Below, piece after piece: positions 1-64,000 of a stretch of DNA of 64,000 nt. The DNA comes from Ktedonobacterales bacterium (GTDB lineage: Bacteria > Chloroflexota > Ktedonobacteria > Ktedonobacterales > DATBGS01), in contig DATBGS010000084.1 in the NCBI GenBank assembly GCA_036557885.1, positions 2,314 through 66,313 on the forward strand, read 5' to 3'. A model generated the notes under the pieces. It was not told the DNA's origin and searched no databases. It saw nothing but the letters and a program-made list of their open reading frames with translations. How positions within the stretch are numbered: the first letter of the stretch is position 1; each line of letters opens with the position of its first letter. Both the position numbers and the translations under genes were made by a program.

Positions 1-96
1 CACACTATTTGCGATTTGTCAAGCATTTTCTCCAACTTTCTTCAGCTTACGCATAGTATCTCTTTCCTATGCCTGGTACCCAACAAACCAGAAGAG

Positions 97-125
97 TAGA
101 CAAACGAACTGACGCCTTGTACAAT
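97..125 (+). promoter_or_regulatory. candidate sigma-70-type promoter upstream of the peptide-binding-protein gene
   Basis: TAGACA (97-102), 17-nt spacer and TACAAT (120-125) read directly. It implies a ~180-nt leader before ATG 307. No other support. Confidence 0.3.
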
Positions 126-306
126 GGGGCAACTTATTAAACGAAGCAGCTTGAAATCCCTGGATTAACTGCTGATGCCTGCGTACCAGATACGCTCTGC
201 GCTCATTTTCTCCACCGGGTAGTTGGGGCTGTGCGAGAGGTGTCCGAAAATGCACGTGGGAGCGTGTTTAGCCGCACGCTTTGCCTGTTCTGTGGAGGAA
301 TGCAAG

Positions 307-2058
307 ATGCACAAGACTACCAGCCCCATTACTCAAGCGCGCCGATTCGCGCTTGCTTCTCTGGTCGTCATGGCCTTCATTCTGGTGGGCTGTGGTGCCA
401 ACAATGCAAATGGAGCACGTCTTGCCGCCGATCAAACGTTTATCTGGCCTCTGACCCACGCATCCAGCTTTGATGATCTGATTGTTGACCCGCCCAACAC
501 GCCAGATGTGTACTCTGCCGGAGTGGTTGACCTCGTTTTTGGTCATCTGGTGACTACCGATCAGAACCTCAACGTTATTCCCGACATGGCTACCTGGGAC
601 ATCAGCACTGATGGACTACAATACACGTTCCATATACGGCCTGATCTCCATTTTAGCGATGGCACCCCCCTGACCGCCCAGGATTTTGCCTACAGCATTG
701 ACCGGGCACTCGACCCCCAGGTCTGTGTCCCTATTGCTGGTCCAGGCTGCCATCCGCGCAGTACCGCCTTGTTCGATATTGCGGGGGCAACTGACCGGGT
801 GGCCGGGCGTATCGCCTCCGATATTGGGGTTGGCCTGTTCGTCTCGGACGCGCAAACGCTGCTGATCAAGCTGGCTCATCCAGCCGCCCACTTCCTGGAG
901 ACGATGACCTCAAACGCGGTGGTGCCGTTGGAGCGCACGCTGCTTGAGAAATACGGGGTAGATCACAAGAATCACACCGACTGGACCTATCATCTCGATG
1001 AAGGAGGGGACAGCGGTCCTTTCATCCTCAACTCCTACGGCGATGGCAAGACCCTGACCTTTACTGCGAATCCGTACTGGCATGGACCCAAACTCACCCT
1101 CAAACGCATCATCAGGCCAATCGTCCTGGATTTGACCGATGCCTATACGGGCTATAAGCAAGGCCAGTACGATTACGCGGATGTTCCCCCCCAGGACTAC
1201 CTATCTGCCAGAGATCAGAGCGACTATCACGAAATTGGGCTGCTCTCCGTACAATTTCTGGGCATCAATCAGCTTGCGCCTCCCTTTAACAATGTGCAGG
1301 TGCGGCAGGCGTTTGCCCTGGCGCTCAACAAACAGTTGATCGCTGATCGCGTGCTCAATGGCTCTTCAGTCCCAACCAACCATATCGTCCCCCAGGGCCA
1401 GCCAGGTTTCTATGGTGAGTTGACAGCCCCAGGCAGCAGCACCCGTACCGTCACTGGCGATAGTGCGCAGGCACAGGAACTCATCAAGGGCTATTTCACC
1501 CAATGCGGGTGCCAGTCATTGACCGTCACCCTCACCTATCCCAATGACTCCAAACGCACACCAGTGGCACAGGCCATGATTCAGATGTGGCAAACGCTCC
1601 TCAGCGGCACCTGGGGACAGGTAACGGTGGTTCCGCAGGCAGTGAGTTTCCAAACATTGGCGGTCACAGATTTTAATGCCACGCTGAACCACGCCGGTCC
1701 TCTCCAGATGTGGCTGATCGGATTGAGCACCGCCTCCCCCGATCCCTTTAACTGGTTAAACGGCGTCTTTTCCCCAACAGGTTCCCTGAACGTGTTTAAC
1801 TATCGGGATGACGGAACCAAATACACAGCCTGGTCGCTGGTGCAGCAGGCCGATGCTGAACTGGACCTGGACAAGCGCCTGGCTCTCTACAACCAGGCCG
1901 AGCAGCAGTTGGTCAACGCGGCGCTGGAGGTTCCCTACGCCCAGGATAAAGCCTTGTGGCGCCTCCGCTCCTATATTCAGGGCTTTAACCCAACCGCGTT
2001 GCAAGTGGTCCCAATTCCCGAACTGGCGTGGGCTAACGTCAGCGTGCTAGCACATTAA
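307..2058 (+). CDS. ABC transporter substrate-binding lipoprotein, family 5 (peptide/nickel, OppA/DppA-like)
   Basis: ORF 223-2058, with the start moved to ATG 307 where a lipoprotein signal (LVVMAFILVGC) begins. Length and sequence are typical of family-5 solute-binding proteins. No permease or ATPase genes follow. Confidence 0.85.
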   Translation: MHKTTSPITQARRFALASLVVMAFILVGCGANNANGARLAADQTFIWPLTHASSFDDLIVDPPNTPDVYSAGVVDLVFGHLVTTDQNLNVIPDMATWDISTDGLQYTFHIRPDLHFSDGTPLTAQDFAYSIDRALDPQVCVPIAGPGCHPRSTALFDIAGATDRVAGRIASDIGVGLFVSDAQTLLIKLAHPAAHFLETMTSNAVVPLERTLLEKYGVDHKNHTDWTYHLDEGGDSGPFILNSYGDGKTLTFTANPYWHGPKLTLKRIIRPIVLDLTDAYTGYKQGQYDYADVPPQDYLSARDQSDYHEIGLLSVQFLGINQLAPPFNNVQVRQAFALALNKQLIADRVLNGSSVPTNHIVPQGQPGFYGELTAPGSSTRTVTGDSAQAQELIKGYFTQCGCQSLTVTLTYPNDSKRTPVAQAMIQMWQTLLSGTWGQVTVVPQAVSFQTLAVTDFNATLNHAGPLQMWLIGLSTASPDPFNWLNGVFSPTGSLNVFNYRDDGTKYTAWSLVQQADAELDLDKRLALYNQAEQQLVNAALEVPYAQDKALWRLRSYIQGFNPTALQVVPIPELAWANVSVLAH

Positions 2059-2064
2059 CGCGAA

Positions 2065-2108
2065 CTGGTTTGCTGCCGCGCTGTTTTCAAGGACCGGCAG
2101 CAAACCAG
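2065..2108. terminator. 14-bp perfect hairpin between convergent genes (possible bidirectional terminator)
   Basis: CTGGTTTGCTGCCG (2065-2078) pairs with CGGCAGCAAACCAG (2095-2108) around a 16-nt loop. It lies between the stop at 2058 (+) and the stop at 2135 (-). No strong T-run. Confidence 0.5.
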
Positions 2109-2134
2109 CCTGCTTCAGCCTGCTTCTGCCTGCT

Positions 2135-2968
2135 TCACTTCGAGGCCATTGCCAGCCCCAAGAGGCGACGCGCTTCAGCGGGTGTGGCGACCTCGCGCCC
2201 CAACTCTTCGGCTATACGAACGACACGCGCTACCAGTTCGGCATTGCTTGCTGCCAGCCGCCCCTTGGAGTACCAGACGTTATCCTCAAAGCCGACGCGC
2301 ACATGCCCGCCCAGCACGATTGCCAGCGCCGCCATCGGCAACTGCTGCCGCCCAATGGCTGTCACCGTCCAGGGCATGCCAGCGGGGATTGATTCAGCGA
2401 GAAAGAGCAGATTTTTGGGCGAGGCAGGAAACGCTCCAGGCACGCCCAGCACAAAATTAAAGCGAATGGGGTCTTGCAGCACGCCTTCCTTCTGGAGCAG
2501 CAGCGCAGTGGCAATCATCCCCGGCTCAAAGACCTCCACTTCGGGCGAGATGCCGCGCTCGGCCATACGCCGGGCCAACTGGCGGATAAAGGCGAGCGGG
2601 TTGCTAAAAACTTCGTCGCCAAAGTTGCAGGTGCCGCAGGTCAGCGAGGCCATCTCTGGCGGGTCGGGTGTTTCCAGCGGGCCGCTGCGCTCCTCAAGCG
2701 TCATCCAGGCCGCGCCGCCAGTGGAGCACATCGTAATGATGTCCGGGCAGCGCCGCCGCACCGCTGCCAGAATCGCGGCATAGGTTTCCATCGCCTGCGT
2801 CGCGTGTCCCTCTGCATCGCGGGCGTGCAAATGGGCCACCGCCGCGCCCGCCTCACGGCAGGCAGCCACCGCCTCGGCAATCTCCCCTGGCTGAAGTGGC
2901 AGCGCCGGATTATCAGCGCGTGTGGTTTCGGCCCCGGTGGGCGCGACGGTGATCACCAGTTTATCCAT
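2135..2968 (-). CDS. kce: 3-keto-5-aminohexanoate cleavage enzyme (BKACE / DUF849 family)
   Basis: ORF 2135-3112 trimmed to ATG 2968 (MDKLVITVAPTGAE). BKACE-type blocks ITVAPTG, HLHARD and GGHVRVGFEDN are present. There is an 8-nt overlap with the kamE stop. Confidence 0.85.
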   Translation of the reverse strand: MDKLVITVAPTGAETTRADNPALPLQPGEIAEAVAACREAGAAVAHLHARDAEGHATQAMETYAAILAAVRRRCPDIITMCSTGGAAWMTLEERSGPLETPDPPEMASLTCGTCNFGDEVFSNPLAFIRQLARRMAERGISPEVEVFEPGMIATALLLQKEGVLQDPIRFNFVLGVPGAFPASPKNLLFLAESIPAGMPWTVTAIGRQQLPMAALAIVLGGHVRVGFEDNVWYSKGRLAASNAELVARVVRIAEELGREVATPAEARRLLGLAMASK

Positions 2969-3743
2969 GTGCGCGCTCCTCCTGGCTTTTCTGGTCCTGT
3001 TGACGGACGGCTGCTTCATGGCGGGCCACCAGTTCTTGCGCCAGATAGCTTGCCACCAGTGTTGCCGTCGTGCCAGGGCCAAAGCCCGCGTCGTAGCCAA
3101 GCTCTTTGGCAAAGGGATGTGACAGGCGTGGCCCGCCCACCACCATCAGATACCTGCCGCGCACGCCCTCAGCCTCGGCCAGTTCCACCAGTTTGGTCAG
3201 TTGGTGGATATGCACGTTTTTCTGTGTCACCACCTGCGAAACCAGAATGGCATCGGCCTGCTCAGCCTCAGCCCGCCGCAGCAGCACCTCGCAGGAAACC
3301 TGCGCGCCCAGGTTGACCGCCCGAAACTCCGGGTAGCGCTCCAGGCCGTAATGCCCGGCAAAGCCTTTGGCGTTAAAGATCGCGTCAATGCCAACCGTAT
3401 GCGCGTCGCTCTCGATGGCCGCGCCAATCACCACGACCTTGCGCCCCAGCCTGGCGCGAATCAGATCGTTAATCTCTTCAAAGCTGAGTTCTGCATGCTC
3501 GATGGCTTCCACGCTGAAGCTGTCTGGGTCCAGGGTGTGGCTGCACGCGCCATAGACCACAAAGAACGAGAAGCCGCTTTCCAGCGCCTCAGCATGCGCA
3601 ATGGTGGGCGAGGGAATGCCCATCATCACGGCATAGCGCCGCGCTGCCTCGCGTGCGCGGGCATCCAGAGAAAGCGGGAGCGTAAACGAAAGCTGCACCA
3701 CACCATCGTTGGCGGTGTCCCCATAGGGGCGAATCTGGGGCAT
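2961..3743 (-). CDS. kamE: lysine 5,6-aminomutase beta subunit (B12-binding)
   Basis: The N-terminus IRPYGDTANDGVVQLSFTLPL and the B12-binding DxHxxG block (SDAHTVGIDAI), plus VSQVVTQKNVH and GYDAGFGPG, closely follow clostridial KamE as recalled. Confidence 0.9.
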   Translation of the reverse strand: MPQIRPYGDTANDGVVQLSFTLPLSLDARAREAARRYAVMMGIPSPTIAHAEALESGFSFFVVYGACSHTLDPDSFSVEAIEHAELSFEEINDLIRARLGRKVVVIGAAIESDAHTVGIDAIFNAKGFAGHYGLERYPEFRAVNLGAQVSCEVLLRRAEAEQADAILVSQVVTQKNVHIHQLTKLVELAEAEGVRGRYLMVVGGPRLSHPFAKELGYDAGFGPGTTATLVASYLAQELVARHEAAVRQQDQKSQEERAHG

Positions 3744-3749
3744 AGGTTG

Positions 3750-5339
3750 TTATCCTCTTTCAGCCGCCCCCTGCGGCGCGGGTGAGTGCTCTTGAATCAC
3801 TTCCAACAGCATCTCATAAAACGGATTGCAATAGCTGGCGTCCCTGGCAACCACGCCTTCCAGCCCGCGCCCGTCATCAGGTGAACGGCGAATGTCGGCA
3901 AACAATCCTTGGGACAAGCCGTTGAAGAGGCCGCCCAGCGCCTCAAACTGGTGCAGCAGATCAACGGCTTTGCGCAGCAGTTCATTGGCGCGTTGGGCAA
4001 CCAGACTGTCTTCGCGCCAGGTGAACTGCTCGCCCAGGTCGCGGGCCGCGTCAAACGTGTAGCGTGCCGCGCGGATGCTCACAAAGCGGTCTTGCAGGAG
4101 CGGCGTGTGTATCGCCTCTGTTGGCATACCCAACAGTTGAATCCCCTGGCCCGTCAAAGCGCCGACGAGATTAAAGAAGCCATCCAGCAGATGCCCGCGA
4201 AAGATGTCGCCGGTCATGTGCTTGGTGGGCGGCATATATTTGATGGGGCTGCGCGGGAAGAGGTCGCGGATAAGCTGCGCCGAAGCAATTTCATAGAGCA
4301 GGTGGTTGGGCGTATCAGGGTTAATCTCGAAGGCATGGCCCAGCCCAATCTGCTCCTCTGGCAAGCCCGCCTCCAGCGCCAGCCGCTCGTTGAGAAACTG
4401 CGAGGCAATCACCGTATGGCCTGATTGCAGGGCATCCGCCGTTGTCAGGTAGTTATCTTCGCCCGTGTTGATGATGATGCCAGCGGCGGCATTGATGCGC
4501 CGCGAAAAATGCTGGTCAATCAGCGTGCGCTGCATATTAATATCGCGGAAGATAATGCCATAGAGCGAATCATTAAGCATCATATCCAGCCGCTCCAGCG
4601 CCCCCATTGCCGCTATTTCCGGCATGCACAGGCCAGAGCAGTAGTTGGTCAGCCGCACATAGCGCCCAAGCTCCGCGCTCACCTCATCCAACGCCGCGCG
4701 CATCAGCCGGAAGTTTTCCTGCGTGGCGTAGGTGCCGCCAAAGCCCTCAGTTGTTGCGCCGTAGGGCACATAATCGAGCAGGCTTTGCGCCGTCGAGCGA
4801 ATCACGGCGACGATGTCCGCGCCCTGGCGTGCTGCTGCCTTCGCCTGCACGATGTCCTCATAGATATTGCCGGTGGCAACAATCACGTAAATCCAGGGCT
4901 GCGGTGGATTGCCTCTGGTTGCCAGAAGCTCGTCGCGCTCGCGGCGGCTGGCGCGGATACGCTGCACCCCGGCATAGGCCAGCCGCTCTGCCAATGCGCG
5001 CACCTGCGCAGGCAGCGGCGCCGGGACAGGCGCAAGCTGCACCTCGCCTGCGGCAATGGCCTGGGCCAGCGGCTGCACCTCCAGCCCGGTTTGGAGCATG
5101 GCAGCCGCAAAGGGCGCCAGAACCCCACCAGGCAGCAGCGCACGCGCGCGCTCCACAACCACATTGGGCAGCGGCACATCTACGCTGTCTACACCATCTA
5201 CTCCGATCAGACGTAAGACGGTGCGCTCAATGGCAACAGTGGTATGCCCGGCGATCAAGTCCAGCACCGGGCGAGCAATGCGGCTGGCAGCGGCACGCGC
5301 CTCGTCCACCAGCGCGGTATTGAGGGTGAGATGGGGCAT
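3750..5339 (-). CDS. kamD: lysine 5,6-aminomutase alpha subunit
   Basis: ORF 3750-5759 trimmed to ATG 5339 (MPHLTLNTALVDEAR). Long blocks (WIYVIVATGNIYEDI, GADIVAVIRSTAQSLLDYVPYGATTEGFGGTYATQENFRLMR, NYCSGLCMPEIAAMGA) match KamD as recalled. The stop is 6 nt upstream of the kamE start. Confidence 0.9.
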   Translation of the reverse strand: MPHLTLNTALVDEARAAASRIARPVLDLIAGHTTVAIERTVLRLIGVDGVDSVDVPLPNVVVERARALLPGGVLAPFAAAMLQTGLEVQPLAQAIAAGEVQLAPVPAPLPAQVRALAERLAYAGVQRIRASRRERDELLATRGNPPQPWIYVIVATGNIYEDIVQAKAAARQGADIVAVIRSTAQSLLDYVPYGATTEGFGGTYATQENFRLMRAALDEVSAELGRYVRLTNYCSGLCMPEIAAMGALERLDMMLNDSLYGIIFRDINMQRTLIDQHFSRRINAAAGIIINTGEDNYLTTADALQSGHTVIASQFLNERLALEAGLPEEQIGLGHAFEINPDTPNHLLYEIASAQLIRDLFPRSPIKYMPPTKHMTGDIFRGHLLDGFFNLVGALTGQGIQLLGMPTEAIHTPLLQDRFVSIRAARYTFDAARDLGEQFTWREDSLVAQRANELLRKAVDLLHQFEALGGLFNGLSQGLFADIRRSPDDGRGLEGVVARDASYCNPFYEMLLEVIQEHSPAPQGAAERG

Positions 5340-5453
5340 AGCGCCTCCAGAAAGACTAGAAAGAGTGCATGGACAGCAAGCAAAGCCGATGATGGTTATG
5401 AGTGCTGAGCCTATGGTACCATAGAGAAGAAGTCGTTTCATCCAGGAGTCAGT

Positions 5454-6062
5454 ATGTTTGAATGGCTGCCACAGCCCATGCAAGACGAGATTGAGCAGCT
5501 TGCCACGCGCTACGGAAAGCCGCTGCGCCATGTCACCGATCAGGCCGCTCGGTACGTGTACGAAGCCAACTATCTGCAAGGGCCGCTGCGCCGCCAGGCG
5601 GAAGTGTGTATGGTGGTGCAGCGCGGCGCCAATCGCCTGCTGACCTTTCGCAAGCCGTTTTATCCGCAGGGAGCCTGGCGTCTGCTCACCGGAGGGGTCA
5701 ACCCAGGCGAGGCCATCCTTGACGCCCTTCAGCGCGAGGCAGAGGAAGAAACCGGCCACAGATTGCTAGTGCTGCGCTTTCTCTGCGCGATTGAATACCA
5801 GGGGGCAGAGCAAGCCCGCTTCGCCACCTTTGCTTTTCTGCTGGATGGCGCTGACCGGGCGCTTAGCCCCATTGACCAGGACGAGCAAGTTGAGGCATTC
5901 CGCGAAATTGAGGTTGCCGACCTGCCCCAGATAGCCGACTTCTTAGCGCAGATCGCGCCGGTCTATAGCTCCGAACTGGAAACACTGTGGAGCGAATGGG
6001 GCATCTTCCGCGCAGTGGTGCATCGGCAAGTCTGGGAACGCTTGCAGGCTCAGGTACAATAA
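5454..6062 (+). CDS. NUDIX hydrolase
   Basis: Nudix box GGVNPGEAILDALQREAEEETG. GGAG lies 7 nt upstream of ATG 5454. Confidence 0.8.
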   Translation: MFEWLPQPMQDEIEQLATRYGKPLRHVTDQAARYVYEANYLQGPLRRQAEVCMVVQRGANRLLTFRKPFYPQGAWRLLTGGVNPGEAILDALQREAEEETGHRLLVLRFLCAIEYQGAEQARFATFAFLLDGADRALSPIDQDEQVEAFREIEVADLPQIADFLAQIAPVYSSELETLWSEWGIFRAVVHRQVWERLQAQVQ

Positions 6063-6118
6063 GACTGATTGCACCAGCACGCAATATTTGTCGAGCATCG
6101 GCTAGAAAAGGAAGCGAG

Positions 6119-6943
6119 ATGTTGCAGGTCAAAACTCCCGCGTTTGTGATGATTGATGGCCGCAAAATGGCCTACGATGAGGTCAGCCCCGCCAATCCGA
6201 AAGGCACCATGCTGCTGCTCACCGGCCTGGGGTCCAAACGGCTTGGCTGGTATAGGCAGCTCAACGTCTTTGGGGAGCAGTATCGCACGATTGCCCTGGA
6301 CCACCGCGATACTGGCGACAGCGACCCTTCGTCCGGTCCCTACACCACTGCCGATCAAGCCGATGATGCGGCAAAAGTGTTGAAAGCGCTGGGCATTGCG
6401 CGCGCCCATGTGATTGGCATCTCGATGGGTGGCTTTATTGCGCTGGAATTGACGCTGCGCCACCCGGAGATGGTAGACAAACTGGTGCTCACGTCTACCT
6501 CAGCCGGTGGCCCAACGCATGTGCAGCCAGGCCAGGAGATGACGGCCATGCTGATGCGTGACCGCAGCGGCATTGAGGTGGGCGAAATGGCAAAGCAAAA
6601 TTACCGCATGATCATGGCACCCGGCTACTGCGAAAGCCATCCCGATGAGTGGGAAAGGATTGCCGAAAACGCCCGCTATCGCCCACAAACAATGGAAATG
6701 TATCTGCGCCAGTTACAGGCGTGTATGGGAAACAATGCCTCTGATCGGCTGGCCCAGATCAAAGCCCGCACGCTCGTGGTGCATGGCGATGTAGACCCGC
6801 TGGTACCACCCGATAATGGGCGCTACCTGGCCGCGCACATTCCCGGCGCCAGGCTCATTATGTATCATAACGTCGGCCATATTCCCATCATCGAGCGGGC
6901 CGACGACTATAACCGCGAAGTGCTGGCGTTTCTTGAAAGTTAG
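6119..6943 (+). CDS. alpha/beta-fold hydrolase
   Basis: ORF 5987-6943 trimmed to ATG 6119 (RBS GGAAGCGAG). Nucleophile elbow GISMGG; a late H is present in NVGHIP. Confidence 0.8.
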   Translation: MLQVKTPAFVMIDGRKMAYDEVSPANPKGTMLLLTGLGSKRLGWYRQLNVFGEQYRTIALDHRDTGDSDPSSGPYTTADQADDAAKVLKALGIARAHVIGISMGGFIALELTLRHPEMVDKLVLTSTSAGGPTHVQPGQEMTAMLMRDRSGIEVGEMAKQNYRMIMAPGYCESHPDEWERIAENARYRPQTMEMYLRQLQACMGNNASDRLAQIKARTLVVHGDVDPLVPPDNGRYLAAHIPGARLIMYHNVGHIPIIERADDYNREVLAFLES

Positions 6944-6980
6944 TAACACGCTGGCGCAGAGATAACAGGCGAGGATTTTG

Positions 6981-7826
6981 ATGACGACACCTTCATCACA
7001 CAACAAAAATGGACCAATTGGCGTCTTTGATTCCGGCACTGGCGGGCTGACCGTATTGATTGAATTGATGCGCGAACTGCCCAACGAGCGCTTTGTCTTC
7101 TTTGGCGACACGGCGCATTGTCCCTTTGGCAAGCGCAGCGCCGAAGAGATCAAGGACTTTGCCGCTGCTGCCGCCGAGTTTTTTTTGAGCCAGGGCGCCA
7201 AGCTGATCGTCCTCGCCTGCAACTATGCCTCGGTTGTCGCCAGAGAAACGCTGCGCCAGCGTTATCCGGTTCCGTTTGTGGCCGTCGTGCCCGCCGTCAA
7301 GCCCGCCGCGCAAGCCACCAAAAGCGGGCATATTGGGGTGATGGCAACCGATGCCGTCTCGCGCAATCCGCTCTTTCTGGAGTTGGTGGAGGAACTGCGC
7401 AATGGTGTGCAGACCACCACGATTGGCTGCACGCGCCTGGTGGAGCACTGCGAGGCCGGGGAACTGGATGGCCCCAAGGTTGAGGCCACCATCCATGACT
7501 ATATTGACCTACTGTTGGCGGCGGGCGTGGATACGCTGGTGCTGGGCTGCACCCATTTTCCGCTGCTGCGCGCGCCCATTCAGCGCGTGGCTGGCCCAAA
7601 CGTCACGGTGATTGACAGCGGCGCGGCAGTGGCGCGGCAGGCGCGGCGGGTGCTGGAGCAAGATAGCATGCTGCGCGACGTCAGGGCGCCGCTTAACGGC
7701 CATAAGCGGCTAGAAGTGAATTGCAGCGGCGACCCGCGTGATTTTGCTCAGGTTGCCTCAATGATTTTGGGACGGCGCGTGGCGGTGCGGCAGGCGCTGG
7801 CGCCCGTCTCAGAGGCAAAAGTGTAG
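6981..7826 (+). CDS. murI: glutamate racemase
   Basis: IGVFDSGTGGLTVL, the ACNYAS block and the GCTHFP block. ATG 6981 follows TTG 6978 in frame. Confidence 0.9.
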   Translation: MTTPSSHNKNGPIGVFDSGTGGLTVLIELMRELPNERFVFFGDTAHCPFGKRSAEEIKDFAAAAAEFFLSQGAKLIVLACNYASVVARETLRQRYPVPFVAVVPAVKPAAQATKSGHIGVMATDAVSRNPLFLELVEELRNGVQTTTIGCTRLVEHCEAGELDGPKVEATIHDYIDLLLAAGVDTLVLGCTHFPLLRAPIQRVAGPNVTVIDSGAAVARQARRVLEQDSMLRDVRAPLNGHKRLEVNCSGDPRDFAQVASMILGRRVAVRQALAPVSEAKV

Positions 7827-7841
7827 GTAGGAGGAAGCTAT

Positions 7842-8201
7842 TTGAGCCAATCTATTCACGAAAATTTTGAGGAATTACGCAAAGCCGTGCTGGAAGAGCC
7901 TGGCGTTACCAGCCCGGAGGAGCGAGCGCGCATTGCCAACTGGAGCAGCAACCCAGACCAGGTGCCTGCCAATCAGCAGTTTCCTGAACCATTGGCAAAA
8001 CTGCTCAACAAAGTAGCGCGCTACGCCTATACAGTAACCGATGAGGATGTGCAGGCAGTGCTGGATGCGGGCTATGCTGAGGATGCTGTATTTGAGATGA
8101 TCTTGAGCGCGGCAGTGGGGTCCGCCCGCGTCAGATACGAGTATGGCATGGCTGCTCTGCGCGCGACGAAAGGGACAGGCGATGCGACTAGCCATTCTTG
8201 A
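7842..8201 (+). CDS. hypothetical protein (small, helical; function unknown)
   Basis: 119-codon ORF with TTG start and AGGAGGA 7 nt upstream. No motif I can name. Confidence 0.5.
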   Translation: MSQSIHENFEELRKAVLEEPGVTSPEERARIANWSSNPDQVPANQQFPEPLAKLLNKVARYAYTVTDEDVQAVLDAGYAEDAVFEMILSAAVGSARVRYEYGMAALRATKGTGDATSHS

Positions 8202-8260
8202 GCTATGGGTTCCAGATAACTTCGCCGTTTTATCGGCGCTTTTTTTAGTACCTTTTCCAC

Positions 8261-8289
8261 TTGATAATACCACGCAGATTTGATACACT
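8261..8289 (+). promoter_or_regulatory. candidate promoter of the toxin-antitoxin operon
   Basis: TTGATA (8261-8266), 17-nt spacer, TACACT (8284-8289). An inverted repeat GCTGTT-n6-AACAGC at 8311-8328 lies between the promoter and ATG 8351 and is a possible operator. Confidence 0.45.
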
Positions 8290-8350
8290 TTATATGAGAA
8301 GATTGTTTGTGCTGTTTTCCTGAACAGCTTTCCCCATAAAAGGGTGATCT

Positions 8351-8641
8351 ATGGATACAAAAAAGGTGGCGACTGTCCGCAAAACCTTTGAGCTTCATGA
8401 GCCAGCAGCCAGGGCGCTTGACACCCTGGTAGAAGCGGGTCTGGCCCGAAGCGCAACGGCTCTTATTGAGGAGCTTGTGTTGCGTGAAGCAAAGCGTCTG
8501 GAATATGAGCGCCGCCAGGCTGAACTAGAACACATGTATGCAGAGATGTACGCTGATCCTACCTATAAGCAAGAGCAGGAAGAAATCGAAGCCATCTTTG
8601 CCACAGCACTACTAGATGGGCTGGAGGGGGAGCCGCAATGA
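8351..8641 (+). CDS. ribbon-helix-helix type antitoxin
   Basis: The N-terminal VRKTFELHEPAARALDTLVEAGLARSATALIEELVL fits a beta-strand plus two helices. There is a 4-nt ATGA overlap with the downstream MazF-like gene. Confidence 0.7.
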   Translation: MDTKKVATVRKTFELHEPAARALDTLVEAGLARSATALIEELVLREAKRLEYERRQAELEHMYAEMYADPTYKQEQEEIEAIFATALLDGLEGEPQ

Positions 8642-9042
8642 GTGACCCCCCTCTGCGGCGGTGGTCTGTGGTACGGGTAGACCTTGGACAAACGGGCGTT
8701 ACTGATCTACGTGGCCACGAGCAAGCGGGAATACGGCCAGCTATCATCGTTTCTAACGAAGCGTTCAACCGCCATAGTGGTTTATTTACTGTTGTGCCGC
8801 TAACTACCGAAAAAGAACATCGCCCCGCTCGCCCAAATGAAGTGCTTTTGCCAACGGGAACAGGCGGAGTCCCTTATACCTCTATTGCGCTCCCTCATCA
8901 AATACGCACCCTCCCTGCCCTGCGTGTGAAGCCGCCACTCTATGGGCGTATTCTGGATAAATCGCTCCGGCTCGCCCTTGCCCAACAGGTGCTTGTGCAT
9001 CTGGGCCTGGAACAACTCGAAAACCTGAACTTTGAGCCGTAG
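8638..9042 (+). CDS. PemK/MazF-family endoribonuclease toxin
   Basis: WSVVRVDLGQTG...HEQAGIRPAIIVSNEAFN...FTVVPLT is typical of MazF/PemK. It is translationally coupled to the antitoxin. Confidence 0.85.
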   Translation: MSDPPLRRWSVVRVDLGQTGVTDLRGHEQAGIRPAIIVSNEAFNRHSGLFTVVPLTTEKEHRPARPNEVLLPTGTGGVPYTSIALPHQIRTLPALRVKPPLYGRILDKSLRLALAQQVLVHLGLEQLENLNFEP

Positions 9043-9135
9043 CTTCGCCGCGCAAGGCTCGCTCCTTGCCCTGCGGCCCTCAGCCATGCTACTATCTCAC
9101 TATCAGGAATCTTTGCCCAGGAGAAATAGCACTGC

Positions 9136-9882
9136 ATGCCCACCGCCAGGTCTGCCCCCAAAAAAAGTCCGGCAACCACGCGCCCCAACGGAAACGGCAA
9201 GGACAAAAACAAAAAGAAAACGCTGGCGCAGCCCGCGCCCGACGCCGTTAGCATAGACGCGGCACCAGACCAGAGCTGGCTGCTCATTGCGCTGGTGCTG
9301 TTGGGGGGCATGTCGTCGCTGGCGGTGGAGATGGTCGCGGCGCGGCTGATGGCGCCCTATTTTGGCGATTCGCAGTTTGTGTGGGCCACGCTGATTGGGC
9401 TGACGCTGATCTACCTGACGATTGGCTACGCGCTGGGCGGGCGGCTGGCTGACCGCGCGCCGCGTTCACTGGCGCTCTATCAACTGACGGCTGTGGCCGC
9501 CGCAACCATCGGCTTGATCCCACCGCTGGCCTCCGTCGTTCTGGGTTGGGCTGCCGAAGCCTTTGGTCGTCCAGACAGCGACATCACCGCCGGACCACTC
9601 ATCGCGGCGCTCGTGCTGTTCTCGCTGCCCGTCACGCTGCTGGGCTGCGTCTCGCCGTATGCCATCCGGCTGCGCGTCAAAGCGGTGGGCACAGCGGGCA
9701 GCACCGCTGGCCGCCTCTACGCGCTCTCCACCGTTGGCAGCATCCTGGGCACGTTTGTGCCCGTCTTCTGGCTGATGCCTCACTACGGCGTGCGTGCCAC
9801 CATCTTTCTTTTCGCCGGGATGCTGATGGCAATTTCAGCAGCGGGGATGCTTGTCCAGCGGCGATCTGCCCAACAGCACTGA
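9136..9882 (+). CDS. polytopic membrane protein resembling the N-terminal membrane module of fused membrane/spermidine-synthase-like proteins
   Basis: A basic N-terminus is followed by several TM helices. LAVEMVAARLMAPYFGDSQFVWATLIGLTLIYLTIGYALGGRLADR resembles the membrane part of SpeE-like fusion proteins. No methyltransferase-fold domain follows. Confidence 0.55.
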   Translation: MPTARSAPKKSPATTRPNGNGKDKNKKKTLAQPAPDAVSIDAAPDQSWLLIALVLLGGMSSLAVEMVAARLMAPYFGDSQFVWATLIGLTLIYLTIGYALGGRLADRAPRSLALYQLTAVAAATIGLIPPLASVVLGWAAEAFGRPDSDITAGPLIAALVLFSLPVTLLGCVSPYAIRLRVKAVGTAGSTAGRLYALSTVGSILGTFVPVFWLMPHYGVRATIFLFAGMLMAISAAGMLVQRRSAQQH

Positions 9883-9894
9883 GAGAGTACACGG

Positions 9895-10560
9895 TTGACC
9901 AGTCAAAACCAGCCCCCAAGGATTTCACCGCCGCGTAATACCCGTAATACCCCTGCCGATACCTGGCGCTGGATGCGCTTTGATCTGCCGACGCGAGTTA
10001 TTCCGCTGCTCGTGGGGCCGCTGCTCGTGGCCTGGCTTTTTCATCTCCCGCTGGCAGAAATTGGTCTGCCCGCCCTTTCCTGGGAGCAGGCGGCGCAGCA
10101 GATCGGCCTGGGGCTGGCGATTGGCCTGCCCTTTGGCGTGATTGCGGCCACCTATCGCGCGCTCATCCTGCCCCGCTTTCGCCTGCCCACGCTCAGCGAT
10201 CACGCCTTCCAGAGCGCCTACTATCTTTTGCTCAACGCGCCCGCCGAGGAACTGTTTTACCGGGGGCTGGTGCTGACGCTGGTGGCCCGCTGGAGCGGTT
10301 CTATCGCGTTGGGCTGGCTGGTCAGCACCGCGCTCTACGCGCTTTATCACCGGCTGGGGCGCTGGAGTTGGCTGAGCGTGGCGGGTGTGGCGGTGGCCGG
10401 GGCGCTCTTTAGCACATTGTATGTCCTTCAGCCCGCGCCACGCTCCATCTTGCTGCCAGTGGTGGTGCATGGGCTGACCACCTGCGCCTTCCTCAACATG
10501 GGCGATGTGGCAGCCTTTCTGCGCGCGCGCAGAAAGCTGGCACGCGCGCAAAACGCCTGA
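9895..10560 (+). CDS. CPBP-family intramembrane glutamic endopeptidase (CAAX protease-like)
   Basis: Motifs EELFYRG, LYALYH and VVVHGLTTCAFLN appear in the expected order. The start (TTG 9895) is uncertain. Confidence 0.75.
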   Translation: MTSQNQPPRISPPRNTRNTPADTWRWMRFDLPTRVIPLLVGPLLVAWLFHLPLAEIGLPALSWEQAAQQIGLGLAIGLPFGVIAATYRALILPRFRLPTLSDHAFQSAYYLLLNAPAEELFYRGLVLTLVARWSGSIALGWLVSTALYALYHRLGRWSWLSVAGVAVAGALFSTLYVLQPAPRSILLPVVVHGLTTCAFLNMGDVAAFLRARRKLARAQNA

Positions 10561-10575
10561 CGCGCGCGCAAGAGA

Positions 10576-10611
10576 GCGCGGGCCGGACACACAAAGTTGT
10601 CCGGCCCGCGC
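10576..10611. terminator. 14-bp GC-rich hairpin between convergent genes
   Basis: GCGCGGGCCGGACA (10576-10589) pairs with TGTCCGGCCCGCGC (10598-10611) around an 8-nt loop. It lies between stops 10560 (+) and 10637 (-). Confidence 0.55.
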
Positions 10612-10636
10612 TGGCTGTGTCTGAACCCTGGCAGCG

Positions 10637-11527
10637 CTATTCCCCGCTGGGGAAGGTGAATGCCTGTACGGGAATTAAGGGCGTTCCATATTCGAGATAG
10701 ATAATCTGGTGGGCCGCCAGCGTAAGCTGGCTGGGATCGCCCGTATAGGGCTGCAAATTGCCAGGGGGCGTGGAGGTAAAGACTCCCGTCTCATCCGGCT
10801 GCTGACTGGCGTCCGGCGTATAGACATAGGCCGTCAGCGTATTAGTGGCGTCTATCTTATGGCCCATGAAGCTGGTTGAAGACCACTGCGCGCCCCAGAT
10901 GTCGAAGAATTGCTTGAGTTGGAAGGTCTTGCCTGCCGGAGCCTCAATGTGGATGTCACCTTGATCGCCATCAATATCATGGGTGTGCAGCCAATAAAAG
11001 CAGCCTGGCGTCTGGCGTCCCACGTCAGTTGGAACCTGCACCGGATCGCCATTCACATAGACTTGCAGATGCGCGTGATAGTGCGACGCCGACTGCTCCA
11101 GCGCATCGCAGCTAATCCCATCAATGGCAACACCCCTGGTATAGGGAGGGCCAGGTACGGTAAGGAAGACTTGATAAAAGATGAATGCGCCTATAGCAAT
11201 CACCCCAACAGCCACGCCGCCCCATCCCAGAAATTTTTTGTTGCGCTGCTTGCGCAGTTCCTCTTCGCGCTGCCTGCGGCGCTCATCCAGCTTGCGGTTA
11301 ATCTCCTCGCGGCGCGCCTCGTGCTTCAGATCGCGTTTGCTCGCCTGCGGGACCGGCGGCTGGGTTCTTTCCTTCTGCGCTGCCGGTTTCACCACCACGC
11401 TTGAGGTGGTAGATTTCCCAGAGGTAGCGCTGTTTTTCTGCTGGGTCGTCGCTTTCCCAGAAGAATTCTTCCCGGCTGGTTGACCAGGCTTGGGCTTGGG
11501 CTTTTGTGTATTATTTGGGGTTCCCAT
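10637..11527 (-). CDS. membrane-anchored protein with basic N-terminus and His-rich extracytoplasmic domain (unknown function)
   Basis: ORF trimmed to ATG 11527 (MGTPNNTQKPKPKPGQ). It has one TM segment (WGGVAVGVIAIGAFIFYQVFL). The C-terminal YHAHLQVYVNG...FYWLHTHD...IHIEAP block recurs in hypothetical proteins as recalled. Confidence 0.6.
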   Translation of the reverse strand: MGTPNNTQKPKPKPGQPAGKNSSGKATTQQKNSATSGKSTTSSVVVKPAAQKERTQPPVPQASKRDLKHEARREEINRKLDERRRQREEELRKQRNKKFLGWGGVAVGVIAIGAFIFYQVFLTVPGPPYTRGVAIDGISCDALEQSASHYHAHLQVYVNGDPVQVPTDVGRQTPGCFYWLHTHDIDGDQGDIHIEAPAGKTFQLKQFFDIWGAQWSSTSFMGHKIDATNTLTAYVYTPDASQQPDETGVFTSTPPGNLQPYTGDPSQLTLAAHQIIYLEYGTPLIPVQAFTFPSGE

Positions 11528-11709
11528 GCGTGCCTCTTTGTACCATTCCCCCAACCGCAAAACGCGCTTGGATCGAAATTGAATTTGACATCTGTACCCT
11601 ACTGACGAACCGCCAGGAAGATCTGTGTCATTACGTTCTGCCTCAGTATATCGCCTCAGTTTTGGTCCCGTCAACGACACCAGCCCAATTTCCGACGACC
11701 ACGAGCCAG

Positions 11710-12582
11710 CTAGCTGCCTGGCAGGGTTGCCAGCGCGTGCTCAACGGCCAGCGGCACCTCAATGCGATACTCCACGCTGCGCATGGCACGCAGCACCGGC
11801 TCCAGAAAAGAACGCAGTTGTGGGTGATGCTGGGCATGCAGCGCGTAGGCCGAAGTTTCCATCAGCCAGGGAGTGAGCGGGGCAGTGCTCAGCAGGTGCA
11901 AAATGGGGCGCACTACCGGGGTTCCCATCGTGGAGAGCGTTCGCGCGGCCATCCATGCAACGGAATAGTCATGATCGGCCAACGCCTGAACCATTATTGG
12001 AAGCCCGCGCCGCTCATGGAAGCTGCCCAGCAGCCGCAGCGCGTGCCAGCGTGCTCCTGCTTCGGGCGAACGCGCCGCTTCCAGCAGCGTCGGAACGGCA
12101 GATTCGCCCAGCATCCCCAGCAAATGCGCCGCTTCCGCGTTTAAGGCCGGGCGCGCATCGCGCAGCCCGCCGAGTAAGACCTGCTGCGACAACCCGGCTG
12201 GCGCGGCAGACAAAAAGAGCGCGCGCACCCTGTTGCGCAAGGGCGGCTGGCGCAGCGCGAGCGGCACTTTGAACGGTTTCCCCGCCCAGGTGCCCAGGGC
12301 CAGCCACTCCAGCAAGCGCTCAAATAGGCGAGCATCAGAGCAGATCCGAATGGCCTCCAGCGCCTCGCGGTTGTCTTCGCCAATCCAGTGCAGCAGACGC
12401 CAGGCAGCCCCACGCTTGCCCTGGGCAGCGGCAACCACCAATTCTGCGGCTGGCGTCGTCCCAACGGGCGGCGGGAGCGCCTCTGGCAGGGCAGTCTGGT
12501 TTGCCAGAAACGCGGCATCAAGCGCGGCATCGGGGAGTGGCTCACCAGGAGGCGATGGCTCCGGCTCCTGTGGTGGCAACAT
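11710..12582 (-). CDS. HEAT / PBS-lyase-like repeat protein
   Basis: ORF trimmed to ATG 12582 (RBS CAGGAGG). Repeats of the type LRDARPALNAEAAHLLGMLG, SPEAGARWHALRLLGS and DHDYSVAWMAARTLSTMG are present. Confidence 0.6.
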   Translation of the reverse strand: MLPPQEPEPSPPGEPLPDAALDAAFLANQTALPEALPPPVGTTPAAELVVAAAQGKRGAAWRLLHWIGEDNREALEAIRICSDARLFERLLEWLALGTWAGKPFKVPLALRQPPLRNRVRALFLSAAPAGLSQQVLLGGLRDARPALNAEAAHLLGMLGESAVPTLLEAARSPEAGARWHALRLLGSFHERRGLPIMVQALADHDYSVAWMAARTLSTMGTPVVRPILHLLSTAPLTPWLMETSAYALHAQHHPQLRSFLEPVLRAMRSVEYRIEVPLAVEHALATLPGS

Positions 12583-13227
12583 GGTTAACCTCCTGATAAT
12601 GCAGCAAAAACAAATTACATCAGCCCCACATCTCCCAAAATGGATAGTGGGCAGCGCAAGCAGAATGTGTGCCTGGGGTTGAAGGCGCGGCAGTGCAAAG
12701 CCTGGGGCACTGGTTGTAAAAAACCAGTGCCCCAGGTATCTACCAGAGCAGGAGGTCAAGAAAGAGAAGGAGCAGGTTCCGCCAATGGGGAACGCCCACT
12801 CCAATGCTCTCCTATTATAGAACACCCTTTCTAAAAACGCAAGTAATCTGGCGAAAGTTCTGGCTGCACCAGTGTGCCAGATATTGCGAAACCCCTGTCA
12901 CTATGATATATTCTTTACTGATACGTAGACCTGGAAGCAAGGAGCTTTGAGGACGAACCAGTACCGTAGTTGTGTTGTTTATCAATTGATTGGACATTCC
13001 GCACACCCCACACCGGGCCAGTTCCGGTAAAAGCATGCGTGATGCGCATGGTTTCTGGGGTGTTTTTGTGGTGTTTGAAAGGACACCTGTATGTGTACCG
13101 ATGGCAGTGCTATAGCCACTCGCAAAACTTGCAACGACTTGATGGGAAGCTATCTTTCCTGGTATATCGCCTGTTGCTGTACAGGCAATAGCTAGCGGCG
13201 TTGTCGCCGTGTAAGGAGCGTGACACG

Positions 13228-14988
13228 TTGTTCGGCCCTCACCTGATTATTGATGGGAGCAAGTGCAACACCCAGAAGCTGGCAGATCGCATTCTGATAG
13301 AGCAACTCCTCAACGATTACCCCCGCGCCATTGGGATGACTAAAATTGGCGGGCCATACATGTTCGAGTACCAGGCCCCCGACCCGGCGTATTCTGGCGT
13401 TTCTGGCCTGGTCGTCATTGCCGAAAGCCATATCGCCATTCACACCTTCCCCGAACTCGACTACTTCACGATGGACATCTTCTCGTGCCGCAACTTTGAC
13501 CACGAGACGGCGATTGCCTATATCAAAGATGCCCTGGAAGTCAAAGAAATGGACCGCATGCTGGTGCAGCGCGGCCTGAGCTTTCATGGCCCGCATCACG
13601 GCGCCTTTGGCTCCGATGCGGAAACCGGCAAACCGCTGCACCGCGCCGCCGGGCGACGCGCCGAAGACCTGGCGCTGGCCGGGCACGAAGCCGAAATACA
13701 GGAGCACGTGGCTCGCCGCGATGAGCGCGTCCAGCAGTATAACGACAATGGCCGCATGATCTGGCCGCAATATGGCGCGACGCCTGACATTGGCACCTAC
13801 GGCGCCCATGCACCAGACCCGCAGGCTGGCAAAACACCGGGGAACGTCAACAGCACCCAGGCACCTACTTATGCGGCCCAGAAGCCGCTCTATCCCTCCA
13901 GGGGGCATCTGGTTATTCGCGTGGTACATACCCGCGCCGGGGCACGCCTTCTCGAATCGGTGGTGGAGGAAACCGCGCCCGCAGACACGGCCCAGAAGCA
14001 CACAGCAACACAGCCCGCGCAGGCCGCCATCACACTTGAGGTGACACCCACCGAGCCGGTGCAGGTGAATCCAACGGCTTCTATGAGCGGCTTGTTGGAT
14101 AAAATGGGCGGCATGGGTGCCGAGGGACGCAAGGTATCCAGCGCCCTTGACCTCTGGGAGCGCATGGTGCGCGACCCCGATTGCACCATCTTGCTTGGCC
14201 TGGCCGGGCCGCTGATTCCCGCCGGGGCGCGCGAATTGATCGTCTACCTGATCGAGCATCGGCTGATTGATGGCATCGTTGCCAATGGCACCAACCTGTT
14301 CCACGATCTGCACGAGGCGCGCGGCGCGCGGCATTACCAGGGCACCGATCAGGTGCATGACGCCGACCTGCTGGCCGCAGGCTACGAGCGCCAGGCCGAC
14401 CTGTTTGCTTCTCACGATGAACTGCGCCAGACCGAACAGATGGTCAGCGACTTTAGCGCCACGCTCGGCCAGGAGGCACAGCTTTCGACCAGCGCCTTTT
14501 TCCGGCGGCTGGGCGCGGCACTGCGCCATATGGCTCCGCGTAAGGGCATCATCCAGGCGGCAGCCGAGGCGGGCCTGCCCATCTACGCGCCAGACATCAG
14601 TGCCAGCCCCTTTGGGACGGCGCTGGCAACGGCGCGTGCAAAGGCGCAAGCCAGAGTGCAGTTTGACACCATCGGGGACGCGCTGGAATTGGCGGGGGTG
14701 CTGACGAGTGCGCAGCATTCTGGGGTCATTCTGGTGGGGAACGGCAACGCCTCCCCTGCTGACCTGCTGACACAGGCCGCGCGGCTGAGCCAACTGCCCA
14801 TCATCCATCACTACAGCGTGGCTCTGGGCAGTGGAGAATCATTGCCCGGACTGGAAAGCGTGGCTTCAGTCTCCGACCCAACCCTCACCTTGCCGCTGAT
14901 CGTTCACGCCCTGGCCCAGCGCTGCCCAGGCACGCGCCCTGCGCCCCGGCGCAAAGCGATTCCCGCCAATATGGTGATGGCCGAATAG
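13228..14988 (+). CDS. fusion protein: pyruvoyl S-adenosylmethionine-decarboxylase-like (SpeH type) N-domain + deoxyhypusine-synthase-like C-domain
   Basis: Single ORF 13201-14988. The likely start is TTG 13228, 8 nt after AAGGAG. The N-domain has VSGLVVIAESHIAIHTFPE and DIFSC. The C-domain has CTILLGLAGPLIPAGARELIVYLIEHRLIDGIVANGTN and AGLPIYAPDISASPFG. A ~160-aa low-complexity linker joins them. Confidence 0.8.
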   Translation: MFGPHLIIDGSKCNTQKLADRILIEQLLNDYPRAIGMTKIGGPYMFEYQAPDPAYSGVSGLVVIAESHIAIHTFPELDYFTMDIFSCRNFDHETAIAYIKDALEVKEMDRMLVQRGLSFHGPHHGAFGSDAETGKPLHRAAGRRAEDLALAGHEAEIQEHVARRDERVQQYNDNGRMIWPQYGATPDIGTYGAHAPDPQAGKTPGNVNSTQAPTYAAQKPLYPSRGHLVIRVVHTRAGARLLESVVEETAPADTAQKHTATQPAQAAITLEVTPTEPVQVNPTASMSGLLDKMGGMGAEGRKVSSALDLWERMVRDPDCTILLGLAGPLIPAGARELIVYLIEHRLIDGIVANGTNLFHDLHEARGARHYQGTDQVHDADLLAAGYERQADLFASHDELRQTEQMVSDFSATLGQEAQLSTSAFFRRLGAALRHMAPRKGIIQAAAEAGLPIYAPDISASPFGTALATARAKAQARVQFDTIGDALELAGVLTSAQHSGVILVGNGNASPADLLTQAARLSQLPIIHHYSVALGSGESLPGLESVASVSDPTLTLPLIVHALAQRCPGTRPAPRRKAIPANMVMAE

Positions 14989-15023
14989 CTTAGGCAAACG
15001 TTTTTTGCCCAGGCGGGCAAACG

Positions 15024-15062
15024 GAGCAGGCGCCAACGAGATGCCCTCGTTGGCGCCTGCTC
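15024..15062. terminator. 17-bp perfect hairpin between convergent genes
   Basis: GAGCAGGCGCCAACGAG (15024-15040), loop ATGCC, CTCGTTGGCGCCTGCTC (15046-15062). It lies between stops 14988 (+) and 15073 (-). Confidence 0.65.
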
Positions 15063-15072
15063 TGTGCTTTCG

Positions 15073-15663
15073 TCATGGTTTTGGCAGGTCAGGCCACTTC
15101 TCCACAAGCCGCTGAGGTCTGTAGTCCAGCAGTTCATCAAGCAGCGCGGCGGGCGCCTCCGCGCGCCGCAGCAGGCTGAGGTGTTGAGGCGGGATGAAGC
15201 CTTCCTGAGCCACATGGCGCAAAAACGCCAGCAGTGGCGCAAAAAACTGCTCGACATCCAGCAAGCCAATCGGTTTGGCATGCAGGCCAATCTGCACCCA
15301 TGTCACCATCTCAAACAATTCATCCAGGGTGCCATAGCCGCCGGGCAGCGCAATAAACGCATCTGAAAGCTGCGCCATCAGCGCTTTGCGCTCGTGCATA
15401 CTCTCCACTTCGCGGAGTTCGGTCAGCCCGGTATGGGCCACTTCGCGCCGAAACAACCCGCGCGGCAGCACCCCAATCACCTCGCCGCCAGCCGCCAGCG
15501 CTGCGTCAGCCAGCACCCCCATCAACCCGACGCTGGACCCTCCATAGACCAGGCTGAGCTTGCGCCGCGCAAGTTCAGCGCCCAACGCGCGGGCCATCTC
15601 TCCATAGGCCGTGCGCGTCCCCGCGCTTGAGCCACAAAACACACAGATACGTTGCATCTCCAT
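15073..15663 (-). CDS. LOG-family (TIGR00730-type) nucleotide phosphoribohydrolase
   Basis: GGSSVGLMG and PGGYGTLDELFE motifs. ORF trimmed to ATG 15663; ATG 15657 is also possible. Confidence 0.85.
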   Translation of the reverse strand: MEMQRICVFCGSSAGTRTAYGEMARALGAELARRKLSLVYGGSSVGLMGVLADAALAAGGEVIGVLPRGLFRREVAHTGLTELREVESMHERKALMAQLSDAFIALPGGYGTLDELFEMVTWVQIGLHAKPIGLLDVEQFFAPLLAFLRHVAQEGFIPPQHLSLLRRAEAPAALLDELLDYRPQRLVEKWPDLPKP

Positions 15664-15756
15664 GCTCCCAGAATGTTGCTTGAGATTGTGCCATCCAAGC
15701 ATAGCCCACTGGACATGGCGATGCAACTACGTGCCGTTTACGCTAATTACAGAGAA

Positions 15757-15799
15757 GGGTCAGAAAGCCCCCGATCTTTAGTCGGGGGCTTTCTGACCC
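15757..15799. repeat. 18-bp perfect hairpin, candidate left-end (LE) structure of the element
   Basis: GGGTCAGAAAGCCCCCGA, loop TCTTTAG, TCGGGGGCTTTCTGACCC. There is no flanking T-run on either strand. The loop and stem top resemble the right-end hairpin. Confidence 0.5.
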
Positions 15800-15820
15800 T
15801 CGCCTCATGGTTCTGATATG

Positions 15821-15850
15821 TTGATAACATGGCTAGTTTTGTGCTACAAT
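15821..15850 (+). promoter_or_regulatory. near-consensus promoter with overlapping palindrome, probably giving a leaderless RHH transcript
   Basis: TTGATA (15821-15826), 18-nt spacer, TGc-TACAAT (15842-15850). The palindrome ATGTTGATAACAT (15818-15830) covers the -35. ATG 15857 starts 7 nt after the -10. Confidence 0.55.
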
Positions 15851-15856
15851 AGAAAC

Positions 15857-16051
15857 ATGAAAAAGGCGGCCCACTTTCTCTTAACTGAACAGGCTCGGCG
15901 GTTATTAGAGCGGCTTGCACAAACGGATGGCATTAGCAAGACAGCCATGTTGGAAATTGCCATCCGAGAAGCGGCACGTAAACGAGGCATTGATGCTCAT
16001 TCTGGACTACAAGCTGAGAGTCAACCAGACGCAACAAACCGCGATAGATGA
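15857..16051 (+). CDS. small ribbon-helix-helix (CopG/Arc-like) protein encoded inside the TnpB element
   Basis: MKKAAHFLLTEQARRLLERLAQTDGISKTAMLEIAIREAARKRG has an RHH pattern (beta-strand plus two helices). The tail overlaps the tnpB start in another frame. Confidence 0.5.
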   Translation: MKKAAHFLLTEQARRLLERLAQTDGISKTAMLEIAIREAARKRGIDAHSGLQAESQPDATNRDR

Positions 16052-17269
16052 AGCCATCCGCACCACACAGTTCATCAGGAACAAGTGTCTACGCAAGTGG
16101 ATGGATGGACGGGGCGTGGGTGATAACGACCTGCAAGTCTATTGCGCTCAGCTTGCCAAAGACTACTCTTTTGCTGCCTGCCTCAATTCCCAAGCTCGCC
16201 AAGCCAGTGCAGACCGCGCCTGGCTCTCCATTGCTCGCTTCTACAAAAACTGCCGGGAAAAGAAACCAGGGAAGAAAGGCTATCCCCAGTTTCCCTGCGA
16301 GCGCAGGGCAGGCAGCATGATAATCGTTCTGTCGAATACAAAACAACCGGCTGGCACTTAGAGCCAGATGGCACGCATCTCACCTTCACCGATGGGATAG
16401 GCATGGGCACGCTCCGCATCATGGGCGCCAACCCCACGCGCAAGAAGGCGCGCCCCATTGCCACCTTCCCCATTGGGCAGATCAAACGGGTACGACTGGT
16501 GAAACGGGCCGATGGGTACTACGTCCAGTTTGCCGTGAAAGCAGAGCGGAGCCTGCCCCATGCGCCAACCGGCAAACGGGTGGGTATTGATGTGGGACTG
16601 AAAGCCTTCTACACCGACTCGGAGGGAAACACGGTTGCCAATCCTCGCCATCTGCGCAAGGCGGAACGCAAGCTGAAGCGCTTGCATCGGCGCGTCTCAC
16701 GCAAACAGAAACGCTCGAAGAATCGTAAAAAGGCAATCAAACGCTTAGCAAAAGCGTATCTGAAAGTCCAAAGGCGGCGTAAAGACTTCGCCTGCAAGCA
16801 GGCGAGTACGTTGGTGAAATCTAGCGATTTTATTGCCTATGAAGACTTAAAGATTGCCCATCTGGTCAAGAATCACAAACTCGCCAAAAGCATCAGTGAT
16901 GCCAGTTGGGGGCTGTTCCTTTCCTGGCTGCGCTATTATGGTTGCATTGCCAATGTGCCCGTCATCGCGGTGTCGCCCAAGTTCACGAGCGCCGATTGCA
17001 GCGGGTGCGGGTATCGGGTGCACAAGAGCCTGAGTCAGCGTACCCATATCTGCCCCCAGTGTGGCTTGATCTTAGACCGGGATTGGAATGCCGCGCTCAA
17101 TATCTTGGCCGCCGCGCTCGCGTGGCTAGCCGCACACCCTGCGAGCGCAGGGCACAGCCGTACCGCTGGGCAAGCGGAAACGGGCCACTCGCAAGAGGGG
17201 CAAAACGCTTCGGGACAGACCGCCTCTACGAACGTGTTCGCCAGGGCACGTCGCAAACGGGCTGGTTGA
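15993..17269 (+). pseudogene. tnpB: IS605 OrfB-type RNA-guided endonuclease TnpB, split by one frameshift
   Basis: The N-part from ATG 15993 (MLILDYKLRVNQTQQTAIDEAIRTTQFIRNKCL...GYPQF) runs in one frame to stop 16361. The remainder (RSVEYKTTGWHL...GIDVGLK...IAYEDLKI...CSGCG...CPQCG...DRDWNAALNI) runs in the -1 frame to 17269. The switch lies near 16285-16320. Confidence 0.8.
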
Positions 17270-17307
17270 ACGAAGAATCCCCGGCCTTTAGGCCAGGGGA
17301 GTGTCAA
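17090..17307 (+). ncRNA. candidate omega (right-end) RNA scaffold of TnpB copy 1
   Basis: By analogy with characterised TnpB systems, the scaffold overlaps the tnpB 3' end and stops at the right end. The hairpin at 17279-17299 plus GAGTGTCAA resembles copy 2. The 5' boundary is a guess. Confidence 0.3.
17279..17307. repeat. right-end (RE) hairpin and terminal TCAA of TnpB element 1
   Basis: CCCCGGCC-TTTA-GGCCAGGGG (one bulged A) followed by AGTGTCAA. It overlaps the last codons and the stop of the VOC gene on the opposite strand. Confidence 0.5.
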
Positions 17308-17662
17308 TCGGCTTAAAGACGCGGAAGATATGCCCTTGTGGTGCGCGGAAGATAAACGTTCGGCCAAATGGCCTCTCGTTTGGCTCTTCAAGCATTTCTA
17401 CGCCGCGCGCTTTCCAGGTTGCATAGGTGGCATCAACATCTTCGACGATGAAGGCTGGCTCAAATGGCTGCTCACTCTCCTGCCCCCGCACCTGGGGAAA
17501 ATCAGGCAGTTGGATTCCCAGGATGGCCCCACCCCCCGTCTCAAACTGCGCCATCGTTGGCGCGGCCCCTTCCAGGGTGAAGCCCAATGTGTCCCGGTAA
17601 AACGCGGTTGCCTCAGCAACATCCTTGACGATGATTCCAATATACCCAATGTTTGTAAGCAT
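17288..17662 (-). CDS. VOC-family (glyoxalase/bleomycin-resistance/dioxygenase fold) protein
   Basis: ORF trimmed to ATG 17662 (RBS AGGAGGAG). MLTNIGYIGIIVKDVAEATAFYRDTLGF is typical of the VOC family. Confidence 0.85.
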   Translation of the reverse strand: MLTNIGYIGIIVKDVAEATAFYRDTLGFTLEGAAPTMAQFETGGGAILGIQLPDFPQVRGQESEQPFEPAFIVEDVDATYATWKARGVEMLEEPNERPFGRTFIFRAPQGHIFRVFKPIDTPLA

Positions 17663-17808
17663 GCGTTCTCCTCCTGGTCTGCTTGAGCACTGGTGTTGTT
17701 CTTTCCACTCCAATCATACCAGAAGGCTGCTGACAGCAGTATGTCAGCAGCCTCATGACTTTGGGAAGGGAGGAAGAAATTCGTTGATTTACGTCTTTGA
17801 TTGGTCTG

Positions 17809-19182
17809 CTAGAGTCCTGCCTGCTTGTCACGCCGCCCAAAGAACGAGAGCAGCAGCACCGGCGCAGCGGTCAGACAGATCGCGCCCACCACAAAGCCCG
17901 CCGACAGGCCCACGTGCACCTGCAACCACCCGCCCAGGCTTGGCCCCAGGCTATAGCCCAGGCCCCAGGTGACAGAATAAAAGCCAAAGAGGGTCGCGCG
18001 GTGTTGTTCCGGCATTTGCTCCAGAGCAAAGGCCGCGTAGACCGGCTCGATGAATGCCCGCAGCATCGTGCGTATATATTCGCCTGATGCCGAGAGCACC
18101 AACCAGGGCGCAAAGCCGGTGAGGAGCATCACCGGCCCCGTGACCAGTTGCAGGCTGGTCGTGGTGCGCAGCTTGCCCCAGCGTTTCACCAGCAGCGGCG
18201 CGCAGAGTCCCGCCAGCCCGCCAATGAAACCGGCCAGCGCAAACAAGCCGCCCAGCGTGCCGGGCCGCAAGCCAAACTTCAGGAAGAAGAACAGTTGCAG
18301 CAGCCCCACCACAATGCCTTCGCCAAAGGTAATCAGCAGATCAGGGATGAGCAGCATGGCAAACAGGACCAACAAGGGCCGCGAGATGGTAATACGCTTC
18401 TTTCTTCTTTCTTCGTTTCTCTGGGGCACAGCCGCCGCAGCGATAGCAATATCCCCTGCTGCCGGAACGATCTTTGCCTCTTCTGAAGGGAGTTTTTTGG
18501 CGGGCACGCGCAGCCAGAAAAGCGGCAGCGCCGCCAGCAAAACCACCACCGATGCCGCCAGAATCCCCAGGCGCAGCGGCTCTGGCGTGGCCGAGGACTG
18601 ATGCAGCAGTGTTGCCGCGACCTCTGGCACCAGGCCCCCAATCAGGCTGCCCATCGCGCCCAGGCCCAGCAGCAAGAAACTGTTCATAGCCAGCACACCT
18701 ACGCGCTGGTCTTCCTGCACACTCTCCGCCAGCATGGGAATGCACGTCACCCAGTAAAACGAGGCCACAATCCCATTGACGAAGCTGGAAAGCAGCAGCG
18801 CCGACTCTGAGGTGCTGAAAGCAGTTGCCACGAGCGTCAGTGGCGTCAGCAGGCCGCTGAGCACCATCACCTGTTTGCGCCCCAGCCGGTCCGAGATCAT
18901 CCCGGCGGGAATAGCCATCACCAGCGCCCCAAGAGACGACATTCCAGCAAACAGCCCGACAAAATCCTGCCGATAGCCCAGGCTATAGACATAGAGATTG
19001 ATCGTCACCGCGCCAATGCTGATTTGAAAGCCCTTGCCCAGCGTATAGATCAGCAAGAGCCAGACATTCTGGCTAAAACGCGGCCAATGCAGCCAATCAG
19101 GGCGCCTGCCACGCGCTCTCTGCAATTCGGGCTGAGAAGCAAGAAGACTTTCAGAACTGCTCTGGTCGGTGGCACGGGCCAT
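17809..19182 (-). CDS. MFS transporter
   Basis: 457 aa with about 12 predicted hydrophobic segments and an MFS-like GMISDRLGRK loop. GGAG lies upstream of ATG 19182. Confidence 0.85.
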   Translation of the reverse strand: MARATDQSSSESLLASQPELQRARGRRPDWLHWPRFSQNVWLLLIYTLGKGFQISIGAVTINLYVYSLGYRQDFVGLFAGMSSLGALVMAIPAGMISDRLGRKQVMVLSGLLTPLTLVATAFSTSESALLLSSFVNGIVASFYWVTCIPMLAESVQEDQRVGVLAMNSFLLLGLGAMGSLIGGLVPEVAATLLHQSSATPEPLRLGILAASVVVLLAALPLFWLRVPAKKLPSEEAKIVPAAGDIAIAAAAVPQRNEERRKKRITISRPLLVLFAMLLIPDLLITFGEGIVVGLLQLFFFLKFGLRPGTLGGLFALAGFIGGLAGLCAPLLVKRWGKLRTTTSLQLVTGPVMLLTGFAPWLVLSASGEYIRTMLRAFIEPVYAAFALEQMPEQHRATLFGFYSVTWGLGYSLGPSLGGWLQVHVGLSAGFVVGAICLTAAPVLLLSFFGRRDKQAGL

Positions 19183-19331
19183 ACCAATCTCCTATCTGCA
19201 TACATGCTCCCCAGATTGTAGCATGCCTCATCTGATAGGACATCGGCCAAAAGGACAGCAACGCCTGTGGCTGAAAAGGCGATATAATGCAAGAGATGGA
19301 AGATCAGCCTGCTTTCAGGGAGGGACATTCT

Positions 19332-19823
19332 ATGGTATCGCGCTCCGCGCGCTGCTTTTTCTTTTTTTCGTTGCTGTTGACGCTGTTGATCGTGCTGGTG
19401 GGCTGCGCAACTGGCAGCCAGGCCAACAGCCGTACCCCAACCGTCACCGCCCCCGCTAAGACGGGCACCGCCGGGCCAGGCAGCACCCCCCTGGCGACGG
19501 CCACGCCAGCTACGGCCTGTGACGGCCAGTTCTCTGATGTTCTGCTCCCTGCGAACGCCATGCAGGTTGGCAAAACCACGACCAAAGGCGCAACCACTGA
19601 CTGTAGCTATCGCGTCGCGTTAGACCTGCAAACCACCGCCAACTTTTTCAAAAACCAGATGGGCGCGGCGACCTGGACACTGATTAAAGAGGAGCCACAA
19701 GGACCAGGGTCCGTTGGGCAGGAATATTTCAAGGCGCAAAGTTTTGTGACGATCATTCTGACCCAGCACGGCAGCGATACGCAGACCACCGACATTCATA
19801 TCACCGTTGAGGTCAGCCAGTAG
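19332..19823 (+). CDS. lipoprotein of unknown function
   Basis: ORF trimmed to ATG 19332. Signal peptide with lipobox LVGC. Confidence 0.6.
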   Translation: MVSRSARCFFFFSLLLTLLIVLVGCATGSQANSRTPTVTAPAKTGTAGPGSTPLATATPATACDGQFSDVLLPANAMQVGKTTTKGATTDCSYRVALDLQTTANFFKNQMGAATWTLIKEEPQGPGSVGQEYFKAQSFVTIILTQHGSDTQTTDIHITVEVSQ

Positions 19824-19878
19824 TTGGGGAGTATCCCTGCCTGGTAGTCTGCTCTGCCTGGCGTTCTATTCTACCTGG

Positions 19879-20715
19879 CTATCCCTGGCGCTCTTTGGCT
19901 GCTATTTCCTCCAGCATGTGGTGCTGTTCGCGCAGTGGGCGGCCTGTGCCGCCGCGCCGCAGCATCAACATCTCGGCGGCAATGGAAAGGGCTATCTCAT
20001 CGGGTGTTTCCGCGCCCAGGTCCAGGCCAATGGGCGAATGCGCCTGCTCCAGCCGCTCGCGGGGGATGCCTTCCTCCAGCAGTTCGCGGAAAATACGCCG
20101 CACCTTGCCGGGGCTGGCAATCATGCCCACATAGGGCGCGGGCGATTGCAGGGCCACGCGCAGCGCCTCTTTATCCAGGTGATGCCCGCGTGTCACCACC
20201 ACAATCCAGGTAGAGCTATCGGGCTGGAGTTCGCTCACCAGCCGGGGAATGTCGCCAAAGTGAAGCTGGGCGCTGTCGGGGAAGGTCTGCGGGTTGACCA
20301 GATCGCGCCGGTCATCCAACACAAGCAGGCGAAAATCAAGATGGCTGGCGATACGCGCCAGCGCCTGTGCCACATAGCCGCCACCCACCAGAATTAGCCG
20401 CTGCTCCGGGCGTACCGCCTCGACAAAAACCTCCATCGTCCCTCCGCAACTGCCTGATGTCTCGCCGGTGTCGGCGTCAATGGCGTAAAAGTTTGCGCGC
20501 GGACGGCCATCATTGAAGGTCGCCAGGGCATCCTCAACGGCGCGGCCATCCAGCAGCGTCCCGCCCAGCGTCCCCACTGTGCGGCCATCAGCAAAAACAA
20601 GCATCTTGGTGCCCGCCGGACGCGGCGAGGAGCCGGTCGTTTTGACGATGGTGACGGTTGCCACCTGCTCGCCACGATTCAAGGCCGATTGAATTTCTGT
20701 GTAGATGTTGCTCAT
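19879..20715 (-). CDS. XdhC/CoxI-family accessory protein
   Basis: N-terminal XdhC_CoxI-like block plus a Rossmann part (RLILVGGGYVAQAL...VVVTRGHHLDKEAL...SPIGLDLGAETPDEIALSIAAE). Confidence 0.8.
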   Translation of the reverse strand: MSNIYTEIQSALNRGEQVATVTIVKTTGSSPRPAGTKMLVFADGRTVGTLGGTLLDGRAVEDALATFNDGRPRANFYAIDADTGETSGSCGGTMEVFVEAVRPEQRLILVGGGYVAQALARIASHLDFRLLVLDDRRDLVNPQTFPDSAQLHFGDIPRLVSELQPDSSTWIVVVTRGHHLDKEALRVALQSPAPYVGMIASPGKVRRIFRELLEEGIPRERLEQAHSPIGLDLGAETPDEIALSIAAEMLMLRRGGTGRPLREQHHMLEEIAAKERQG

Positions 20716-20726
20716 CTTCTTCTTGC

Positions 20727-21491
20727 CTACTGCGCCTTTGCCTCGGCAGTGCCGCGCACAATCTCCACAAACTCTGGCTTTAACGAGGCGCCGCCCACCA
20801 GGGCGCCATCAATCTCTGGCTGACTCACAAATTCCTGAATATTGGCCGCCGTCACGCTGCCGCCATACTGAATACGTACCGCCTGCGCCGCCTCCGCGCC
20901 ATACATCTCTGTCAGCAGGGCGCGAATCTGCTGCACCACTGTCACCGCGTCCTGGGCCGTTGCCGCTTTGCCGGTGCCAATGGCCCAGATGGGTTCATAG
21001 GCAATCACCACCTCGCTCACGCGCTCGGCGGGCAGACCGCCCAGGCTGCCAGGTATCTGCTTGGCAATCACCTGCTCCGTCTCGCCTGCCTCGCGCTGCT
21101 CCAGCCGCTCGCCCACACACACAATCGGCTTGAGGCCAGAGGCGAAGGCGGCGTGCACCTTTTTATTCACCAGTTCATCTGTCTCGCCAAAATAGCCGCG
21201 CCGCTCCGAATGCCCCAGAATCACATACTCGCACAAGCCCCGCAACATGGTTGGGGAGATTTCGCCGGTATAGGCGCCCTTTGGCTCGTAATACATATTT
21301 TGCGCCCCCAGCTTCACCTCGCTGCCCATAATGGCTGTATACACGGTCAAGAGTGAAACCGCCGGAGGACACAGCACGCGCTCAACAGTGTGAATCTCGT
21401 GCAGCCCTGGAAGGATTCCGGCCACAAATTCTTCGGCCTCGCCCGGACCATAATTCATTTTCCAGTTTCCGGCAATAATTGGAGTTCTCAT
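20727..21491 (-). CDS. tpiA: triose-phosphate isomerase
   Basis: ORF trimmed to ATG 21491 (MRTPIIAGNWKMN). Also ILGHSERR, AYEPIWAIGTG and YGGS blocks. Confidence 0.92.
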   Translation of the reverse strand: MRTPIIAGNWKMNYGPGEAEEFVAGILPGLHEIHTVERVLCPPAVSLLTVYTAIMGSEVKLGAQNMYYEPKGAYTGEISPTMLRGLCEYVILGHSERRGYFGETDELVNKKVHAAFASGLKPIVCVGERLEQREAGETEQVIAKQIPGSLGGLPAERVSEVVIAYEPIWAIGTGKAATAQDAVTVVQQIRALLTEMYGAEAAQAVRIQYGGSVTAANIQEFVSQPEIDGALVGGASLKPEFVEIVRGTAEAKAQ

Positions 21492-21917
21492 TGGATGCAG
21501 ACCTACACTTCCACCAGGCAATCTTTTTTTGCAAAGAGTATTGGCGCCATTTTTTAGTACGATCTTACGATCTATAGAAGCTTCCTTTGGGAATTGTACC
21601 GCATCTGGCGCCTGCGCACAAGACACCAGCCGGCCACAAAGGAAGCTGGCGACATCCAGGCGAGGGCCAGGGTGTCAGCCCTGCTTCATTATTGTCAGGC
21701 TGGTTATGGAAACCCTGCCCATGCCGCATGAGAAATCCATAACAATTTCTTAACCAAATCATCACCGAAACAACCATCTGCTTGAGGCGCCTTTATGCTA
21801 TGCTAGCCTTACTGAGGAGCCGTGTATTGCCTGCTTGCCAGGCCAGCACTACCCGGCTAATATTGGCCTGTGATCTCTCAGTGTTGAGCAATATATTCTG
21901 TTGTAGGAGGCCACTGC

Positions 21918-22958
21918 ATGATCAAACACTCTTCCCTCTCTCCCATGCTCACCCGGCGATTTCTTCCGGGGGCCGTTACAGTGGCGCTTGTCGCGCTGCT
22001 GGCGGTCATGCTCATGCCCCAGGCGCGGGCTGCCAGCACAGATAACCGTTCGGACCTCAAAAACTTCCAGCATGTCTTTGTCATTATGATGGAAAACACG
22101 GGGCTGGATGCGCTGATTGGCAATCCCAACGCGCCCTGGATCAACTCCGCTGCCCAAACATACGGTCTGGCGACGAATTACTTTGGAGTCACCCATCCCA
22201 GCCAGCCCAACTACATTGCGGCGACCTCTGGCGCGCTCAATGGGGTGTTGGATGACAACGACATCACCGTTGACGTTCCTAACATCGTTGACCAACTGGA
22301 GGCGCACGGCAAAAGCTGGACCGCCTATATGCAATCGCTGTCGCTGTGCAATGGCGACCTGCTGGCGCATGCCTGCGGCAACCAGCTTTACGAGCGCAAG
22401 CACAACCCATTTATCTCCTATGCCGATGTCCAGAATAACCCGGCACGCACCGCCAATATCGTTGACTATGGCCAGCTTTCCAGCGACCTGGCAAGTAATC
22501 ATGTCTCCGATTACGTCTGGATCAGCCCGGACCAGTGCAACGATATGCACGGCAGGGCCGCCACGCCAAGCGATCCCTGCGACTTCTCCCAGGTGCAGAG
22601 CCTGATCGCAACAGGCGATGCGTTCCTGAGCAGCACCGTCAGAGCGATCATGAACTCGCGCGCCTGGACGGGCAATTCCGTGATCTTTATTACCTGGGAC
22701 GAGAGCGACTTTACCGGCTCTGGTCCATTTGGCTTCGGCGATACGCGGGGCTGCTGCGACGCCAATCCAGGCGGCGGCAATGTCGTCACCCTGGCGATCT
22801 CGCACTCCGACCACAGCCCGCGCACCTCCAACGTTGCCTACAATCATTACTCCATACTGGCAACCATTGAGGACGGCTGGAAGCTCGGCTGCCTGGCAAA
22901 CACCTGCGATACCGCGAACGTGCCACCCATGAGCGATCTGGTTGGTCCCAAAGGCTAA
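21918..22958 (+). CDS. secreted phosphoesterase-family protein (acid phosphatase / phospholipase C-like)
   Basis: HVFVIMMENTG...HPSQPNYIAATSG blocks. The N-terminus has a Tat-like TRRFLPG followed by a hydrophobic stretch and ARA. RBS is AGGAGG. Confidence 0.78.
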   Translation: MIKHSSLSPMLTRRFLPGAVTVALVALLAVMLMPQARAASTDNRSDLKNFQHVFVIMMENTGLDALIGNPNAPWINSAAQTYGLATNYFGVTHPSQPNYIAATSGALNGVLDDNDITVDVPNIVDQLEAHGKSWTAYMQSLSLCNGDLLAHACGNQLYERKHNPFISYADVQNNPARTANIVDYGQLSSDLASNHVSDYVWISPDQCNDMHGRAATPSDPCDFSQVQSLIATGDAFLSSTVRAIMNSRAWTGNSVIFITWDESDFTGSGPFGFGDTRGCCDANPGGGNVVTLAISHSDHSPRTSNVAYNHYSILATIEDGWKLGCLANTCDTANVPPMSDLVGPKG

Positions 22959-22975
22959 GCCGATTGGCTTGAGTA

Positions 22976-23015
22976 GTGCTCCTCTGGCTGCGCAGCCAGA
23001 GGAGCACTTTTTTGA
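22976..23015 (+). terminator. Rho-independent terminator
   Basis: AGTGCTCCTCTGGC...GCCAGAGGAGCACT stem followed by TTTTTT, directly after stop 22958. Confidence 0.8.
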
Positions 23016-23104
23016 GCAGGGCAGCACAGCAAAAAGGGGACGCGCCTCACGCTTGCCGACGATCAGCCTCTTGACATTCGTATGGTTTAGCGCTAAACTA
23101 TTTT

Positions 23105-23551
23105 ATGAGAACAACACGAACATGGAGGCGTGATGCTGTGCGCAAGGCATCTGTTGTTACCTGGCTACGATTAGCGCGGGTCTTCCAAAAGATAGACCAC
23201 GCCTCGGCAGAGCATCTGCGCGCCTGGGGGCTGAGTGTGGCGCAGTTTGATGTACTGGCGCATGTTGGCACCACTGAAGGGCTGACCCAGCAAGAGCTGG
23301 CAGATTCGTTGCTCGTCACCAAGGGCAACATCTGTCAATTGCTTGACCGTCTGGAGCACAGCGGCCTGATTGAGCGGCGCCAGGAGAGGCGCACCAAACG
23401 GCTTTTTCTCACACAGGCCGGACAGAAGCTCTTTGACGACGTGGTTCCCGCCCAGGAACGCATGATAGCCAGCCTCTTTTCCACGCTCGCGCCAGAGGAA
23501 GAGCGGGCGCTTCTGGCGGCGCTGCGCAGACTCGACCACACGCTTCAATAA
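23105..23551 (+). CDS. MarR-family transcriptional regulator
   Basis: Winged-helix block GLTQQELADSLLVTKGNICQLLDRLEHSGLIERR. An alternative start is GTG 23138, with GGAGG 9 nt upstream. Confidence 0.85.
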   Translation: MRTTRTWRRDAVRKASVVTWLRLARVFQKIDHASAEHLRAWGLSVAQFDVLAHVGTTEGLTQQELADSLLVTKGNICQLLDRLEHSGLIERRQERRTKRLFLTQAGQKLFDDVVPAQERMIASLFSTLAPEEERALLAALRRLDHTLQ

Positions 23552-23552
23552 A

Positions 23553-23596
23553 GCCAGGGGCGGTTGCGCGTGCGCAACCGCCCCTGGCGCTCTTTT
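23553..23596. terminator. long GC hairpin plus T-run between convergent genes
   Basis: GCCAGGGGCGGTTGCGC pairs with GCGCAACCGCCCCTGGC (23553-23588), then CTCTTTTG. The other side has TTTATT on the minus strand. Confidence 0.65.
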
Positions 23597-23625
23597 GCGT
23601 GGTCACATTGCTCTGTCGAATTGCG

Positions 23626-25482
23626 CTACGGCACCGCCGTCCACACCAGCGCAGTTACCCCGGCGGCATCATCCACCTGATGGATGGCACTCCCATCGGG
23701 GGTGCTCACCTGGATGTTCTTTGCGCCCGCAAAAGCCACGCGCGCTCCATCGGGCGACCAGCCAAGCGCCGTTGGACTCCCCTGGCTGGTGAGCGGCGTG
23801 ATCTTGCCACCAATCGCCGCGCTGAAGACCTGCCCACCGGCAACGTATAAGACCTGTGTGGCATCGGGCGACCAGGTTGGCAGAGGCGCGAGCGCCACAT
23901 CATCGGCAATCTTCACCTGGCCCCGCACCGGAGTCCAGACCCAGAGATCGCCAGTGCCCGCGCTCTCGCCAGCCACCACGTAGAGGGCGCTGGAGCCATC
24001 GGGCGACCAGTGTACCGCTGTCATCTGCCCGGATGCCAGGCCATTCACCAGCGAGCCATCGGCATGCACGGAGCGCAAGCCAATGCCGTTTTGCGCCACC
24101 AGCCACGCGCCAGTCTCGCCAGCCTGCGGATTATAATCTACGGCGCTAAAGGTTGAGCCAGGAAGAGTCAGCCGCGCCAGGTGCGGCGCCTGCTGGAAGC
24201 GATACGACCACAAGCTCTTGACCGGCCCGCTGTCTGGCGCCCCGGCGCTCCAGGTGAGTATCGGGTTCTGCGTGTCGCTGGTCCAGAACAAGCCGCGCAC
24301 CACATCGCCCGCGTCACCTTGCGGCGAGGCACGATCTACCACCTTTTGCAGAGATTGGGCGGCCAGGTTCGCATCCCAGATGCTCGTCGCGCCCTGCGCG
24401 GCCAGCACATAGGCAAGCTGCGCGCCATCAGAGGACCACGCGGGCATTTCTGGCAGCGCTCCGGCGGTTGGTGCTCCACTCACCGCGCGGGCTGCTGAAC
24501 TTTCCACATTCACCACCCACAAGGCTGCGCCGGTGCCAGCATGGTCAGCGACAAACGCCAACTGTCGGGCATCCGGCGACCAGGCCAGCCCCGACAGCAC
24601 CGCCTGCCCTTCAGCGCTTTGCCAGAAGGCGGGCAAGCTCACGCCTGTGGGAACCAGCGTTGCCAGCGTCGTATCACGCGCATCATCGGTCTGGATGCTG
24701 TGCAGGGTGCCGGTTTTCAAGTCAATATAGGCCAGGTGATGCACCCCATCCGGGCCAGCCATCGGAGCAACCACCCACCCAGGGGCAACCGTCACTGTGG
24801 TGGCCGTGAGGGGTTTACGCATCTGCGGCCCCTGTTCCGGTGCGCTCCAGAGGCGGCCATCATGCAAATACACCACCCGATTTCCGGCGGATAACGGGCC
24901 AACCACCGGCTCCGAGACACTAAACGTAGGGACAGCCGCCTGCGGCGGACTGGTGCCAAGCCATGTTTTTATCCCTAGCGCCGAGCCAAGCACCAGCACC
25001 AGCACCGCTGCTGCCACTGCCATTCGCAGGGCCAGCCGCTGCCAATCTATCTGTCTGGGGGCACGCCGCGCGCCAACAACAGGAGCGCCATGACCATTGC
25101 TGCTTGCTTTGGTCTGTTGCCCATCGGGACGAAGCACCACCAACTGCGGATGATGCCCGTTGGTGCTGGGCAGTTCTTCAGCCAGCGCTGAGCGTTCATC
25201 CTGGGCAGTTGGCATCTCCGCCTCATCTGCCGGATGCCCTTGCAGGCTGATCTCGCGCGTCAGTTCCAGAAATTCCGGTGAAGAAAATATGCGCGTGTGC
25301 AGGGAGGCTGGGGGTTCCACTCTGGGCAGCAGCAAGACAAGTTGATCAACCTCAAGGTCAGCGCGACAGGATGTACAACGGTCCAGGTGCTCCTCTACCT
25401 CCGCACGGGTGGAAGAGGGGAGCTCATTGCGCGCATAGGCGCCGAGCAGTGCTCCAGCCCGATTGCAGTTCATAAGCAGCAA
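23626..25482 (-). CDS. anti-sigma factor (zf-HC2) with single TM and TolB-like beta-propeller repeats
   Basis: The N-terminus has HLDRCTSCRADLE. A TM segment lies near LALRMAVAAAVLVLVLGSALG. The C-terminal repeats are of the WSPDG/WSSDG type. Confidence 0.75.
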   Translation of the reverse strand: MLLMNCNRAGALLGAYARNELPSSTRAEVEEHLDRCTSCRADLEVDQLVLLLPRVEPPASLHTRIFSSPEFLELTREISLQGHPADEAEMPTAQDERSALAEELPSTNGHHPQLVVLRPDGQQTKASSNGHGAPVVGARRAPRQIDWQRLALRMAVAAAVLVLVLGSALGIKTWLGTSPPQAAVPTFSVSEPVVGPLSAGNRVVYLHDGRLWSAPEQGPQMRKPLTATTVTVAPGWVVAPMAGPDGVHHLAYIDLKTGTLHSIQTDDARDTTLATLVPTGVSLPAFWQSAEGQAVLSGLAWSPDARQLAFVADHAGTGAALWVVNVESSAARAVSGAPTAGALPEMPAWSSDGAQLAYVLAAQGATSIWDANLAAQSLQKVVDRASPQGDAGDVVRGLFWTSDTQNPILTWSAGAPDSGPVKSLWSYRFQQAPHLARLTLPGSTFSAVDYNPQAGETGAWLVAQNGIGLRSVHADGSLVNGLASGQMTAVHWSPDGSSALYVVAGESAGTGDLWVWTPVRGQVKIADDVALAPLPTWSPDATQVLYVAGGQVFSAAIGGKITPLTSQGSPTALGWSPDGARVAFAGAKNIQVSTPDGSAIHQVDDAAGVTALVWTAVP

Positions 25483-25617
25483 ATCCTTCCCGTCTGCGTA
25501 GAAAACCGCCCTCCCTTGCCTGCTACCTTCAGGTTGGAGGGCGTTTCCCTGGCAAGGGTGTTGTGGTTCTCGCGTGCATTGCTGGCAGGCACGCCTGCCA
25601 GCGAACAGCGACGGCCA

Positions 25618-26196
25618 TCAGGCTGGCTCAACACCAGCCCCCGGAGGAACCCGGTGGGATGCCGTCCGCGCCATTGTGCCTTGCTCCAGTGCCCGGAAGT
25701 GCTCGCGGAACGACTGCCGCGCACGAGAGAGATACATCTTGACACCGCTCTCAGCAATCTTCAACGTCTGGGCGATCTCGCCATAGGAAAACCCTTCCTG
25801 CGTATACAGCAATAAGGCGGCTCGATACTGGGGGGGCATGCGTTTCAGCGCACCTCGCACCAGTTCGGCGGTCCCAATTGTCTCCTGTGGGTCAGCGCTT
25901 TCCACATCGGCAGGCTCGTGGTCCAAATCCTGCCAGGGAAGCCAGGCAATCAGTTTCCGCCGCCGGAGCGCGTCATAGGCTGTATTTGTGGCGATGCGAT
26001 AGAGCCAGGCAGAAAGCTTCAGGTTAGCATCCATCTTTGGCAAAGCTTTAAACGCCTTGAGGAAGGTATCCTGAGTTAAATCGTCTGCCTGTTCACGGTT
26101 TCCGACCAGATGATAGATATAGTTGTAAATCGGTGTCTTAAATTCTTCGTAGATACGCTCGAAGGACCATGTGGTCTCCGATTCCACCCTGGTCAT
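25618..26196 (-). CDS. ECF-type RNA polymerase sigma-70 factor
   Basis: Region 2 (ADDLTQDTFLKAFKAL, AWLYRIATN) and region 4 (FSYGEIAQTLKIAESGVKMYLSRAR). Confidence 0.9.
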   Translation of the reverse strand: MTRVESETTWSFERIYEEFKTPIYNYIYHLVGNREQADDLTQDTFLKAFKALPKMDANLKLSAWLYRIATNTAYDALRRRKLIAWLPWQDLDHEPADVESADPQETIGTAELVRGALKRMPPQYRAALLLYTQEGFSYGEIAQTLKIAESGVKMYLSRARQSFREHFRALEQGTMARTASHRVPPGAGVEPA

Positions 26197-26475
26197 ACGA
26201 CTGCGCCCCTTCAGAAGATGCTAGATAAGAGCAATACACTCCGTCCAGCTATCAGCAGGCGCGCAGGCATACTGCGGCAGTCCTTCTGATTGTGAGACGG
26301 ACAACACAGAAGTGGGTAACAATAAATCCGGCGATAACATGCCAGGGACAATTCCTTGACGCAAGAAATCGTAGCATATGGTCGAGTCATCACCAAGGAA
26401 AACAGATGTTTTTAGGACTAAAGTCCCGCAACGAAGAAAAGGGCAGTTCGTCTGGGGAGAGAGAGCGATTCGACG

Positions 26476-26504
26476 CTTGTGTTTTTGCCTCCAATGTGGT
26501 ATTC
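26476..26504 (+). promoter_or_regulatory. candidate promoter for the riboswitch-controlled operon
   Basis: TTGTGT (26476-26481), 17-nt spacer, TGg-TATTCT (26496-26504). It lies about 45 nt upstream of the riboswitch P1. Confidence 0.4.
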
Positions 26505-26546
26505 TGGCGGCGACAAGACGACAATCAAATAATCCTTGCGCAGAAT

Positions 26547-26678
26547 CACACATCAAGACGGGTGGAGGGAACGGCCCTGTGAAGCCCGGCAACCAGCGCT
26601 CACGCACAGTCTGTGTTCAGGCGGTCTGGTGCTAATTCCGGCAGCCACAAGCATCTGCTGCTGGCTGGAAGATGTGCG
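26547..26678 (+). promoter_or_regulatory. SAM-I (S-box) riboswitch
   Basis: P1 is CACAUC/GAUGUG. The core AAGACGGGTGGAGGGAACGGCCCTGTGAAGCCCGGCAACC ... GGTGCTAATTCCGGCAGCC ... GGAAGATGTG is almost identical to the S-box consensus as recalled. Confidence 0.9.
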
Positions 26679-26705
26679 AGTTGGGCGCGCTGAACATACC
26701 AGCGT

Positions 26706-26736
26706 CACTTCTCGCCGATGGAGAAGTGTTTTTTTT
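26706..26736 (+). terminator. riboswitch expression-platform terminator
   Basis: CACTTCTC, loop GCCGATG, GAGAAGTG, followed by eight T. It ends 24 nt before the mtnA ATG. Confidence 0.85.
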
Positions 26737-26759
26737 AGGAGTGAGTAGTTCAGGAACGC

Positions 26760-27866
26760 ATGCAGACACAACCGTTTCAAGCCCTCTGGTGGGAAGCCGA
26801 CAGCGCCTCGGAGCGCGGCGTTTTGCGCCTGCTGGACCAATCGCGCCTGCCAGATGAGGTGAAGGTGCTCACCTGCCACAACGAGCACGAAGTCGCCGAG
26901 GCCATTCGCGCCCTGAAGGTGCGCGGCGCGCCTGCCATTGGTGTGGCGGCGGGCTATGGCGTGGTGCTGGGGATGCTGGGTGCTGCGCCAGAAGACCTGG
27001 AAACGGCTGAGGCCGCGCTTGCTCGCCTGGATGCAGTGGCCGATTTGCTGCGCCGCACCCGCCCAACGGCGGTCAACCTGCCCTGGGCGCTGGAGCGCAT
27101 GCGCCAGGCCGGGCGCGCGGCTCTGGCCGAGGGCGTCGCACCTGCTGTGCTTTCTTCTCGCTTGCTGAGCGAGGCGCATGCCATTTTTGCGGAAGATGTT
27201 GCGGCCTGCCAGCGTATGGGAGCGTACGGGGCGGGGCTGATTCAGGACGGCGATACCGTGCTGACGCATTGTAACACAGGCGCGCTGGCAACCGCCGGGC
27301 GCGGGACAGCGCTGGCGGCTATCACTATCGCGCATGAGCAGGGCAAGCGGCTGCATGTCTTTGTGGATGAAACGCGGCCCATGCTCCAGGGCGCCCGGCT
27401 GACGGCCTGGGAGCTACAGCAGGCTGGCATCCCACTCACCTTGATTTCCGATAATATGGCCGCGCATTTCATGCGCGCCGCTGGCATCAAGGGCGTATTT
27501 GTGGGCGCAGATCGGGTGGCGGCCAACGGAGATGTCGCCAACAAGATTGGCACCTACGGCCTGGCGATTCTGGCGCGCGAACATGGCATTCCTTTTTATG
27601 TGGTGGCGCCCCGCTCCACGATTGATCTGTCGCTGGCCTCTGGCGAGCAGATTGTGATCGAGCAGCGCCAGCCAGAGGAAGTGACGCATATGCGCGGCGT
27701 GCGCGTCGCCCCGCAGGGCGTGCCCGTTGGCAATCCTGCTTTTGATGTCACGCCGCATCGCTATATCAGCGCGATTGTGACCGATTGCGGCATTGCCTAT
27801 CCACCGTTTGCAGCATCGCTGGCACAACTGCTCGCAGGAAACCCGGAAACGAGACATGTATTATAA
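26760..27866 (+). CDS. mtnA: S-methyl-5-thioribose-1-phosphate isomerase
   Basis: eIF-2B-related MtnA blocks: LTHCNTGALATAG, VDETRPMLQGARLTAWEL, GADRVAANGDVANKIGTY. Confidence 0.9.
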   Translation: MQTQPFQALWWEADSASERGVLRLLDQSRLPDEVKVLTCHNEHEVAEAIRALKVRGAPAIGVAAGYGVVLGMLGAAPEDLETAEAALARLDAVADLLRRTRPTAVNLPWALERMRQAGRAALAEGVAPAVLSSRLLSEAHAIFAEDVAACQRMGAYGAGLIQDGDTVLTHCNTGALATAGRGTALAAITIAHEQGKRLHVFVDETRPMLQGARLTAWELQQAGIPLTLISDNMAAHFMRAAGIKGVFVGADRVAANGDVANKIGTYGLAILAREHGIPFYVVAPRSTIDLSLASGEQIVIEQRQPEEVTHMRGVRVAPQGVPVGNPAFDVTPHRYISAIVTDCGIAYPPFAASLAQLLAGNPETRHVL

Positions 27867-27891
27867 GCACGCTTGATCTGACGAGGCAGAG

Positions 27892-28503
27892 ATGCAACCA
27901 GAACTCCAGGACGCAATTACCCACTATGTCGAAGAGATGCTTGGCTCCGAAGGGCTGATGTATGTCAGCAAGGTCGTTGCCAACTGCAAAATGCTGGCGG
28001 TGGAGCACCCCACCGTTGACGTGGACGCGCTGGTGATGGCGGCTTATCTGCATGATATTTCCACCGGCGTCTACGGCAAGCAGGACCATCACCGCCGCTC
28101 CGCAGAGATGGCTATCTCTTTCTTAAGCGACTGGGATGTCCACGTGGACACGCTGGCCCGCGTGCGCGCCGCCATTCTGGTACACAGCTTTGTGGCGCCG
28201 CCAGAAGAACGCGACCGCGTTCCCCTGGAAGGGCAGATTCTCTACGACGCGGATAAAATTGGGCGGCTGGGCGGGCTGGCAATTGTCACCGCGCTAATCG
28301 AATTGGGCGCCAAATATCCAGACCGCACCTTCTCGGATGAAACGCTCTCCACCGTGCTGCATCATGTCGAAGAACGCTATGTGGAATTGTTTCAATCGCT
28401 CTATACCACCAACGCCAAAGAACTCTGCCGCGAAAAGTTTGGGCGCACCCTGGCCTTTCTGGACGGCGTGCTGGAGCAACTGACCGGCAGTTCTGAGGTA
28501 TGA
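27892..28503 (+). CDS. HD-domain metal-dependent phosphohydrolase
   Basis: AAYLHDIS (HD), later HSF and YDADKIGRLG. About 200 aa. Confidence 0.7.
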   Translation: MQPELQDAITHYVEEMLGSEGLMYVSKVVANCKMLAVEHPTVDVDALVMAAYLHDISTGVYGKQDHHRRSAEMAISFLSDWDVHVDTLARVRAAILVHSFVAPPEERDRVPLEGQILYDADKIGRLGGLAIVTALIELGAKYPDRTFSDETLSTVLHHVEERYVELFQSLYTTNAKELCREKFGRTLAFLDGVLEQLTGSSEV

Positions 28504-28542
28504 AGCATGTTTGACTACTTGATGAAAGGTAGTAGTTTATAG

Positions 28543-29481
28543 ATGTCCATTCTTGTTGTTGGCTCCGTTGGCATTGACCTGCTGGAAACGCCCTTTGGCC
28601 GCGCAGAAGATGTGCTGGGCGGGGCGGCCTCCCATTTTTCTGCCGCTGCCTCGTTTTACGACACGGTGCAGATGATCGCCGTCGTGGGCGACGACTTCCC
28701 CCAGGAGCATCTCGACTTTTTCCAGCGCCGGGGCATTGATACCACCGGCCTCCAGGTGGTGCCGGGGCAGACCTTTCGCTGGGGCGGGCGCTATCACCTG
28801 GACATGAACACCCGCGACACGCTCTATACGGAACTGGGGGTCTTTGCCGATTTTCATCCCGTCGTTCCAGAGAGCTTTCGCAGCGCCCCCGTGCTCTTTC
28901 TGGCAAACATCCACCCCTCATTGCAAAATGAGGTGCTGGAGCACGCCAGCGGCGCGCGTCTGCGCGTGTTGGATAGCATGAACTACTGGATCAGCAGCAC
29001 CCGCCCGGAACTCGATCAGGTGATCAGCAAAGTAGATGTGCTGCTGATGTCTGAGGAGGAGGCGCGGCAGTATACGGGTGTGCCAGGGTTGGTCACGGCA
29101 GCGCACAAGATATTGACGCTTGGCCCGCGCATGGTGGTGATTAAGCAGGGTTCCTATGGCGCGCTCTTGTTTGAGAAAGCGGGGGGCTTTTTTGCCGCGC
29201 CCGCCTATCCGCTGGAAGATGTGCGCGACCCAACGGGCGCGGGCGATGCCTTTGCCGGTGGCTTTATCGGCTATCTGGCGCGCACGATGCAGACGCGCGC
29301 ACTCACGCTGGCCGATTTTAAGCGCGCGCTGGTACATGGCAACATCATGGGGTCGTTTCACTGCGAAGATTTTAGCCTGCACCGGCTGCATAGCCTGACC
29401 CAGGACGAAATTGCCGCGCGTTACCACGAGTTTTTGAGCTTTACACACTTTGATCCTGATTGGGCGAATGGGAACACATGA
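28543..29481 (+). CDS. PfkB-family sugar/nucleoside kinase
   Basis: N-terminal VVGSVGIDL...LGGAASHF and C-terminal DPTGAGDAFAGGF motifs. Substrate is not assignable from sequence alone. Confidence 0.85.
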   Translation: MSILVVGSVGIDLLETPFGRAEDVLGGAASHFSAAASFYDTVQMIAVVGDDFPQEHLDFFQRRGIDTTGLQVVPGQTFRWGGRYHLDMNTRDTLYTELGVFADFHPVVPESFRSAPVLFLANIHPSLQNEVLEHASGARLRVLDSMNYWISSTRPELDQVISKVDVLLMSEEEARQYTGVPGLVTAAHKILTLGPRMVVIKQGSYGALLFEKAGGFFAAPAYPLEDVRDPTGAGDAFAGGFIGYLARTMQTRALTLADFKRALVHGNIMGSFHCEDFSLHRLHSLTQDEIAARYHEFLSFTHFDPDWANGNT

Positions 29482-30323
29482 CCACGACCGTTGCCGCCTA
29501 TAGCGTGCGCCAGACCAGCAACAAAAGCGAGATCGCGGACTTTCTCAACCGTGATCGCCTCTACGCCGGATATGCCCTGTGCGACCTGGATGAAGGGTAT
29601 TTTGGGGCATGCCGCTGGTTTCTGGTCAGCGATACAGAGGGCGAGCCATCCGGGCTGGCGATGGAGTTTGGGCAGCTTTCGCCGGTAGTGCTCTTCTTGA
29701 TGGGCGAGCCAGAGGCGGCCTGCGCGCCGCTGCACAGCGCTCTGACGCCCATCTCTATTCAGATTACCGCGCAGCGGGAACATCTGGCAGCGCTGCGCAG
29801 GCGTTACCGGCTGCATCAGATGCGCGAGATGCTGCGCATGGCAGTGCGCAAAGAGGAGTTTCGCCCGGCCAGCCAGCACGAACTTGCCGAGCGGCTGACG
29901 GAGCGCGACCTGCCAGAACTGAACCGGATTTATCGCATGGCGGCGGGCAGCGCCTTTGCGCCCTACCAGTTTCGGCAAGGAATCTTCTACGGCGTCAAGG
30001 TGCAGGGGCGACTGGTGGCGACAGCCGGAACGCATATTCTTTCGGAAGCGCAGCGCATCGTCGCAGTGGGCAATGTCTTTACCCATCCGCATTTTCGCGG
30101 GCACGGCTACGCGCAGGCCACCACAAGCGCTGTCACCGCCGAGGCACTGCGGCGCTTTGGCCCCGACCAGGCAGGCCAGCCAGAGGCGATAGCGATTCTG
30201 AACGTGCGGGCAGATAACCCATCGGCTATACAGGTCTATAGGAAGTTGGGCTACCGCGAGGCATGCCGCTTTTATGAAGCCTATGGCGGGCGGCGCTGGT
30301 TCTCGCGGCTGTGGGTGCACTAG
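29478..30323 (+). CDS. GNAT-family N-acetyltransferase
   Basis: ATG 29478 overlaps the PfkB stop (ATGA). The acetyl-CoA motif is VGNVFTHPHFRGHGYAQATT. Confidence 0.72.
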   Translation: MTTTVAAYSVRQTSNKSEIADFLNRDRLYAGYALCDLDEGYFGACRWFLVSDTEGEPSGLAMEFGQLSPVVLFLMGEPEAACAPLHSALTPISIQITAQREHLAALRRRYRLHQMREMLRMAVRKEEFRPASQHELAERLTERDLPELNRIYRMAAGSAFAPYQFRQGIFYGVKVQGRLVATAGTHILSEAQRIVAVGNVFTHPHFRGHGYAQATTSAVTAEALRRFGPDQAGQPEAIAILNVRADNPSAIQVYRKLGYREACRFYEAYGGRRWFSRLWVH

Positions 30324-30356
30324 CGACATGAAACTTTTTCTGGCTGCATGTGCTCT

Positions 30357-30375
30357 GTCTAACAGGCTGTTAGAC
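30357..30375. promoter_or_regulatory. 19-nt perfect palindrome upstream of ahcY (candidate operator)
   Basis: GTCTAACAG-G-CTGTTAGAC read directly. Nine plus nine nt around a single central base cannot fold as an RNA hairpin, so it is more likely a protein site. Confidence 0.35.
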
Positions 30376-30447
30376 AAGACTTTTTCGACGCTGTTTCGTT
30401 AGAAGTAGCGGAAAGCAGCTATTTTGGATATGGAACTGACGAAATAA

Positions 30448-31749
<1,302 letters not shown>

Positions 31750-31848
31750 ACGTATATTGTCCCAAAGGCCAACCCCTCGACGCGAGGGGTCGGCGCCAGA
31801 ATGACTTTGGTATGTGAGAACTCCGCGAGGGAGGGAGAGGAAAAACCA

Positions 31849-33111
<1,263 letters not shown>

Positions 33112-33165
33112 GCAGCAGACCAGCCACAACGGGTTTGGCGCCCCAAAGGTGCGCGCATTTTTCGG

Positions 33166-33205
33166 CAATTTCCTCCCTTCGAAGGGAGGAAATTGTCGAT
33201 TTCTC
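33166..33205 (+). terminator. hairpin terminator after metK
   Basis: CAATTTCCTCCC-TTCGAA-GGGAGGAAATTG (33166-33195) followed by the T-rich TCGATTTCTCT. Confidence 0.6.
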
Positions 33206-33244
33206 TGCGGTGGTCAGCATCCAGCACCGTCTGCTCCTGCATGC

Positions 33245-33273
33245 TTGACACGTAGACACCAAGATGCTACAGT
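33245..33273 (+). promoter_or_regulatory. candidate promoter of the zinc-ribbon membrane protein gene
   Basis: TTGACA (33245-33250), 17-nt spacer, TACAGT (33268-33273). Confidence 0.45.
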
Positions 33274-33369
33274 CGAATAGAACAGCTAAAAACGCGCAAG
33301 CTACTTTTAGAGCATCCTAACCAAACAAAGGAGGAAGTACCGCCGGATTCTTCCAGCGGTCAGCCTGTT

Positions 33370-34704
33370 ATGCAATGTCAAAATTGTGGCCTGCCCCTCG
33401 ATCCACAGCAGGTGGCCCAGACCGGGCGCTGCCCGCGCTGTGGGAATCCAGTGGCCCCGGCCCAGCCGGGCTACGCACCAGCGCAGCCAGCATTCCAATC
33501 AGGTCCACCCGCCGGAGCGGGTGTAAGCGACGACGAATCACCAACCATTCGCGTCAGGCCACAAGCGCCTGCGCCTGCGGCGCCTTCAGCGCCACAGCCC
33601 AGCCCGATTGATCCCTACGCTGCCACGCAGCGCGGCGCGCAACCGACCCCCGCAGCTTCCTCTAGTCCCTACGGTCCACCTCCTGGCGCAGCTTCTGGCC
33701 CAGCGGCCCAACCCCCAGCTTCTAACCCGCCACCGAGCGCAACAGACCCCTATGTGCCATCAGCAGCAGGCTTTGCGCCGCCAACAGACCCCTACACGCC
33801 ATCAGCAGCGGGCCTGGCACCACCGCCGCCACCACAGCAATCATTTGGGGCGCCGCCCTATGGCGGCCCGCCACAGCAGGCGTTTGGTGGCCCCCCACAG
33901 CAATCGTTTGGCGCCCCCCCTCCAGGCGGCTTTAGCGGCCCAGGTCAGCCACTACCGCCCTATGGTGCACCGCAAGGCGGCTTTAGCGGCCCAGGCCAGC
34001 CACCGCCCTTTGGCGCGCCGCAAGGCGGCTTCCCTGGTCAGCTGCCCATGCAGGGCTTTCCTGGTGGGCCGATGGCTCCAGGCCCGCAGCCCAAAAAGAG
34101 CCGGACTGGTTTAATCGTTGGCATCCTCATCGCAGTGTTGATCATTGGTGGGCTTGGCTCCGTAGCAGCGCTGGGCTTTGCCGGGAAGGGGCCGCTCAAG
34201 TCGCTTGGCTCTACTCCTACCCCGGCGGCTACCGCCACCCCAAAGGCCACCGCCACCCCACAACCCACAGCAACCCCCAGCATTCCTGCGGGCTTCCAGG
34301 CATTCACCAGTTCAGATAACTCGTTTAGCATTGCCTATCCAGCCGACTGGCAGAAATCTAGCCCAAGCGAAGGCACCGGCGCTCAATTTGCTGGGCCAAA
34401 CAATCAGACGTTTATTGTGCTGAACGCTGGCCCAGGACAGGGAGACGTGGCAACCAATGAGGCTGCCTTCTGTCAGAGTGTCGGTGGGCCAGCAAGCACA
34501 CCCACCACTGTCACGATTGGAAGCCAGCCCTGGACTCAGGTGGAGTGTGATAACGGAGATGGGTCGCGTCACGCAGTGGTGGATGCCATCACCTACAAGG
34601 ACAGCCTCTACCTGATTGCTTACGGCTCAGACGCCAACACCTTTGCCCAGGATAGAACGTCCTTCTACATCCCAATGGAGCAAAGCTTCCAGTTCCTCGG
34701 CTAA
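33370..34704 (+). CDS. zinc-ribbon / Pro-rich / single-TM protein with extracytoplasmic C-terminal domain
   Basis: CQNCG...CPRCG at the N-terminus, about 230 aa of Pro/Gly/Gln-rich repeats, a TM segment (LIVGILIAVLIIGGLGSVAAL), then a folded domain starting FSIAYPADWQ. It is a paralogue of 41093-42061. Confidence 0.7.
   Translation: MQCQNCGLPLDPQQVAQTGRCPRCGNPVAPAQPGYAPAQPAFQSGPPAGAGVSDDESPTIRVRPQAPAPAAPSAPQPSPIDPYAATQRGAQPTPAASSSPYGPPPGAASGPAAQPPASNPPPSATDPYVPSAAGFAPPTDPYTPSAAGLAPPPPPQQSFGAPPYGGPPQQAFGGPPQQSFGAPPPGGFSGPGQPLPPYGAPQGGFSGPGQPPPFGAPQGGFPGQLPMQGFPGGPMAPGPQPKKSRTGLIVGILIAVLIIGGLGSVAALGFAGKGPLKSLGSTPTPAATATPKATATPQPTATPSIPAGFQAFTSSDNSFSIAYPADWQKSSPSEGTGAQFAGPNNQTFIVLNAGPGQGDVATNEAAFCQSVGGPASTPTTVTIGSQPWTQVECDNGDGSRHAVVDAITYKDSLYLIAYGSDANTFAQDRTSFYIPMEQSFQFLG
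33925..34035 (+). repeat. in-frame tandem repeat (about 51 + 48 + partial unit) inside the Pro-rich region
   Basis: GGCGGCTTTAGCGGCCCAGG(T/C)CAGCCAC...CCGCAA is repeated head to tail. It encodes GGFSGPGQP(L)PP(Y/F)GAPQ. Confidence 0.75.
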
Positions 34705-34740
34705 CGCGGAACTGGTGCTGATCTCCAACGCAGACACCAA

Positions 34741-34783
34741 CCCGCCAGGACAGCTAAAGCTGTCCTGGCGGGTCTTTTTCTTC
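34741..34783 (+). terminator. Rho-independent terminator
   Basis: CCCGCCAGGACAGC, loop TAAA, GCTGTCCTGGCGGG, then TCTTTTTCTT. Confidence 0.85.
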
Positions 34784-34977
34784 ACCTGGTAATAGCGAGA
34801 CACCAGCCCAGGGCGGCCCTCCGATGTTTGCCAGAGGCCAATGGTACCAACAAGGGGCATTATTTCTGCGGAACTGTTGCGTTCTGTAGAAAGAAGCGGT
34901 ATAGTAGAGCCGAGAAAACTGTCTGCTCTATAGTTCTGCGCTTTGTGTCTGTGGCGGCAGAAAGGACACACCACTCC

Positions 34978-35652
34978 ATGAATGAAATGATCGTCTTTTG
35001 GGATCGGATGAAAGTCCACTTCCGGCACCACGTCATCAAGAAGGGGAAAGAAGCTCCCTTCTGGGTGGCAATCTCTTTTATGGTCACGTTTGGGATTGTA
35101 CGCTATATCACCTATAGCATTCGCCGGGGCAAGCAGCAGGCGGCCAAGCATCCCCAGGCCCAGCAGCACCACAGCAGGATTGGCTTCCACGACATTGAGC
35201 TTGGCGGTGGCATCCACGTCCACCACATGGTTCCAGGGATTATTTTGACCCTGGTGGCGGGCTATCTGGGCCTGGTGGCGGGCGAAAAGATCAAGAAGCC
35301 CGTCAGCATCATGTATGGCACCGGCGCAGCATTGGCCCTGGATGAATTTGCGCTCTGGCTGGAACTGCGCGACGTCTACTGGGCTAAAGACGGCCACAAG
35401 AGCGTGGACGCCGTTGGCATCGCAGCCTCCGTCTTCGTGGGCGGGTTCGCTATGGCCGAGTTTGGTGGCGCGCTGCTCCGCGACATCCACCATCGCGTGA
35501 CCACCGGCACCTATCCCCCACATCAGGCCGAACTGGACGACCTGCCCCCCGACGTGATGGATCCCTCTGGCGCCCTCGCACCACCAGAGGCCGTCAGCGT
35601 GGCCGCAGGCAACGGGCAGGTAGCCAACGCTCGTCAGCGCACCCATCGCTAA
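34978..35652 (+). CDS. integral membrane protein of unknown function
   Basis: ORF trimmed to ATG 34978. There are several hydrophobic segments (WVAISFMVTFGIVRYI, VPGIILTLVAGYLGLV, GTGAALALDEFALWL, AVGIAASVFVGGFAMA). The larger antisense ORF is judged spurious. Confidence 0.6.
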   Translation: MNEMIVFWDRMKVHFRHHVIKKGKEAPFWVAISFMVTFGIVRYITYSIRRGKQQAAKHPQAQQHHSRIGFHDIELGGGIHVHHMVPGIILTLVAGYLGLVAGEKIKKPVSIMYGTGAALALDEFALWLELRDVYWAKDGHKSVDAVGIAASVFVGGFAMAEFGGALLRDIHHRVTTGTYPPHQAELDDLPPDVMDPSGALAPPEAVSVAAGNGQVANARQRTHR

Positions 35653-35677
35653 CAGGCGCCTTGTTCACAGGAAACGC

Positions 35678-35722
35678 AACAGCAGAGGGTCCACCCCTTT
35701 CAGGGGTGGACCCTCTGCTGTT
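35678..35722. terminator. 21-bp perfect hairpin between convergent genes
   Basis: AACAGCAGAGGGTCCACCCCT, loop TTC, AGGGGTGGACCCTCTGCTGTT. It lies between stops 35652 (+) and 35734 (-). Confidence 0.7.
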
Positions 35723-35733
35723 GATCAGCACCC

Positions 35734-36537
35734 TTACGAGGTGGGCAGAGAAGCAAACACGCTGTTAAAGGTGGGTATCACCTGCCAGTTGCTCAGGGGC
35801 CAGAAGACCAATGTCGCCTTGCCAATGATGTAATTGGCTGGCACCGGTCCCCAGGCCCGCGAATCGGAGCTAAAAGGACGGTTATCTCCCATCACAAAAT
35901 ACTGATCTGCGGCGAGTTTTAAGTTGACAATCTGCGCATTTTCTGCCTGGGAAATATACGGCTCCTTGAGCGTCACCCCATCCACTTTGACCGTATTATT
36001 CGTAATCACCAGCGTATCCCCTGGCAGGCCAATGACTCGTTTAATGAAATCTTGCGTTGGGTCGCGTGGGTAGTGAAAGACAATCACATCGCCGCGCTCC
36101 GGGCCGTGAAAGAGATACGCCAGTTTATTGACCAGCACATATTCACCGGTGAACAAGCCGGGCTGCATACTTGGCCCATCCACCCGGAAGGTCTGCACAG
36201 AAAAGCGGATCGCAAAGAAGATCAGCGCCGTCAGCACAATCGTTTCGATAATCTCACGCGCCAGGTGCGAGTGGCGGCGTGGGGGCGGATTCCTGGGCGC
36301 CCGGCCAGGTGGGGGCGGTGGTGGAGAACCACCATATTGATCCCATCTTCCCCCAGAGTTGCGCGGCGCCAGCGACCTTCCGGTATCATCCCAGCCACCG
36401 GGGGGAAGTGGCGAGCGGGAAGATGGTCGCTTGCCTGAGTATCCTCGCAGAGAAGAACCACCCCGCTGATCCTCCCAGGTGTCCTCGTCCGCAACAAAGC
36501 CACCCTGATCAGGCGGGTATTGGGAGTAGCGTTCCAT
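35734..36537 (-). CDS. lepB: signal peptidase I
   Basis: ORF trimmed to ATG 36537. GPSMQPGL (catalytic Ser box), RGDVIVFHYP, FIKRVIGLPGD, GDNRPFSSDSR. Confidence 0.88.
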   Translation of the reverse strand: MERYSQYPPDQGGFVADEDTWEDQRGGSSLRGYSGKRPSSRSPLPPGGWDDTGRSLAPRNSGGRWDQYGGSPPPPPPGRAPRNPPPRRHSHLAREIIETIVLTALIFFAIRFSVQTFRVDGPSMQPGLFTGEYVLVNKLAYLFHGPERGDVIVFHYPRDPTQDFIKRVIGLPGDTLVITNNTVKVDGVTLKEPYISQAENAQIVNLKLAADQYFVMGDNRPFSSDSRAWGPVPANYIIGKATLVFWPLSNWQVIPTFNSVFASLPTS

Positions 36538-36741
36538 CAAATCACAGCCCTCTATGCACGGCGCACCGCGTGGTGAACTCGGCTGTAGCAATGCTCGCCA
36601 GCCGACCTGCTTCCCCAGCCCATCCCCTGGCGCCATCAGGAAGCCGCTTGCTCCAGGAAAGCGCCAGAACCACTGCCCTTCCCCCCGATTATAGCACAGT
36701 GGGGGAGTTCGCACAGCACCATACAGGCGATGTTTCCCATC

Positions 36742-37980
36742 TTAGAATGTGATCGTTTGCGCCGGAAGCGTGCGATGGGGCCAGAGCTTTAGCCCCGCGC
36801 CCAGTACATTGCCGGTTTCCACGACGCAATGATCGGCAAGAATGGCCCCCTGTACCTGGCAGCCGGAAGCAATCGTTGAGTGCGCTCCAATGACGCTCTC
36901 GCGAATGATCGTCTGTGTGGATTTCACCACCAGCGTGCCGCTGGGCGACTGTCCAGAACCCGTCCCGCGCTGGCCGGTATGCTCGGCTGCTGTCTGAGCG
37001 TTGGGCTGGCCCGAAGCAGGCGCGCTGGACGACTCGCCCACCGTCACCTGTTCCCAGAGCACGGCGCGCTCTATCTGCACCTCCAGCCCGATACGGCAGC
37101 CCTCGCCCAGCACCACCGGCCCGATCAGCTTCGCCCCCGCCCCGATCACGCACCCACTGCCCAGCACCACCGGCCCAAGTAGCTCCGCCGTTGGGTCAAT
37201 CTGGCAGCCAGCGCCCACCCAGACGCGCTCGGCGCGCTGCTCGCCGTTGGTCTGCCCATGCACCAGGCCGCACAGCATATCTATGTTGGCCGTTTTATAC
37301 TTTTCTGGCGTGCCAATATCCAGCCAATAGGAAGTATCGGGATAGCCAAAAAGGGCCTTCCCCTCCGCCAACAGCGTTGGGAATAAGCCTTGCTCAAACT
37401 GATAAAACTGCCCGGAAGGCGCCAGACGCAGCACCGCCGGGTCCAGAATATACGTCCCGGCATTGATGAGGTTGGTAGTAATCCCCTCCAGCGTCTTGGG
37501 CTTTTCTATAAAGCGCTTCACCCGCCGGGAGGCATCAGTCTCTACCAGCCCATAGGCGCGCACATCCTCTACCGGCGTCAGCGCAATGGTGCCCACCGCG
37601 TGACGCGACCGATGGAACGCCAGCATCGCTTGCAGGTCCAGATCAGTCAGAATATCGCCGTTTAACACAAAAAACGGCTCATCGTCCAGGTAGCCTTGCT
37701 CCTGGACATATTTCACAGCCCCGGCAGTTCCCAGGGCTTCTTGCTCGATCACATACGCCAGACGCACACCAAACGCGCTGCCGTCCCCGAAATAGTCCTG
37801 AATCATCCCTGGCAGATAGCACATGCTCAGCACAATCTCGGTCACATCATACATCCTCAGCGAGGTCAGCACATGCTCCAAGAATGGGCGGTTTACCACC
37901 GGCTGCATCGGCTTGGGGCGAGAGAGCGTTAACGGACGCAGGCGGGTTCCTTCACCGCCTACAAGAATGACAGCCTTCAT
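36742..37980 (-). CDS. NDP-sugar pyrophosphorylase (mannose-1-phosphate guanylyltransferase-like) with C-terminal left-handed beta-helix
   Basis: ORF trimmed to ATG 37980 (MKAVILVGGEGTRLRPLTLSRPKPM). The C-terminus has hexapeptide-repeat character. Confidence 0.85.
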   Translation of the reverse strand: MKAVILVGGEGTRLRPLTLSRPKPMQPVVNRPFLEHVLTSLRMYDVTEIVLSMCYLPGMIQDYFGDGSAFGVRLAYVIEQEALGTAGAVKYVQEQGYLDDEPFFVLNGDILTDLDLQAMLAFHRSRHAVGTIALTPVEDVRAYGLVETDASRRVKRFIEKPKTLEGITTNLINAGTYILDPAVLRLAPSGQFYQFEQGLFPTLLAEGKALFGYPDTSYWLDIGTPEKYKTANIDMLCGLVHGQTNGEQRAERVWVGAGCQIDPTAELLGPVVLGSGCVIGAGAKLIGPVVLGEGCRIGLEVQIERAVLWEQVTVGESSSAPASGQPNAQTAAEHTGQRGTGSGQSPSGTLVVKSTQTIIRESVIGAHSTIASGCQVQGAILADHCVVETGNVLGAGLKLWPHRTLPAQTITF

Positions 37981-38560
37981 AGTATGCTTGCTCCTTCCCC
38001 TGACAAAATGACTCCAACCATCACACCTTCCAACACTGAATGGCTCCTCTCCCAGGTTTTTAGCATGTTCTGTACCAGCTATCAAGCGGGTAAAGTTTTT
38101 CTGAGGCGGCGCACCAGGCGCAGTGTCCTTCCATTACCACAAGAAACGTTTGGAAGAGAGGCCAGGTTACTGTAGTCTTGCCCTTCTCCAGCATAGGAAA
38201 TTTGGGGGGCATCTTTTCTCGTTCTGGAGCAAGCGTTAGTGCTTGCTCCGCCTTGTTCTTTCCAAATGGCCCTACTTCCTGCGCTCATATACCCGATATT
38301 ACAAGGATACCCCGCAAAATTGGCGCCTCTGTCGCCCATGCCCAAACTCTTCAGAAGGCGCATTTTGCTGGCCTGCCTGGTTTTCTTGCTCTCGAAGGAG
38401 CAGCCTGTTCCAAGCGACTAGCCAGGCATCTTGTACCCCATATCCAGATAGGGGTGGGCAAACAGAATATGGTATACTTGCATCACCAAAAAAAGCATAC
38501 CGCCAGATCACCAGAGGCGCAAATAGCCGCTCAGTGCTCTGCTGGTAAAGAGGGTGGGGC

Positions 38561-39694
38561 ATGAGCTACTGGCAGAACGAAGCTGGGCAAGCGGAACGCC
38601 CAACGCAACTGAAGGAACAGACCACCGTCATTCTCGTCGAAACCCGTCCCCATATTGCCACGCTGATCAAAGAGGCATTAGAGCAGGCGCAATTTCGAGT
38701 CATCATTGGCGCCACCATTGACGATGTCGCCCTCTTGCTTGCCCGCCAACAGGGGTTGATGCTCTTGCTGGTCAACGTGGGGATTCAGGCCAATCAGGAC
38801 TTTGGCCGCCCAGACCGCTTTGGCCCTTCTGGACCACTGGGCGCGCTCCAACGCCTGGCAACCGATCAACCATTATGGAAAGAGATTGGCAATCATCCCG
38901 CGCTTCAACGTGTCCCCATGCTCTGCTTCAGCAATGATGGCGCCAGCGGTCCTTCTGGAACCCTGATCGTCAAATCGCCCCAGGATTTTCGGCTCCTGGC
39001 TCAGGCCGTCCAGAACTACCTGCACCTGCTGACCTCCATTCCCTTCCTGCCCCAGTTGTTGCGCGAGGAATATCTCCCCTCGCTCAAAGGCGCCCTGGAA
39101 GACTTTCCGCTCTCCGACCTGTTTCAGCTTTTTAAACTGGCCGGACACTCTGGCATCCTGCTCTTGCGTGATGGCGGGCGCGTGGCTGTCCTGGGGGTAG
39201 CGGAAGGCGAAATCGTCCACGCTTTTGCCGATCATGCCCAGGGTCAGGAAGCCATCTACAATATTTTCGAATGGAAACAGGCGCGCTTTGCCTTCTATCA
39301 AGACCTGGCACTTCCGACGCGCACCGTCACCACAAGCACAGAACACCTGGTGCTGGAGGCTTCGCGCCGGGGCGATGAGTCCTCTGACCTGCGCAACAAA
39401 ATCCCCTCCCCGCGCACCTTAATTTACCGCGCTCCCAGTCTGACCGATCAATTACCGAATATGCGCCTTTCTATGGCTGAACTGCGCATCCTCTCCGTTG
39501 TGGGCAGGCGCAACACCGTTGGCGACATCATGAAACTCGCTGGCATGAGCGAATTGAGCACGATGAAAATTCTCGATACCTTGATCAGCCGGGGGATGCT
39601 TACCATCGGTGAGGAAGCTGTCAGCAAAAATACGGGGATACTTCGCGAGGCAGGTCAGCCTACCACGCCCTCGCAATCCTCGTCATTTCGTTAA
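38561..39694 (+). CDS. PATAN/DUF4388-domain protein with N-terminal receiver-like domain
   Basis: LEDFPLSDLFQLFKLAGHSGILLLRDGGRVAVLGVAEGEIVHA...GQEAIYNIFEWKQARFAF is DUF4388-like. The N-terminal CheY-like part reads ILVETR and LLLVNVG where DD and the phospho-Asp are expected. Confidence 0.65.
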   Translation: MSYWQNEAGQAERPTQLKEQTTVILVETRPHIATLIKEALEQAQFRVIIGATIDDVALLLARQQGLMLLLVNVGIQANQDFGRPDRFGPSGPLGALQRLATDQPLWKEIGNHPALQRVPMLCFSNDGASGPSGTLIVKSPQDFRLLAQAVQNYLHLLTSIPFLPQLLREEYLPSLKGALEDFPLSDLFQLFKLAGHSGILLLRDGGRVAVLGVAEGEIVHAFADHAQGQEAIYNIFEWKQARFAFYQDLALPTRTVTTSTEHLVLEASRRGDESSDLRNKIPSPRTLIYRAPSLTDQLPNMRLSMAELRILSVVGRRNTVGDIMKLAGMSELSTMKILDTLISRGMLTIGEEAVSKNTGILREAGQPTTPSQSSSFR

Positions 39695-39857
39695 AATCTG
39701 GCAGCCCAGAACCACAACGGCCCAGGCGTGTTACCTCGCTCACCGCTGCACAGTTACTACCTGTGATGGCAGTCTGCGCGAAAAGTGCTATGATAGGAGC
39801 AGCAAGAAACGCTATACGTGTGATAGATTGCTTTCGACTATTCTGGCCCAGGAGTGA

Positions 39858-41066
39858 ATGTCTGTGCTGACATTGCTTGCGCTTCCTCCAGCAGTATTGC
39901 TGGTTTGCGGGTTTACACTGGCGCTGGGCTTGTCTTTTCTGTTTACAGGCGTGATTGGGCGGCTGGCCCGGCGCCTGGGCTGGCTTGACCAGCCCAGCGA
40001 AAGGCGCGTCCATCAGGTGCCTGTTCCCAGGCTCGGCGGCGTCGCTATTTTCCTGGCATTCCTCATCACTGCCCTGCTGGTGTATTGGCCTGGGGGAGCG
40101 CATGAAGCGTATGTCTACGGGGGATTTTTGCCGGCAGGGATATTTATTACCGCTGTGATGGCCTACGATGATGTGCGCGGGCTGCCCCCTGGCACGAAAC
40201 TGGCGCTGCAATCTGCCGCTGTCCTGATCTTGTTAATCCCCGGCCTGCTTTCTGGCAGCACCATCGAACACGGGATGGTCATCTCCTACATTCACAACCC
40301 GCTGCATCTCACCAGTTCCAAAAGCGCCGATATTCTCATGATTCCTTTGGGGCTGGCGCTCCCGTTCACCTGGTTCTGGATTGTGGGGATGATGAACACG
40401 GTCAACTTTACCGATGGATTGGATGGTCTGGCAGGGGGGATTGTCGGGATTGCCGCTGTGGTGCTCACTATCATCAGCTTCCTGCTGCATCAGGGCACAG
40501 TGGGCATCCTCTGCGCCATTTTTGCTGGAAGCGTCCTCGGCTTCTTGCCGCATAACTGGAACCCGGCGAAGATCTTTATGGGCGACAGCGGAGCGATGTT
40601 TCTGGGGCTGGCGCTCGCGGTCCTTTCCAATATTGGTGGCGCCAAGCTCGCTACCATCTTACTTTTATTGGGAATTCCCATCCTGGATGTGGCCCTCGTC
40701 ATCCTCCAACGCATTCGCGGTGGACGCGCCGCTTTCCATTACGACAAACGTCATCTGCATCATAAACTGCTGGAAAGCGGTTTCTCCCAGAAGCAAATCG
40801 TTTTGATCTTCTACAGCCTCTCGTGTTTCTTTGGACTCCTCGCCATCCTTGCTCTAACGTTACCTGATGCCTTTCCGCTGGTATTCAGCCTGAGCATTGC
40901 CGGGGCGAGCCTGGCGCATGTGATCGGGCTGGCGCTGGTGGGGCTGGCGATGCTCTTGATTCTGAGCTTCCTGATTCGGCGGCCCAAACAGCCTAAGCAG
41001 CCAGAGATGCTCAAACAACCTACATCACCGGGCGGGGGCAGTAGAAATCCCTCCATTGGTGACTGA
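39858..41066 (+). CDS. glycosyltransferase family 4 (MraY/WecA-like polyprenyl-phosphate sugar-1-phosphate transferase)
   Basis: DDVRGLPPGTKL, NFTDGLDGLAGG and MGDSGAMFLG motifs, with many TM segments. Confidence 0.85.
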   Translation: MSVLTLLALPPAVLLVCGFTLALGLSFLFTGVIGRLARRLGWLDQPSERRVHQVPVPRLGGVAIFLAFLITALLVYWPGGAHEAYVYGGFLPAGIFITAVMAYDDVRGLPPGTKLALQSAAVLILLIPGLLSGSTIEHGMVISYIHNPLHLTSSKSADILMIPLGLALPFTWFWIVGMMNTVNFTDGLDGLAGGIVGIAAVVLTIISFLLHQGTVGILCAIFAGSVLGFLPHNWNPAKIFMGDSGAMFLGLALAVLSNIGGAKLATILLLLGIPILDVALVILQRIRGGRAAFHYDKRHLHHKLLESGFSQKQIVLIFYSLSCFFGLLAILALTLPDAFPLVFSLSIAGASLAHVIGLALVGLAMLLILSFLIRRPKQPKQPEMLKQPTSPGGGSRNPSIGD

Positions 41067-41092
41067 GATGCCGAACAGGAACAGCACCGTAC

Positions 41093-42061
41093 ATGATGTG
41101 TTCCCAATGCAACAAGCAGCTTGACACCATTGACATCCAGCTTGGCATCTGTCAACGCTGTGGCACGCCCATAACTGGAGCACAAGCAGGGACCACTTTT
41201 ACTGACCAGGCGCTGCCAGTTGCGTCTGCCGGGCCATCTCACCTGCCTTCATTTGATACGAACGACCCCTTTGGGAACCTGCCCACGATGGGCGGGGCTG
41301 TACCGGAAGCCTTGCCCGCGCCAGGCGGCAATATTGCCCCTCGCCCCCTCAGCGCCCCGCCCGAAACACCAGTTATGGCAGCGCCATTTCAACTCCCGCC
41401 GCCCTCACCGCTCCCAAGCGCCCCTCCACCGTCTCCCAGACGGGGCAGAAAAAGCCGAAAGAAAACAAGCTCTTTGCTGATTGTTGGGCTAACGCTGCTC
41501 CTCCTGGTGGTGCTTGTTGGGGCTGCCATTTGGCTGATCCAGGGGCTGCATCCCGGTTTACTGAATGGCTCGCCAACGCCTACACTGCGCCCAACGGGTA
41601 CTGGAGCCAGCACCTCAGTGCCGCTACAAAACTACCGCGATCCTGCCGGGCGTTTCTCCATCAGCTATCCTGCCGGTTGGCAGCCTGAACACATCGAGAC
41701 GCACGCGGGAAGCCTGCCCCTGGCCTTAAACGGCGTGCAGTTCACCAGGGGGGATGCCGCTTTCACGGTAGTGGCTGGCCCCGCGCCGCCTCTCTCACCA
41801 GATGGCCTGGCGCAGACAATTGACGACGCGCTCTTGCGCAGCATGGATGCTCGCAATATCAGCAAGCCTACCAATGTCAGAATTGGTGGGCAGACCTGGA
41901 CAGAGGAGCGCGCCGACACCGACAAGGGGCTGATGGTCATTGACTCCATCCAGTTCAACGGGCAATTGTATTCGCTCTGGTACAACGCCCCGCCAAACGA
42001 GTTTCCCAGCGACGAATCCAGCGTGTTTCTGCCCATGCGCGCTACGTTTAAGTTTGGGTGA
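41093..42061 (+). CDS. zinc-ribbon / Pro-rich / single-TM protein (paralogue of 33370-34704)
   Basis: CSQCN...CQRCG, a Pro-rich linker, a TM segment (LLIVGLTLLLLVVLVGAAIWL), and a C-domain starting FSISYPAGWQ. Confidence 0.65.
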   Translation: MMCSQCNKQLDTIDIQLGICQRCGTPITGAQAGTTFTDQALPVASAGPSHLPSFDTNDPFGNLPTMGGAVPEALPAPGGNIAPRPLSAPPETPVMAAPFQLPPPSPLPSAPPPSPRRGRKSRKKTSSLLIVGLTLLLLVVLVGAAIWLIQGLHPGLLNGSPTPTLRPTGTGASTSVPLQNYRDPAGRFSISYPAGWQPEHIETHAGSLPLALNGVQFTRGDAAFTVVAGPAPPLSPDGLAQTIDDALLRSMDARNISKPTNVRIGGQTWTEERADTDKGLMVIDSIQFNGQLYSLWYNAPPNEFPSDESSVFLPMRATFKFG

Positions 42062-42141
42062 TGCATGCTTTGTATGCATACCCACCTCAAGAACCTTTCA
42101 GTTTAGGCAGGCCACTTCTCGATGCATCTGTTTGCGATGAG

Positions 42142-43119
42142 CTATATGTAGAGAAGCCGCCAACGGTCTTGATATAATTTGCCCTGCTTTCTCAAATCAC
42201 GCATCAGCAACTTTGTATACCTGGAAATCTCAGCTTTATCGCCAAAATATCGTTCCACAGCGGGTTTCCATCCTGTTGCCATGCTCCTTCCTGACTTAGC
42301 AAATTGTCTATCTATTCTTAGAAGATTCAGGGCAGCAGGACCAGAACATCTAAATACACTGACATAAATTTTCCCTTCTGGGTCTTCCTTGGTAAAGACT
42401 GTCCAGCCTATTCGAGTAGCTGCGATAAGTTCCTGGCCCTTGAGAAAGGTGTGAATGCCTTCTGCTGGGATAGCCCCAAAAGCGTTGCTGGCTAATTCTG
42501 GCTGGGTGTCTGAGGTTCTTTTGTTCCGCTCATCTTTCAACCCTGCCTTTTCATAGAACAGGAAAAGTTGCCGCTCGCGGGCGGCAGTCAGGCGTTGATT
42601 ATTGCTAAATTGGTCTAGCACCGCAGGTTGCCACCCGTTTTGCGGCGTCATTTGATGCCCATACAGATGGGCCAGGTAACGTTTACGCACATTTTCTTCA
42701 GGGCTATCACTACCGCTTGTTCGACCCGTGTAAATACTGATTGCTCCAGTTTGAGGGTGGACACAAACCATAGTATATGTCTGCCATTTCCCATAGGGAA
42801 TCCAGAGCGGTCCATAAGCATTCCAGCTTTGCAACCACACGCCATCAGAAGAACGATGAAATGACCGATTTTGCCAGGGGCTGGTTGGGCGAAGAATCCA
42901 GGCACTGCGATCAACATCCCACACGGCCTGCCCATCAGTCGAAAGGCGCGGTTGCCCAGGCTGCCAGGGGCTTCTCTGTTTATCAACTTTCCAGCTTGCT
43001 TTTTGGACAAAGAATGGGTTGCCAACCCACTCAGCTTCAGCATCTTCCCTGGAGGGGCCAAACCCCCAATCAACCCATTCTTCCAATCCAACACGATCAG
43101 GCGCGGGGTGCTCGCTCAT
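42142..43119 (-). CDS. orphan protein: Trp-rich N-domain plus two tandem GIY-YIG-like modules (tentative)
   Basis: 325-codon ORF in a visibly AT-richer stretch. Module A is YTMVCV..ISIYTGRTSG..RKRYLAH..GWQPAV..ARERQLF. Module B is WTVFT..KIYVSVFRCSG..GWKPAV. No confident family assignment. Confidence 0.55.
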   Translation of the reverse strand: MSEHPAPDRVGLEEWVDWGFGPSREDAEAEWVGNPFFVQKASWKVDKQRSPWQPGQPRLSTDGQAVWDVDRSAWILRPTSPWQNRSFHRSSDGVWLQSWNAYGPLWIPYGKWQTYTMVCVHPQTGAISIYTGRTSGSDSPEENVRKRYLAHLYGHQMTPQNGWQPAVLDQFSNNQRLTAARERQLFLFYEKAGLKDERNKRTSDTQPELASNAFGAIPAEGIHTFLKGQELIAATRIGWTVFTKEDPEGKIYVSVFRCSGPAALNLLRIDRQFAKSGRSMATGWKPAVERYFGDKAEISRYTKLLMRDLRKQGKLYQDRWRLLYI

Positions 43120-43183
43120 ACTGTTCCTCCAGCTCTCAGAAGCCTCTTATCCAGTACCATTTTGGAATTCCACTCTTTCCCTC

Positions 43184-43212
43184 TTGACACAGCAGGGGCT
43201 TTCATGTATTAT
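43184..43212 (+). promoter_or_regulatory. near-consensus promoter of the ArsR-family gene
   Basis: TTGACA (43184-43189), 17-nt spacer, TATTAT (43207-43212). Confidence 0.55.
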
Positions 43213-43259
43213 TTTATCAGGTAAAAATTTTTTTTGCACGATTGAAAAAGATAACAAAG

Positions 43260-44171
43260 ATGGATGACATTCCCGAAGTTTATTACCTCGAAACAATAGA
43301 GCAGATGCGCGCTATCTCTGATGAGCTACGCCAACGCATCATCGAGATATTAGGGCGCCAGCCGATGACGGTAAAACAGTTGGGGCTTTATCTCGGCCAG
43401 GCTCCCGCCAAGATGCATTATCATGTCCACGAATTAGAGCGGGTGGGCTTACTCAAGCAGGTAGAAACCCGCGAGAAGAGGGGTATCCTCGAAAAATATT
43501 TTCGCGCTGTAGCCAAAAACCTCTCTGTTTCCGAAGGGCTGCTTCAGCGGACCTCGCCCGACGAAACGATTGCATCAGTGAGCGCCATGCTGCAAAACGC
43601 CTCGCGGAGCTTTATCACTGCTCTGGCAATCATGCTCCGCAAGCAAAGCTTTGAACGAGAGGATTTTCCTGCCCTGAACGGAGCGCAGGTCTGGGTAACA
43701 GATGAGGAATATCTCCAATTGCTGAAGCAGATAAATGCGCTTGTGGAGCCATTTCGCGCCCCGCGTGGCCGAGAGGGGGAGCGCGAGCGTACCTTTGTCA
43801 GTATGGCCTATCTGCCCGTGCCTGGTTCTCAAGATGAAGCCAGCCCTGCTGCTTCTGCCTTTGCTGCCGCACAAGAACGCGCAGCCCCGCGCGCTTCCGC
43901 TTCTTCAACGCCTGCGTCGAAGCCACACGAGCGAATTATCGGCATTGGTCTGACTATTTACTCGCGCAAAGACCTGGAACGGAGCGCAAAGAAGGGCAAG
44001 AAGATTGATATTGATTTTGTGGGGTATTGCCGTTTTGCCAGCGATGTCACGCCTGAACTAATTGAGCAGGCCATCGGGCGTTTCCGGTTTCTCGGCAAGT
44101 TGGATGCTTCCACAGAAGTGCGCGCCGCTCTCAAGCGCAAGGAGGTGCAGATCACCATAGAGAACCCGTGA
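43260..44171 (+). CDS. ArsR-family winged-helix regulator with extended C-terminal domain
   Basis: ELRQRIIEILGRQPMTVKQLGLYLGQAPAKMHYHVHELERVGLL. ATG 43260 was chosen over TTG 43242. Confidence 0.75.
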   Translation: MDDIPEVYYLETIEQMRAISDELRQRIIEILGRQPMTVKQLGLYLGQAPAKMHYHVHELERVGLLKQVETREKRGILEKYFRAVAKNLSVSEGLLQRTSPDETIASVSAMLQNASRSFITALAIMLRKQSFEREDFPALNGAQVWVTDEEYLQLLKQINALVEPFRAPRGREGERERTFVSMAYLPVPGSQDEASPAASAFAAAQERAAPRASASSTPASKPHERIIGIGLTIYSRKDLERSAKKGKKIDIDFVGYCRFASDVTPELIEQAIGRFRFLGKLDASTEVRAALKRKEVQITIENP

Positions 44172-44287
44172 TGCCTGACCAGACAAAAAGAGCAACGGCT
44201 GGACACGGAAAAGCGTCCAGCACGTTTCACTCACATTCCGCCCAACCAACTTCATGTCACTGAACCGAACGGAAGGAGTACCTTGTC

Positions 44288-45724
44288 ATGAATAGTAACA
44301 CATCCACCGCTCACACAGCCAGTAAGCAGCCTGGCCTGCTCAGAAACCGCAATTTTGCCCTGCTCTGGATTGGCCGGACCATCTCGGTCCTGGGCGATTA
44401 CGCTTTTGATACCACCCTCATCCTCTGGATTGGCGTCATTATTGCCAAAGGCCAGTCCTGGGCGCCGCTGGCCGTTAGCGGCGTGCTGATCGCCACCTCT
44501 ATCCCCATCTTTCTGATTGGCCCGATTGCAGGCGTGTTTGTGGACCGCTGGGAGAAGCGCCCGACGATGCTCTGGATGGACGCGCTGCGCGCCATCCTGA
44601 TCACCCTGCTGCTGTTTGCCGCCAATCTTTTTCCGCTGCCCTTCTTCCCTGATGGGAAAATGCCTGCCTCCTGGCAGCTAGGCATGATCTACGCGATTGT
44701 CTTTCTCGCCAGCACCTGCGCCCAATTTTTCAATCCCTCGCGCATGGCCCTCATCGGTGATCTGGTGCCAGAACCACAGCGCGCCCAGGCCAGCGGATTG
44801 ACGCAAATTTCGATGAGCATTGCCGGCATTATTGGCCCGCCGCTGGCCGCTCCGGTGCTCTTTGCCTTTGGCGTAGAGTGGGCGCTGATCGTCAACGCGC
44901 TCTCATTCGTGGCCTCATTTGTGGCTATTCTGGCGATTCAGGCGCCCAAAGCAGCCCGCAGCATTCAGCCAGGGGAGCAAAGCAGCTTCTTTCGAGAGTT
45001 TGCCGATGGCATCCGCTTCTTCGTCGGCAATCGCGTGCTGGTGACTCTCCTCATCACCATCATGATCGTGATGCTTGGGGCCGGGGCAATCAACGCGCTG
45101 GGCGTCTTCTTTATGACGGAAAACCTGCATACTTCGGCCAGCTTCTTTGGGCTGGTAGATGCTGTAATGGGCATTGGCATCATTGCCGGGGCCATCTTAG
45201 CCAGCGCCTTTGCGCAGCGGCTTGGCGTTGCCCGAACGTTCTGGTTTTGCACAGTGGGCGCGGGCATTGTCTTTCTGGTCTTTGCGCGCATGAGCTTGCT
45301 ACTTCCGGCTCTGGTACTGATGCTCTTGCTGGGAGTGATGCAGGCCGGGCTGAATGTGGCGGTCAACCCCTTGATTCTGCATGTTACGCCGCGCGAACTT
45401 GTCGGACGTATCTCGTCGGTACTGGACCCGGCCACTAGCCTGGTTTCGATTGTTTCTATTGCGATTGCCGGGTCGCTGGCAAGCACGGTGCTCAATAATC
45501 TCCACGCGACGGTGCTGGGTATGACCTTTGGGCCTATTGATACGATCTTTGCCTTTTCCGGGCTGCTGATTTTGCTGGGCGGCCTCTATGCAATGGTCAA
45601 TCTGCGCGATGTACGGCTGGCAAAGGAAGAGGAAAACATTTCGGCGGAAGCAGCGGAAGCAGAGGCGGCATCTGTGCCAGCCAGCATGCAAGAAAGCGCG
45701 AGCGCGGCTGTGGCAGCCGAATAA
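44288..45724 (+). CDS. MFS transporter
   Basis: 478 aa, 12-TM-like, with VDRWEKRP after TM2. RBS GGAAGGAG. Confidence 0.85.
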   Translation: MNSNTSTAHTASKQPGLLRNRNFALLWIGRTISVLGDYAFDTTLILWIGVIIAKGQSWAPLAVSGVLIATSIPIFLIGPIAGVFVDRWEKRPTMLWMDALRAILITLLLFAANLFPLPFFPDGKMPASWQLGMIYAIVFLASTCAQFFNPSRMALIGDLVPEPQRAQASGLTQISMSIAGIIGPPLAAPVLFAFGVEWALIVNALSFVASFVAILAIQAPKAARSIQPGEQSSFFREFADGIRFFVGNRVLVTLLITIMIVMLGAGAINALGVFFMTENLHTSASFFGLVDAVMGIGIIAGAILASAFAQRLGVARTFWFCTVGAGIVFLVFARMSLLLPALVLMLLLGVMQAGLNVAVNPLILHVTPRELVGRISSVLDPATSLVSIVSIAIAGSLASTVLNNLHATVLGMTFGPIDTIFAFSGLLILLGGLYAMVNLRDVRLAKEEENISAEAAEAEAASVPASMQESASAAVAAE

Positions 45725-45746
45725 TTCCATCGGTGAGCATGCAGCA

Positions 45747-46388
45747 TTAGAGTGCTGGCCGCGCCAGCACCAGCCCCCAAACTTCACGAGCGCCTGCCGC
45801 CAGCAACTTCTCGGCGCAGGCGCTCAGTGTTGAGCCAGTCGTGCAGACATCATCAATCAAGAGCACCCGCCGACCCACCAGCATTGGGTGGTCCTTTGGG
45901 CAAGTAAAAGCGCCTGAAACATTGGCCTGGCGCTGCGCTCTGGTCATTCTGGCCTGCTGCGGCGTGTCGCGCGAGCGGCGCAGCGCATCCTCCACGAGTT
46001 GCAGACCTTCCAGGCGACAGAAGACCCGCGCCAGCAGCGCCGACTGGTTATAGCCGCGTTCGGCCTGGCGCTGTGGGTGCAGTGGCACCGGCAGCACAGC
46101 ATCGGGCAGGCTCTGCACTTGCGCCTGGCGACGAAAGGTTTCCGCCAGCACTCGCCCCAGCGGCTCCGCCAGGCGCCGCTTCCCCTGATACTTCAATTGC
46201 TGAATCGCCAGCCGCAGCGGGTCTTCATAGTCGCCCGCCATCCACAGGCCCGCCAACGACTCCGGCACGCGCAGCGCTGGCGCGGCTGGCACAATGGCCG
46301 CGATGCACTGCGGGCAGAGCCAGTGGCCGCCGCGCCCGCAGTGCACGCAGGACGGAGGAAAGAGCAGATCGAGCAGCCCCACCATCAC
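45747..46388 (-). CDS. comF: ComF-family phosphoribosyltransferase-fold protein
   Basis: N-terminal CVHCG...CPQC zinc finger and C-terminal PRTase loop VLLIDDVCTTGSTL. Confidence 0.8.
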   Translation of the reverse strand: MMVGLLDLLFPPSCVHCGRGGHWLCPQCIAAIVPAAPALRVPESLAGLWMAGDYEDPLRLAIQQLKYQGKRRLAEPLGRVLAETFRRQAQVQSLPDAVLPVPLHPQRQAERGYNQSALLARVFCRLEGLQLVEDALRRSRDTPQQARMTRAQRQANVSGAFTCPKDHPMLVGRRVLLIDDVCTTGSTLSACAEKLLAAGAREVWGLVLARPAL

Positions 46389-46430
46389 GCCGCCTCCCCA
46401 TCAAGCCATCTCAAGAGAAGAGTGGTGGCA

Positions 46431-47147
46431 TCAGCTTGCAATCAGTCTTGCGCGCTGAAAGCGCACCACCGCATAGCCAAGCACCACCACATCAATCAGC
46501 GCGAACAGAAGCGTGGCAAACAACAAGAGCTGCGCAACGGTATAGGTCACGAAAAAGTCCCCAGGCAGCAGCTTGCTCAGCGCAAACCCGACGCCAAATG
46601 TCACCACCAGCGTGCCAATGCCCAAGACCTGCTGCGCCTGGCGCACCGTTGACGAGCGCAGCGATACCAGCACGCCCCCGCCCGCGCCCAACAGCGTAAC
46701 GGCCAGCCCTAGCACGATCACCCCCAGCAGCAGGTCAGAGGGATAAAATTGCCAGGCGCCCTCGGAGTTGGTCAGGTTGACCAGCACCAGCCCCAGCAGC
46801 AGGCTCGCCAGCAGCAGCCCCATACCATACCCCACCACAATCAGCACCTTGCCCAGCAAGATCGCTCGATCCGGCATGCGGCTTGCCAGCAGCGTCTCCA
46901 GCGTGTGCCGCTCGCGCTCCCCAGCAATGGCATCACCAATCAGGTTGATAATCAAGTAAAATGGTATCCAGAGCAACACAAAGAGCGAGAGGGGCGTCAG
47001 GCTCAGCCAGAGGCGCCCGCTCTGCAAGGGCACATACACCCCGGCAATGCCCAGCATCAGCAGCGGGCGAATCCAGGCTCTCCAGCCGCCGCCCTGAAAG
47101 AGCACATCCTTCCATTCTTTCCAGATCATCGTCCAGAGATCGCTCAT
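46431..47147 (-). CDS. ABC-2-type transporter permease
   Basis: Six hydrophobic segments. A 4-nt overlap couples it to the upstream ATPase gene. Confidence 0.72.
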   Translation of the reverse strand: MSDLWTMIWKEWKDVLFQGGGWRAWIRPLLMLGIAGVYVPLQSGRLWLSLTPLSLFVLLWIPFYLIINLIGDAIAGERERHTLETLLASRMPDRAILLGKVLIVVGYGMGLLLASLLLGLVLVNLTNSEGAWQFYPSDLLLGVIVLGLAVTLLGAGGGVLVSLRSSTVRQAQQVLGIGTLVVTFGVGFALSKLLPGDFFVTYTVAQLLLFATLLFALIDVVVLGYAVVRFQRARLIAS

Positions 47148-48085
47148 CGTGGCTGCTCCTCCTCCATTAGTGTCAGGAACACGTCTTCCAGGCTGGCCGC
47201 GCCCTTGCGCACTTCTTCCACTTCGCCGCCTGACTGCACAATCAGGCTCACCAGCGGCGCCATCTCGCTTCCGTCGCGCAACTGAATCTCCAGATGGCTG
47301 CCATTGGGCGCTTCAACAGCGGCCACTTCTGGCCGCGCTCGAAGCCGCGCCAGCAGTTCCTCGGTGAATCCCGCGCCAATGATCTCCGCTTGAGGCCCGC
47401 CGCGCTTCAGGCGCAGTTCATCCGGGTTGCCCACCGCCAGCAGCCGCCCCTTGCGAATGACGCCCACCTGCGCGCACAGCTTCTCAGCCTCGGCCAGGTT
47501 ATGCGTGTTCAGAAAGACGGTGGCGCCCTCGCGCTTCACCAAACCAGCCAGATCATCGCGCAGGGCCGCCGCCGCTACCGGGTCAAACCCGGCGGTTGGC
47601 TCATCCAGAAAGATCAGCGGCGGGCGGTGAAACAGCGCGCGTGCCACCGCCAGCTTTTGCTTCATGCCCCGGCTCCACTTCCCCACCTGATCTTTGCGCC
47701 GGTCCCACAGATCAAGATGCACCAGTAGTTCTTTGATGCGCGCCTTGCGATCAGCGGCAGGCATATGATAGATGCGCCCGTACAGATCAAGGTTATCTTC
47801 GGCGGTCATACGCTCGTACAGGCCCGCGAACTCCAGCAGCGCGCCTGCGCGGGCGCGAATCTGCTCGGCCTGGCTGCGCGAATCGTAGCCAAGCACAGTG
47901 GCCCGCCCGCTGGTTGGCTCCAGCAGCCCCAGCAAAAGGTGAATCGTTGTGGTTTTGCCCGCGCCATTCGCCCCCAGAAACCCAAAGACAATCCCGGCTG
48001 GCACCTCCAGATTGAGATTGTCCACCGCCTGGATTGGGCCAAACGAACGCGAAAGGCCCTCCGTGCGAATTGCAAAATCTCCCAT
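47144..48085 (-). CDS. ABC transporter ATP-binding protein
   Basis: Walker A GANGAGKTT, signature WSRGMKQKL, Walker B LIFLDEPTAGFD. Confidence 0.9.
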   Translation of the reverse strand: MGDFAIRTEGLSRSFGPIQAVDNLNLEVPAGIVFGFLGANGAGKTTTIHLLLGLLEPTSGRATVLGYDSRSQAEQIRARAGALLEFAGLYERMTAEDNLDLYGRIYHMPAADRKARIKELLVHLDLWDRRKDQVGKWSRGMKQKLAVARALFHRPPLIFLDEPTAGFDPVAAAALRDDLAGLVKREGATVFLNTHNLAEAEKLCAQVGVIRKGRLLAVGNPDELRLKRGGPQAEIIGAGFTEELLARLRARPEVAAVEAPNGSHLEIQLRDGSEMAPLVSLIVQSGGEVEEVRKGAASLEDVFLTLMEEEQPR

Positions 48086-48103
48086 GCAGACCCCTTCCTT
48101 GTT

Positions 48104-48503
48104 TTACTTTCCCTGGCACTCCATAATGTAACGCCTGATCACTTCGGCTGAGACGGTCCCTGCTGTGCCAACATAGTACGCTTGTGTCCATAAATGCTCT
48201 TTTCCGCAGACGCGCTTGAGATGAGGGAAGCGCTCGCGCAAGTAGCGCGAACTGTCGCCTTTGAGCAAATTGGCAATCTCGGCAGGGGAAAAGCGCGGGG
48301 GTGCTGAGACAAACACATGGATCTGGTCCTGGTCCGTTTCCAGTGCGAGCAGGGTCAACCCATGACGCTCGCAACATTCAGTAATTAGCTCTTTGGTCGC
48401 TTTCTCTACCTCAGTAGTCAGAAGCTTACGCCGATATTTGGGAATCCAGACAAGATGATACGCGATTGAATAGTGTGTCCATCGTGTTTTACCCGTCTAT
48501 CAT
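48104..48503 (-). pseudogene. tnpA: IS200/IS605 Y1 transposase TnpA, disrupted near the N-terminus and with altered HUH motif
   Basis: ATG 48503 (GGAGGAGG upstream) reads MIDG then TAA. The +1 frame continues KTRWTHYSIAYHLVWIPKYRRKLL...TDQDQIHVFVSAPP...LWTQAYYVGTAG...RRYIMECQ to stop 48104. The HUH position reads Q-I-H. Confidence 0.75.
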
Positions 48504-48559
48504 ACCTCCTCCAATCTGTGCAATAATTCTAGCAGAGAACAGGAAGGACGGCAAGGCCA

Positions 48560-49792
48560 ATGGAGACCGTGCATATCTACCCATTGCCCAAGTTGCGTCG
48601 GGGCTATGCAACACGCTTGCGTGAAGCGCGCATTGAAGCGGCGCAGGTGTGGAATGTCTGCCGTGATCTCCATCTGGCGGCGCGACAACAGCATACTCGT
48701 TGGCCGAAGCGGGATGATCTCCAGAAAGCCACCAAAGACCGTTTTGCGCTGCATAGCCAGAGCGTGCAGATGATTTGCCATGCCTTCCTTGCCAATATTG
48801 AAACCACCAAAGAACGCAGAAAAACGAACCGCAAGATTCGCTACCCTTATAAAGACAAGCGGTATTATCCTCTGCTCTGGCCCGCGCAAGCGGTAAGCGG
48901 AGAGCGAGGGCGCATTGTCTTACCGATGGGTCGCGGGCGCCGTTCGCTCGTCTTCAAGGTGGACCTGCCAGAATGTATTGGCGGTTGCGAACTGGTCTGG
49001 AACGATGGGTACGAGTTGCACATCTCGGTTCCAGCAGTTCGGGCACCAGAGGCTCCTGGTACGGTGCAAGCGGCGGTAGACCTGGGAGAGATTCATCAGG
49101 CGGCGGTCACTACTTCGACGGGCGCTGCGCTGGTGATCTCCGGGCGTGGCATCCGTTCGCTCAAGCGGCGGCATAATAGAGCACTTGGACAGTTGGACAA
49201 GAAGCACAAACGCTGTAAGAGCGGGTCACGGCGCTGGCGCAAACTCCAGCGCGCCCGCCGGAACATGAGTGCTCGCAAAGGCCGTCAAGTCCGCGACCTG
49301 CGGCATAAGGGCACCCGCAAAGTAATTGCCTTCTGCGAGCAGCACGGCGTGGGGAATCTCTTCATTGGCAACCCGCATGGCGTGCGCAAGAACAACACCG
49401 GGCGCCACCACAATCAGCGCATGGCACAGTGGGAATATGGCAAGGACATCGCCTACCTGACCTATAAAGCACAATTAGCCAGCATCGAGAGCTTCACTGG
49501 TTCTGAGCGGGGTACGAGCAGCCAGTGTCCGGTATGCTGCTGGAAACAAAAAGTGAAGGGGCGCCTCTGGCGCTGCCGCAATCCCAAGTGCAGTTTTCAG
49601 GGCCACCGGGATGTGGTCGGCAGCGTCAATATGCGCTCCTTGGCGTTTGAGAACAAGATCACCTTCCCCGCTCAGGTCACGTATCAACGAGCTGGTCCCG
49701 TAAGGGTCTTGGCACGGAGTGAACAACCGTGCCAGGTGGTATCCAGCCAGCCCGTTGTAGGCGCCCGGACACGGGCCACCAGGAGAGCCTAG
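48560..49792 (+). CDS. tnpB: IS605 OrfB-type RNA-guided endonuclease TnpB (clade with relocated RuvC glutamate)
   Basis: AVDLGEIH (RuvC-I Asp), LFIGNP at the usual Glu position, SERGTSSQCPVC (alternative Glu plus first CxxC), CRNPKC and HRDVVGSVN (RuvC-III Asp). RBS AGGAAGGA. Confidence 0.85.
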   Translation: METVHIYPLPKLRRGYATRLREARIEAAQVWNVCRDLHLAARQQHTRWPKRDDLQKATKDRFALHSQSVQMICHAFLANIETTKERRKTNRKIRYPYKDKRYYPLLWPAQAVSGERGRIVLPMGRGRRSLVFKVDLPECIGGCELVWNDGYELHISVPAVRAPEAPGTVQAAVDLGEIHQAAVTTSTGAALVISGRGIRSLKRRHNRALGQLDKKHKRCKSGSRRWRKLQRARRNMSARKGRQVRDLRHKGTRKVIAFCEQHGVGNLFIGNPHGVRKNNTGRHHNQRMAQWEYGKDIAYLTYKAQLASIESFTGSERGTSSQCPVCCWKQKVKGRLWRCRNPKCSFQGHRDVVGSVNMRSLAFENKITFPAQVTYQRAGPVRVLARSEQPCQVVSSQPVVGARTRATRRA

Positions 49793-49927
49793 CTCGTTTG
49801 CACTGGTGTTGTCTGAGAGCGCATCATGGGCAACCACCTGTGATCTCACAGGGCCTCCTCGGAGGCAGGCCAACCGGAAATGTACGCGCTCAGAAGCTTA
49901 CCCCGTTTACGGGGTTGAGAGTGTCAC
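49700..49927 (+). ncRNA. candidate omega (right-end) RNA scaffold of TnpB copy 2
   Basis: By analogy with characterised TnpB systems. The terminal hairpin is at 49900-49915 and GAGAGTGTCAC at 49917-49927. The 5' boundary is a guess. Confidence 0.3.
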
Positions 49928-50139
49928 GCAAGATGTATCTACTATACGTATGAGGAGTCCCTGAAGGTACAGCTTTCCCGACGCGCTGTTTTCCGATCTT
50001 GTTTTCGGTCTTACCGCTTTGGGCTAAATTCTTGACAACGCGCTTCCTTTCGGGCATGATAGCATCTTGGATAACCAAGGCTGCTCAACGAGGAACAGTT
50101 TCTTAGTTCAGATGGTGACACCAGGCGTGAGGGACAGGC

Positions 50140-51027
50140 GTGAAAGCAGTGCAAACGGGCATTGACAAATTTGTCACGGCAAATGGCATCCGTCTCCATT
50201 ATGTTGAGTGGCCTGGAAAAGACGGAACAGCCTGGCGTTTGCCAGTCATCCTGCTGCATAGCGGGTTGGGATCAGGCCACTGTTGGGATTTGGTCGGGCC
50301 GCACCTGGCTGCTGGCGGGTTCCACACGCTGGCGCCTGACCTGCGGGGCCGGGGACTCAGCGAGCGCCCGCCAGGTGGCTATGATCTGCGCACCATCGCG
50401 GAAGACGTGGTGGCCTTTAGCCAGGCCGTCTCCTCTGGGCGCGTTGCCATCGTTGGGCATTCCTATGGCGCCTATGTCGCGCTGGCCGCTGCTGCCCTCT
50501 ATCCCAGCCTGTTTACCCAACTCGTGCTGGTGGATGGAGGCATCTGGTCAGCCGAGGGCCAGACCTGGGAAGAGTTTGCCCAGCAACAGCAAGGCGTCAC
50601 GCAGACCTACCCAACGCTGGCCGCGTACCTCGAAACCCAGCGCGAGGGCACAGCGCTGTTCTGGAATGATGAGGTGGCGCGGGCGCTGGTTAGCACTGTG
50701 CAGATAGACCCCGACGGGACGGTGCGCGAGTCCATGCCCCCGGTAGCCTGGCAGCAAACGCTGGCAAGCATGTGGCGCTATCGCCCCGAATCGCTCTATT
50801 CCCACATTGCCTGCCCCACGCTGGTCGTGGTGACTGAACTGCCCACTTCCTTTCCCAAAGACGTGCGCAACCAGAAATTAGAAATGAACGAGCGCTTCTT
50901 GCCGGAGGCAATGGCTGGCCTGCGCTGGTGCCGGGTGCAAGTCATGGAGCAGACCCACCACGAAGTACCTTTCCACAAGCCGGAAGAACTGGCAAACCTC
51001 ATTACCTCGTTTGTGCGTACACCCTAG
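50140..51027 (+). CDS. alpha/beta-fold hydrolase
   Basis: GTG start after GAGGGA. HSGLGSG oxyanion region and nucleophile elbow GHSYGA. The C-terminal region has a His in TQHHEVP. Confidence 0.8.
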   Translation: MKAVQTGIDKFVTANGIRLHYVEWPGKDGTAWRLPVILLHSGLGSGHCWDLVGPHLAAGGFHTLAPDLRGRGLSERPPGGYDLRTIAEDVVAFSQAVSSGRVAIVGHSYGAYVALAAAALYPSLFTQLVLVDGGIWSAEGQTWEEFAQQQQGVTQTYPTLAAYLETQREGTALFWNDEVARALVSTVQIDPDGTVRESMPPVAWQQTLASMWRYRPESLYSHIACPTLVVVTELPTSFPKDVRNQKLEMNERFLPEAMAGLRWCRVQVMEQTHHEVPFHKPEELANLITSFVRTP

Positions 51028-51034
51028 CCGCGCC

Positions 51035-51094
51035 AACATCGGTTGTTGGATCACCGGTTGCTTGATCATTGGTTGTTAGATCATCGGTTGCTGG
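51035..51094. repeat. four tandem copies of a 15-nt unit (ATCAYYGGTTGYTDG)
   Basis: AACATCGGTTGTTGG / ATCACCGGTTGCTTG / ATCATTGGTTGTTAG / ATCATCGGTTGCTGG read directly. GATC occurs at 51049, 51064 and 51079. Confidence 0.85.
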
Positions 51095-51114
51095 CAGGGG
51101 CGCCAACTGCTCGC

Positions 51115-52362
51115 TCACTCTGCCAGTGCCCCCGCCACGCTGAGCGCGTCCTCGAAGCCCTCATCATGGGTAAAGACCTCTAGCTCAGCGCTCAAGAGTT
51201 CGCTGCGCCCAATAGAATCCAGATGCACCGTGCGCTGCTGCCCCCAGGCTGCGCCGTCAATCGTGCAGGAGGTCGTGGCATGCTCGTGGTCGGGCGAGCG
51301 CCGAATCTCAAAACTTGCGGTGTGCCCCTTGAGGCTGCTGGTGATGATCAGCGTGCTGAGTGCGCCAGCCACCGCCTGCGACACCATCCAGGTTGGGTTG
51401 GGAGGAGGCTGTTGCTCGCGCAGGTGTTCGCCTGTCTGAATCATCAGCGGCTTTTTGTGGGGTTTGGCGCTGCGCGGGCGAATCTCCACCAGCACCGACT
51501 TCTGCCCCTCGGTACGTAGTTCCAGGTGAAAGGTGCCGCCGTTCTTTTTTTGCTGCCCCGGAACGAGGCTCCAGCCCAGCACGCTCGCCATCCACCCAAC
51601 CAGCAGCAGCGCCTGCGCCGGATTCGAGACGCCTACCGTCTGTCCGTTTGCTTCATGCCCCGCGTACTCAATCAACAGGTGGGAGATGCCACGCAGATAG
51701 GGCTGGAGAGCGTCAAGATCAAAAAATTGGGCGGTTAATTCGCGCCAGGGAGCCAGCCGCTGCCAGTTCAGATCGCTGGCCGCGCAGCGATAATGTCGGC
51801 TGCGCGTGATGCGCGCCAGCGCGGAAAGATTCCCTTCCAGATGCTCAAACTCTGCTGAGTCCACCACCATCCGATCACTGACCCCTACCAGGCGCTCAAA
51901 AAGCGCGTGATCGAGCGGCAGCGCATCGGCCCACCACATAAAGACTGGCAGATTCGCTGCCAGCAACGAGAGCACCACGCCGGGAAGGAAATGGACCGCT
52001 GTCCCATTGGCCTCAATCGTGACCTGCTCGCTGGTATTGTAGCCCCAGCGCTGGCGGTCCTGATAACAGGACTGATTGACCCAGGCGCGCATGCTCGGCG
52101 GCTCAATTTCTGGTTCGGCAATCAGCAGCAGCACACGCGCCGGATGATGCCGACAAAGATTCCCCAGGGCGCCCTCCACCGCTGCCGCCGTTTTGGCGCG
52201 CCTGGTAAACACAATCAAATTCAGAACGCTATTCCGCGTAGCCGGATGACCGTCATTGGTCGGGATGGCCGCTACCGACTCTTTCCAGAGCCGCATCCAC
52301 TCTTCTTTGATGGACTGAATCTCCACTGCCAACATGTCCTGCCGCGTCGGTTCTGCGTTCAT
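51115..52362 (-). CDS. opcA: glucose-6-phosphate dehydrogenase assembly protein OpcA (by context and length)
   Basis: ORF trimmed to ATG 52362 (RBS GAAAGGGG). It lies immediately downstream of zwf. The NSVLNLIVF block resembles the OpcA N-domain as recalled. Confidence 0.7.
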   Translation of the reverse strand: MNAEPTRQDMLAVEIQSIKEEWMRLWKESVAAIPTNDGHPATRNSVLNLIVFTRRAKTAAAVEGALGNLCRHHPARVLLLIAEPEIEPPSMRAWVNQSCYQDRQRWGYNTSEQVTIEANGTAVHFLPGVVLSLLAANLPVFMWWADALPLDHALFERLVGVSDRMVVDSAEFEHLEGNLSALARITRSRHYRCAASDLNWQRLAPWRELTAQFFDLDALQPYLRGISHLLIEYAGHEANGQTVGVSNPAQALLLVGWMASVLGWSLVPGQQKKNGGTFHLELRTEGQKSVLVEIRPRSAKPHKKPLMIQTGEHLREQQPPPNPTWMVSQAVAGALSTLIITSSLKGHTASFEIRRSPDHEHATTSCTIDGAAWGQQRTVHLDSIGRSELLSAELEVFTHDEGFEDALSVAGALAE

Positions 52363-52561
52363 ACTAACCCCTTTCTGAACGCCTATCTCATGAACGGGAT
52401 AGGGAACGAGGAGAGACTGCCCACAGTTGGGCGGTTGTCCCCTTACGGGGGTGGCCGGTTTTTGGTGGGAACCGGAAAACCCCACCACGCCTGTCCCGCG
52501 AAGCACCACCTGAAGGTAGCAAGACCACCTGAAGATGGCAGGCTGAGGATGCGCGGTTAGC

Positions 52562-54187
52562 TTATGGACGCCTCCAATTTTTGCCGCCGCGCTCGATCAG
52601 CGTGTCGGCCTCTTTTGGTCCCCAACTTCCGGCTTCATAGAGAGGAAGATGTGTGGTAGATTGGCCTGCCCAACCCTCCAGAACACTGTTGATGATGGTC
52701 CAGGCCGCCTCGGTTTCATCGCGGCGGGTAAACAGCGTGGAATCACCAAGCATACAATCAAGCAGCAGCCGCTCGTAGGCTTCAGGCGCCTCGCTCGCAA
52801 AAGCCGAGCCATACAGAAAGTCCATGTTGACGCCGCGAATGCGCATGGCGCCACCAGGCACCTTGGCGCCAAAGCGCAGCGAAATCCCTTCATTTGGCTG
52901 GATGCGCAGCGAGAGCACATTGGGCTGTAACTCGGTCACATTGGTATTCTTAAAGAGCATGAAGGGCGGGCGCTTAAATTCGATGTCAATCTGCGTGACC
53001 CGCTTTGCCAGGCGTTTGCCTGTGCGCAGGTAGAAGGGCACGTCGGCCCAGCGCCAGTTATCTATCTCCAGTTTGAGGGCGATATAGGTTTCGGTCTTCG
53101 TGTCTGGCGCAACCCCTGGCTCCTGATAATAGCCCGGCACCTGCTTCCCGTTAATCCAGCCGGGGCCATACTGCGCGCGCACCGTGTTGCGCGCGACCTG
53201 CACCAGATCAAGCGGCGGGATGGCATGCAGCACCTTGACCTTTTCATCGCGCACCGCGTTGGCCTCGAAGCCAACCGGCGGCTCCATTGCCGTCAGCGAC
53301 AGAAGCTGCATCATATGGTTCTGGACCATATCCCGAATGGCCCCTGCCGTCTCGTAGTAGCCAGCGCGCCCCTCAACCCCCACCTGTTCGGCCACCGTAA
53401 TCTGCACGTTATCAATGTAGCGCCGGTTCCAGATGGGTTCAAAGATGCCATTGCTGAAGCGGAACACCAGAATGTTCTGCACGGTTTCTTTGCCCAGGTA
53501 GTGGTCAATGCGATAGACCTGATCTTCCGAGAAGACCCGCAGCACCTTCCGGTTGAGTTCTTTGGCGCTCGCCAGATCATGTCCAAAGGGTTTTTCGATG
53601 ATAACGCGCGTCCACCCATTGGCGGATTCTTCATCATCGCCATTGTTCAGCCCATCCTGAGCAGCATGGCTGCGCCCACGATGAGGCGCCCCCAGGTTGT
53701 GCCCGTTCTTATGTACCAGCCTGGCCTGGCCGAGATGCTGGATGATCTCAGGGTAATACTCCGGCGAAGTTGCCAGGTAAAAGATATGATTGCCGCTGAT
53801 GCCGCGTTGATGGTCAAGCTGGTGCAGCTTCTGGCCGAGCCGCACATAGCCCTCTACATCGTGAAATTCCGTCTGGTGATAAAACAGCCCTTGGCAAAAG
53901 CTCTCCCAGACGGTGGGGTTCACCGGATGATTGCGTGAGAACTCGTTGATGGCATCCTTGACATATTGGCGCCATGCCTCATCTGTCATGGGGCGCCGCG
54001 CCACCCCAACGACAGTGAATCCGGCAGGCAGCGGATTCTCCATAGCCAGGTTATACAGCGCAGGCAAGAGCTTGCGCTTGGTCAGGTCGCCGGTTGCCCC
54101 AAAGATCACCATTGCGCAGGGCTGCGGGGTGCGCTGCCCCCGTGTGCCCTGGCGCAAGGGGTTGGTAAGCAGGGTGCTCTCCGACAT
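52562..54187 (-). CDS. zwf: glucose-6-phosphate 1-dehydrogenase
   Basis: IFGATGDLTKRKLLPAL, RIDHYLGKE and EKPFG motifs. Confidence 0.93.
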   Translation of the reverse strand: MSESTLLTNPLRQGTRGQRTPQPCAMVIFGATGDLTKRKLLPALYNLAMENPLPAGFTVVGVARRPMTDEAWRQYVKDAINEFSRNHPVNPTVWESFCQGLFYHQTEFHDVEGYVRLGQKLHQLDHQRGISGNHIFYLATSPEYYPEIIQHLGQARLVHKNGHNLGAPHRGRSHAAQDGLNNGDDEESANGWTRVIIEKPFGHDLASAKELNRKVLRVFSEDQVYRIDHYLGKETVQNILVFRFSNGIFEPIWNRRYIDNVQITVAEQVGVEGRAGYYETAGAIRDMVQNHMMQLLSLTAMEPPVGFEANAVRDEKVKVLHAIPPLDLVQVARNTVRAQYGPGWINGKQVPGYYQEPGVAPDTKTETYIALKLEIDNWRWADVPFYLRTGKRLAKRVTQIDIEFKRPPFMLFKNTNVTELQPNVLSLRIQPNEGISLRFGAKVPGGAMRIRGVNMDFLYGSAFASEAPEAYERLLLDCMLGDSTLFTRRDETEAAWTIINSVLEGWAGQSTTHLPLYEAGSWGPKEADTLIERGGKNWRRP

Positions 54188-54256
54188 AACTACTTCCCTT
54201 CACCGAGCAAAGCAAGGGCGCCCGCTGAGGCTTGCCCACGCGGGCGCGTGCTTCGG

Positions 54257-55153
54257 TTATTCTGTTTTGATAGCGTGCCCGCCAAATTGATTGCGCAGCG
54301 CTGCGATCACCTTGGCGCTAAACGACTCATCCTGCCGCGAACGGAAGCGCTCCAGCAAGGACAAGGTGATGATGGGCGCTGGCACATCGTGCTCCATCGC
54401 CTCCAGCACCGTCCAGCGGCCCTCGCCAGAATCCGCCACCCAGCCCTTGATGCCCGCCAGCTTGGGATCAGCCTGAAACGCAAGCTCGGCCAGTTCCAAG
54501 AGCCAGGAGCGCACCACGCTGCCCTGGTTCCACAGATGCGAGATTTTGTACAGGTCCAGGTTATATTGCGAGGCGTTCAGAATCTCAAAGCCTTCGCCAT
54601 ACGCCTGCAACATGCCATACTCGACGCCGTTATGCACCATCTTCACCAGATGGCCCGCGCCGTGATCGCCCATATAGCCGTAGCCATCGGGCGGCGCCAG
54701 CGTCTTAAAGATCGGCTCGCAGTGGTCGAAAATCGCCTTCTCGCCGCCAATCATCAGACAATAGCCGACCTTCAGCCCCCAGACGCCGCCGCTGGTGCCC
54801 ACATCCATAAAGTGATAACCCTTGGCGGTCACTTCCTGGCCCCGGCGTATCGAGTCTTTGTAGTAGGAGTTGCCGCCATCAATCAGGATGTCGCCCTTAG
54901 CAATCAGCGGCTCCAGCGCCGCGATCTGGTCATCCACCGGCTGCCCGGCTGGGACCATAATCCAGATAATGCGCGGAGCTTTGAGCTTGCCGACCAGTTC
55001 TTCCAGCGTAAAGGCGCCCTCGGCGCCCTCCGTCATAATCTCTTTGGTTTTTTCCGCCGTGCGGTTATAGGCCACGACCCGGTGGCCGTCACGCATCAAG
55101 CGCCGCACCATGTTGGCCCCCATGCGCCCCAGCCCAATAAAACCCAGTTCCAC
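54257..55153 (-). CDS. gnd: 6-phosphogluconate dehydrogenase, short (about 300 aa) decarboxylating type
   Basis: MELGFIGLGRMGANMV Rossmann start, DGGNSYYKDS, GTSGGVWG, HLVKMVHNGVEYG. Confidence 0.88.
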   Translation of the reverse strand: MELGFIGLGRMGANMVRRLMRDGHRVVAYNRTAEKTKEIMTEGAEGAFTLEELVGKLKAPRIIWIMVPAGQPVDDQIAALEPLIAKGDILIDGGNSYYKDSIRRGQEVTAKGYHFMDVGTSGGVWGLKVGYCLMIGGEKAIFDHCEPIFKTLAPPDGYGYMGDHGAGHLVKMVHNGVEYGMLQAYGEGFEILNASQYNLDLYKISHLWNQGSVVRSWLLELAELAFQADPKLAGIKGWVADSGEGRWTVLEAMEHDVPAPIITLSLLERFRSRQDESFSAKVIAALRNQFGGHAIKTE

Positions 55154-55232
55154 CCTCTGGCTCCTTTCAAAGCATGCCTAAAATTATCACAGATCGTCCG
55201 GTTCCAATGGAACCGGACAATCTGGTGTGCTC

Positions 55233-56381
55233 TTACCTGCCCATTCCGGTCAGCAGCTTCTCGCGCTTTTCCTCCAGCACCTTCATCAGCTTATCAAAGG
55301 CGTCGGAGAAGAGCTTGCCGCCTTCGTCCAGCAGTTGCTGTGTCACCTGATCATAGCTGATGCCCACTGCTGCCAGATCACGCAGCACCTGATGCGCGTC
55401 GGCCACATCCTGTGTCAGCGTCATGGCGACCTTGCCGTGATCTTTAAAGGCCGCGATGGTCTGGTCGGGCATGGTATTGACAGTCTCTGGCCCAATCAGT
55501 TCTTCCACGTACAGCACATCGCGGTACTGCGGGTTTTTGGTACTGGTGCTGGCCCAGAGGCAGCGCTGCACCATCGCCCCTTTGGACTTCAGTTTGGCAA
55601 AGCGCTCGCCCTTATGGAAAACTGCCTGGTACTTCTCATACGCCAGCTTCGCGTTGGCAATAGCGGATTTTCCAAGCAGGCTGGTCAGCTTCTCTTGCTC
55701 GGCGCCCTGGGCCGTCTTGAGCTTCTCTTCCAGCAGTTTATCCACCAGCGTATCCACGCGGCTGACAAAGAAACTGGCAACCGATGCCAGCTTCTCAATG
55801 GACTGGCCCGCTGCTACGCGCTTTTCCAGCGCGTTCAGGTACGCCTCGGCCACGCGCTCATAGTAGCCCAGCGAAAAGATCAGGGTGATGTTGATGCTGA
55901 TGCCCTCGGTCAGACAGCCTTCAATGGCGGGCATCCCTTCCTCGCTGGCGGGAATCTTCACATACACATTGGGCCGGTTCACTTCATCATGCAGCCGATG
56001 CGCCTCGGCAATCGTTGCCGCTGTATCATGCAGCAGGTGCGGCGAAACCTCGATGGAGACATACCCGTCCAGGCCATGCGTCCGCTCGTACACCGGGCGC
56101 AGCCTATCGCAGGCCATCTGAATATCTTCCACCGCCAGCGCCTCAAAGAGGTCGCCCGCGCTTTTCTTGCCGATGGCCACCAGCTTTTGCAGCGCTTCGT
56201 CATAGTCGCTGCTGCCGGCGATGGCCTTCTCAAAGATCGAGGGGTTGGAGGTAATGCCCGTCAGGGCATCCTCCTGAATCATCCGGTCCAGCGTGCCAGT
56301 AGTAATCAGGCTGCGCCGGATGTTGTCCAGCCAGATGCTCTGGCCGACATCATGCAGTTGTTGCAAGGAATTTTTGGTCAC
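55233..56381 (-). CDS. tal: transaldolase (long form)
   Basis: ORF 55233-56411. The likely start is GTG 56381, 8 nt after AAAGGAG (VTKNSLQQLHDVGQSIWLDNIRR). Also GITSNPSIF and VKIPAS. Confidence 0.9.
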   Translation of the reverse strand: MTKNSLQQLHDVGQSIWLDNIRRSLITTGTLDRMIQEDALTGITSNPSIFEKAIAGSSDYDEALQKLVAIGKKSAGDLFEALAVEDIQMACDRLRPVYERTHGLDGYVSIEVSPHLLHDTAATIAEAHRLHDEVNRPNVYVKIPASEEGMPAIEGCLTEGISINITLIFSLGYYERVAEAYLNALEKRVAAGQSIEKLASVASFFVSRVDTLVDKLLEEKLKTAQGAEQEKLTSLLGKSAIANAKLAYEKYQAVFHKGERFAKLKSKGAMVQRCLWASTSTKNPQYRDVLYVEELIGPETVNTMPDQTIAAFKDHGKVAMTLTQDVADAHQVLRDLAAVGISYDQVTQQLLDEGGKLFSDAFDKLMKVLEEKREKLLTGMGR

Positions 56382-56472
56382 GGTGCCTGCTCCTTTCAGA
56401 ATCGCACCCATGTTGCTTTTTGTGGCGCTCTACTACAGTTTATCCCATAGATGTTTAAGAAGTGGGGAAGGT

Positions 56473-56922
56473 TTACTTCCCGGCCTCCATTGCTTCGACC
56501 TTCTGTAGCCTGCGCACATGACGTGCCTCCCCGCTAAATGTGGCTGCGAGAAAGGCTTTAATAAGATCAACTGCTAATTCTGAGCCAATGATGCGCGCGC
56601 CCAGGCAGAGCACATTCATATTGTCGTGCTCCACGCCTTGATGCGCGGAGTAGTGATCGTGGCAGACCGAAGCGCGAATGCCCTTCATCTTGCAGGCGGC
56701 CACGCTCGCGCCCACGCCGCTGCCGCACACCAGCACTCCTCGCTCGGCGCGTCCACTGATGATCGCCTCGCCAACCGCCCTGGCAAAATCAGGATAATCG
56801 TCGCCGGGGTCCAGACTGAAGGCGCCCACATCCACCGGCTCGTGCCCCTCCTTGCGAATCTCCTCCAGGATGGTTTGCTTGAGCGGATAGCCGCCGTGAT
56901 CCATACCAACCGCAACGCGCAT
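56473..56922 (-). CDS. rpiB: ribose-5-phosphate isomerase B
   Basis: MRVAVGMDHGGYPLK, VLVCGSGVGASVAACK, HDNMNVLCLGAR. Confidence 0.9.
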   Translation of the reverse strand: MRVAVGMDHGGYPLKQTILEEIRKEGHEPVDVGAFSLDPGDDYPDFARAVGEAIISGRAERGVLVCGSGVGASVAACKMKGIRASVCHDHYSAHQGVEHDNMNVLCLGARIIGSELAVDLIKAFLAATFSGEARHVRRLQKVEAMEAGK

Positions 56923-56931
56923 GGCGTGCTC

Positions 56932-57222
56932 CTATCTATAGATCAGGCGGCCTCGCGCGTGTTCCGCGTGGACGCCCATAATTGCATCCTGGCACGCTTC
57001 GCAGACAAATCCAGCCTCCTGCCCATCAAAGGTGCCCAGATGCTCGTGATCTTTGACACAAGCCGCAAAGTCAAAGCGTTGGCGCAGAGAGGCGAGGTCC
57101 AGGTAGCAGTCAAAGTAGACCCATTCGCGGCAATGCTCGCTCCAGGCTTGCCCGCGAAACGTCTCTTTTACACCATGCGACAGCATCTCTTGTTCCAATG
57201 CGCGCAAGTGCTCGCAGACCAT
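56932..57222 (-). CDS. small Cys/His-rich protein of unknown function inside the pentose-phosphate operon
   Basis: ORF trimmed to ATG 57222 (RBS GAGAGGAGG). 96 aa with six Cys, including CEAC. It lies 32 nt after tkt and 9 nt before rpiB. Confidence 0.55.
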   Translation of the reverse strand: MVCEHLRALEQEMLSHGVKETFRGQAWSEHCREWVYFDCYLDLASLRQRFDFAACVKDHEHLGTFDGQEAGFVCEACQDAIMGVHAEHARGRLIYR

Positions 57223-57254
57223 GCTCACGCCTCCTCTCAACACGCAGCCACTTT

Positions 57255-59300
57255 TTAGACGTGCTTGTGGTGCCCAACCAGCGCCAAAGCGCGCGCCGTG
57301 ACGTTTTCCACCGTCAGGCCGTATTTCTCCATCAGCGTTTGATACGGGGCCGAGGCGCCAAAGCGCTCAATACCCACCATATCTCCCTCCAGCCCAATGT
57401 AGCGATACCAGCTCATCGGTGAGCCAGCCTCTACCGCCAGGCGCCGGGTGACTTTGGGCGGCAGCACGCTGTCGCGGTACTCTTTGGGTTGGCGGTTGAA
57501 GATTTCCATGCTGGCGACGCTGACCACGCGCGCCTGGACGCCTTGCTCGGCCAGCTTCTTTGCCACGCCCGTAATCAGCGCCACTTCCGAGCCAGAAGCC
57601 ATCAAGATGACATCCGGCTTGCCATCGGGCGCATCCGCCAGGATATAGGCGCCTTTCTGCACGCCGCTGGCCGGAGCATAGACGCTGCGATCAAGCGTGG
57701 GCAGACCCTGGCGCGTCAGCACCAGCACCGTTGGGCCATGTTTATGTGTCAGGGCGGCGCGCCAGGCTTCCGCCGTCTCGTTGCCATCACAGGGGCGAAT
57801 CACGGTAATGCCCGGAATCGCCCGCAGCGCCGAAAGCTGCTCCACTGGCTGATGCGTTGGGCCATCCTCACCCAGCCCGATGCTATCGTGCGTGTAGACA
57901 TAGATCACGCGCTGCTCCATGATGGAGGCCAGACGGATGGGCGGGCGCATATAATCCGAGAAGATCAGGAACGTCGCGCCGTAAGGAATCAGGCCGCCAT
58001 GCAGCGCCATGCCGTTGAGCACCGCGCCCATACCGTGCTCGCGGATGCCGAAGTGCATATTGCGCCCGGCGGGCTGCGTGCCGTAATCGGCAATGCCCTT
58101 CATCAAGGTATCCGTTGAGGGCGCCAGATCAGCCGCGCCGCCAATCAGCGTGGGCAGTTTCGCGGCAATCGCGTTGATCACCTTGCCGGAGGTGACGCGC
58201 GTGGCAACGGGCGGGTCAGTTGGCTTAAAGACGGGTATCTCCGCGTCCCACCCTTCGGGCAGATCGCCGCTCATCACCTGCTTCCAGAGCGCCGCCAGAT
58301 CAGGATGCGCCGCTGCATAGGCTTCAAAGCGCTGCTGCCAGTCTTGCTGAGCCGCCTGGCCGCGTGGCACTACCTCGCGGAAATGCGCCAGCGCCTCAGC
58401 GGGCACGTAGAAGTCTTGATCGGGCCAGCCCAGATTCTGGCGTGTCAGTTTGATCTCATCCACGCCCAGCGGTGTGCCATGCGCCCCGGCGGTATCGTGC
58501 TTATTGGGGCTGCCCTCGGCAATATGCGTGCGGGCGATAATCAGGCTGGGGCGCAGCGTTTCGGCGCGGGCGTTGTTGAGCGCGTCGGCAATCTGGCTCA
58601 GGTTATTGCCATCCACGCGCTGCACATGCCAGCCATACGCCTCAAAACGATGCCCGACTTCTTCGCTAAAGGCCAGTTCGGTGTTGCCCTCGATGGTGAT
58701 ATGGTTATCATCGTAGAAAAAGATCAGCTTGCCCAGCCCCAGGTGCCCGGCTAACGACGCCGCCTCGTGCGAGACGCCCTCCATCAGATCGCCATCGCTG
58801 CAAATGCCATAGGTGTAGTGGTCCACCACCTCATGGCCGGGGCGGTTAAAGATTTCGCCCATGAACCGCTCGGCAATGGCAAAGCCCACTGCGTTGCCCA
58901 CGCCCTGCCCCAGCGGGCCAGTGGTTGTCTCCACACCGGGGGTCAGGCCATGCTCCGGGTGGCCGGGGGTCTTGCTGCCCCACTGCCGAAACTGCTGTAA
59001 CTGCTCCAGCGGTAGATCATATCCAGTCAGGTAGAGCAGGCTATAAATCAGCATCGAGGCATGCCCGCAGGAGAGCACAAAGCGGTCACGGTCAGGCCAG
59101 GTCGGGTCGGTGGGATTATGCTTCAGGAAGCGCGTCCAGAGCGTGTAGGCCACCGGAGCCAGGCCCATCGGCGTCCCTGGGTGGCCGCTGTTGGCCTTTT
59201 GCACCCCATCAACGGAGAGCATGCGAATCGTATTGATGCTCAGCGTATCAAGCGGCGTCTGCGCGGTCTGAGCGGTTGTGGTAGTTTCTGTTGTCGTCAA
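57255..59300 (-). CDS. tkt: transketolase
   Basis: [18 protein letters not shown]-like block (SDGDLMEGV), [13 protein letters not shown]. Confidence 0.95.
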
Positions 59301-59451
59301 ATGTCTTTCCTCCTGAACTGCTGCCTCTTATTCATCTCGGCTTTATGATAGACCACAACAGCACTTTCATCAAGAAGCCAAAACGCTTCAGCTTGAGGGT
59401 AGCCGCCCTCAGAGTCTCAGCAGCAAGGAAAACGTTACAGATTTCAGCCTT

Positions 59452-59498
59452 GAAAAATCGCCTGGCCGCCGCTCACGCTTGTGAGCGACAGCCAGGCG
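59452..59498 (-). terminator. Rho-independent terminator after the propeller lipoprotein gene
   Basis: Two-tier hairpin CGCCTGGC..CGCTCAC-GCTT-GTGAGCG..GCCAGGCG (59459-59498), followed on the minus strand by ATTTTTC. Confidence 0.7.
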
Positions 59499-59511
59499 AA
59501 AGGCGATACGA

Positions 59512-60696
59512 TTACTTGCTCCCTGGGCCAACCACCGTCTTCCAGGCGTTTTGCTGGTAGCGCAGAATGGCGCCGTCATCCGAAACGGCCCAGCCATCGC
59601 TGGCCGAAAGCATCACCACACTGAGTCCAGTTGCGTTCGGGTCATCTGGCCCATCCACCTGTTTCCACCGCCCACCTGTGTAGTGCAGGTAGAGCGTATG
59701 TGTGGTGGCAATTGCGCCATCGGGAGTGGCAAACGTCCCCACAGCCCAGCCGTCCTTGGGCGTACCCAGCGACAGGCTCGTGACGTTCATATCTTGCGTA
59801 AAAGTTTGGACCGCTGTCCAGGTCTTGCCATCATAATGCGCAAAGACGGTTGGCCCAGGTGCGCCCGATGAGTCTACCGCGAGCGCATTGCGCGCTCCAC
59901 CGGAATGGAGCTTATAGCCAACCGCCCAGCCATCGCTGGCGGAAACCATCGCTATCTGGCTGACGATGGTCATCCCTGGAATCGCCACCTCCGTCCAAGT
60001 GGTCCCGTCATAGTGCCAGGCCGCATTGCTGTTCTCCTCTGACTGCCCAACGATCCAGCCATCCGTTGGCGAGGTCATCACGATATGATTCAACGCCAAT
60101 GTCGCCAGAGACACCACATTCCAGGTGCCTCCTGTGTAATGCAGCAAAACGCCTTGCTGATAATAGGTCGCACCTACCGCCCAGCCTTCGCTGGCAGAAA
60201 GCATCGCCAGCCCGTTCAGTGTTACATTAGGGAGCGTCTTCTGGGGCATCCAACGGCCCCCGGTGTAGTGAAGGACCAGGCCAAAGAGGTTGTTGTGCAG
60301 ATCATGGTAGCTGCCCACAGCCCAGCCCTCCGTCGCGGAAACCATCACTACCTGGGTCAACGGGGCATCGTTCGCCTGAAATGCACCGCCAATCGCGTTG
60401 GTGATCCTGTCCCAGTGATCGCCTGCGTTGTGTAATAGCAGCGGCGACCCGCGAGTATCCCCAACCGCCCAGCCCTCGCTGGCAGAGTTCATGGAGACGC
60501 TGGACAGGGAATCGCCAAAGGCTGCGGTATAGGCGGATACCTGCGGAGGTACGTCAGTGGCGGTAGGTTGCGGCGACGTAGCAGTCGGCTGCGGGGAGGC
60601 AGTGCTGGCAGGCGCACAACCAGCCAGGAACAGCAGCATCAGCACCAGCACACCAGCCACCCATAAGACACGCGGGAAACACTTCGATAATTGCAT
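59512..60696 (-). CDS. lipoprotein with Ycf48/BNR-like beta-propeller repeats
   Basis: Lipobox LAGC. Six or more repeats of the S(A/P)(S/T)(E/D)GWAVG type. Confidence 0.7.
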   Translation of the reverse strand: MQLSKCFPRVLWVAGVLVLMLLFLAGCAPASTASPQPTATSPQPTATDVPPQVSAYTAAFGDSLSSVSMNSASEGWAVGDTRGSPLLLHNAGDHWDRITNAIGGAFQANDAPLTQVVMVSATEGWAVGSYHDLHNNLFGLVLHYTGGRWMPQKTLPNVTLNGLAMLSASEGWAVGATYYQQGVLLHYTGGTWNVVSLATLALNHIVMTSPTDGWIVGQSEENSNAAWHYDGTTWTEVAIPGMTIVSQIAMVSASDGWAVGYKLHSGGARNALAVDSSGAPGPTVFAHYDGKTWTAVQTFTQDMNVTSLSLGTPKDGWAVGTFATPDGAIATTHTLYLHYTGGRWKQVDGPDDPNATGLSVVMLSASDGWAVSDDGAILRYQQNAWKTVVGPGSK

Positions 60697-60838
60697 CGCA
60701 TCCTCCTTGTTCGGGTCATGGCTGCTTTTCCTGGCGAGCGGCTGGCACTTTCCCCGATTGCCAGCATGGACACACTATACAGCGAGCCGCCGCGTCTGGC
60801 AAGAGCAAGGCGCGGCGGCTTTTAGACAGAAGGAGGCG

Positions 60839-61513
60839 TTACTTGCAAGCTGCAAGCTGCTGGGCGATCTGAGAGAGTGGGGCTGTCTTTGCGGGGTAAA
60901 CGACCCCTTGCTCAATTGACTCCTGCTGAAGCGTGACAATCCCTTGCGCATCAATAGGAAAGGCATCGGTGACAATCAGCCATTTTTCAGTATAGTACAA
61001 TGTCTGCTGATCTGAGCCAGGAATCAAAACCAGCAAGTACCTTTGGCCCGGTGTTACCTGGGGAAAGTCAGTGTCATATTCGTATTGTCCTGCCCTCCCC
61101 CCATACAACACCAATTCGCCTGCTTTCTGGGTGCGGTGGTCCACATAAACCACCATGCGCGAGAGGTGAATAGGAGTATAGATCACATACCCCTGTCTTT
61201 GAATTGCATCAGGGTCAACTGTGGAAGGCTGGGCGTTACTTGAGTTGTTCCAGTGTCCCTGCCCCACAGCAGAGACTGTGGCATCAGTCACCAGCGTAGA
61301 CCCGCACATAAGCCGGGCGGAGGTAAAAGGGATACGCATCAACTCTTGCCGAATAATAACCGTTGCAGGCGCCGTTGCAGTGTCGTTTTCTGGGAGATCG
61401 CTTGACCGTTGTTGATCAACCTGAGCAGTGGAACATGCAGTCAAGGCTCCCAGCAGAACTAGAACCAAACTTGCGACCCAAGCATGACGATTGCGATGAT
61501 ACCTTGTGTCCAT
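60839..61513 (-). CDS. lipoprotein of unknown function
   Basis: Signal peptide with lipobox LTAC. No recognisable domain. Confidence 0.55.
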   Translation of the reverse strand: MDTRYHRNRHAWVASLVLVLLGALTACSTAQVDQQRSSDLPENDTATAPATVIIRQELMRIPFTSARLMCGSTLVTDATVSAVGQGHWNNSSNAQPSTVDPDAIQRQGYVIYTPIHLSRMVVYVDHRTQKAGELVLYGGRAGQYEYDTDFPQVTPGQRYLLVLIPGSDQQTLYYTEKWLIVTDAFPIDAQGIVTLQQESIEQGVVYPAKTAPLSQIAQQLAACK

Positions 61514-61557
61514 TAATTCCTCCTACTGTGATGAGCGATTGCGAAACGCTTGGTGAT

Positions 61558-62307
61558 CTAGCTGCTCGGCTGATTACCTGGGTAAATGTTCTCAACCGCT
61601 TGAAGGTCTTGGCTCTGGAGTTGGTAGAATGATTGTGTTCCAAACCACATGAGTGCTGTCTGATCGCCTGTATGACCGATACCAAGGATATGCCCCGACT
61701 CATGTGTCGCTACATTACGCCCATCCGCGTAGGTATTACTGCATGACCACCCAGCATCTATATTCCCATCCCAGTTCCACTGTATATATTGATTAAAGTA
61801 CGTGGAGGTGGTGGTAATAAAGGTATAGTATATCTGTGTCCAGGGCTTTCCACCTCCTGGGATGTTGTATCCAACCTCTACAGTACCGTACTTATAGTAT
61901 GTCGACGTGTCGGCTGGAACACTACAGGGCATGGTAGAGGACTTTGCAACCAACCCACTAGTACCTTGGGAGCATGGGTTACAAAAATAGATGTAGGGAT
62001 TCCAAGCTGGAGCAGCGTTCCAGGTTTGGGAGGCTGTTGTGAGACCAGGACGTAGATCAAAGCCGTTCCACAAGCTAGGGTCCTCATAGAAATACAGATT
62101 GATACTTGTATTATGAGGCTCCTTCCAGTAGAGACAAGGATGATCCTGATCCATCCCACAATACCCTGTTCCCATAAAAGTCTTAGAAAAAGGATTTAAT
62201 AGCTGAGTCCAGGCCGAAGCTGTGTGAACCGTGAAGACCAGGGACAACAGCGCCATTGAGAGCATCATTGCCCCTCTGATCAAATACCACCGAATTGATC
62301 GCTTCAT
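61558..62307 (-). CDS. secreted metzincin (matrixin-like) zinc metalloprotease
   Basis: Signal peptide ending ASA, and HESGHILGIGH (HExxHxxGxxH). The stretch is visibly AT-richer. Confidence 0.8.
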   Translation of the reverse strand: MKRSIRWYLIRGAMMLSMALLSLVFTVHTASAWTQLLNPFSKTFMGTGYCGMDQDHPCLYWKEPHNTSINLYFYEDPSLWNGFDLRPGLTTASQTWNAAPAWNPYIYFCNPCSQGTSGLVAKSSTMPCSVPADTSTYYKYGTVEVGYNIPGGGKPWTQIYYTFITTTSTYFNQYIQWNWDGNIDAGWSCSNTYADGRNVATHESGHILGIGHTGDQTALMWFGTQSFYQLQSQDLQAVENIYPGNQPSS

Positions 62308-62830
62308 TGTTGTGTTCCCTTCCTAAGAAACTGCCCTCTCTGTAGAGTATCTGTGCGCTTGTCGAGAAGTATCCAGCTTGGAGAAAGCACAGCCACTTTT
62401 AGCAGACAGGCAAGATCACAAAAACCACCAAGGGGCGCGAGGGAAACCAGATGTAAGAGCCAGGGATACAAAATGAGGGATGCGCGTCATCCACGCCGGG
62501 GAGCAGAAACCTCCTTGTCTCTCAAGATGCTGGCTCAACCTGACGTACAGACAAGAGCTTATCAGATTGCTGGCCTGAGGGAAGTATACAAAAAAAGAAG
62601 AGCTGTCAATAGATTTCTGAGTCAATTTCTCAACTTTCACAGCAAGAACAGAAAGATTGTAAAATATCAGCAAACGGGTCGTTCGTTCGGCCACAAGCTC
62701 CCCTGCTGCGCATCAAAAACAAAAAAGAACCTTGTAACGAATCTGCTCTCGTCAAGACTAATCGGTAAAGCGTCATAGATACGACGGCATCTTGTAAGAT
62801 CATCTGGTGAGCGAAGGAGCAGACAATCCC

Positions 62831-64000
62831 ATGTCCCACACAGAAATCACCCTCTATGGCACCCTCTGGTGCAGCGATTGTAAGCGCAGCAAAAAGTTTT
62901 TTGGCGAGCAGCGCGTGCATTACAAGTTTGTGGATGTGGACAGCGACAAAGACGGCCTGGCCTTTGTGGAAAAGGTCAACAACGGCAAGCGAAGTATTCC
63001 GGTCATCCTGTTCGAGGACGGCTCAACGCTGGTGGAACCCTCCAACGCGGACCTGGCAAAAAAGCTGGGCCTGCAAACCGCCGCCAAAAATCGCTTTTAC
63101 GACCTGATCGTCGTGGGCAGCGGCCCTGCCGGGCTGACCGCCTCGCTCTATGCCGCCCGCGAAGGCATCGAAACGTTGGTGATTGAGCGCGGCGGCGTGG
63201 GCGGGCAGGCCGCCATCACCGAGCGGCTGGATAACTTCCCTGGCTTCCCAGAGGGCATCACCGGCAGCGAGTTTGCAGACCGGCTGCGCCAGCAGGCCGA
63301 GCGCTTTGGCGTCGAAATCCTCTCGGCCCAGGAAGTAGAACATGTCGGCACTGATGGCATGTACCGCGTCGTGCGCACCGCCGATGGCAACGAATACCGC
63401 GCCTGGAGCGTGCTGCTGGCGGTGGGTTCCACCTATCGGCGACTGGGCATCCCCGGCGAAGAAGACTTTATCGGCGCGGGCGTGCATTTCTGCGCCACCT
63501 GCGACGGCCCGTTTTATCGCGGCAAAGACGTGCTGGTCATTGGCGGCGGCAACTCGGCGGGCGAAGAAAGCCTCTTCCTCACCAAATTTGCCAGCAAGGT
63601 CACGATTGCCACGCGCTCGCCGCAGCTTTCGGCCAGCAAGGTCGTCGTGGAGAAAGTGCAGCAGCACCCCCAAATCGAGGTGCTGCCCAACTCCCTCCCT
63701 GCCGAATTCAAGGGCAACTCCAAGCTGGAAACCGTCGTGCTGCGCGACACCCACACGGGGGAACTACGCGAAATCAAACCTGGGGGCGTGTTTGTCTTCA
63801 TCGGCCTGACGCCCAACACCGCCATTGTCAAAGACGTGGTGATGCTGGATGAGCGCGGCTTTATCGTCACGGATGGCATGCTCCAGACCAACATCCCCGG
63901 CATCTTTGCCGCCGGGGATTGCCGCGCCGACAGCACCAAACAGGCCGCTTCCGCTGCCGGAGAGGGCGCTGCCGTTGCTTTAGCAATTCGCCGCTATGTG
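62831..64000 (+). CDS. trxB: glutaredoxin/NrdH-like domain fused to thioredoxin-disulfide reductase (3' end outside window)
   Basis: This ORF is not in the supplied track because it has no stop in the window. ATG 62831 (RBS GAAGGAG) gives MSHTEITLYGTLWCSDCKRSKKFF (CxxC), then YDLIVVGSGPAGLTA, CATCDG, VIGGGNSAGEE and GIFAAGDC. Confidence 0.85.
   Translation, partial: MSHTEITLYGTLWCSDCKRSKKFFGEQRVHYKFVDVDSDKDGLAFVEKVNNGKRSIPVILFEDGSTLVEPSNADLAKKLGLQTAAKNRFYDLIVVGSGPAGLTASLYAAREGIETLVIERGGVGGQAAITERLDNFPGFPEGITGSEFADRLRQQAERFGVEILSAQEVEHVGTDGMYRVVRTADGNEYRAWSVLLAVGSTYRRLGIPGEEDFIGAGVHFCATCDGPFYRGKDVLVIGGGNSAGEESLFLTKFASKVTIATRSPQLSASKVVVEKVQQHPQIEVLPNSLPAEFKGNSKLETVVLRDTHTGELREIKPGGVFVFIGLTPNTAIVKDVVMLDERGFIVTDGMLQTNIPGIFAAGDCRADSTKQAASAAGEGAAVALAIRRYV

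Follow-up and report, generated by a model that had tools for sequence, protein, structure and literature searches.

What a protein that joins a pyruvoyl decarboxylase to a deoxyhypusine synthase (DHS)-like domain does in Ktedonobacterales is the question raised by this locus. The gene lies in a stretch of 64,000 nucleotides from a Ktedonobacterales bacterium, the whole of which was analyzed and is called the window here, and a sequence-only reading had proposed that it encodes a noncanonical module for forming or transferring polyamines. The right frame for the gene was absent from that reading and is the speDA-speY-speB homospermidine pathway (PMC10407285; PMC13625781). We think it probable that the gene is a decayed bifunctional homospermidine fusion with an active decarboxylase (likely an arginine decarboxylase [ADC]), a dead SpeY domain, and dedicated control by its leader.

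RESULTS

One reading frame encodes two domains and a linker

13228 to 14988, plus strand: coding sequence of the fusion protein (P0001, 586 amino acids, 100% identical)
13240 to 13575, plus strand: class 1b pyruvoyl decarboxylase (AdoMet_dc/SpeD-family) domain
13576 to 14034, plus strand: linker, predicted to be disordered
14035 to 14967, plus strand: DHS/SpeY-fold domain, catalytic apparatus lost (predicted pseudoenzyme)

A single TTG-initiated open reading frame runs without interruption from 13228 to the stop at 14988, as the sequence-only reading had stated, and a listing of open reading frames gives an equally unbroken but longer span of 13201 to 14988. The TTG at 13228 held up as the start, as relatives all open with (M/L)FGPHLIIDG and GTAAGGAGCGTGA..TTG is conserved. 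The ribosome-binding AAGGAG reported upstream is present at 13213 to 13218, but its spacing to the TTG is 9 nucleotides rather than 8.

Profile searches recovered both expected families. PF02675 matched residues 14 to 125 over its full length (E 6e-27, 94.5 bits against a threshold of 25, profile positions 1 to 107 of 107), which places the N-terminal half in the SpeD superfamily, and PF01916 matched residues 298 to 515 (E 2e-48), yet only over profile positions 2 to 218 of 288. The linker that had been described between the halves is likewise real, with a length of about 150 residues and an AlphaFold2 (AF2) pLDDT below 57 over residues 112 to 265. Though predicted to be disordered, it carries the invariant motifs RGLSFxGPHHG and WPQYGxTPDxGxYG in an alignment of fusions and has a dN/dS of 0.19 to 0.42; NPTASxSGLLDK lies directly 3' of it, where the DHS-like domain begins. 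The AF2 model contains no confident contact between the two halves.

The two Pfam domains occur together in at least 120 listed protein clusters (44 to 100% identity) and in 51 GTDB species-level metagenome-assembled genomes, every one of which is Ktedonobacterales-type. We conclude that the fusion is real and old and that it has been conserved among the soil Ktedonobacterales.

The decarboxylase half is intact and resembles arginine decarboxylases

13426 to 13428, plus strand: Ser67, the predicted pyruvoyl precursor (T. maritima AdoMet decarboxylase [AdoMetDC] S63)
13441 to 13443, plus strand: His72 (T. maritima H68)
13486 to 13488, plus strand: Cys87 (T. maritima C83)

The pyruvoyl signature that had been recognized by eye aligned as expected, with ES-H, HTFPE, and FSC falling on T. 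maritima S63, H68, and C83. All 15 fusions in the alignment have the catalytic Ser, His, and Cys, and the dN/dS of the domain is 0.00 to 0.06. Judged by these residues, the decarboxylase half is intact.

Which substrate the domain decarboxylates was addressed by comparison with characterized relatives. V. chlorellavorus encodes two paralogs, of which SpeD1 is an AdoMetDC and SpeD2 an ADC by experiment, and every speY-clustered SpeD homolog tested in the same study was an ADC (PMC10407285). The decarboxylase half scored 98 to 126 bits (43 to 51% identity) against all 120 Vampirovibrio members of the speH_1 (SpeD2/SpeDA) type, versus 55 to 63 bits against the canonical co-resident Vampirovibrio paralog (SpeD1 type) and T. 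maritima SpeD. It is closer, then, to the type that gene order and motifs identify with the validated SpeDA (SpeD2; tested protein WP_181385235) than to the co-resident AdoMetDC. The fusion and the SpeD2-type family also have in common FGPHL, an Asp for the strand Glu, IGMTKI, a 6-residue insertion, and DYF..FSC, and the fusion-type family reads IDG(S/T)xC where bona fide SpeDs have xExYxC. An arginine decarboxylase paralog, mentioned earlier as an alternative, is the better reading, and these comparisons make L-arginine the most likely substrate. An ornithine decarboxylase of the SpeDC type was rejected: the diagnostic Gln, Thr (ETS), Phe (GHF), and Tyr are all absent, and the central region reads VVIAESHIAIHTFPE...FTMDIFSC.

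Four observations point away from arginine. The domain scored 84.6 bits against TIGR03330, the AdoMetDC equivalog model, above the cutoff of 75.65. The Pro that follows the catalytic His is kept in all fusions (HTFPE or HTFPA), as in AdoMetDCs. A membrane spermidine synthase-like (Spermine_synth) gene adjoins the fusion convergently in two loci (L026 and L059), and a homolog of the N terminus of its product lies at 9136 to 9882 of the window. Finally, an MtnA-like/AdoHcyase/MetK cluster at 26.7 to 33.1 kb is consistent with methylthioadenosine (MTA) salvage. The N-terminal half could on these grounds be a bona fide AdoMetDC whose product, decarboxylated AdoMet, is used by an aminopropyltransferase from another locus (the membrane protein is one possibility), with the SpeY half a relic or a regulator. 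We consider this unlikely, given the twofold higher score to the ADC-type Vampirovibrio family with its common insertion and motifs, the IDG(S/T)xC sequence, the agmatine-pathway enzymes found both as the ancestral fusion partner and in a cluster around one fusion (see below), and the absence of a canonical speE, which encodes the spermidine synthase that is the obligate partner of an AdoMetDC, from all of the roughly 60 loci around the fusion gene. Moreover, the Pro (HTWPE) is invariant in true AdoMetDCs and is not conserved, though not absent, in SpeDA (PMC10407285), and a solo SpeD2-type homolog of putative activity (L146) likewise keeps an HTFPE-type Pro. We conclude that the retained Pro is necessary but not sufficient for a bona fide AdoMetDC.

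The SpeY half keeps its predicted fold and has lost its catalytic residues

14845 to 14850, plus strand: site at which 16 residues, the loop with the catalytic Lys (human DHS G314 to K329), have been deleted

Human K329 is the catalytic Lys of DHS and forms the enzyme-imine intermediate. That the window protein lacks this Lys had been noticed, and alignment to DHS sharpened the point: the whole equivalent of human residues 314 to 329 (..EAxSWGK), which reads GGLSGCTFxEAQSWGK in intact relatives, is deleted. The loop is missing from 19 of 19 fusions of the window clade and 50 of 52 distant fusions, and a Lys at the human 329 position was found in none of 71 degenerate fusions versus 35 of 35 intact domains. 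Other, clade-invariant pocket positions have also changed, D238, GGG 282-284, K287, and W313 reading A, GNG, A, and P in the window. Of 87 positions that do not vary among intact SpeY-type domains, the window domain retains 47 and a distant group of fusions only 19. Replacements in the nucleotide and substrate pocket vary by sublineage, with GGG becoming GNG, GSG, or GAG, K287 becoming A or D, and H137 becoming A in the distant group, which suggests erosion and not the emergence of a new conserved site. Equivalents of D342, D138, and Q292 are still present, and the window clade keeps NLFHDLHE.

Among the curated models considered (PF01916 and NCBIfam NF002006, NF001980, and NF002699), NF002006 was the best curated match to this half, at 206 bits against an equivalog cutoff of 434. 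The domain is nonetheless predicted to fold confidently (AF2 pLDDT above 90), Foldseek matched it to human and archaeal DHS (E 1e-16, TM 0.7 to 0.8), and its dN/dS of 0.11 to 0.24 indicates purifying selection. With the Lys loop gone and further pocket residues lost, SpeY-type coupling should no longer be possible. We conclude that the DHS-like half is, by its residues, catalytically dead, and that it is still functional in some sense. The earlier statement that the protein does not carry out classical hypusination stands; the suggestion that this half forms or transfers polyamines does not, as neither the Lys loop nor the GGG loop is left and the residues equivalent to K287 and D238 are lost as well.

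The fusion probably descends from a bifunctional enzyme

Two hot-spring relatives, P0032 and P0033, have an intact SpeY-type half. Both retain ..GGGTPKNF.. and ..GGLSGCTFNEAQSWGK, their alignment with solved DHS structures runs from one end to the other, and NF002006 gives them 401 bits, in the company of stand-alone relatives at 319 to 398 bits. Their nearest stand-alone relatives are found in PvlArgDC-DS-Arginase and DS-PvlArgDC operons, an arrangement that corresponds to the ADC/SpeY/SpeB pathway of PMC13625781. Thus, the intact ancestral type survives in P0032 and P0033, and the window protein has decayed from a fusion that was bifunctional.

Partner genes are seldom linked. Profile searches found no speB, speY, or speE within the 64-kb window, and only 4 of the 51 GTDB loci have polyamine genes close to the fusion. 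In one of them (L046), an agmatinase gene, the degenerate fusion, and an intact SpeY gene follow one another, with the last 277 nucleotides downstream of the fusion and its product scoring 537 bits against the NF001980 cutoff of 450. This arrangement raises the possibility that the dead domain is a prozyme, which would heteromerize with a separate active SpeY, in the way of the dead DHS paralog of trypanosomatids, and tether the decarboxylase to the next enzyme for channeling or activation. DHS forms its active sites where subunits meet, a heterotetramer with a dead paralog has been solved (6dft; PMC3663545), and purifying selection acts on the dead domain. Such a partnership would be compatible with the decayed fusion that we favor and not exclusive of it. 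We nevertheless regard it as improbable: the arrangement occurs in just 1 of 51 GTDB loci, the L046 SpeY is of a different subfamily (NF001980) and shares about 28% identity with the dead SpeY halves, none of 80 metagenome loci with relatives of that SpeY has a SpeD-like neighbor, and no stand-alone Ktedonobacterales SpeY was among the top matches listed.

The HEAT-repeat neighbor is incidental

11710 to 12582, minus strand: HEAT-repeat gene (ATG at 12582, AGGAGG upstream), judged to lie outside the system

Deoxyhypusine hydroxylase is a HEAT-repeat di-iron enzyme with four His-Glu metal-binding motifs. The divergent neighbor is indeed a HEAT-repeat gene (PF13646, E 3e-17), and its 290-residue product best matched the generic HEAT_2 profile and, weakly, CpcF. 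His-Glu pairs had been reported as lacking from it, but the translation contains one, in SFHERRG. The closest relative of the window (L063, 91% identical) has 60 nucleotides in place of the segment from 11681 to 12696, so that the HEAT gene is precisely gone. Linkage to the fusion was found only in L064, L004, L012, and L014 and does not extend beyond the window's own subclade. With a single His-Glu and a gene that is deleted in L063, the neighbor was rejected as a deoxyhypusine hydroxylase, and the earlier idea that it is an analog of that enzyme or a partner of the fusion falls with it. We conclude that the HEAT gene is incidental and dispensable.

Modification of EF-P, raised earlier as one possibility, found no evidence, and neither EF-P nor its modification genes are linked at the loci examined. 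A new, Lys-independent catalysis by the DHS-like half (such as oxidation of an amine with NAD, or attachment of an aminobutyl or other group to a protein like EF-P, perhaps with the HEAT protein) would accord with a folded and selected domain that retains D342, D138, Q292, and NLFHDLHE, but it is very improbable given the lineage-specific erosion of the pocket, the 19 of 87 positions left in the distant group, the dispensable HEAT gene, and the unlinked EF-P genes.

A dedicated leader precedes the fusion gene

12884 to 12912, plus strand: promoter-like site, TTGCGA-N17-TATATT with a TG-extended -10
12991 to 13077, plus strand: structured leader RNA, three-way junction with a U-run at its end
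13091 to 13195, plus strand: upstream open reading frame (uORF) of 34 codons, MCTDGSAIATRKTCNDLMGSYLSWYIACCCTGNS-TAG, with GAAAGGA upstream
13196 to 13209, plus strand: hairpin CGGCG-TTGT-CGCCG, abutting the uORF stop and 3 nucleotides ahead of AAGGAG

The promoter-like hexamers are identical in L063, L064, L004, L012, L013, and L014 and would start a leader of about 300 nucleotides. The leader RNA consists of an outer helix around CCGC/ACACCCC...GGGGTGT and two hairpins, and it carries the invariant CCGCCUCC/GGGUAGGGAG. Its consensus fold in 7 window-clade sequences has 28 pairs, 8 of them with compensatory changes. In distant relatives the homologous element has a P1 of 7 bp, every pair of which covaries; 95.7% of its cells are paired, versus 32 to 48% when slid, and none of 500 shuffles reached that value. 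All matches of a covariance model (R1) lay upstream of the fusion gene, save for two weak hits close to the threshold, and a search of Rfam 15 at E values up to 1 with the window and 10 loci found no family for the leader RNA. The element is a covariation-backed structure in a 5' leader, as a riboswitch-like RNA would be, and by that search it is a member of no Rfam 15 family.

The three-way junction and the uORF are found together in 57 of 61 loci. Synonymous changes (Ser as AGC, AGT, or TCC; Leu as CTC, CTT, CTG, or TTG) leave the C terminus of the uORF peptide, YLSWYI(A/G)CF(Q/H)(S/T)G(N/D/E)S, conserved, and the stop is TAG throughout and is always followed by CG. In the uORF of the window itself, Cys-Cys stands in place of the near-invariant Phe-(His/Gln) of relatives. 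As a short upstream frame conserved at the peptide level, the uORF is a candidate regulatory leader peptide of the arrest type. The hairpin stem is kept in relatives by paired changes (CGGC/GCCG, CGAC/GTCG, CGGT/ACCG, and CGGG/CCCG). The TTG at 13201 falls within this conserved hairpin and was rejected as a start codon for the fusion. Only about 30 nucleotides separate the uORF stop from the main start, a spacing suggestive of control at translation rather than through Rho. The leader, which the sequence-only reading had passed over, has not been described previously and is a candidate new regulatory element.

DISCUSSION

How a decayed homospermidine fusion might work can be outlined. The protein would descend from a fusion of two consecutive pathway enzymes. 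Its N-terminal domain, with residues intact, would cleave itself at Ser67 to generate the pyruvoyl cofactor and would decarboxylate an amino acid, most likely L-arginine to agmatine in the manner of SpeDA. The C-terminal domain would originally have been a SpeY that converted two agmatines to N1,N9-bis(guanidino)homospermidine and would now be kept as a folded, selected, noncatalytic module. The role of that module we can purely infer: it may hold the decarboxylase in a DHS-like oligomer and/or act in regulation or partner binding. Agmatine may pass to a separately encoded agmatinase or, where present, a stand-alone SpeY. Upstream, the leader would govern expression: a three-way-junction RNA is followed by a short frame and then by a hairpin, a Shine-Dalgarno sequence, and a weak GTG or TTG start, and the conserved uORF peptide with its invariant UAG suggests stalling at termination that may depend on a metabolite.

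The gene is a variant of the known speDA-speY homospermidine genes, and the fusion form and, as a candidate regulatory element, the leader are new. In speDA-speY-speB (or aguA/aguB) clusters, a SpeD-derived pyruvoyl ADC is encoded directly upstream of a DHS homolog, with the same families in the identical order (PMC10407285; PMC13625781). The intact P0032 and P0033 would perform the first two steps, and L046 adds an agmatinase. Unlike in those clusters, there is here one polypeptide with a long linker, the SpeY half is dead in the window lineage, and the third gene is normally unlinked; neither paper mentions a SpeD-SpeY fusion of this kind. A known polyamine-pathway fusion of a pyruvoyl decarboxylase with a second SpeD-fold domain also pairs an active decarboxylase with a persisting partner that lacks key active-site residues, but there the partner is an ornithine decarboxylase, whereas here it has an unrelated Rossmann-type DHS/SpeY fold and is reached by a disordered linker. 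The dead DHS paralog of trypanosomatids (DHSp) and the AdoMetDC prozyme (PMC3663545; PDB 6dft) offer the parallel of a DHS-fold pseudoenzyme under selection in polyamine metabolism. DHSp, however, is a subunit of its own and activates an impaired DHS whose substrate is eIF5A, whereas the dead domain here is covalently attached to a decarboxylase and has no known active partner in most genomes.

For the leader peptide there are two metabolite-sensing counterparts in polyamine synthesis. One is the uORF of eukaryotic AdoMetDC. The other is SpeFL, 34 amino acids encoded upstream of speF, in which ornithine blocks RF1 at a UAG (bioRxiv 10.1101/604074). Like SpeFL, the window uORF is a short frame (34 codons) directly upstream of a polyamine decarboxylase gene. 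In both, the C-terminal peptide is conserved, the stop is UAG, and a hairpin lies at the 3' end. Unlike SpeFL, to which it has no sequence similarity, the candidate window uORF follows a covarying three-way-junction RNA and ends close to the main start.

What the locus may mean for polyamine control in Chloroflexota can be put forward only tentatively. Perhaps the three-way-junction RNA and the arrest peptide YLSWYIACF(Q/H)(S/T)G(N/D/E)S-UAG form a new, ligand-responsive control of polyamine synthesis, and the dead SpeY domain is its counterpart at the protein level, an allosteric sensor of polyamine or agmatine or a prozyme-like adaptor on a pyruvoyl ADC. If so, regulation by a pseudoenzyme, sensing by a nascent peptide, and a riboswitch-like RNA would be united at one bacterial locus.

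A single gene for a two-domain protein

The fusion gene encodes 586 amino acids: an AdoMet_dc (SpeD-family pyruvoyl decarboxylase) half, a disordered linker, and a half resembling deoxyhypusine synthase (DHS) and its bacterial homolog SpeY. The frame is open without interruption from 13201 to 14988. We take TTG 13228 to be the functional start because (M/L)FGPHLIIDG is the N-terminus in all relatives, the motif GTAAGGAGCGTGA..TTG is conserved, an earlier TTG (13201) sits within a conserved hairpin, and a 586-aa database protein is 100% identical to the window fusion. The single uninterrupted ORF proposed in the sequence-only reading is thus borne out. An assembly artifact or pseudogene is ruled out, since over 100 independent assemblies preserve the ORF, with dN/dS far under 1.

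The earlier assignment of the halves to the AdoMet_dc and DS families also held, as both were matched by Pfam. The AdoMet_dc domain is full length (E 6e-27), and the DS (deoxyhypusine synthase) domain scored E 2e-48, yet over profile positions 2-218 of 288 only. By NCBIfam, the N-terminal half lies above the AdoMetDC equivalog cutoff (TIGR03330; 84.6 vs 75.65 bits), and the C-terminal half falls far under every DHS/SpeY cutoff (best, 206 vs 434 bits).

The same fusion is present in relatives, where it had been suggested that it be sought. A protein database search with the fusion gave 230 matches; the 120 listed are 520-615 aa long with both domains and 44-100% identity, one fragment excepted. 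When one genome per species was scanned, 51 fusion loci emerged, all in MAGs, labeled Ktedonobacterales, Ktedonobacteria or Chloroflexi except for one "uncultured bacterium" and two Proteobacteria. Many listed proteins are named [quoted passage not shown] by NCBI and "deoxyhypusine synthase" by JGI. These names need correcting, as fusions so named probably have neither activity.

Erosion and apparent maintenance of the DHS-like half

The sequence-only reading had listed a missing catalytic Lys as an odd point, and that point is the key to the whole finding. In an alignment of 15 fusions, the segment TDAPYWGGLSGCTFNEAQSWGKVAAD is kept by P0033 and absent from all others; P0032, a relative of P0033, likewise keeps it, and both come from hot-spring metagenomes. 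P0033 aligned with solved DHS structures over its entire length, its Lys falling on human K329, and scored 401 bits against NF002006 (stand-alone bacterial homologs, 319-398). Key positions were tabulated for 106 sequences, with residues mapped via a HMMER alignment of P0033 to human DHS. D238, G282-G284, K287, W313, G314, E323, W327, K329, and D342 are invariant in all 35 intact sequences (33 stand-alone, 2 fusions). Human positions 314-329, however, are deleted in the window protein, its 18 close relatives, and 50 of 52 distant fusions, and Lys at 329 occurs in 0 of 71 (19 window-clade and 52 distant fusions), confirming its loss. Eroded fusions also have other residues at K287, D238, W313, and the central Gly of GGG, with different substitutes in different sublineages. 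Intact domains are nearly invariant at 87 positions. The window protein matches 47 of these, and the number conserved in 90% or more of the sequences is 35 for the window clade and 19 for the distant clade. Judged by these residues, the DHS-like half is a predicted pseudoenzyme.

Despite erosion, the DHS-like half still appears to be maintained. AlphaFold2 models its residues 270-580 with pLDDT above 90, and Foldseek matched human and Pyrococcus DHS (E 1e-16, TM 0.7-0.8). Among close relatives, dN/dS is 0.11-0.24 for the DHS-like half, 0.19-0.42 for the linker, and 0.00-0.06 for the decarboxylase. Three motifs in window 13576-14090 (residues 117-288), RGLSFxGPHHG, WPQYGxTPDxGxYG, and NPTASxSGLLDK, do not vary between the intact fusions and the most eroded ones, and the first two fall in a region predicted to be disordered (AlphaFold2). 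These motifs may serve in docking.

Substrate of the decarboxylase half

The decarboxylase half carries Ser67, His72, and Cys87, and the diagnostic residues of SpeDC (ornithine) are absent from it. Self-cleavage at Ser67 would leave a 66-residue beta chain (about 7 kDa) and an alpha chain of 520 residues (about 56 kDa) that includes the linker and the DHS-like half. We consider arginine the probable substrate. The best annotated match is MW495066.1 (L145), labeled "Microcystis phage MaAM05," in which two SpeD homologs lie upstream of speE and speB:

L145 (MW495066.1) 4486-7264: speD-speDA-speE-speB block, proteins 99% identical to Vampirovibrio chlorellavorus

speH_1, the protein matched, shares 99% identity with one from V. 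chlorellavorus, and the "phage" record could represent bacterial DNA or a transfer that happened very recently. The first homolog, speH_2, is canonical (AEFYDC, HTWPE, insertion-free). The second, speH_1, has in common with the window domain FGPHL, Asp for the strand Glu, IGMTKI, a 6-residue insertion, and DYF..FSC. Of the two V. chlorellavorus paralogs, SpeD1 rescues spermidine synthesis, whereas SpeD2 does not and is an arginine decarboxylase (ADC) with a kcat/Km of 780 M-1 s-1 (PMC10407285). The window domain reached 98-126 bits with each of the 120 SpeD2-type proteins retrieved, compared with 55-63 bits for T. maritima SpeD and the SpeD1 type. WP_181385235, the link of the tested ADC to the speH_1-type sequence, was absent among the cluster members listed.

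Activity on AdoMet is unlikely, with the bit scores closer to SpeD2, but several observations point to it. The TIGR03330 score exceeds its cutoff, the proline of HTFPE is retained, a membrane spermidine-synthase-like protein neighbors the fusion at two loci, and the window holds an MtnA-like/AdoHcyase/MetK cluster that bears on methylthioadenosine production and hence on dcAdoMet use:

L026 2123-3790 and L059 11674-13353, reverse strand: 555-aa Spermine_synth membrane protein, convergent, directly after the fusion gene
26760-33111, forward strand: AdoMet/methionine recycling cluster of IF-2B family (MtnA-like), HD protein, PfkB kinase, AdoHcy hydrolase, and AdoMet synthetase
9136-9882, forward strand: 248-aa ORF matching only the N-terminal membrane half of the 555-aa Spermine_synth-domain protein

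The last of these, in the window, is without the synthase domain.

The HEAT gene and other neighbors

11710-12582, reverse strand: HEAT-repeat gene, divergent from the fusion
12692-12850, reverse strand: conserved ~100-nt element, 3' of a sigma-70-like promoter (TTGACA-N17-TATAAT in L004)
15073-15726, reverse strand: LOG/TIGR00730 family protein, convergent neighbor of the fusion, conserved in L063 only
15800-17269 and 48560-49792, forward strand: two TnpB/IS605 OrfB-type genes (OrfB_IS605 and Cas12f1-like TNB domain)
2135-5759, reverse strand: lysine-fermentation-type cluster (beta-keto acid cleavage enzyme [BKACE], B12-binding/OAM_dimer subunit, D-lysine 5,6-aminomutase alpha subunit)
8638-9042, forward strand: MazF/PemK-type toxin gene, 4 kb upstream of the fusion locus

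The divergent HEAT-repeat gene does exist (HEAT_2 match, Pfam), but its proposed conserved linkage to, and partnership with, the fusion did not stand. The gene is linked only in the window subclade (L064, L004, and L014; 3 kb off in L012) and is adjacent to the fusion at no other locus. In L063, the closest relative (91% identical), 60 nt stand in place of window 11681-12696 with both flanks 93% identical. A partnership modeled on deoxyhypusine hydroxylase (DOHH) is ruled out by the single His-Glu, this clean indel, and the confined linkage.

A covarying hairpin that resembles a terminator (12692-12746), and that has a T-run in L063, closes the ~100-nt element. L063 retains this element despite lacking the HEAT gene, so the element could encode a small RNA or act as a leader, and the "N-terminal 81 aa" of a 371-aa HEAT ORF are read-through of it. 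Pfam gives the LOG protein the name "Possible lysine decarboxylase" (PF03641), which invites confusion with polyamine enzymes. The TnpB gene at 15800-17269 is a recent insertion, as the flanking LOG and MFS genes are adjacent in L063. The lysine-fermentation-type cluster is syntenic with L063, and no relation to the fusion was seen.

A family-specific leader

The fusion is expressed from a family-specific leader of RNA, upstream ORF (uORF), and hairpin, which the sequence-only reading had passed over:

12884-12912, forward strand: conserved promoter-like site; the three leader elements lie between it and the start codon
12991-13077, forward strand: structured leader RNA (other examples, L029 1397-1528 and L033 701-834); the window-clade fold is a three-way junction ending in a U-run
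13091-13195, forward strand: uORF of 34 codons, at 57 of 61 loci (25-37 codons across loci), ending ~30 nt before the fusion start

The distant-clade leader RNA is of like architecture, with invariant CCGCCTCC and GGGTAGGGAG. Its outer helix of 7 bp has compensatory changes at 7/7 pairs, and 95.7% of cells are paired vs 32-48% when the helix is slid, a result matched by 0/500 shuffles. R1, a covariance model built from distant relatives, matched 43 loci, each directly upstream of the fusion gene, and elsewhere in 1.07 Mb nothing but two weak near-threshold matches. R1 misses the window-clade and intact-clade leaders, so the homology of the two leader versions is by position and architecture only. 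No Rfam family matched the leader in window 11-16.5 kb and 10 loci, chance miRNA-type matches on hairpins aside. On these alignments, the three-way-junction RNA is a candidate element specific to the fusion gene. The window-clade U-run (about 13063-13069) resembles an intrinsic terminator, located before rather than after the uORF.

The uORF peptide has an MST.. start, a variable middle, and a YLSWYI(A/G)CF(Q/H)(S/T)G(N/D/E)S end. It is conserved as peptide across varying codons (AGC, AGT, and TCC for Ser, four for Leu), and its stop is TAG followed by CG in 53/53 distinct sequences. The window uORF ends ...ACCCTGNS, with Cys-Cys where relatives have a near-invariant Phe-(His/Gln). A hairpin whose stem is kept by paired changes lies directly 3' of the stop, and a Shine-Dalgarno sequence and then a GTG/TTG start follow at every locus but one.

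SpeFL, upstream of speF, is 34 codons long and ends at UAG, and its RF1 block depends on ornithine (bioRxiv 10.1101/604074). The uORF is alike in layout (34 codons, UAG stop) but has no sequence similarity to SpeFL and lies far closer to the main start, a distance that suggests translational control. Ribosomes might stall on the uORF peptide in response to a ligand. Two candidates emerge from the leader: a structured regulatory RNA and a nascent-peptide sensor of metabolites, each of them new. To our knowledge, characterized gene regulation is almost absent for the phylum Chloroflexota.

Origin of the fusion and the homospermidine pathway

L046 6036-13000: cluster of agmatinase (TIGR01230), LarC-like, LarB-like, uORF, degenerate fusion, and intact SpeY

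The intact SpeY of L046 lies 277 nt downstream of the fusion and belongs to another subfamily, NF001980 "homospermidine biosynthesis protein" (537 vs 450 bits). L046 is the only locus with a dead SpeY half beside a live SpeY. Among 80 metagenome loci found with its stand-alone SpeY, none had a SpeD-like neighbor and no further fusion-SpeY pairs occurred. In L028, agmatinase lies 9 kb from the fusion. No speB, speE, aguA/B, or speY was found elsewhere in the 64-kb window, and all-against-all ORF clustering of 63 loci gave no recurrent polyamine or functional neighbor, only lineage synteny (lspA, rluD-like, DksA-type zinc finger).

Among stand-alone proteins, the closest to the intact half (53-59% identity) belong to Acidobacteria, Deltaproteobacteria, and Zixibacteria, and their genes sit in PvlArgDC-DS-Arginase or DS-PvlArgDC operons, the arrangement described in PMC13625781. 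SpeY converts two agmatines to N1,N9-bis(guanidino)homospermidine, from which a ureohydrolase then yields homospermidine (Li et al. 2026, PMC13625781). A SpeD homolog encoded in a cluster with speY acts as a pyruvoyl arginine decarboxylase and is termed SpeDA (Li et al. 2023, PMC10407285). A fusion of SpeD to SpeY is mentioned in neither publication. The fusion belongs with this known speDA-speY homospermidine module, and the description that best fits the window protein is a SpeDA-type pyruvoyl decarboxylase joined to a fossilized but selected SpeY domain. This protein descends from an intact bifunctional fusion, a type that survives today. Parallels are the degraded SpeD-SpeDC fusions and the dead DHS paralogs of trypanosomatids.

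The recently worked-out agmatine/SpeY homospermidine route thereby gains a missing step, in which its first two enzymes occur naturally fused. Moreover, a graded series from intact to eroded exists inside one bacterial order, a clean natural experiment in how a fused domain turns pseudoenzyme and why it is retained.

Follow-up and report, generated by a model that had tools for sequence, protein, structure and literature searches.

A ribbon-helix-helix gene ahead of tnpB, probably keeping its transposon switched low, in a decayed IS200/IS605-family element of Ktedonobacterales

Introduction

Arc-like ribbon-helix-helix (RHH) genes have been reported in IS605-family elements, including elements that carry only arc and tnpB (bioRxiv 10.1101/2023.11.20.567912; Zedaveinyte et al. 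2024), and Arc RHH protein was found to bind the promoter of its element by ChIP-seq and to repress a reporter (bioRxiv 10.64898/2026.09.24.754181; Moon et al. 2026). Published Arc elements can carry tnpA too. An RHH/MazE gene is also paired with tnpB in an archaeal clade whose immobile TnpB shows a rearranged RuvC-III (Asp to His), a pair that was read as a toxin-antitoxin system (Altae-Tran et al. 2023, PMC10691335). The preliminary description of the locus treated here knew of no described RHH-TnpB pairing, a statement overturned by the pairings in PMC10691335 (2023), in bioRxiv 10.1101/2023.11.20.567912 (Science 2024) and in the 2026 Arc preprint.

The locus spans positions 15751-17307 of the window, i.e., the whole 64,000-nt stretch of DNA that was analysed, and holds a non-autonomous element of the IS200/IS605 family in decayed form; the element is common in Ktedonobacterales. 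Its family is a new lineage of the known RHH-TnpB kind, likened to the published Arc elements by layout and fold. Both have a small RHH gene inside the transposon ends beside tnpB (arc-plus-tnpB-only forms existing on the Arc side), an RHH gene often missed by annotation, and repeats in the promoter region; autorepression of tnpB expression has been demonstrated for Arc and is proposed here. The hosts differ, being Ktedonobacterales (Chloroflexota) here and Clostridia there, and whereas in many published Arc elements arc and tnpA point away from tnpB on either side of a bidirectional promoter, in the window family RHH and tnpB run in one direction with a 59-nt overlap and are read from a single, apparently leaderless promoter. 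With the archaeal clade it shares an RHH gene placed immediately ahead of tnpB and a long 3' region that could specify a guide; unlike that clade, the family is bacterial (from MAGs), retains the Asp in DRDWNAA/DRDHNAA and forms a mobile element with both ends. Subterminal hairpins, TTAC/TCAA, an ISDra2-type TnpB and an omegaRNA over the tnpB 3' end are shared with IS608, ISDra2 and TnpB-only (IS1341-type) members, but the window element differs from IS608 and ISDra2 in having an extra, presumably regulatory, gene and no tnpA. CopG represses its own operon from an operator that overlaps the -35. This protein (RepA) of plasmid pMV158 (PDB 2cpg/1b01/1ea4) resembles the product of the window gene in its 45-residue RHH core and in being encoded by the first gene of a two-gene operon, but its regulatory target is the replication initiator of a plasmid instead of a transposon nuclease.

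Results

Ends and mobility of the element

The boundaries of the element are defined by the following features.

15747-15750, + strand: TTAC in the left flank, presumably serving both as target-adjacent motif and for cleavage at the left
15751-15820, + strand: left end (LE) with hairpin 15756-15800, from folding and sibling comparison
17158-17307, + strand: scaffold region of the omegaRNA, into which the 3' end of tnpB reaches, including hairpin 17279-17299 and TCAA 17304-17307
17308-17325, + strand: flank, would-be guide TCGGCTTAAAGACGCGGA..., placed by its position directly 3' of the right end

IS608 inserts 3' of TTAC, and its right end closes with TCAA. Across the sibling loci compared, left-end homology starts directly 3' of TTAC 15747-15750; the tetranucleotide stands at the left boundary in nine loci (the window, L003, L004, L006, L025, L027, L029, L031 and L032), with the variants CTAC in L007, TCAC in L001 and TTAT in L028. 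From IS608, we take TTAC to be the target motif of the window element. On the other side, at least 12 independent sibling insertions stay homologous to the window copy through TCAA and diverge immediately past 17307. This tetranucleotide (17304-17307) ends the window copy and all close siblings and is replaced by TCAC in some distant loci, and the element flanks are unrelated among siblings. The IS608-like punctuation noted earlier is borne out, with TTAC 15747 abutting the left end and homology ending after TCAA.

Subterminal hairpins are present at both ends, and terminal inverted repeats are absent. The LE hairpin, described before as perfect with 18 bp at 15757-15799, is indeed perfect but measures 19-20 bp at 15756-15800 (arms 15756-15774 and 15782-15800; DNA fold -25 kcal/mol, z = -8.1). 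Its stems covary in the siblings, where an internal loop places GAAAG opposite ATGAA, so that the perfect stem is peculiar to the window copy. The right-end hairpin at 17279-17299 stands as first described (z = -3.2), is conserved in siblings with compensatory changes, and is followed by AGTGTCAA, which is invariant among them. Sibling alignment, which had been suggested for finding the true ends, places both hairpins at the boundaries of repeated copies. The soil DNA runs yielded no joint across 15750/17308 of the kind that an empty site or an excision would leave.

Within the predicted omegaRNA, 21 of 40 pairs stay paired through changes on both sides, and the right end is conserved in all siblings. 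Rfam returned no family within the element, its only match in the window being a SAM riboswitch elsewhere. Sibling RNA contigs run through the right end into differing flanks, and the sequence of 17308-17325 is different in every sibling; this stretch is a candidate guide because its position matches that in characterised TnpB elements.

Several observations point to mobility, with copies at different sites. In soil DNA, the read depth at the right end is about 10x that of the flanks, and DNA as well as RNA contigs from the same soil show a copy whose last 30 nt are identical to those of the window copy but which is joined to another flank. Two intact copies, L027 and L029, come from one JGI sample (3300045419), and TnpB clusters at an identity of at least 66% number more than 120. 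A Y1 (HUH) transposase had no match in L001-L022 and was not present among the called genes of L023-L032, and the element is regarded as non-autonomous because the sibling loci hold no Y1 gene. The assignment as a TnpB-only IS200/IS605-type element stands. The claim that an RHH gene had replaced the Y1 transposase survives in part: the RHH gene does occupy that position, but there is no sign of a replacement event.

Decay of tnpB

The nuclease gene of the window copy is broken by an insertion.

15993-17269, + strand: tnpB pseudogene, with its parts 15993-16292 and 16313-17269 in different frames
16293-16312, + strand: frame-shifting 20-nt insertion in tnpB, containing the 18-mer CCCTGCGAGCGCAGGGCA
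17119-17157, + strand: 39 nt inserted in frame where tnpB encodes a variable C-terminal linker, from the sibling alignment, holding the second copy of CCCTGCGAGCGCAGGGCA

In the siblings, tnpB is a single continuous ORF of 397-405 aa, whose product matches ISDra2 TnpB (E = 1e-34) and the NCBIfam model guided_TnpB (265 bits). The window tnpB matches Pfam OrfB_IS605 and Cas12f1-like_TNB, and its translation keeps the GIDVG, YEDL and DRDWNAA motifs. As judged from these sequences, TnpB of the sibling family combines a canonical RuvC D-E-D catalytic site with a zinc-finger domain (TNB). The 20-nt insertion, absent from all siblings in the alignment, shifts the frame, thereby leaving the window tnpB dead, and DNA and RNA contigs cross it without differences. 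The 18-mer recurs exactly at 17137; beyond these two copies it was not found in the rest of the window or in 31 loci.

An RHH gene under purifying selection

Directly upstream lies a short gene in another frame.

15857-16051, + strand: RHH (Arc/CopG-like) gene of 64 codons, with the core in residues 1-45 and a tail that overlaps tnpB

The preliminary description had read a 64-codon ORF whose first 45 or so residues form an RHH, and the structure model, the CopG profile, the fold matches and the selection on codons 1-45 uphold this. The model (pLDDT 67) has an N-terminal extended segment and two helices, with the G-I-S turn present. CopG is the best solved relative both by profile (E = 0.0036) and by Foldseek; the alignment covers the whole 45-residue protein, with an identity of only about 36% over 44 residues. 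The top Foldseek matches are CopG, Arc, VapB and TacA, and the antitoxin AtaR is also among the matches. The protein is below threshold in Pfam (RHH_1, E = 0.032) and in NCBIfam; relatives of it reach Pfam RHH_1, and its profile reaches 1236 small RHH proteins in a representative library.

Codons 1-45 are under purifying selection, and the RHH is a real gene. Its pN/pS is mostly 0.15-0.45, dN/dS, where calculable, is 0.11-0.43 and mostly <0.25, and pN amounts to 0.12-0.4 with synonymous sites at saturation. In the RHH-only part, the entropy is 1.42 bits at codon position 3 as against 0.48-0.75 at the other positions, and variation in the tail (residues 46-64) tracks the tnpB frame only. The ORF is intact in most of the loci examined; its absence or decay in sibling copies had been named beforehand as evidence against the pairing.

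The gene travels with its TnpB subclade, which was a question raised at the outset. Among loci retrieved by their RHH, about a dozen have the RHH ATG 136 nt ahead of the tnpB start, and an RHH lies at the same offset in seven of eight loci chosen by TnpB similarity alone. As described before, tnpB ATG 15993 is in another frame (+1 with respect to the RHH ORF), an offset that siblings retain; the last core codons of the RHH (KRG) coincide with the tnpB Shine-Dalgarno sequence. More distant RHH relatives are found ahead of at least four further TnpB clades, and distant relatives end at 47 residues. P0232 and P0292, remote members of the wider RHH family, have no adjoining tnpB, so the wider family is not transposon-specific, in agreement with the published Arc survey.

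One promoter, its transcripts and candidate operators

The RHH gene is preceded by one promoter.

15821-15850, + strand: sigma-70-type promoter, with -35 TTGATA at 15821-15826, 18 nt spacing and the extended -10 TGcTACAAT

The -10 hexamer TACAAT (15845-15850) leaves a 6 nt gap to the RHH ATG at 15857. With 10 of 12 consensus positions plus the TG, this is the sole promoter-like site in 15400-17700 (2.3 kb), and the layout TTGACA-17/18-TGnTACAAT-6-ATG is kept in about 20 sibling loci, which substantiates the near-consensus promoter that had been proposed ahead of the gene. Metatranscriptome contigs from three runs, unstranded and assembled from soil, start at 15872, 15874 and 15875, i.e., at about the place predicted for a transcript from this promoter, and in these unstranded contigs 15680-15871 is covered in none of the four RNA runs, with both neighbouring genes covered. 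The contig starts fit a leaderless RHH transcript, since the contigs stop short of the promoter and the left end.

The 13-nt palindrome ATGTTGATAACAT, put forward earlier as an operator, has 5-nt arms, is at chance level (p ~0.5 against shuffles) and is not palindromic in most siblings; we therefore discard it. When 50-nt promoter regions of 22 loci were compared with shuffles, direct repeats averaged 5.68 nt against 4.57 +/- 0.25 (0 of 300 shuffles reach the observed mean) and inverted repeats 5.23 against 4.70 (3 of 300 reach it), an enrichment that is only suggestive because the baseline consists of mononucleotide shuffles of related sequences. In most cases, one repeat copy falls close to the -35 and the other at the start site; these promoter-internal repeats are possible operators. 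A single conserved operator motif was not found across the family, only lineage-specific repeats, e.g., GTAGGCAT twice in L032 and TGTTGACA twice in L027.

Discussion

On balance, we lean towards reading the locus as the decayed form of an element with a leaderless mRNA of RHH, tnpB and omegaRNA, in which the RHH protein represses its own promoter. This reading builds on the observed anatomy, conservation, selection, co-occurrence with tnpB and transcript boundary. In an intact element, one strong promoter would give rise to a leaderless mRNA that encodes the CopG/Arc-type RHH protein, with its 45-residue core, first. TnpB would be translated next, from its own Shine-Dalgarno sequence within the end of the RHH ORF, and the omegaRNA would come last on the same mRNA, with the DNA just past the right end as its guide. 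The RHH dimer would bind the element's own promoter, thereby lowering the supply of RHH, TnpB and omegaRNA, so that this small DNA-binding protein probably keeps the element switched low. Self-repression is the most likely role by analogy, and we infer DNA binding, repression and the operator sequence alike; Arc proteins did repress in this way in clostridial IS605-family elements (bioRxiv 10.64898/2026.09.24.754181). The earlier suggestion that the RHH may gate tnpB and guide-RNA expression is in line with those Arc experiments in other IS605-family elements. The window copy itself can at most supply repressor, since its tnpB is destroyed and its RHH gene is intact and still transcribed.

A bolder and rather doubtful version would make the RHH a copy-number or immunity control, in which the DNA-reading strand and the promoter repeats co-diversify, sub-lineages silence their own copies in trans, decayed copies such as that of the window, with a dead tnpB and a transcribed RHH gene, are kept as repressor donors, and the leaderless RHH together with the internal tnpB start fixes a high repressor-to-nuclease ratio.

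RHH antitoxins hold their toxins through a C-terminal extension. As an antitoxin-like partner or direct inhibitor of TnpB, the RHH would act on TnpB or the TnpB-RNA complex, and less on the promoter, in an addiction module, as in the toxin-antitoxin model proposed for the archaeal RHH/MazE-TnpB clade (PMC10691335); the Foldseek matches to VapB, TacA and AtaR and the tight gene overlap, which would suit stoichiometric coupling, speak for such a partner. However, no selected toxin-binding part was found beyond the RHH core: the 19-residue tail (46-64) falls where the ORF overlaps tnpB, its variation follows no frame but that of tnpB, and the distant relatives stop at 47 residues. Moreover, this TnpB, with its canonical D-E-D site, transposon ends, omegaRNA and multiple copies, contrasts with the immobile, rearranged archaeal clade, and in the window the RHH gene is kept and transcribed even though the nuclease is dead. 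The addiction alternative raised in the preliminary description is accordingly disfavoured, and we consider it improbable.

We give equally little credence to a transposition accessory or architectural factor that acts on the double-stranded left end, helping or blocking a Y1 transposase in trans or setting the strand choice, instead of regulating transcription. The RHH gene adjoins the left-end hairpin, elements without tnpA must use a transposase in trans, and the sole Y1 transposase gene of the window looks defective, all of which would suit such a factor. IS200/IS605 transposition, however, works on single-stranded hairpin ends, whereas RHH proteins bind duplex DNA. The enriched repeats lie over the -35 and the start site, with none in the hairpin, and the published Arc data indicate promoter repression (bioRxiv 10.64898/2026.09.24.754181). 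Finally, a non-functional ORF, conserved only through constraint on the left-end DNA or the tnpB leader, is very hard to credit and is refuted by dN/dS and codon-position entropy: the sub-threshold Pfam match, the gene callers that mostly skip the ORF and the KRG codons that double as the tnpB Shine-Dalgarno site could be read that way, but synonymous sites are saturated at the low pN given above, the ORF is intact in most loci, the seven TnpB-chosen ones included, and the profile reaches that large set of small RHH proteins.

Self-repression of this kind opens no new class of system; it would extend the Arc-type control of TnpB transposons to a large Ktedonobacterales family in another phylum, where the RHH is largely unannotated. 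The layout is compact, with a single leaderless promoter, overlapping genes and a tnpB Shine-Dalgarno sequence within the last core codons of the putative repressor. For annotators and those mining for TnpB, a 45-64 codon ORF upstream of tnpB belongs to the element. The family also offers many natural promoter/repressor variants in which the evolution of specificity could be studied. Within it, Leu (HFLLT) is found in the window protein and in P0002, its closest relative, at a position that is Arg (xFRLT) in nearly all relatives, and because this exchange falls in the predicted DNA-contacting strand, DNA binding in this sub-lineage may differ from that of its relatives.

RHH gene and its association with tnpB

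Features of the element (window coordinates)
15756-15774 and 15782-15800: arms of the left hairpin, 19 nt each, 100% complementary
15821-15850: promoter, TTGATA at 15821, 18-nt spacer, TG-c-TACAAT ending 15850; the sole sigma-70-like site in 15400-17700
15826 and 15854: two copies of the promoter repeat AACATG
15857-16051: small ORF, 64 codons
15993: ATG start of tnpB, in a frame different from that of the small ORF
16293-16312: 20-nt insertion shifting the tnpB frame, in no sibling
17119-17157: 39-nt in-frame insertion in tnpB, in no sibling
17279-17299: right hairpin, the weaker of the two (z = -3.2)

The small ORF is a genuine ribbon-helix-helix (RHH) gene. Codons 1-45, which precede the tnpB overlap, are saturated at synonymous sites (pS 0.5-1.0; pN 0.12-0.4), and dN/dS, where computable, is 0.11-0.43 and mostly below 0.25, so this part is under purifying selection. 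Per-site entropy in the RHH-only part peaks at codon position 3 (1.42 bits; 0.75 at position 1, 0.48 at position 2). In the 59-nt overlap, entropy tracks the tnpB frame (0.44/0.44/1.00 in that frame), which argues that RHH residues 46-64 are without constraint of their own; distant relatives end at 47 residues. The AlphaFold model (pLDDT 67) comprises an extended N-terminal segment, a helix (11-24), a G-I-S turn and a second helix (28-42), and CopG, Arc, VapB and TacA occupy the top Foldseek ranks, with weak E-values as expected at 45 residues. The profile of the RHH alignment (A1) finds CopG as its best PDB sequence match (E = 0.0036 across the full length). An exhaustive profile search recovered 1236 representative proteins of 45-70 residues at E <= 0.001, with the consensus MKxxTSFRLSEEAxxLLxxLAxxxGISxTAxLExxIREAAxxxGI, several of which attain Pfam RHH_1. 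The predicted DNA-reading strand is HFLLT in the window protein and its relative P0002 versus xFRLT in nearly all relatives, an Arg-to-Leu change at residue 8, a likely base-contacting position.

Among species-representative genomes, scans with A1 hit 4 loci, three of them in Ktedonobacterales MAGs and the fourth in a MAG with the label Actinomycetota, and metagenomes gave 18; 10 more were fetched via proteins, nine by TnpB (L023-L031) and one by the RHH protein P0003 (L032). In about a dozen RHH-found loci that include the TnpB N-terminus, as in the window, 136 nt separate the RHH ATG from the tnpB start. Searching with TnpB returned >120 clusters at at least 66% identity, for the most part Ktedonobacterales. 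As an independent test, eight loci were picked solely by TnpB identity (70-82%) and contig span: seven carry an intact RHH ORF at the identical offset and the remaining one is 5'-truncated, indicating that the RHH ORF does travel with this TnpB subclade. Gene callers annotated it in just two of the eight (L025, L031). Downstream of each of the distant relatives at L015, L017, L019 and L020 lies a TnpB from a different clade, and the two remote members of the wider family that were examined have no adjoining tnpB. None of the sibling loci has a Y1 transposase within 2.5-4 kb (L001-L022; gene tables for L023-L032).

In five metagenome loci (L009 and L010-L013), tnpB is intact and the RHH ORF has no ATG at the usual place and an Arg-to-Trp change in its conserved IREAA helix; possibly this sub-lineage lost RHH and kept the nuclease. 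At L017, a right end of the same type (…GGAGTGTCAA) at 2180-2234, ~770 nt upstream of the distant RHH-TnpB pair (3001-4301), suggests neighbouring or nested insertions.

Element ends

The element has the TTAC...TCAA punctuation of IS608, also noted in the preliminary description. Homology at the left end starts right 3' of TTAC in the window (15747-15750) and eight further loci, with CTAC, TCAC and TTAT at one other locus each. All close copies share the right end ...GAAGAATC-CCCC(stem)TTTAG(stem)GGGG-AGTGTCAA and lose similarity directly past TCAA (window 17307), so that the element spans 15751-17307. The left hairpin, also described beforehand, is real: its arms pair completely and its single-stranded DNA fold has -25 kcal/mol (z = -8.1).

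The perfect stem of the window copy (15756-15800, 19-20 bp) stands where the hairpin of siblings is interrupted by an internal loop, with GAAAG facing ATGAA; L031 has the left end nearest to it. It looks as if the 3' arm had been overwritten to match the 5' arm exactly as its complement, a change that could weaken transposase recognition. On the minus strand, a glyoxalase/VOC-like ORF (17288-17713) extends into the right end, which supplies its final six codons plus the stop codon (IDTPLA*); with the flanks joined at TTAC/TCGG it would end ...FKPSN*. The element was therefore inserted at the extreme 3' end of that gene, for which the right-end hairpin, read on the minus strand, is terminator-like.

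In the soil DNA and RNA runs with the exact window locus, one contig matches the final 30 nt of the right end identically and then has a different flank (CGAATGGCTGTTCGG...), and depth over 17148-17315 is ~100-150 versus 8-12 in single-copy flanks; the soil community therefore holds several copies of the right-end module. The last 150 nt of the element have a conserved fold in which 21/40 predicted pairs stay paired despite changes on both sides, as expected of the scaffold of an omegaRNA, the guide RNA overlapping the tnpB 3' end; Rfam has no family matching this 3' structure.

Decay of tnpB

The intact sibling TnpB at L001 (397 aa) matches ISDra2 TnpB structures (E = 1e-34) and NCBIfam guided_TnpB (265 bits). 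The window tnpB is broken: the first 100 codons (15993-16292) lie in one frame and the remainder (16313-17269) in another, and the RuvC motifs GIDVG, YEDL and DRDxNAA are retained in translation here too. DNA and RNA contigs span the 20-nt insertion with zero differences, so it does not stem from misassembly. Both insertions contain the near-palindromic 18-mer CCCTGCGAGCGCAGGGCA (16293-16310 and 17137-17154), found neither elsewhere in the window nor in 31 loci. CAGC stands 0 or 2 nt 3' of the 18-mer at both, in what looks like templated, microhomology-mediated copying between the two sites.

Promoter and regulation

The near-consensus, leaderless-type promoter noted earlier is conserved in about 20 loci (tgtTGACAA-...-TGTGnTACAAT-6 nt-ATGAAA). 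The extended -10 lies a fixed 6 nt from the RHH start codon throughout, and the RHH mRNA would be leaderless because this gap leaves no space for a Shine-Dalgarno sequence; tnpB has GAGG 7 nt upstream of its start, within the RHH KRG codons. Four soil metatranscriptomes carry the window locus at 99-100% identity. RNA contigs from three of the runs have 15872, 15874 and 15875 as their first positions, and 15680-15871 has zero coverage in all four, both flanking genes being covered. RNA-seq usually loses the first nucleotides of transcripts. These unstranded, assembled contigs fit the predicted start, at or just before 15857, and are supportive rather than decisive.

The 13-nt palindrome ATGTT-GAT-AACAT, put forward earlier and considered as an operator, does no better than chance (p about 0.5) and is unconserved in siblings. 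Over the 50-nt promoter regions of 22 loci, direct repeats average 5.68 nt versus 4.57 +/- 0.25 after shuffling (reached in 0/300 shuffles) and inverted repeats 5.23 versus 4.70 (3/300); two caveats are that mononucleotide shuffles were applied to related loci and that an ACATG at the start site is conserved in itself. Typically one copy lies near -35 and another at the start site (GTAGGCAT twice in L032, TGTTGACA twice in L027, ACAATGTC twice in L030, ACAATGTA/TACATTGT in L015).

In the best-supported reading, RHH would be a CopG/Arc-type autorepressor of the sole promoter, from which rhh, tnpB and omegaRNA would be transcribed together. That it binds and represses is predicted from the RHH fold, the gene order and direct experiments on Arc, the RHH proteins of published IS605-family elements, which give ChIP-seq peaks on the element promoter and repress a reporter, repression being abolished by mutating beta-strand residues or the site (10.64898/2026.09.24.754181). 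Of the two roles envisaged in the preliminary description, gating of tnpB is thus plausible, whereas that of an antitoxin partner of TnpB is disfavoured, as RHH has no selected C-terminal extension and TnpB here is of the canonical, mobile type.

Relation to described pairings

The preliminary observation is largely correct and its regulatory reading plausible, but its claim that no RHH-TnpB pairing had been described fails: an archaeal RHH/MazE-TnpB clade (PMC10691335) and Arc-like ORFs in IStrons, IS elements and CASTs (10.1101/2023.11.20.567912) are known, and the functional Arc study explicitly covers arc+tnpB-only elements (10.64898/2026.09.24.754181). The window element is one decayed representative of a lineage that is new within this known kind. 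Likened to the published pairings by fold and by the place of the RHH gene beside tnpB, its family differs in its Ktedonobacterales lineage, its co-directional, overlapping, leaderless arrangement and an RHH family largely without annotation.

Other features of the window

A second IS605-type element (48104-49927), unrelated to the RHH-tnpB element, has a Y1 tnpA (minus strand, 48104-48496) divergent from an intact-looking tnpB (48560-49792, 410 aa) and ends in a hairpin and GAGAGTGTCAC. Its tnpA lacks an in-frame start codon and has Q-I-H as HUH motif, and there is no space for a left end ahead of the ABC-ATPase gene starting at 48085. Also unrelated to the RHH-tnpB element is a SAM riboswitch (RF00162, 68.7 bits) at 26547-26678 on the plus strand.
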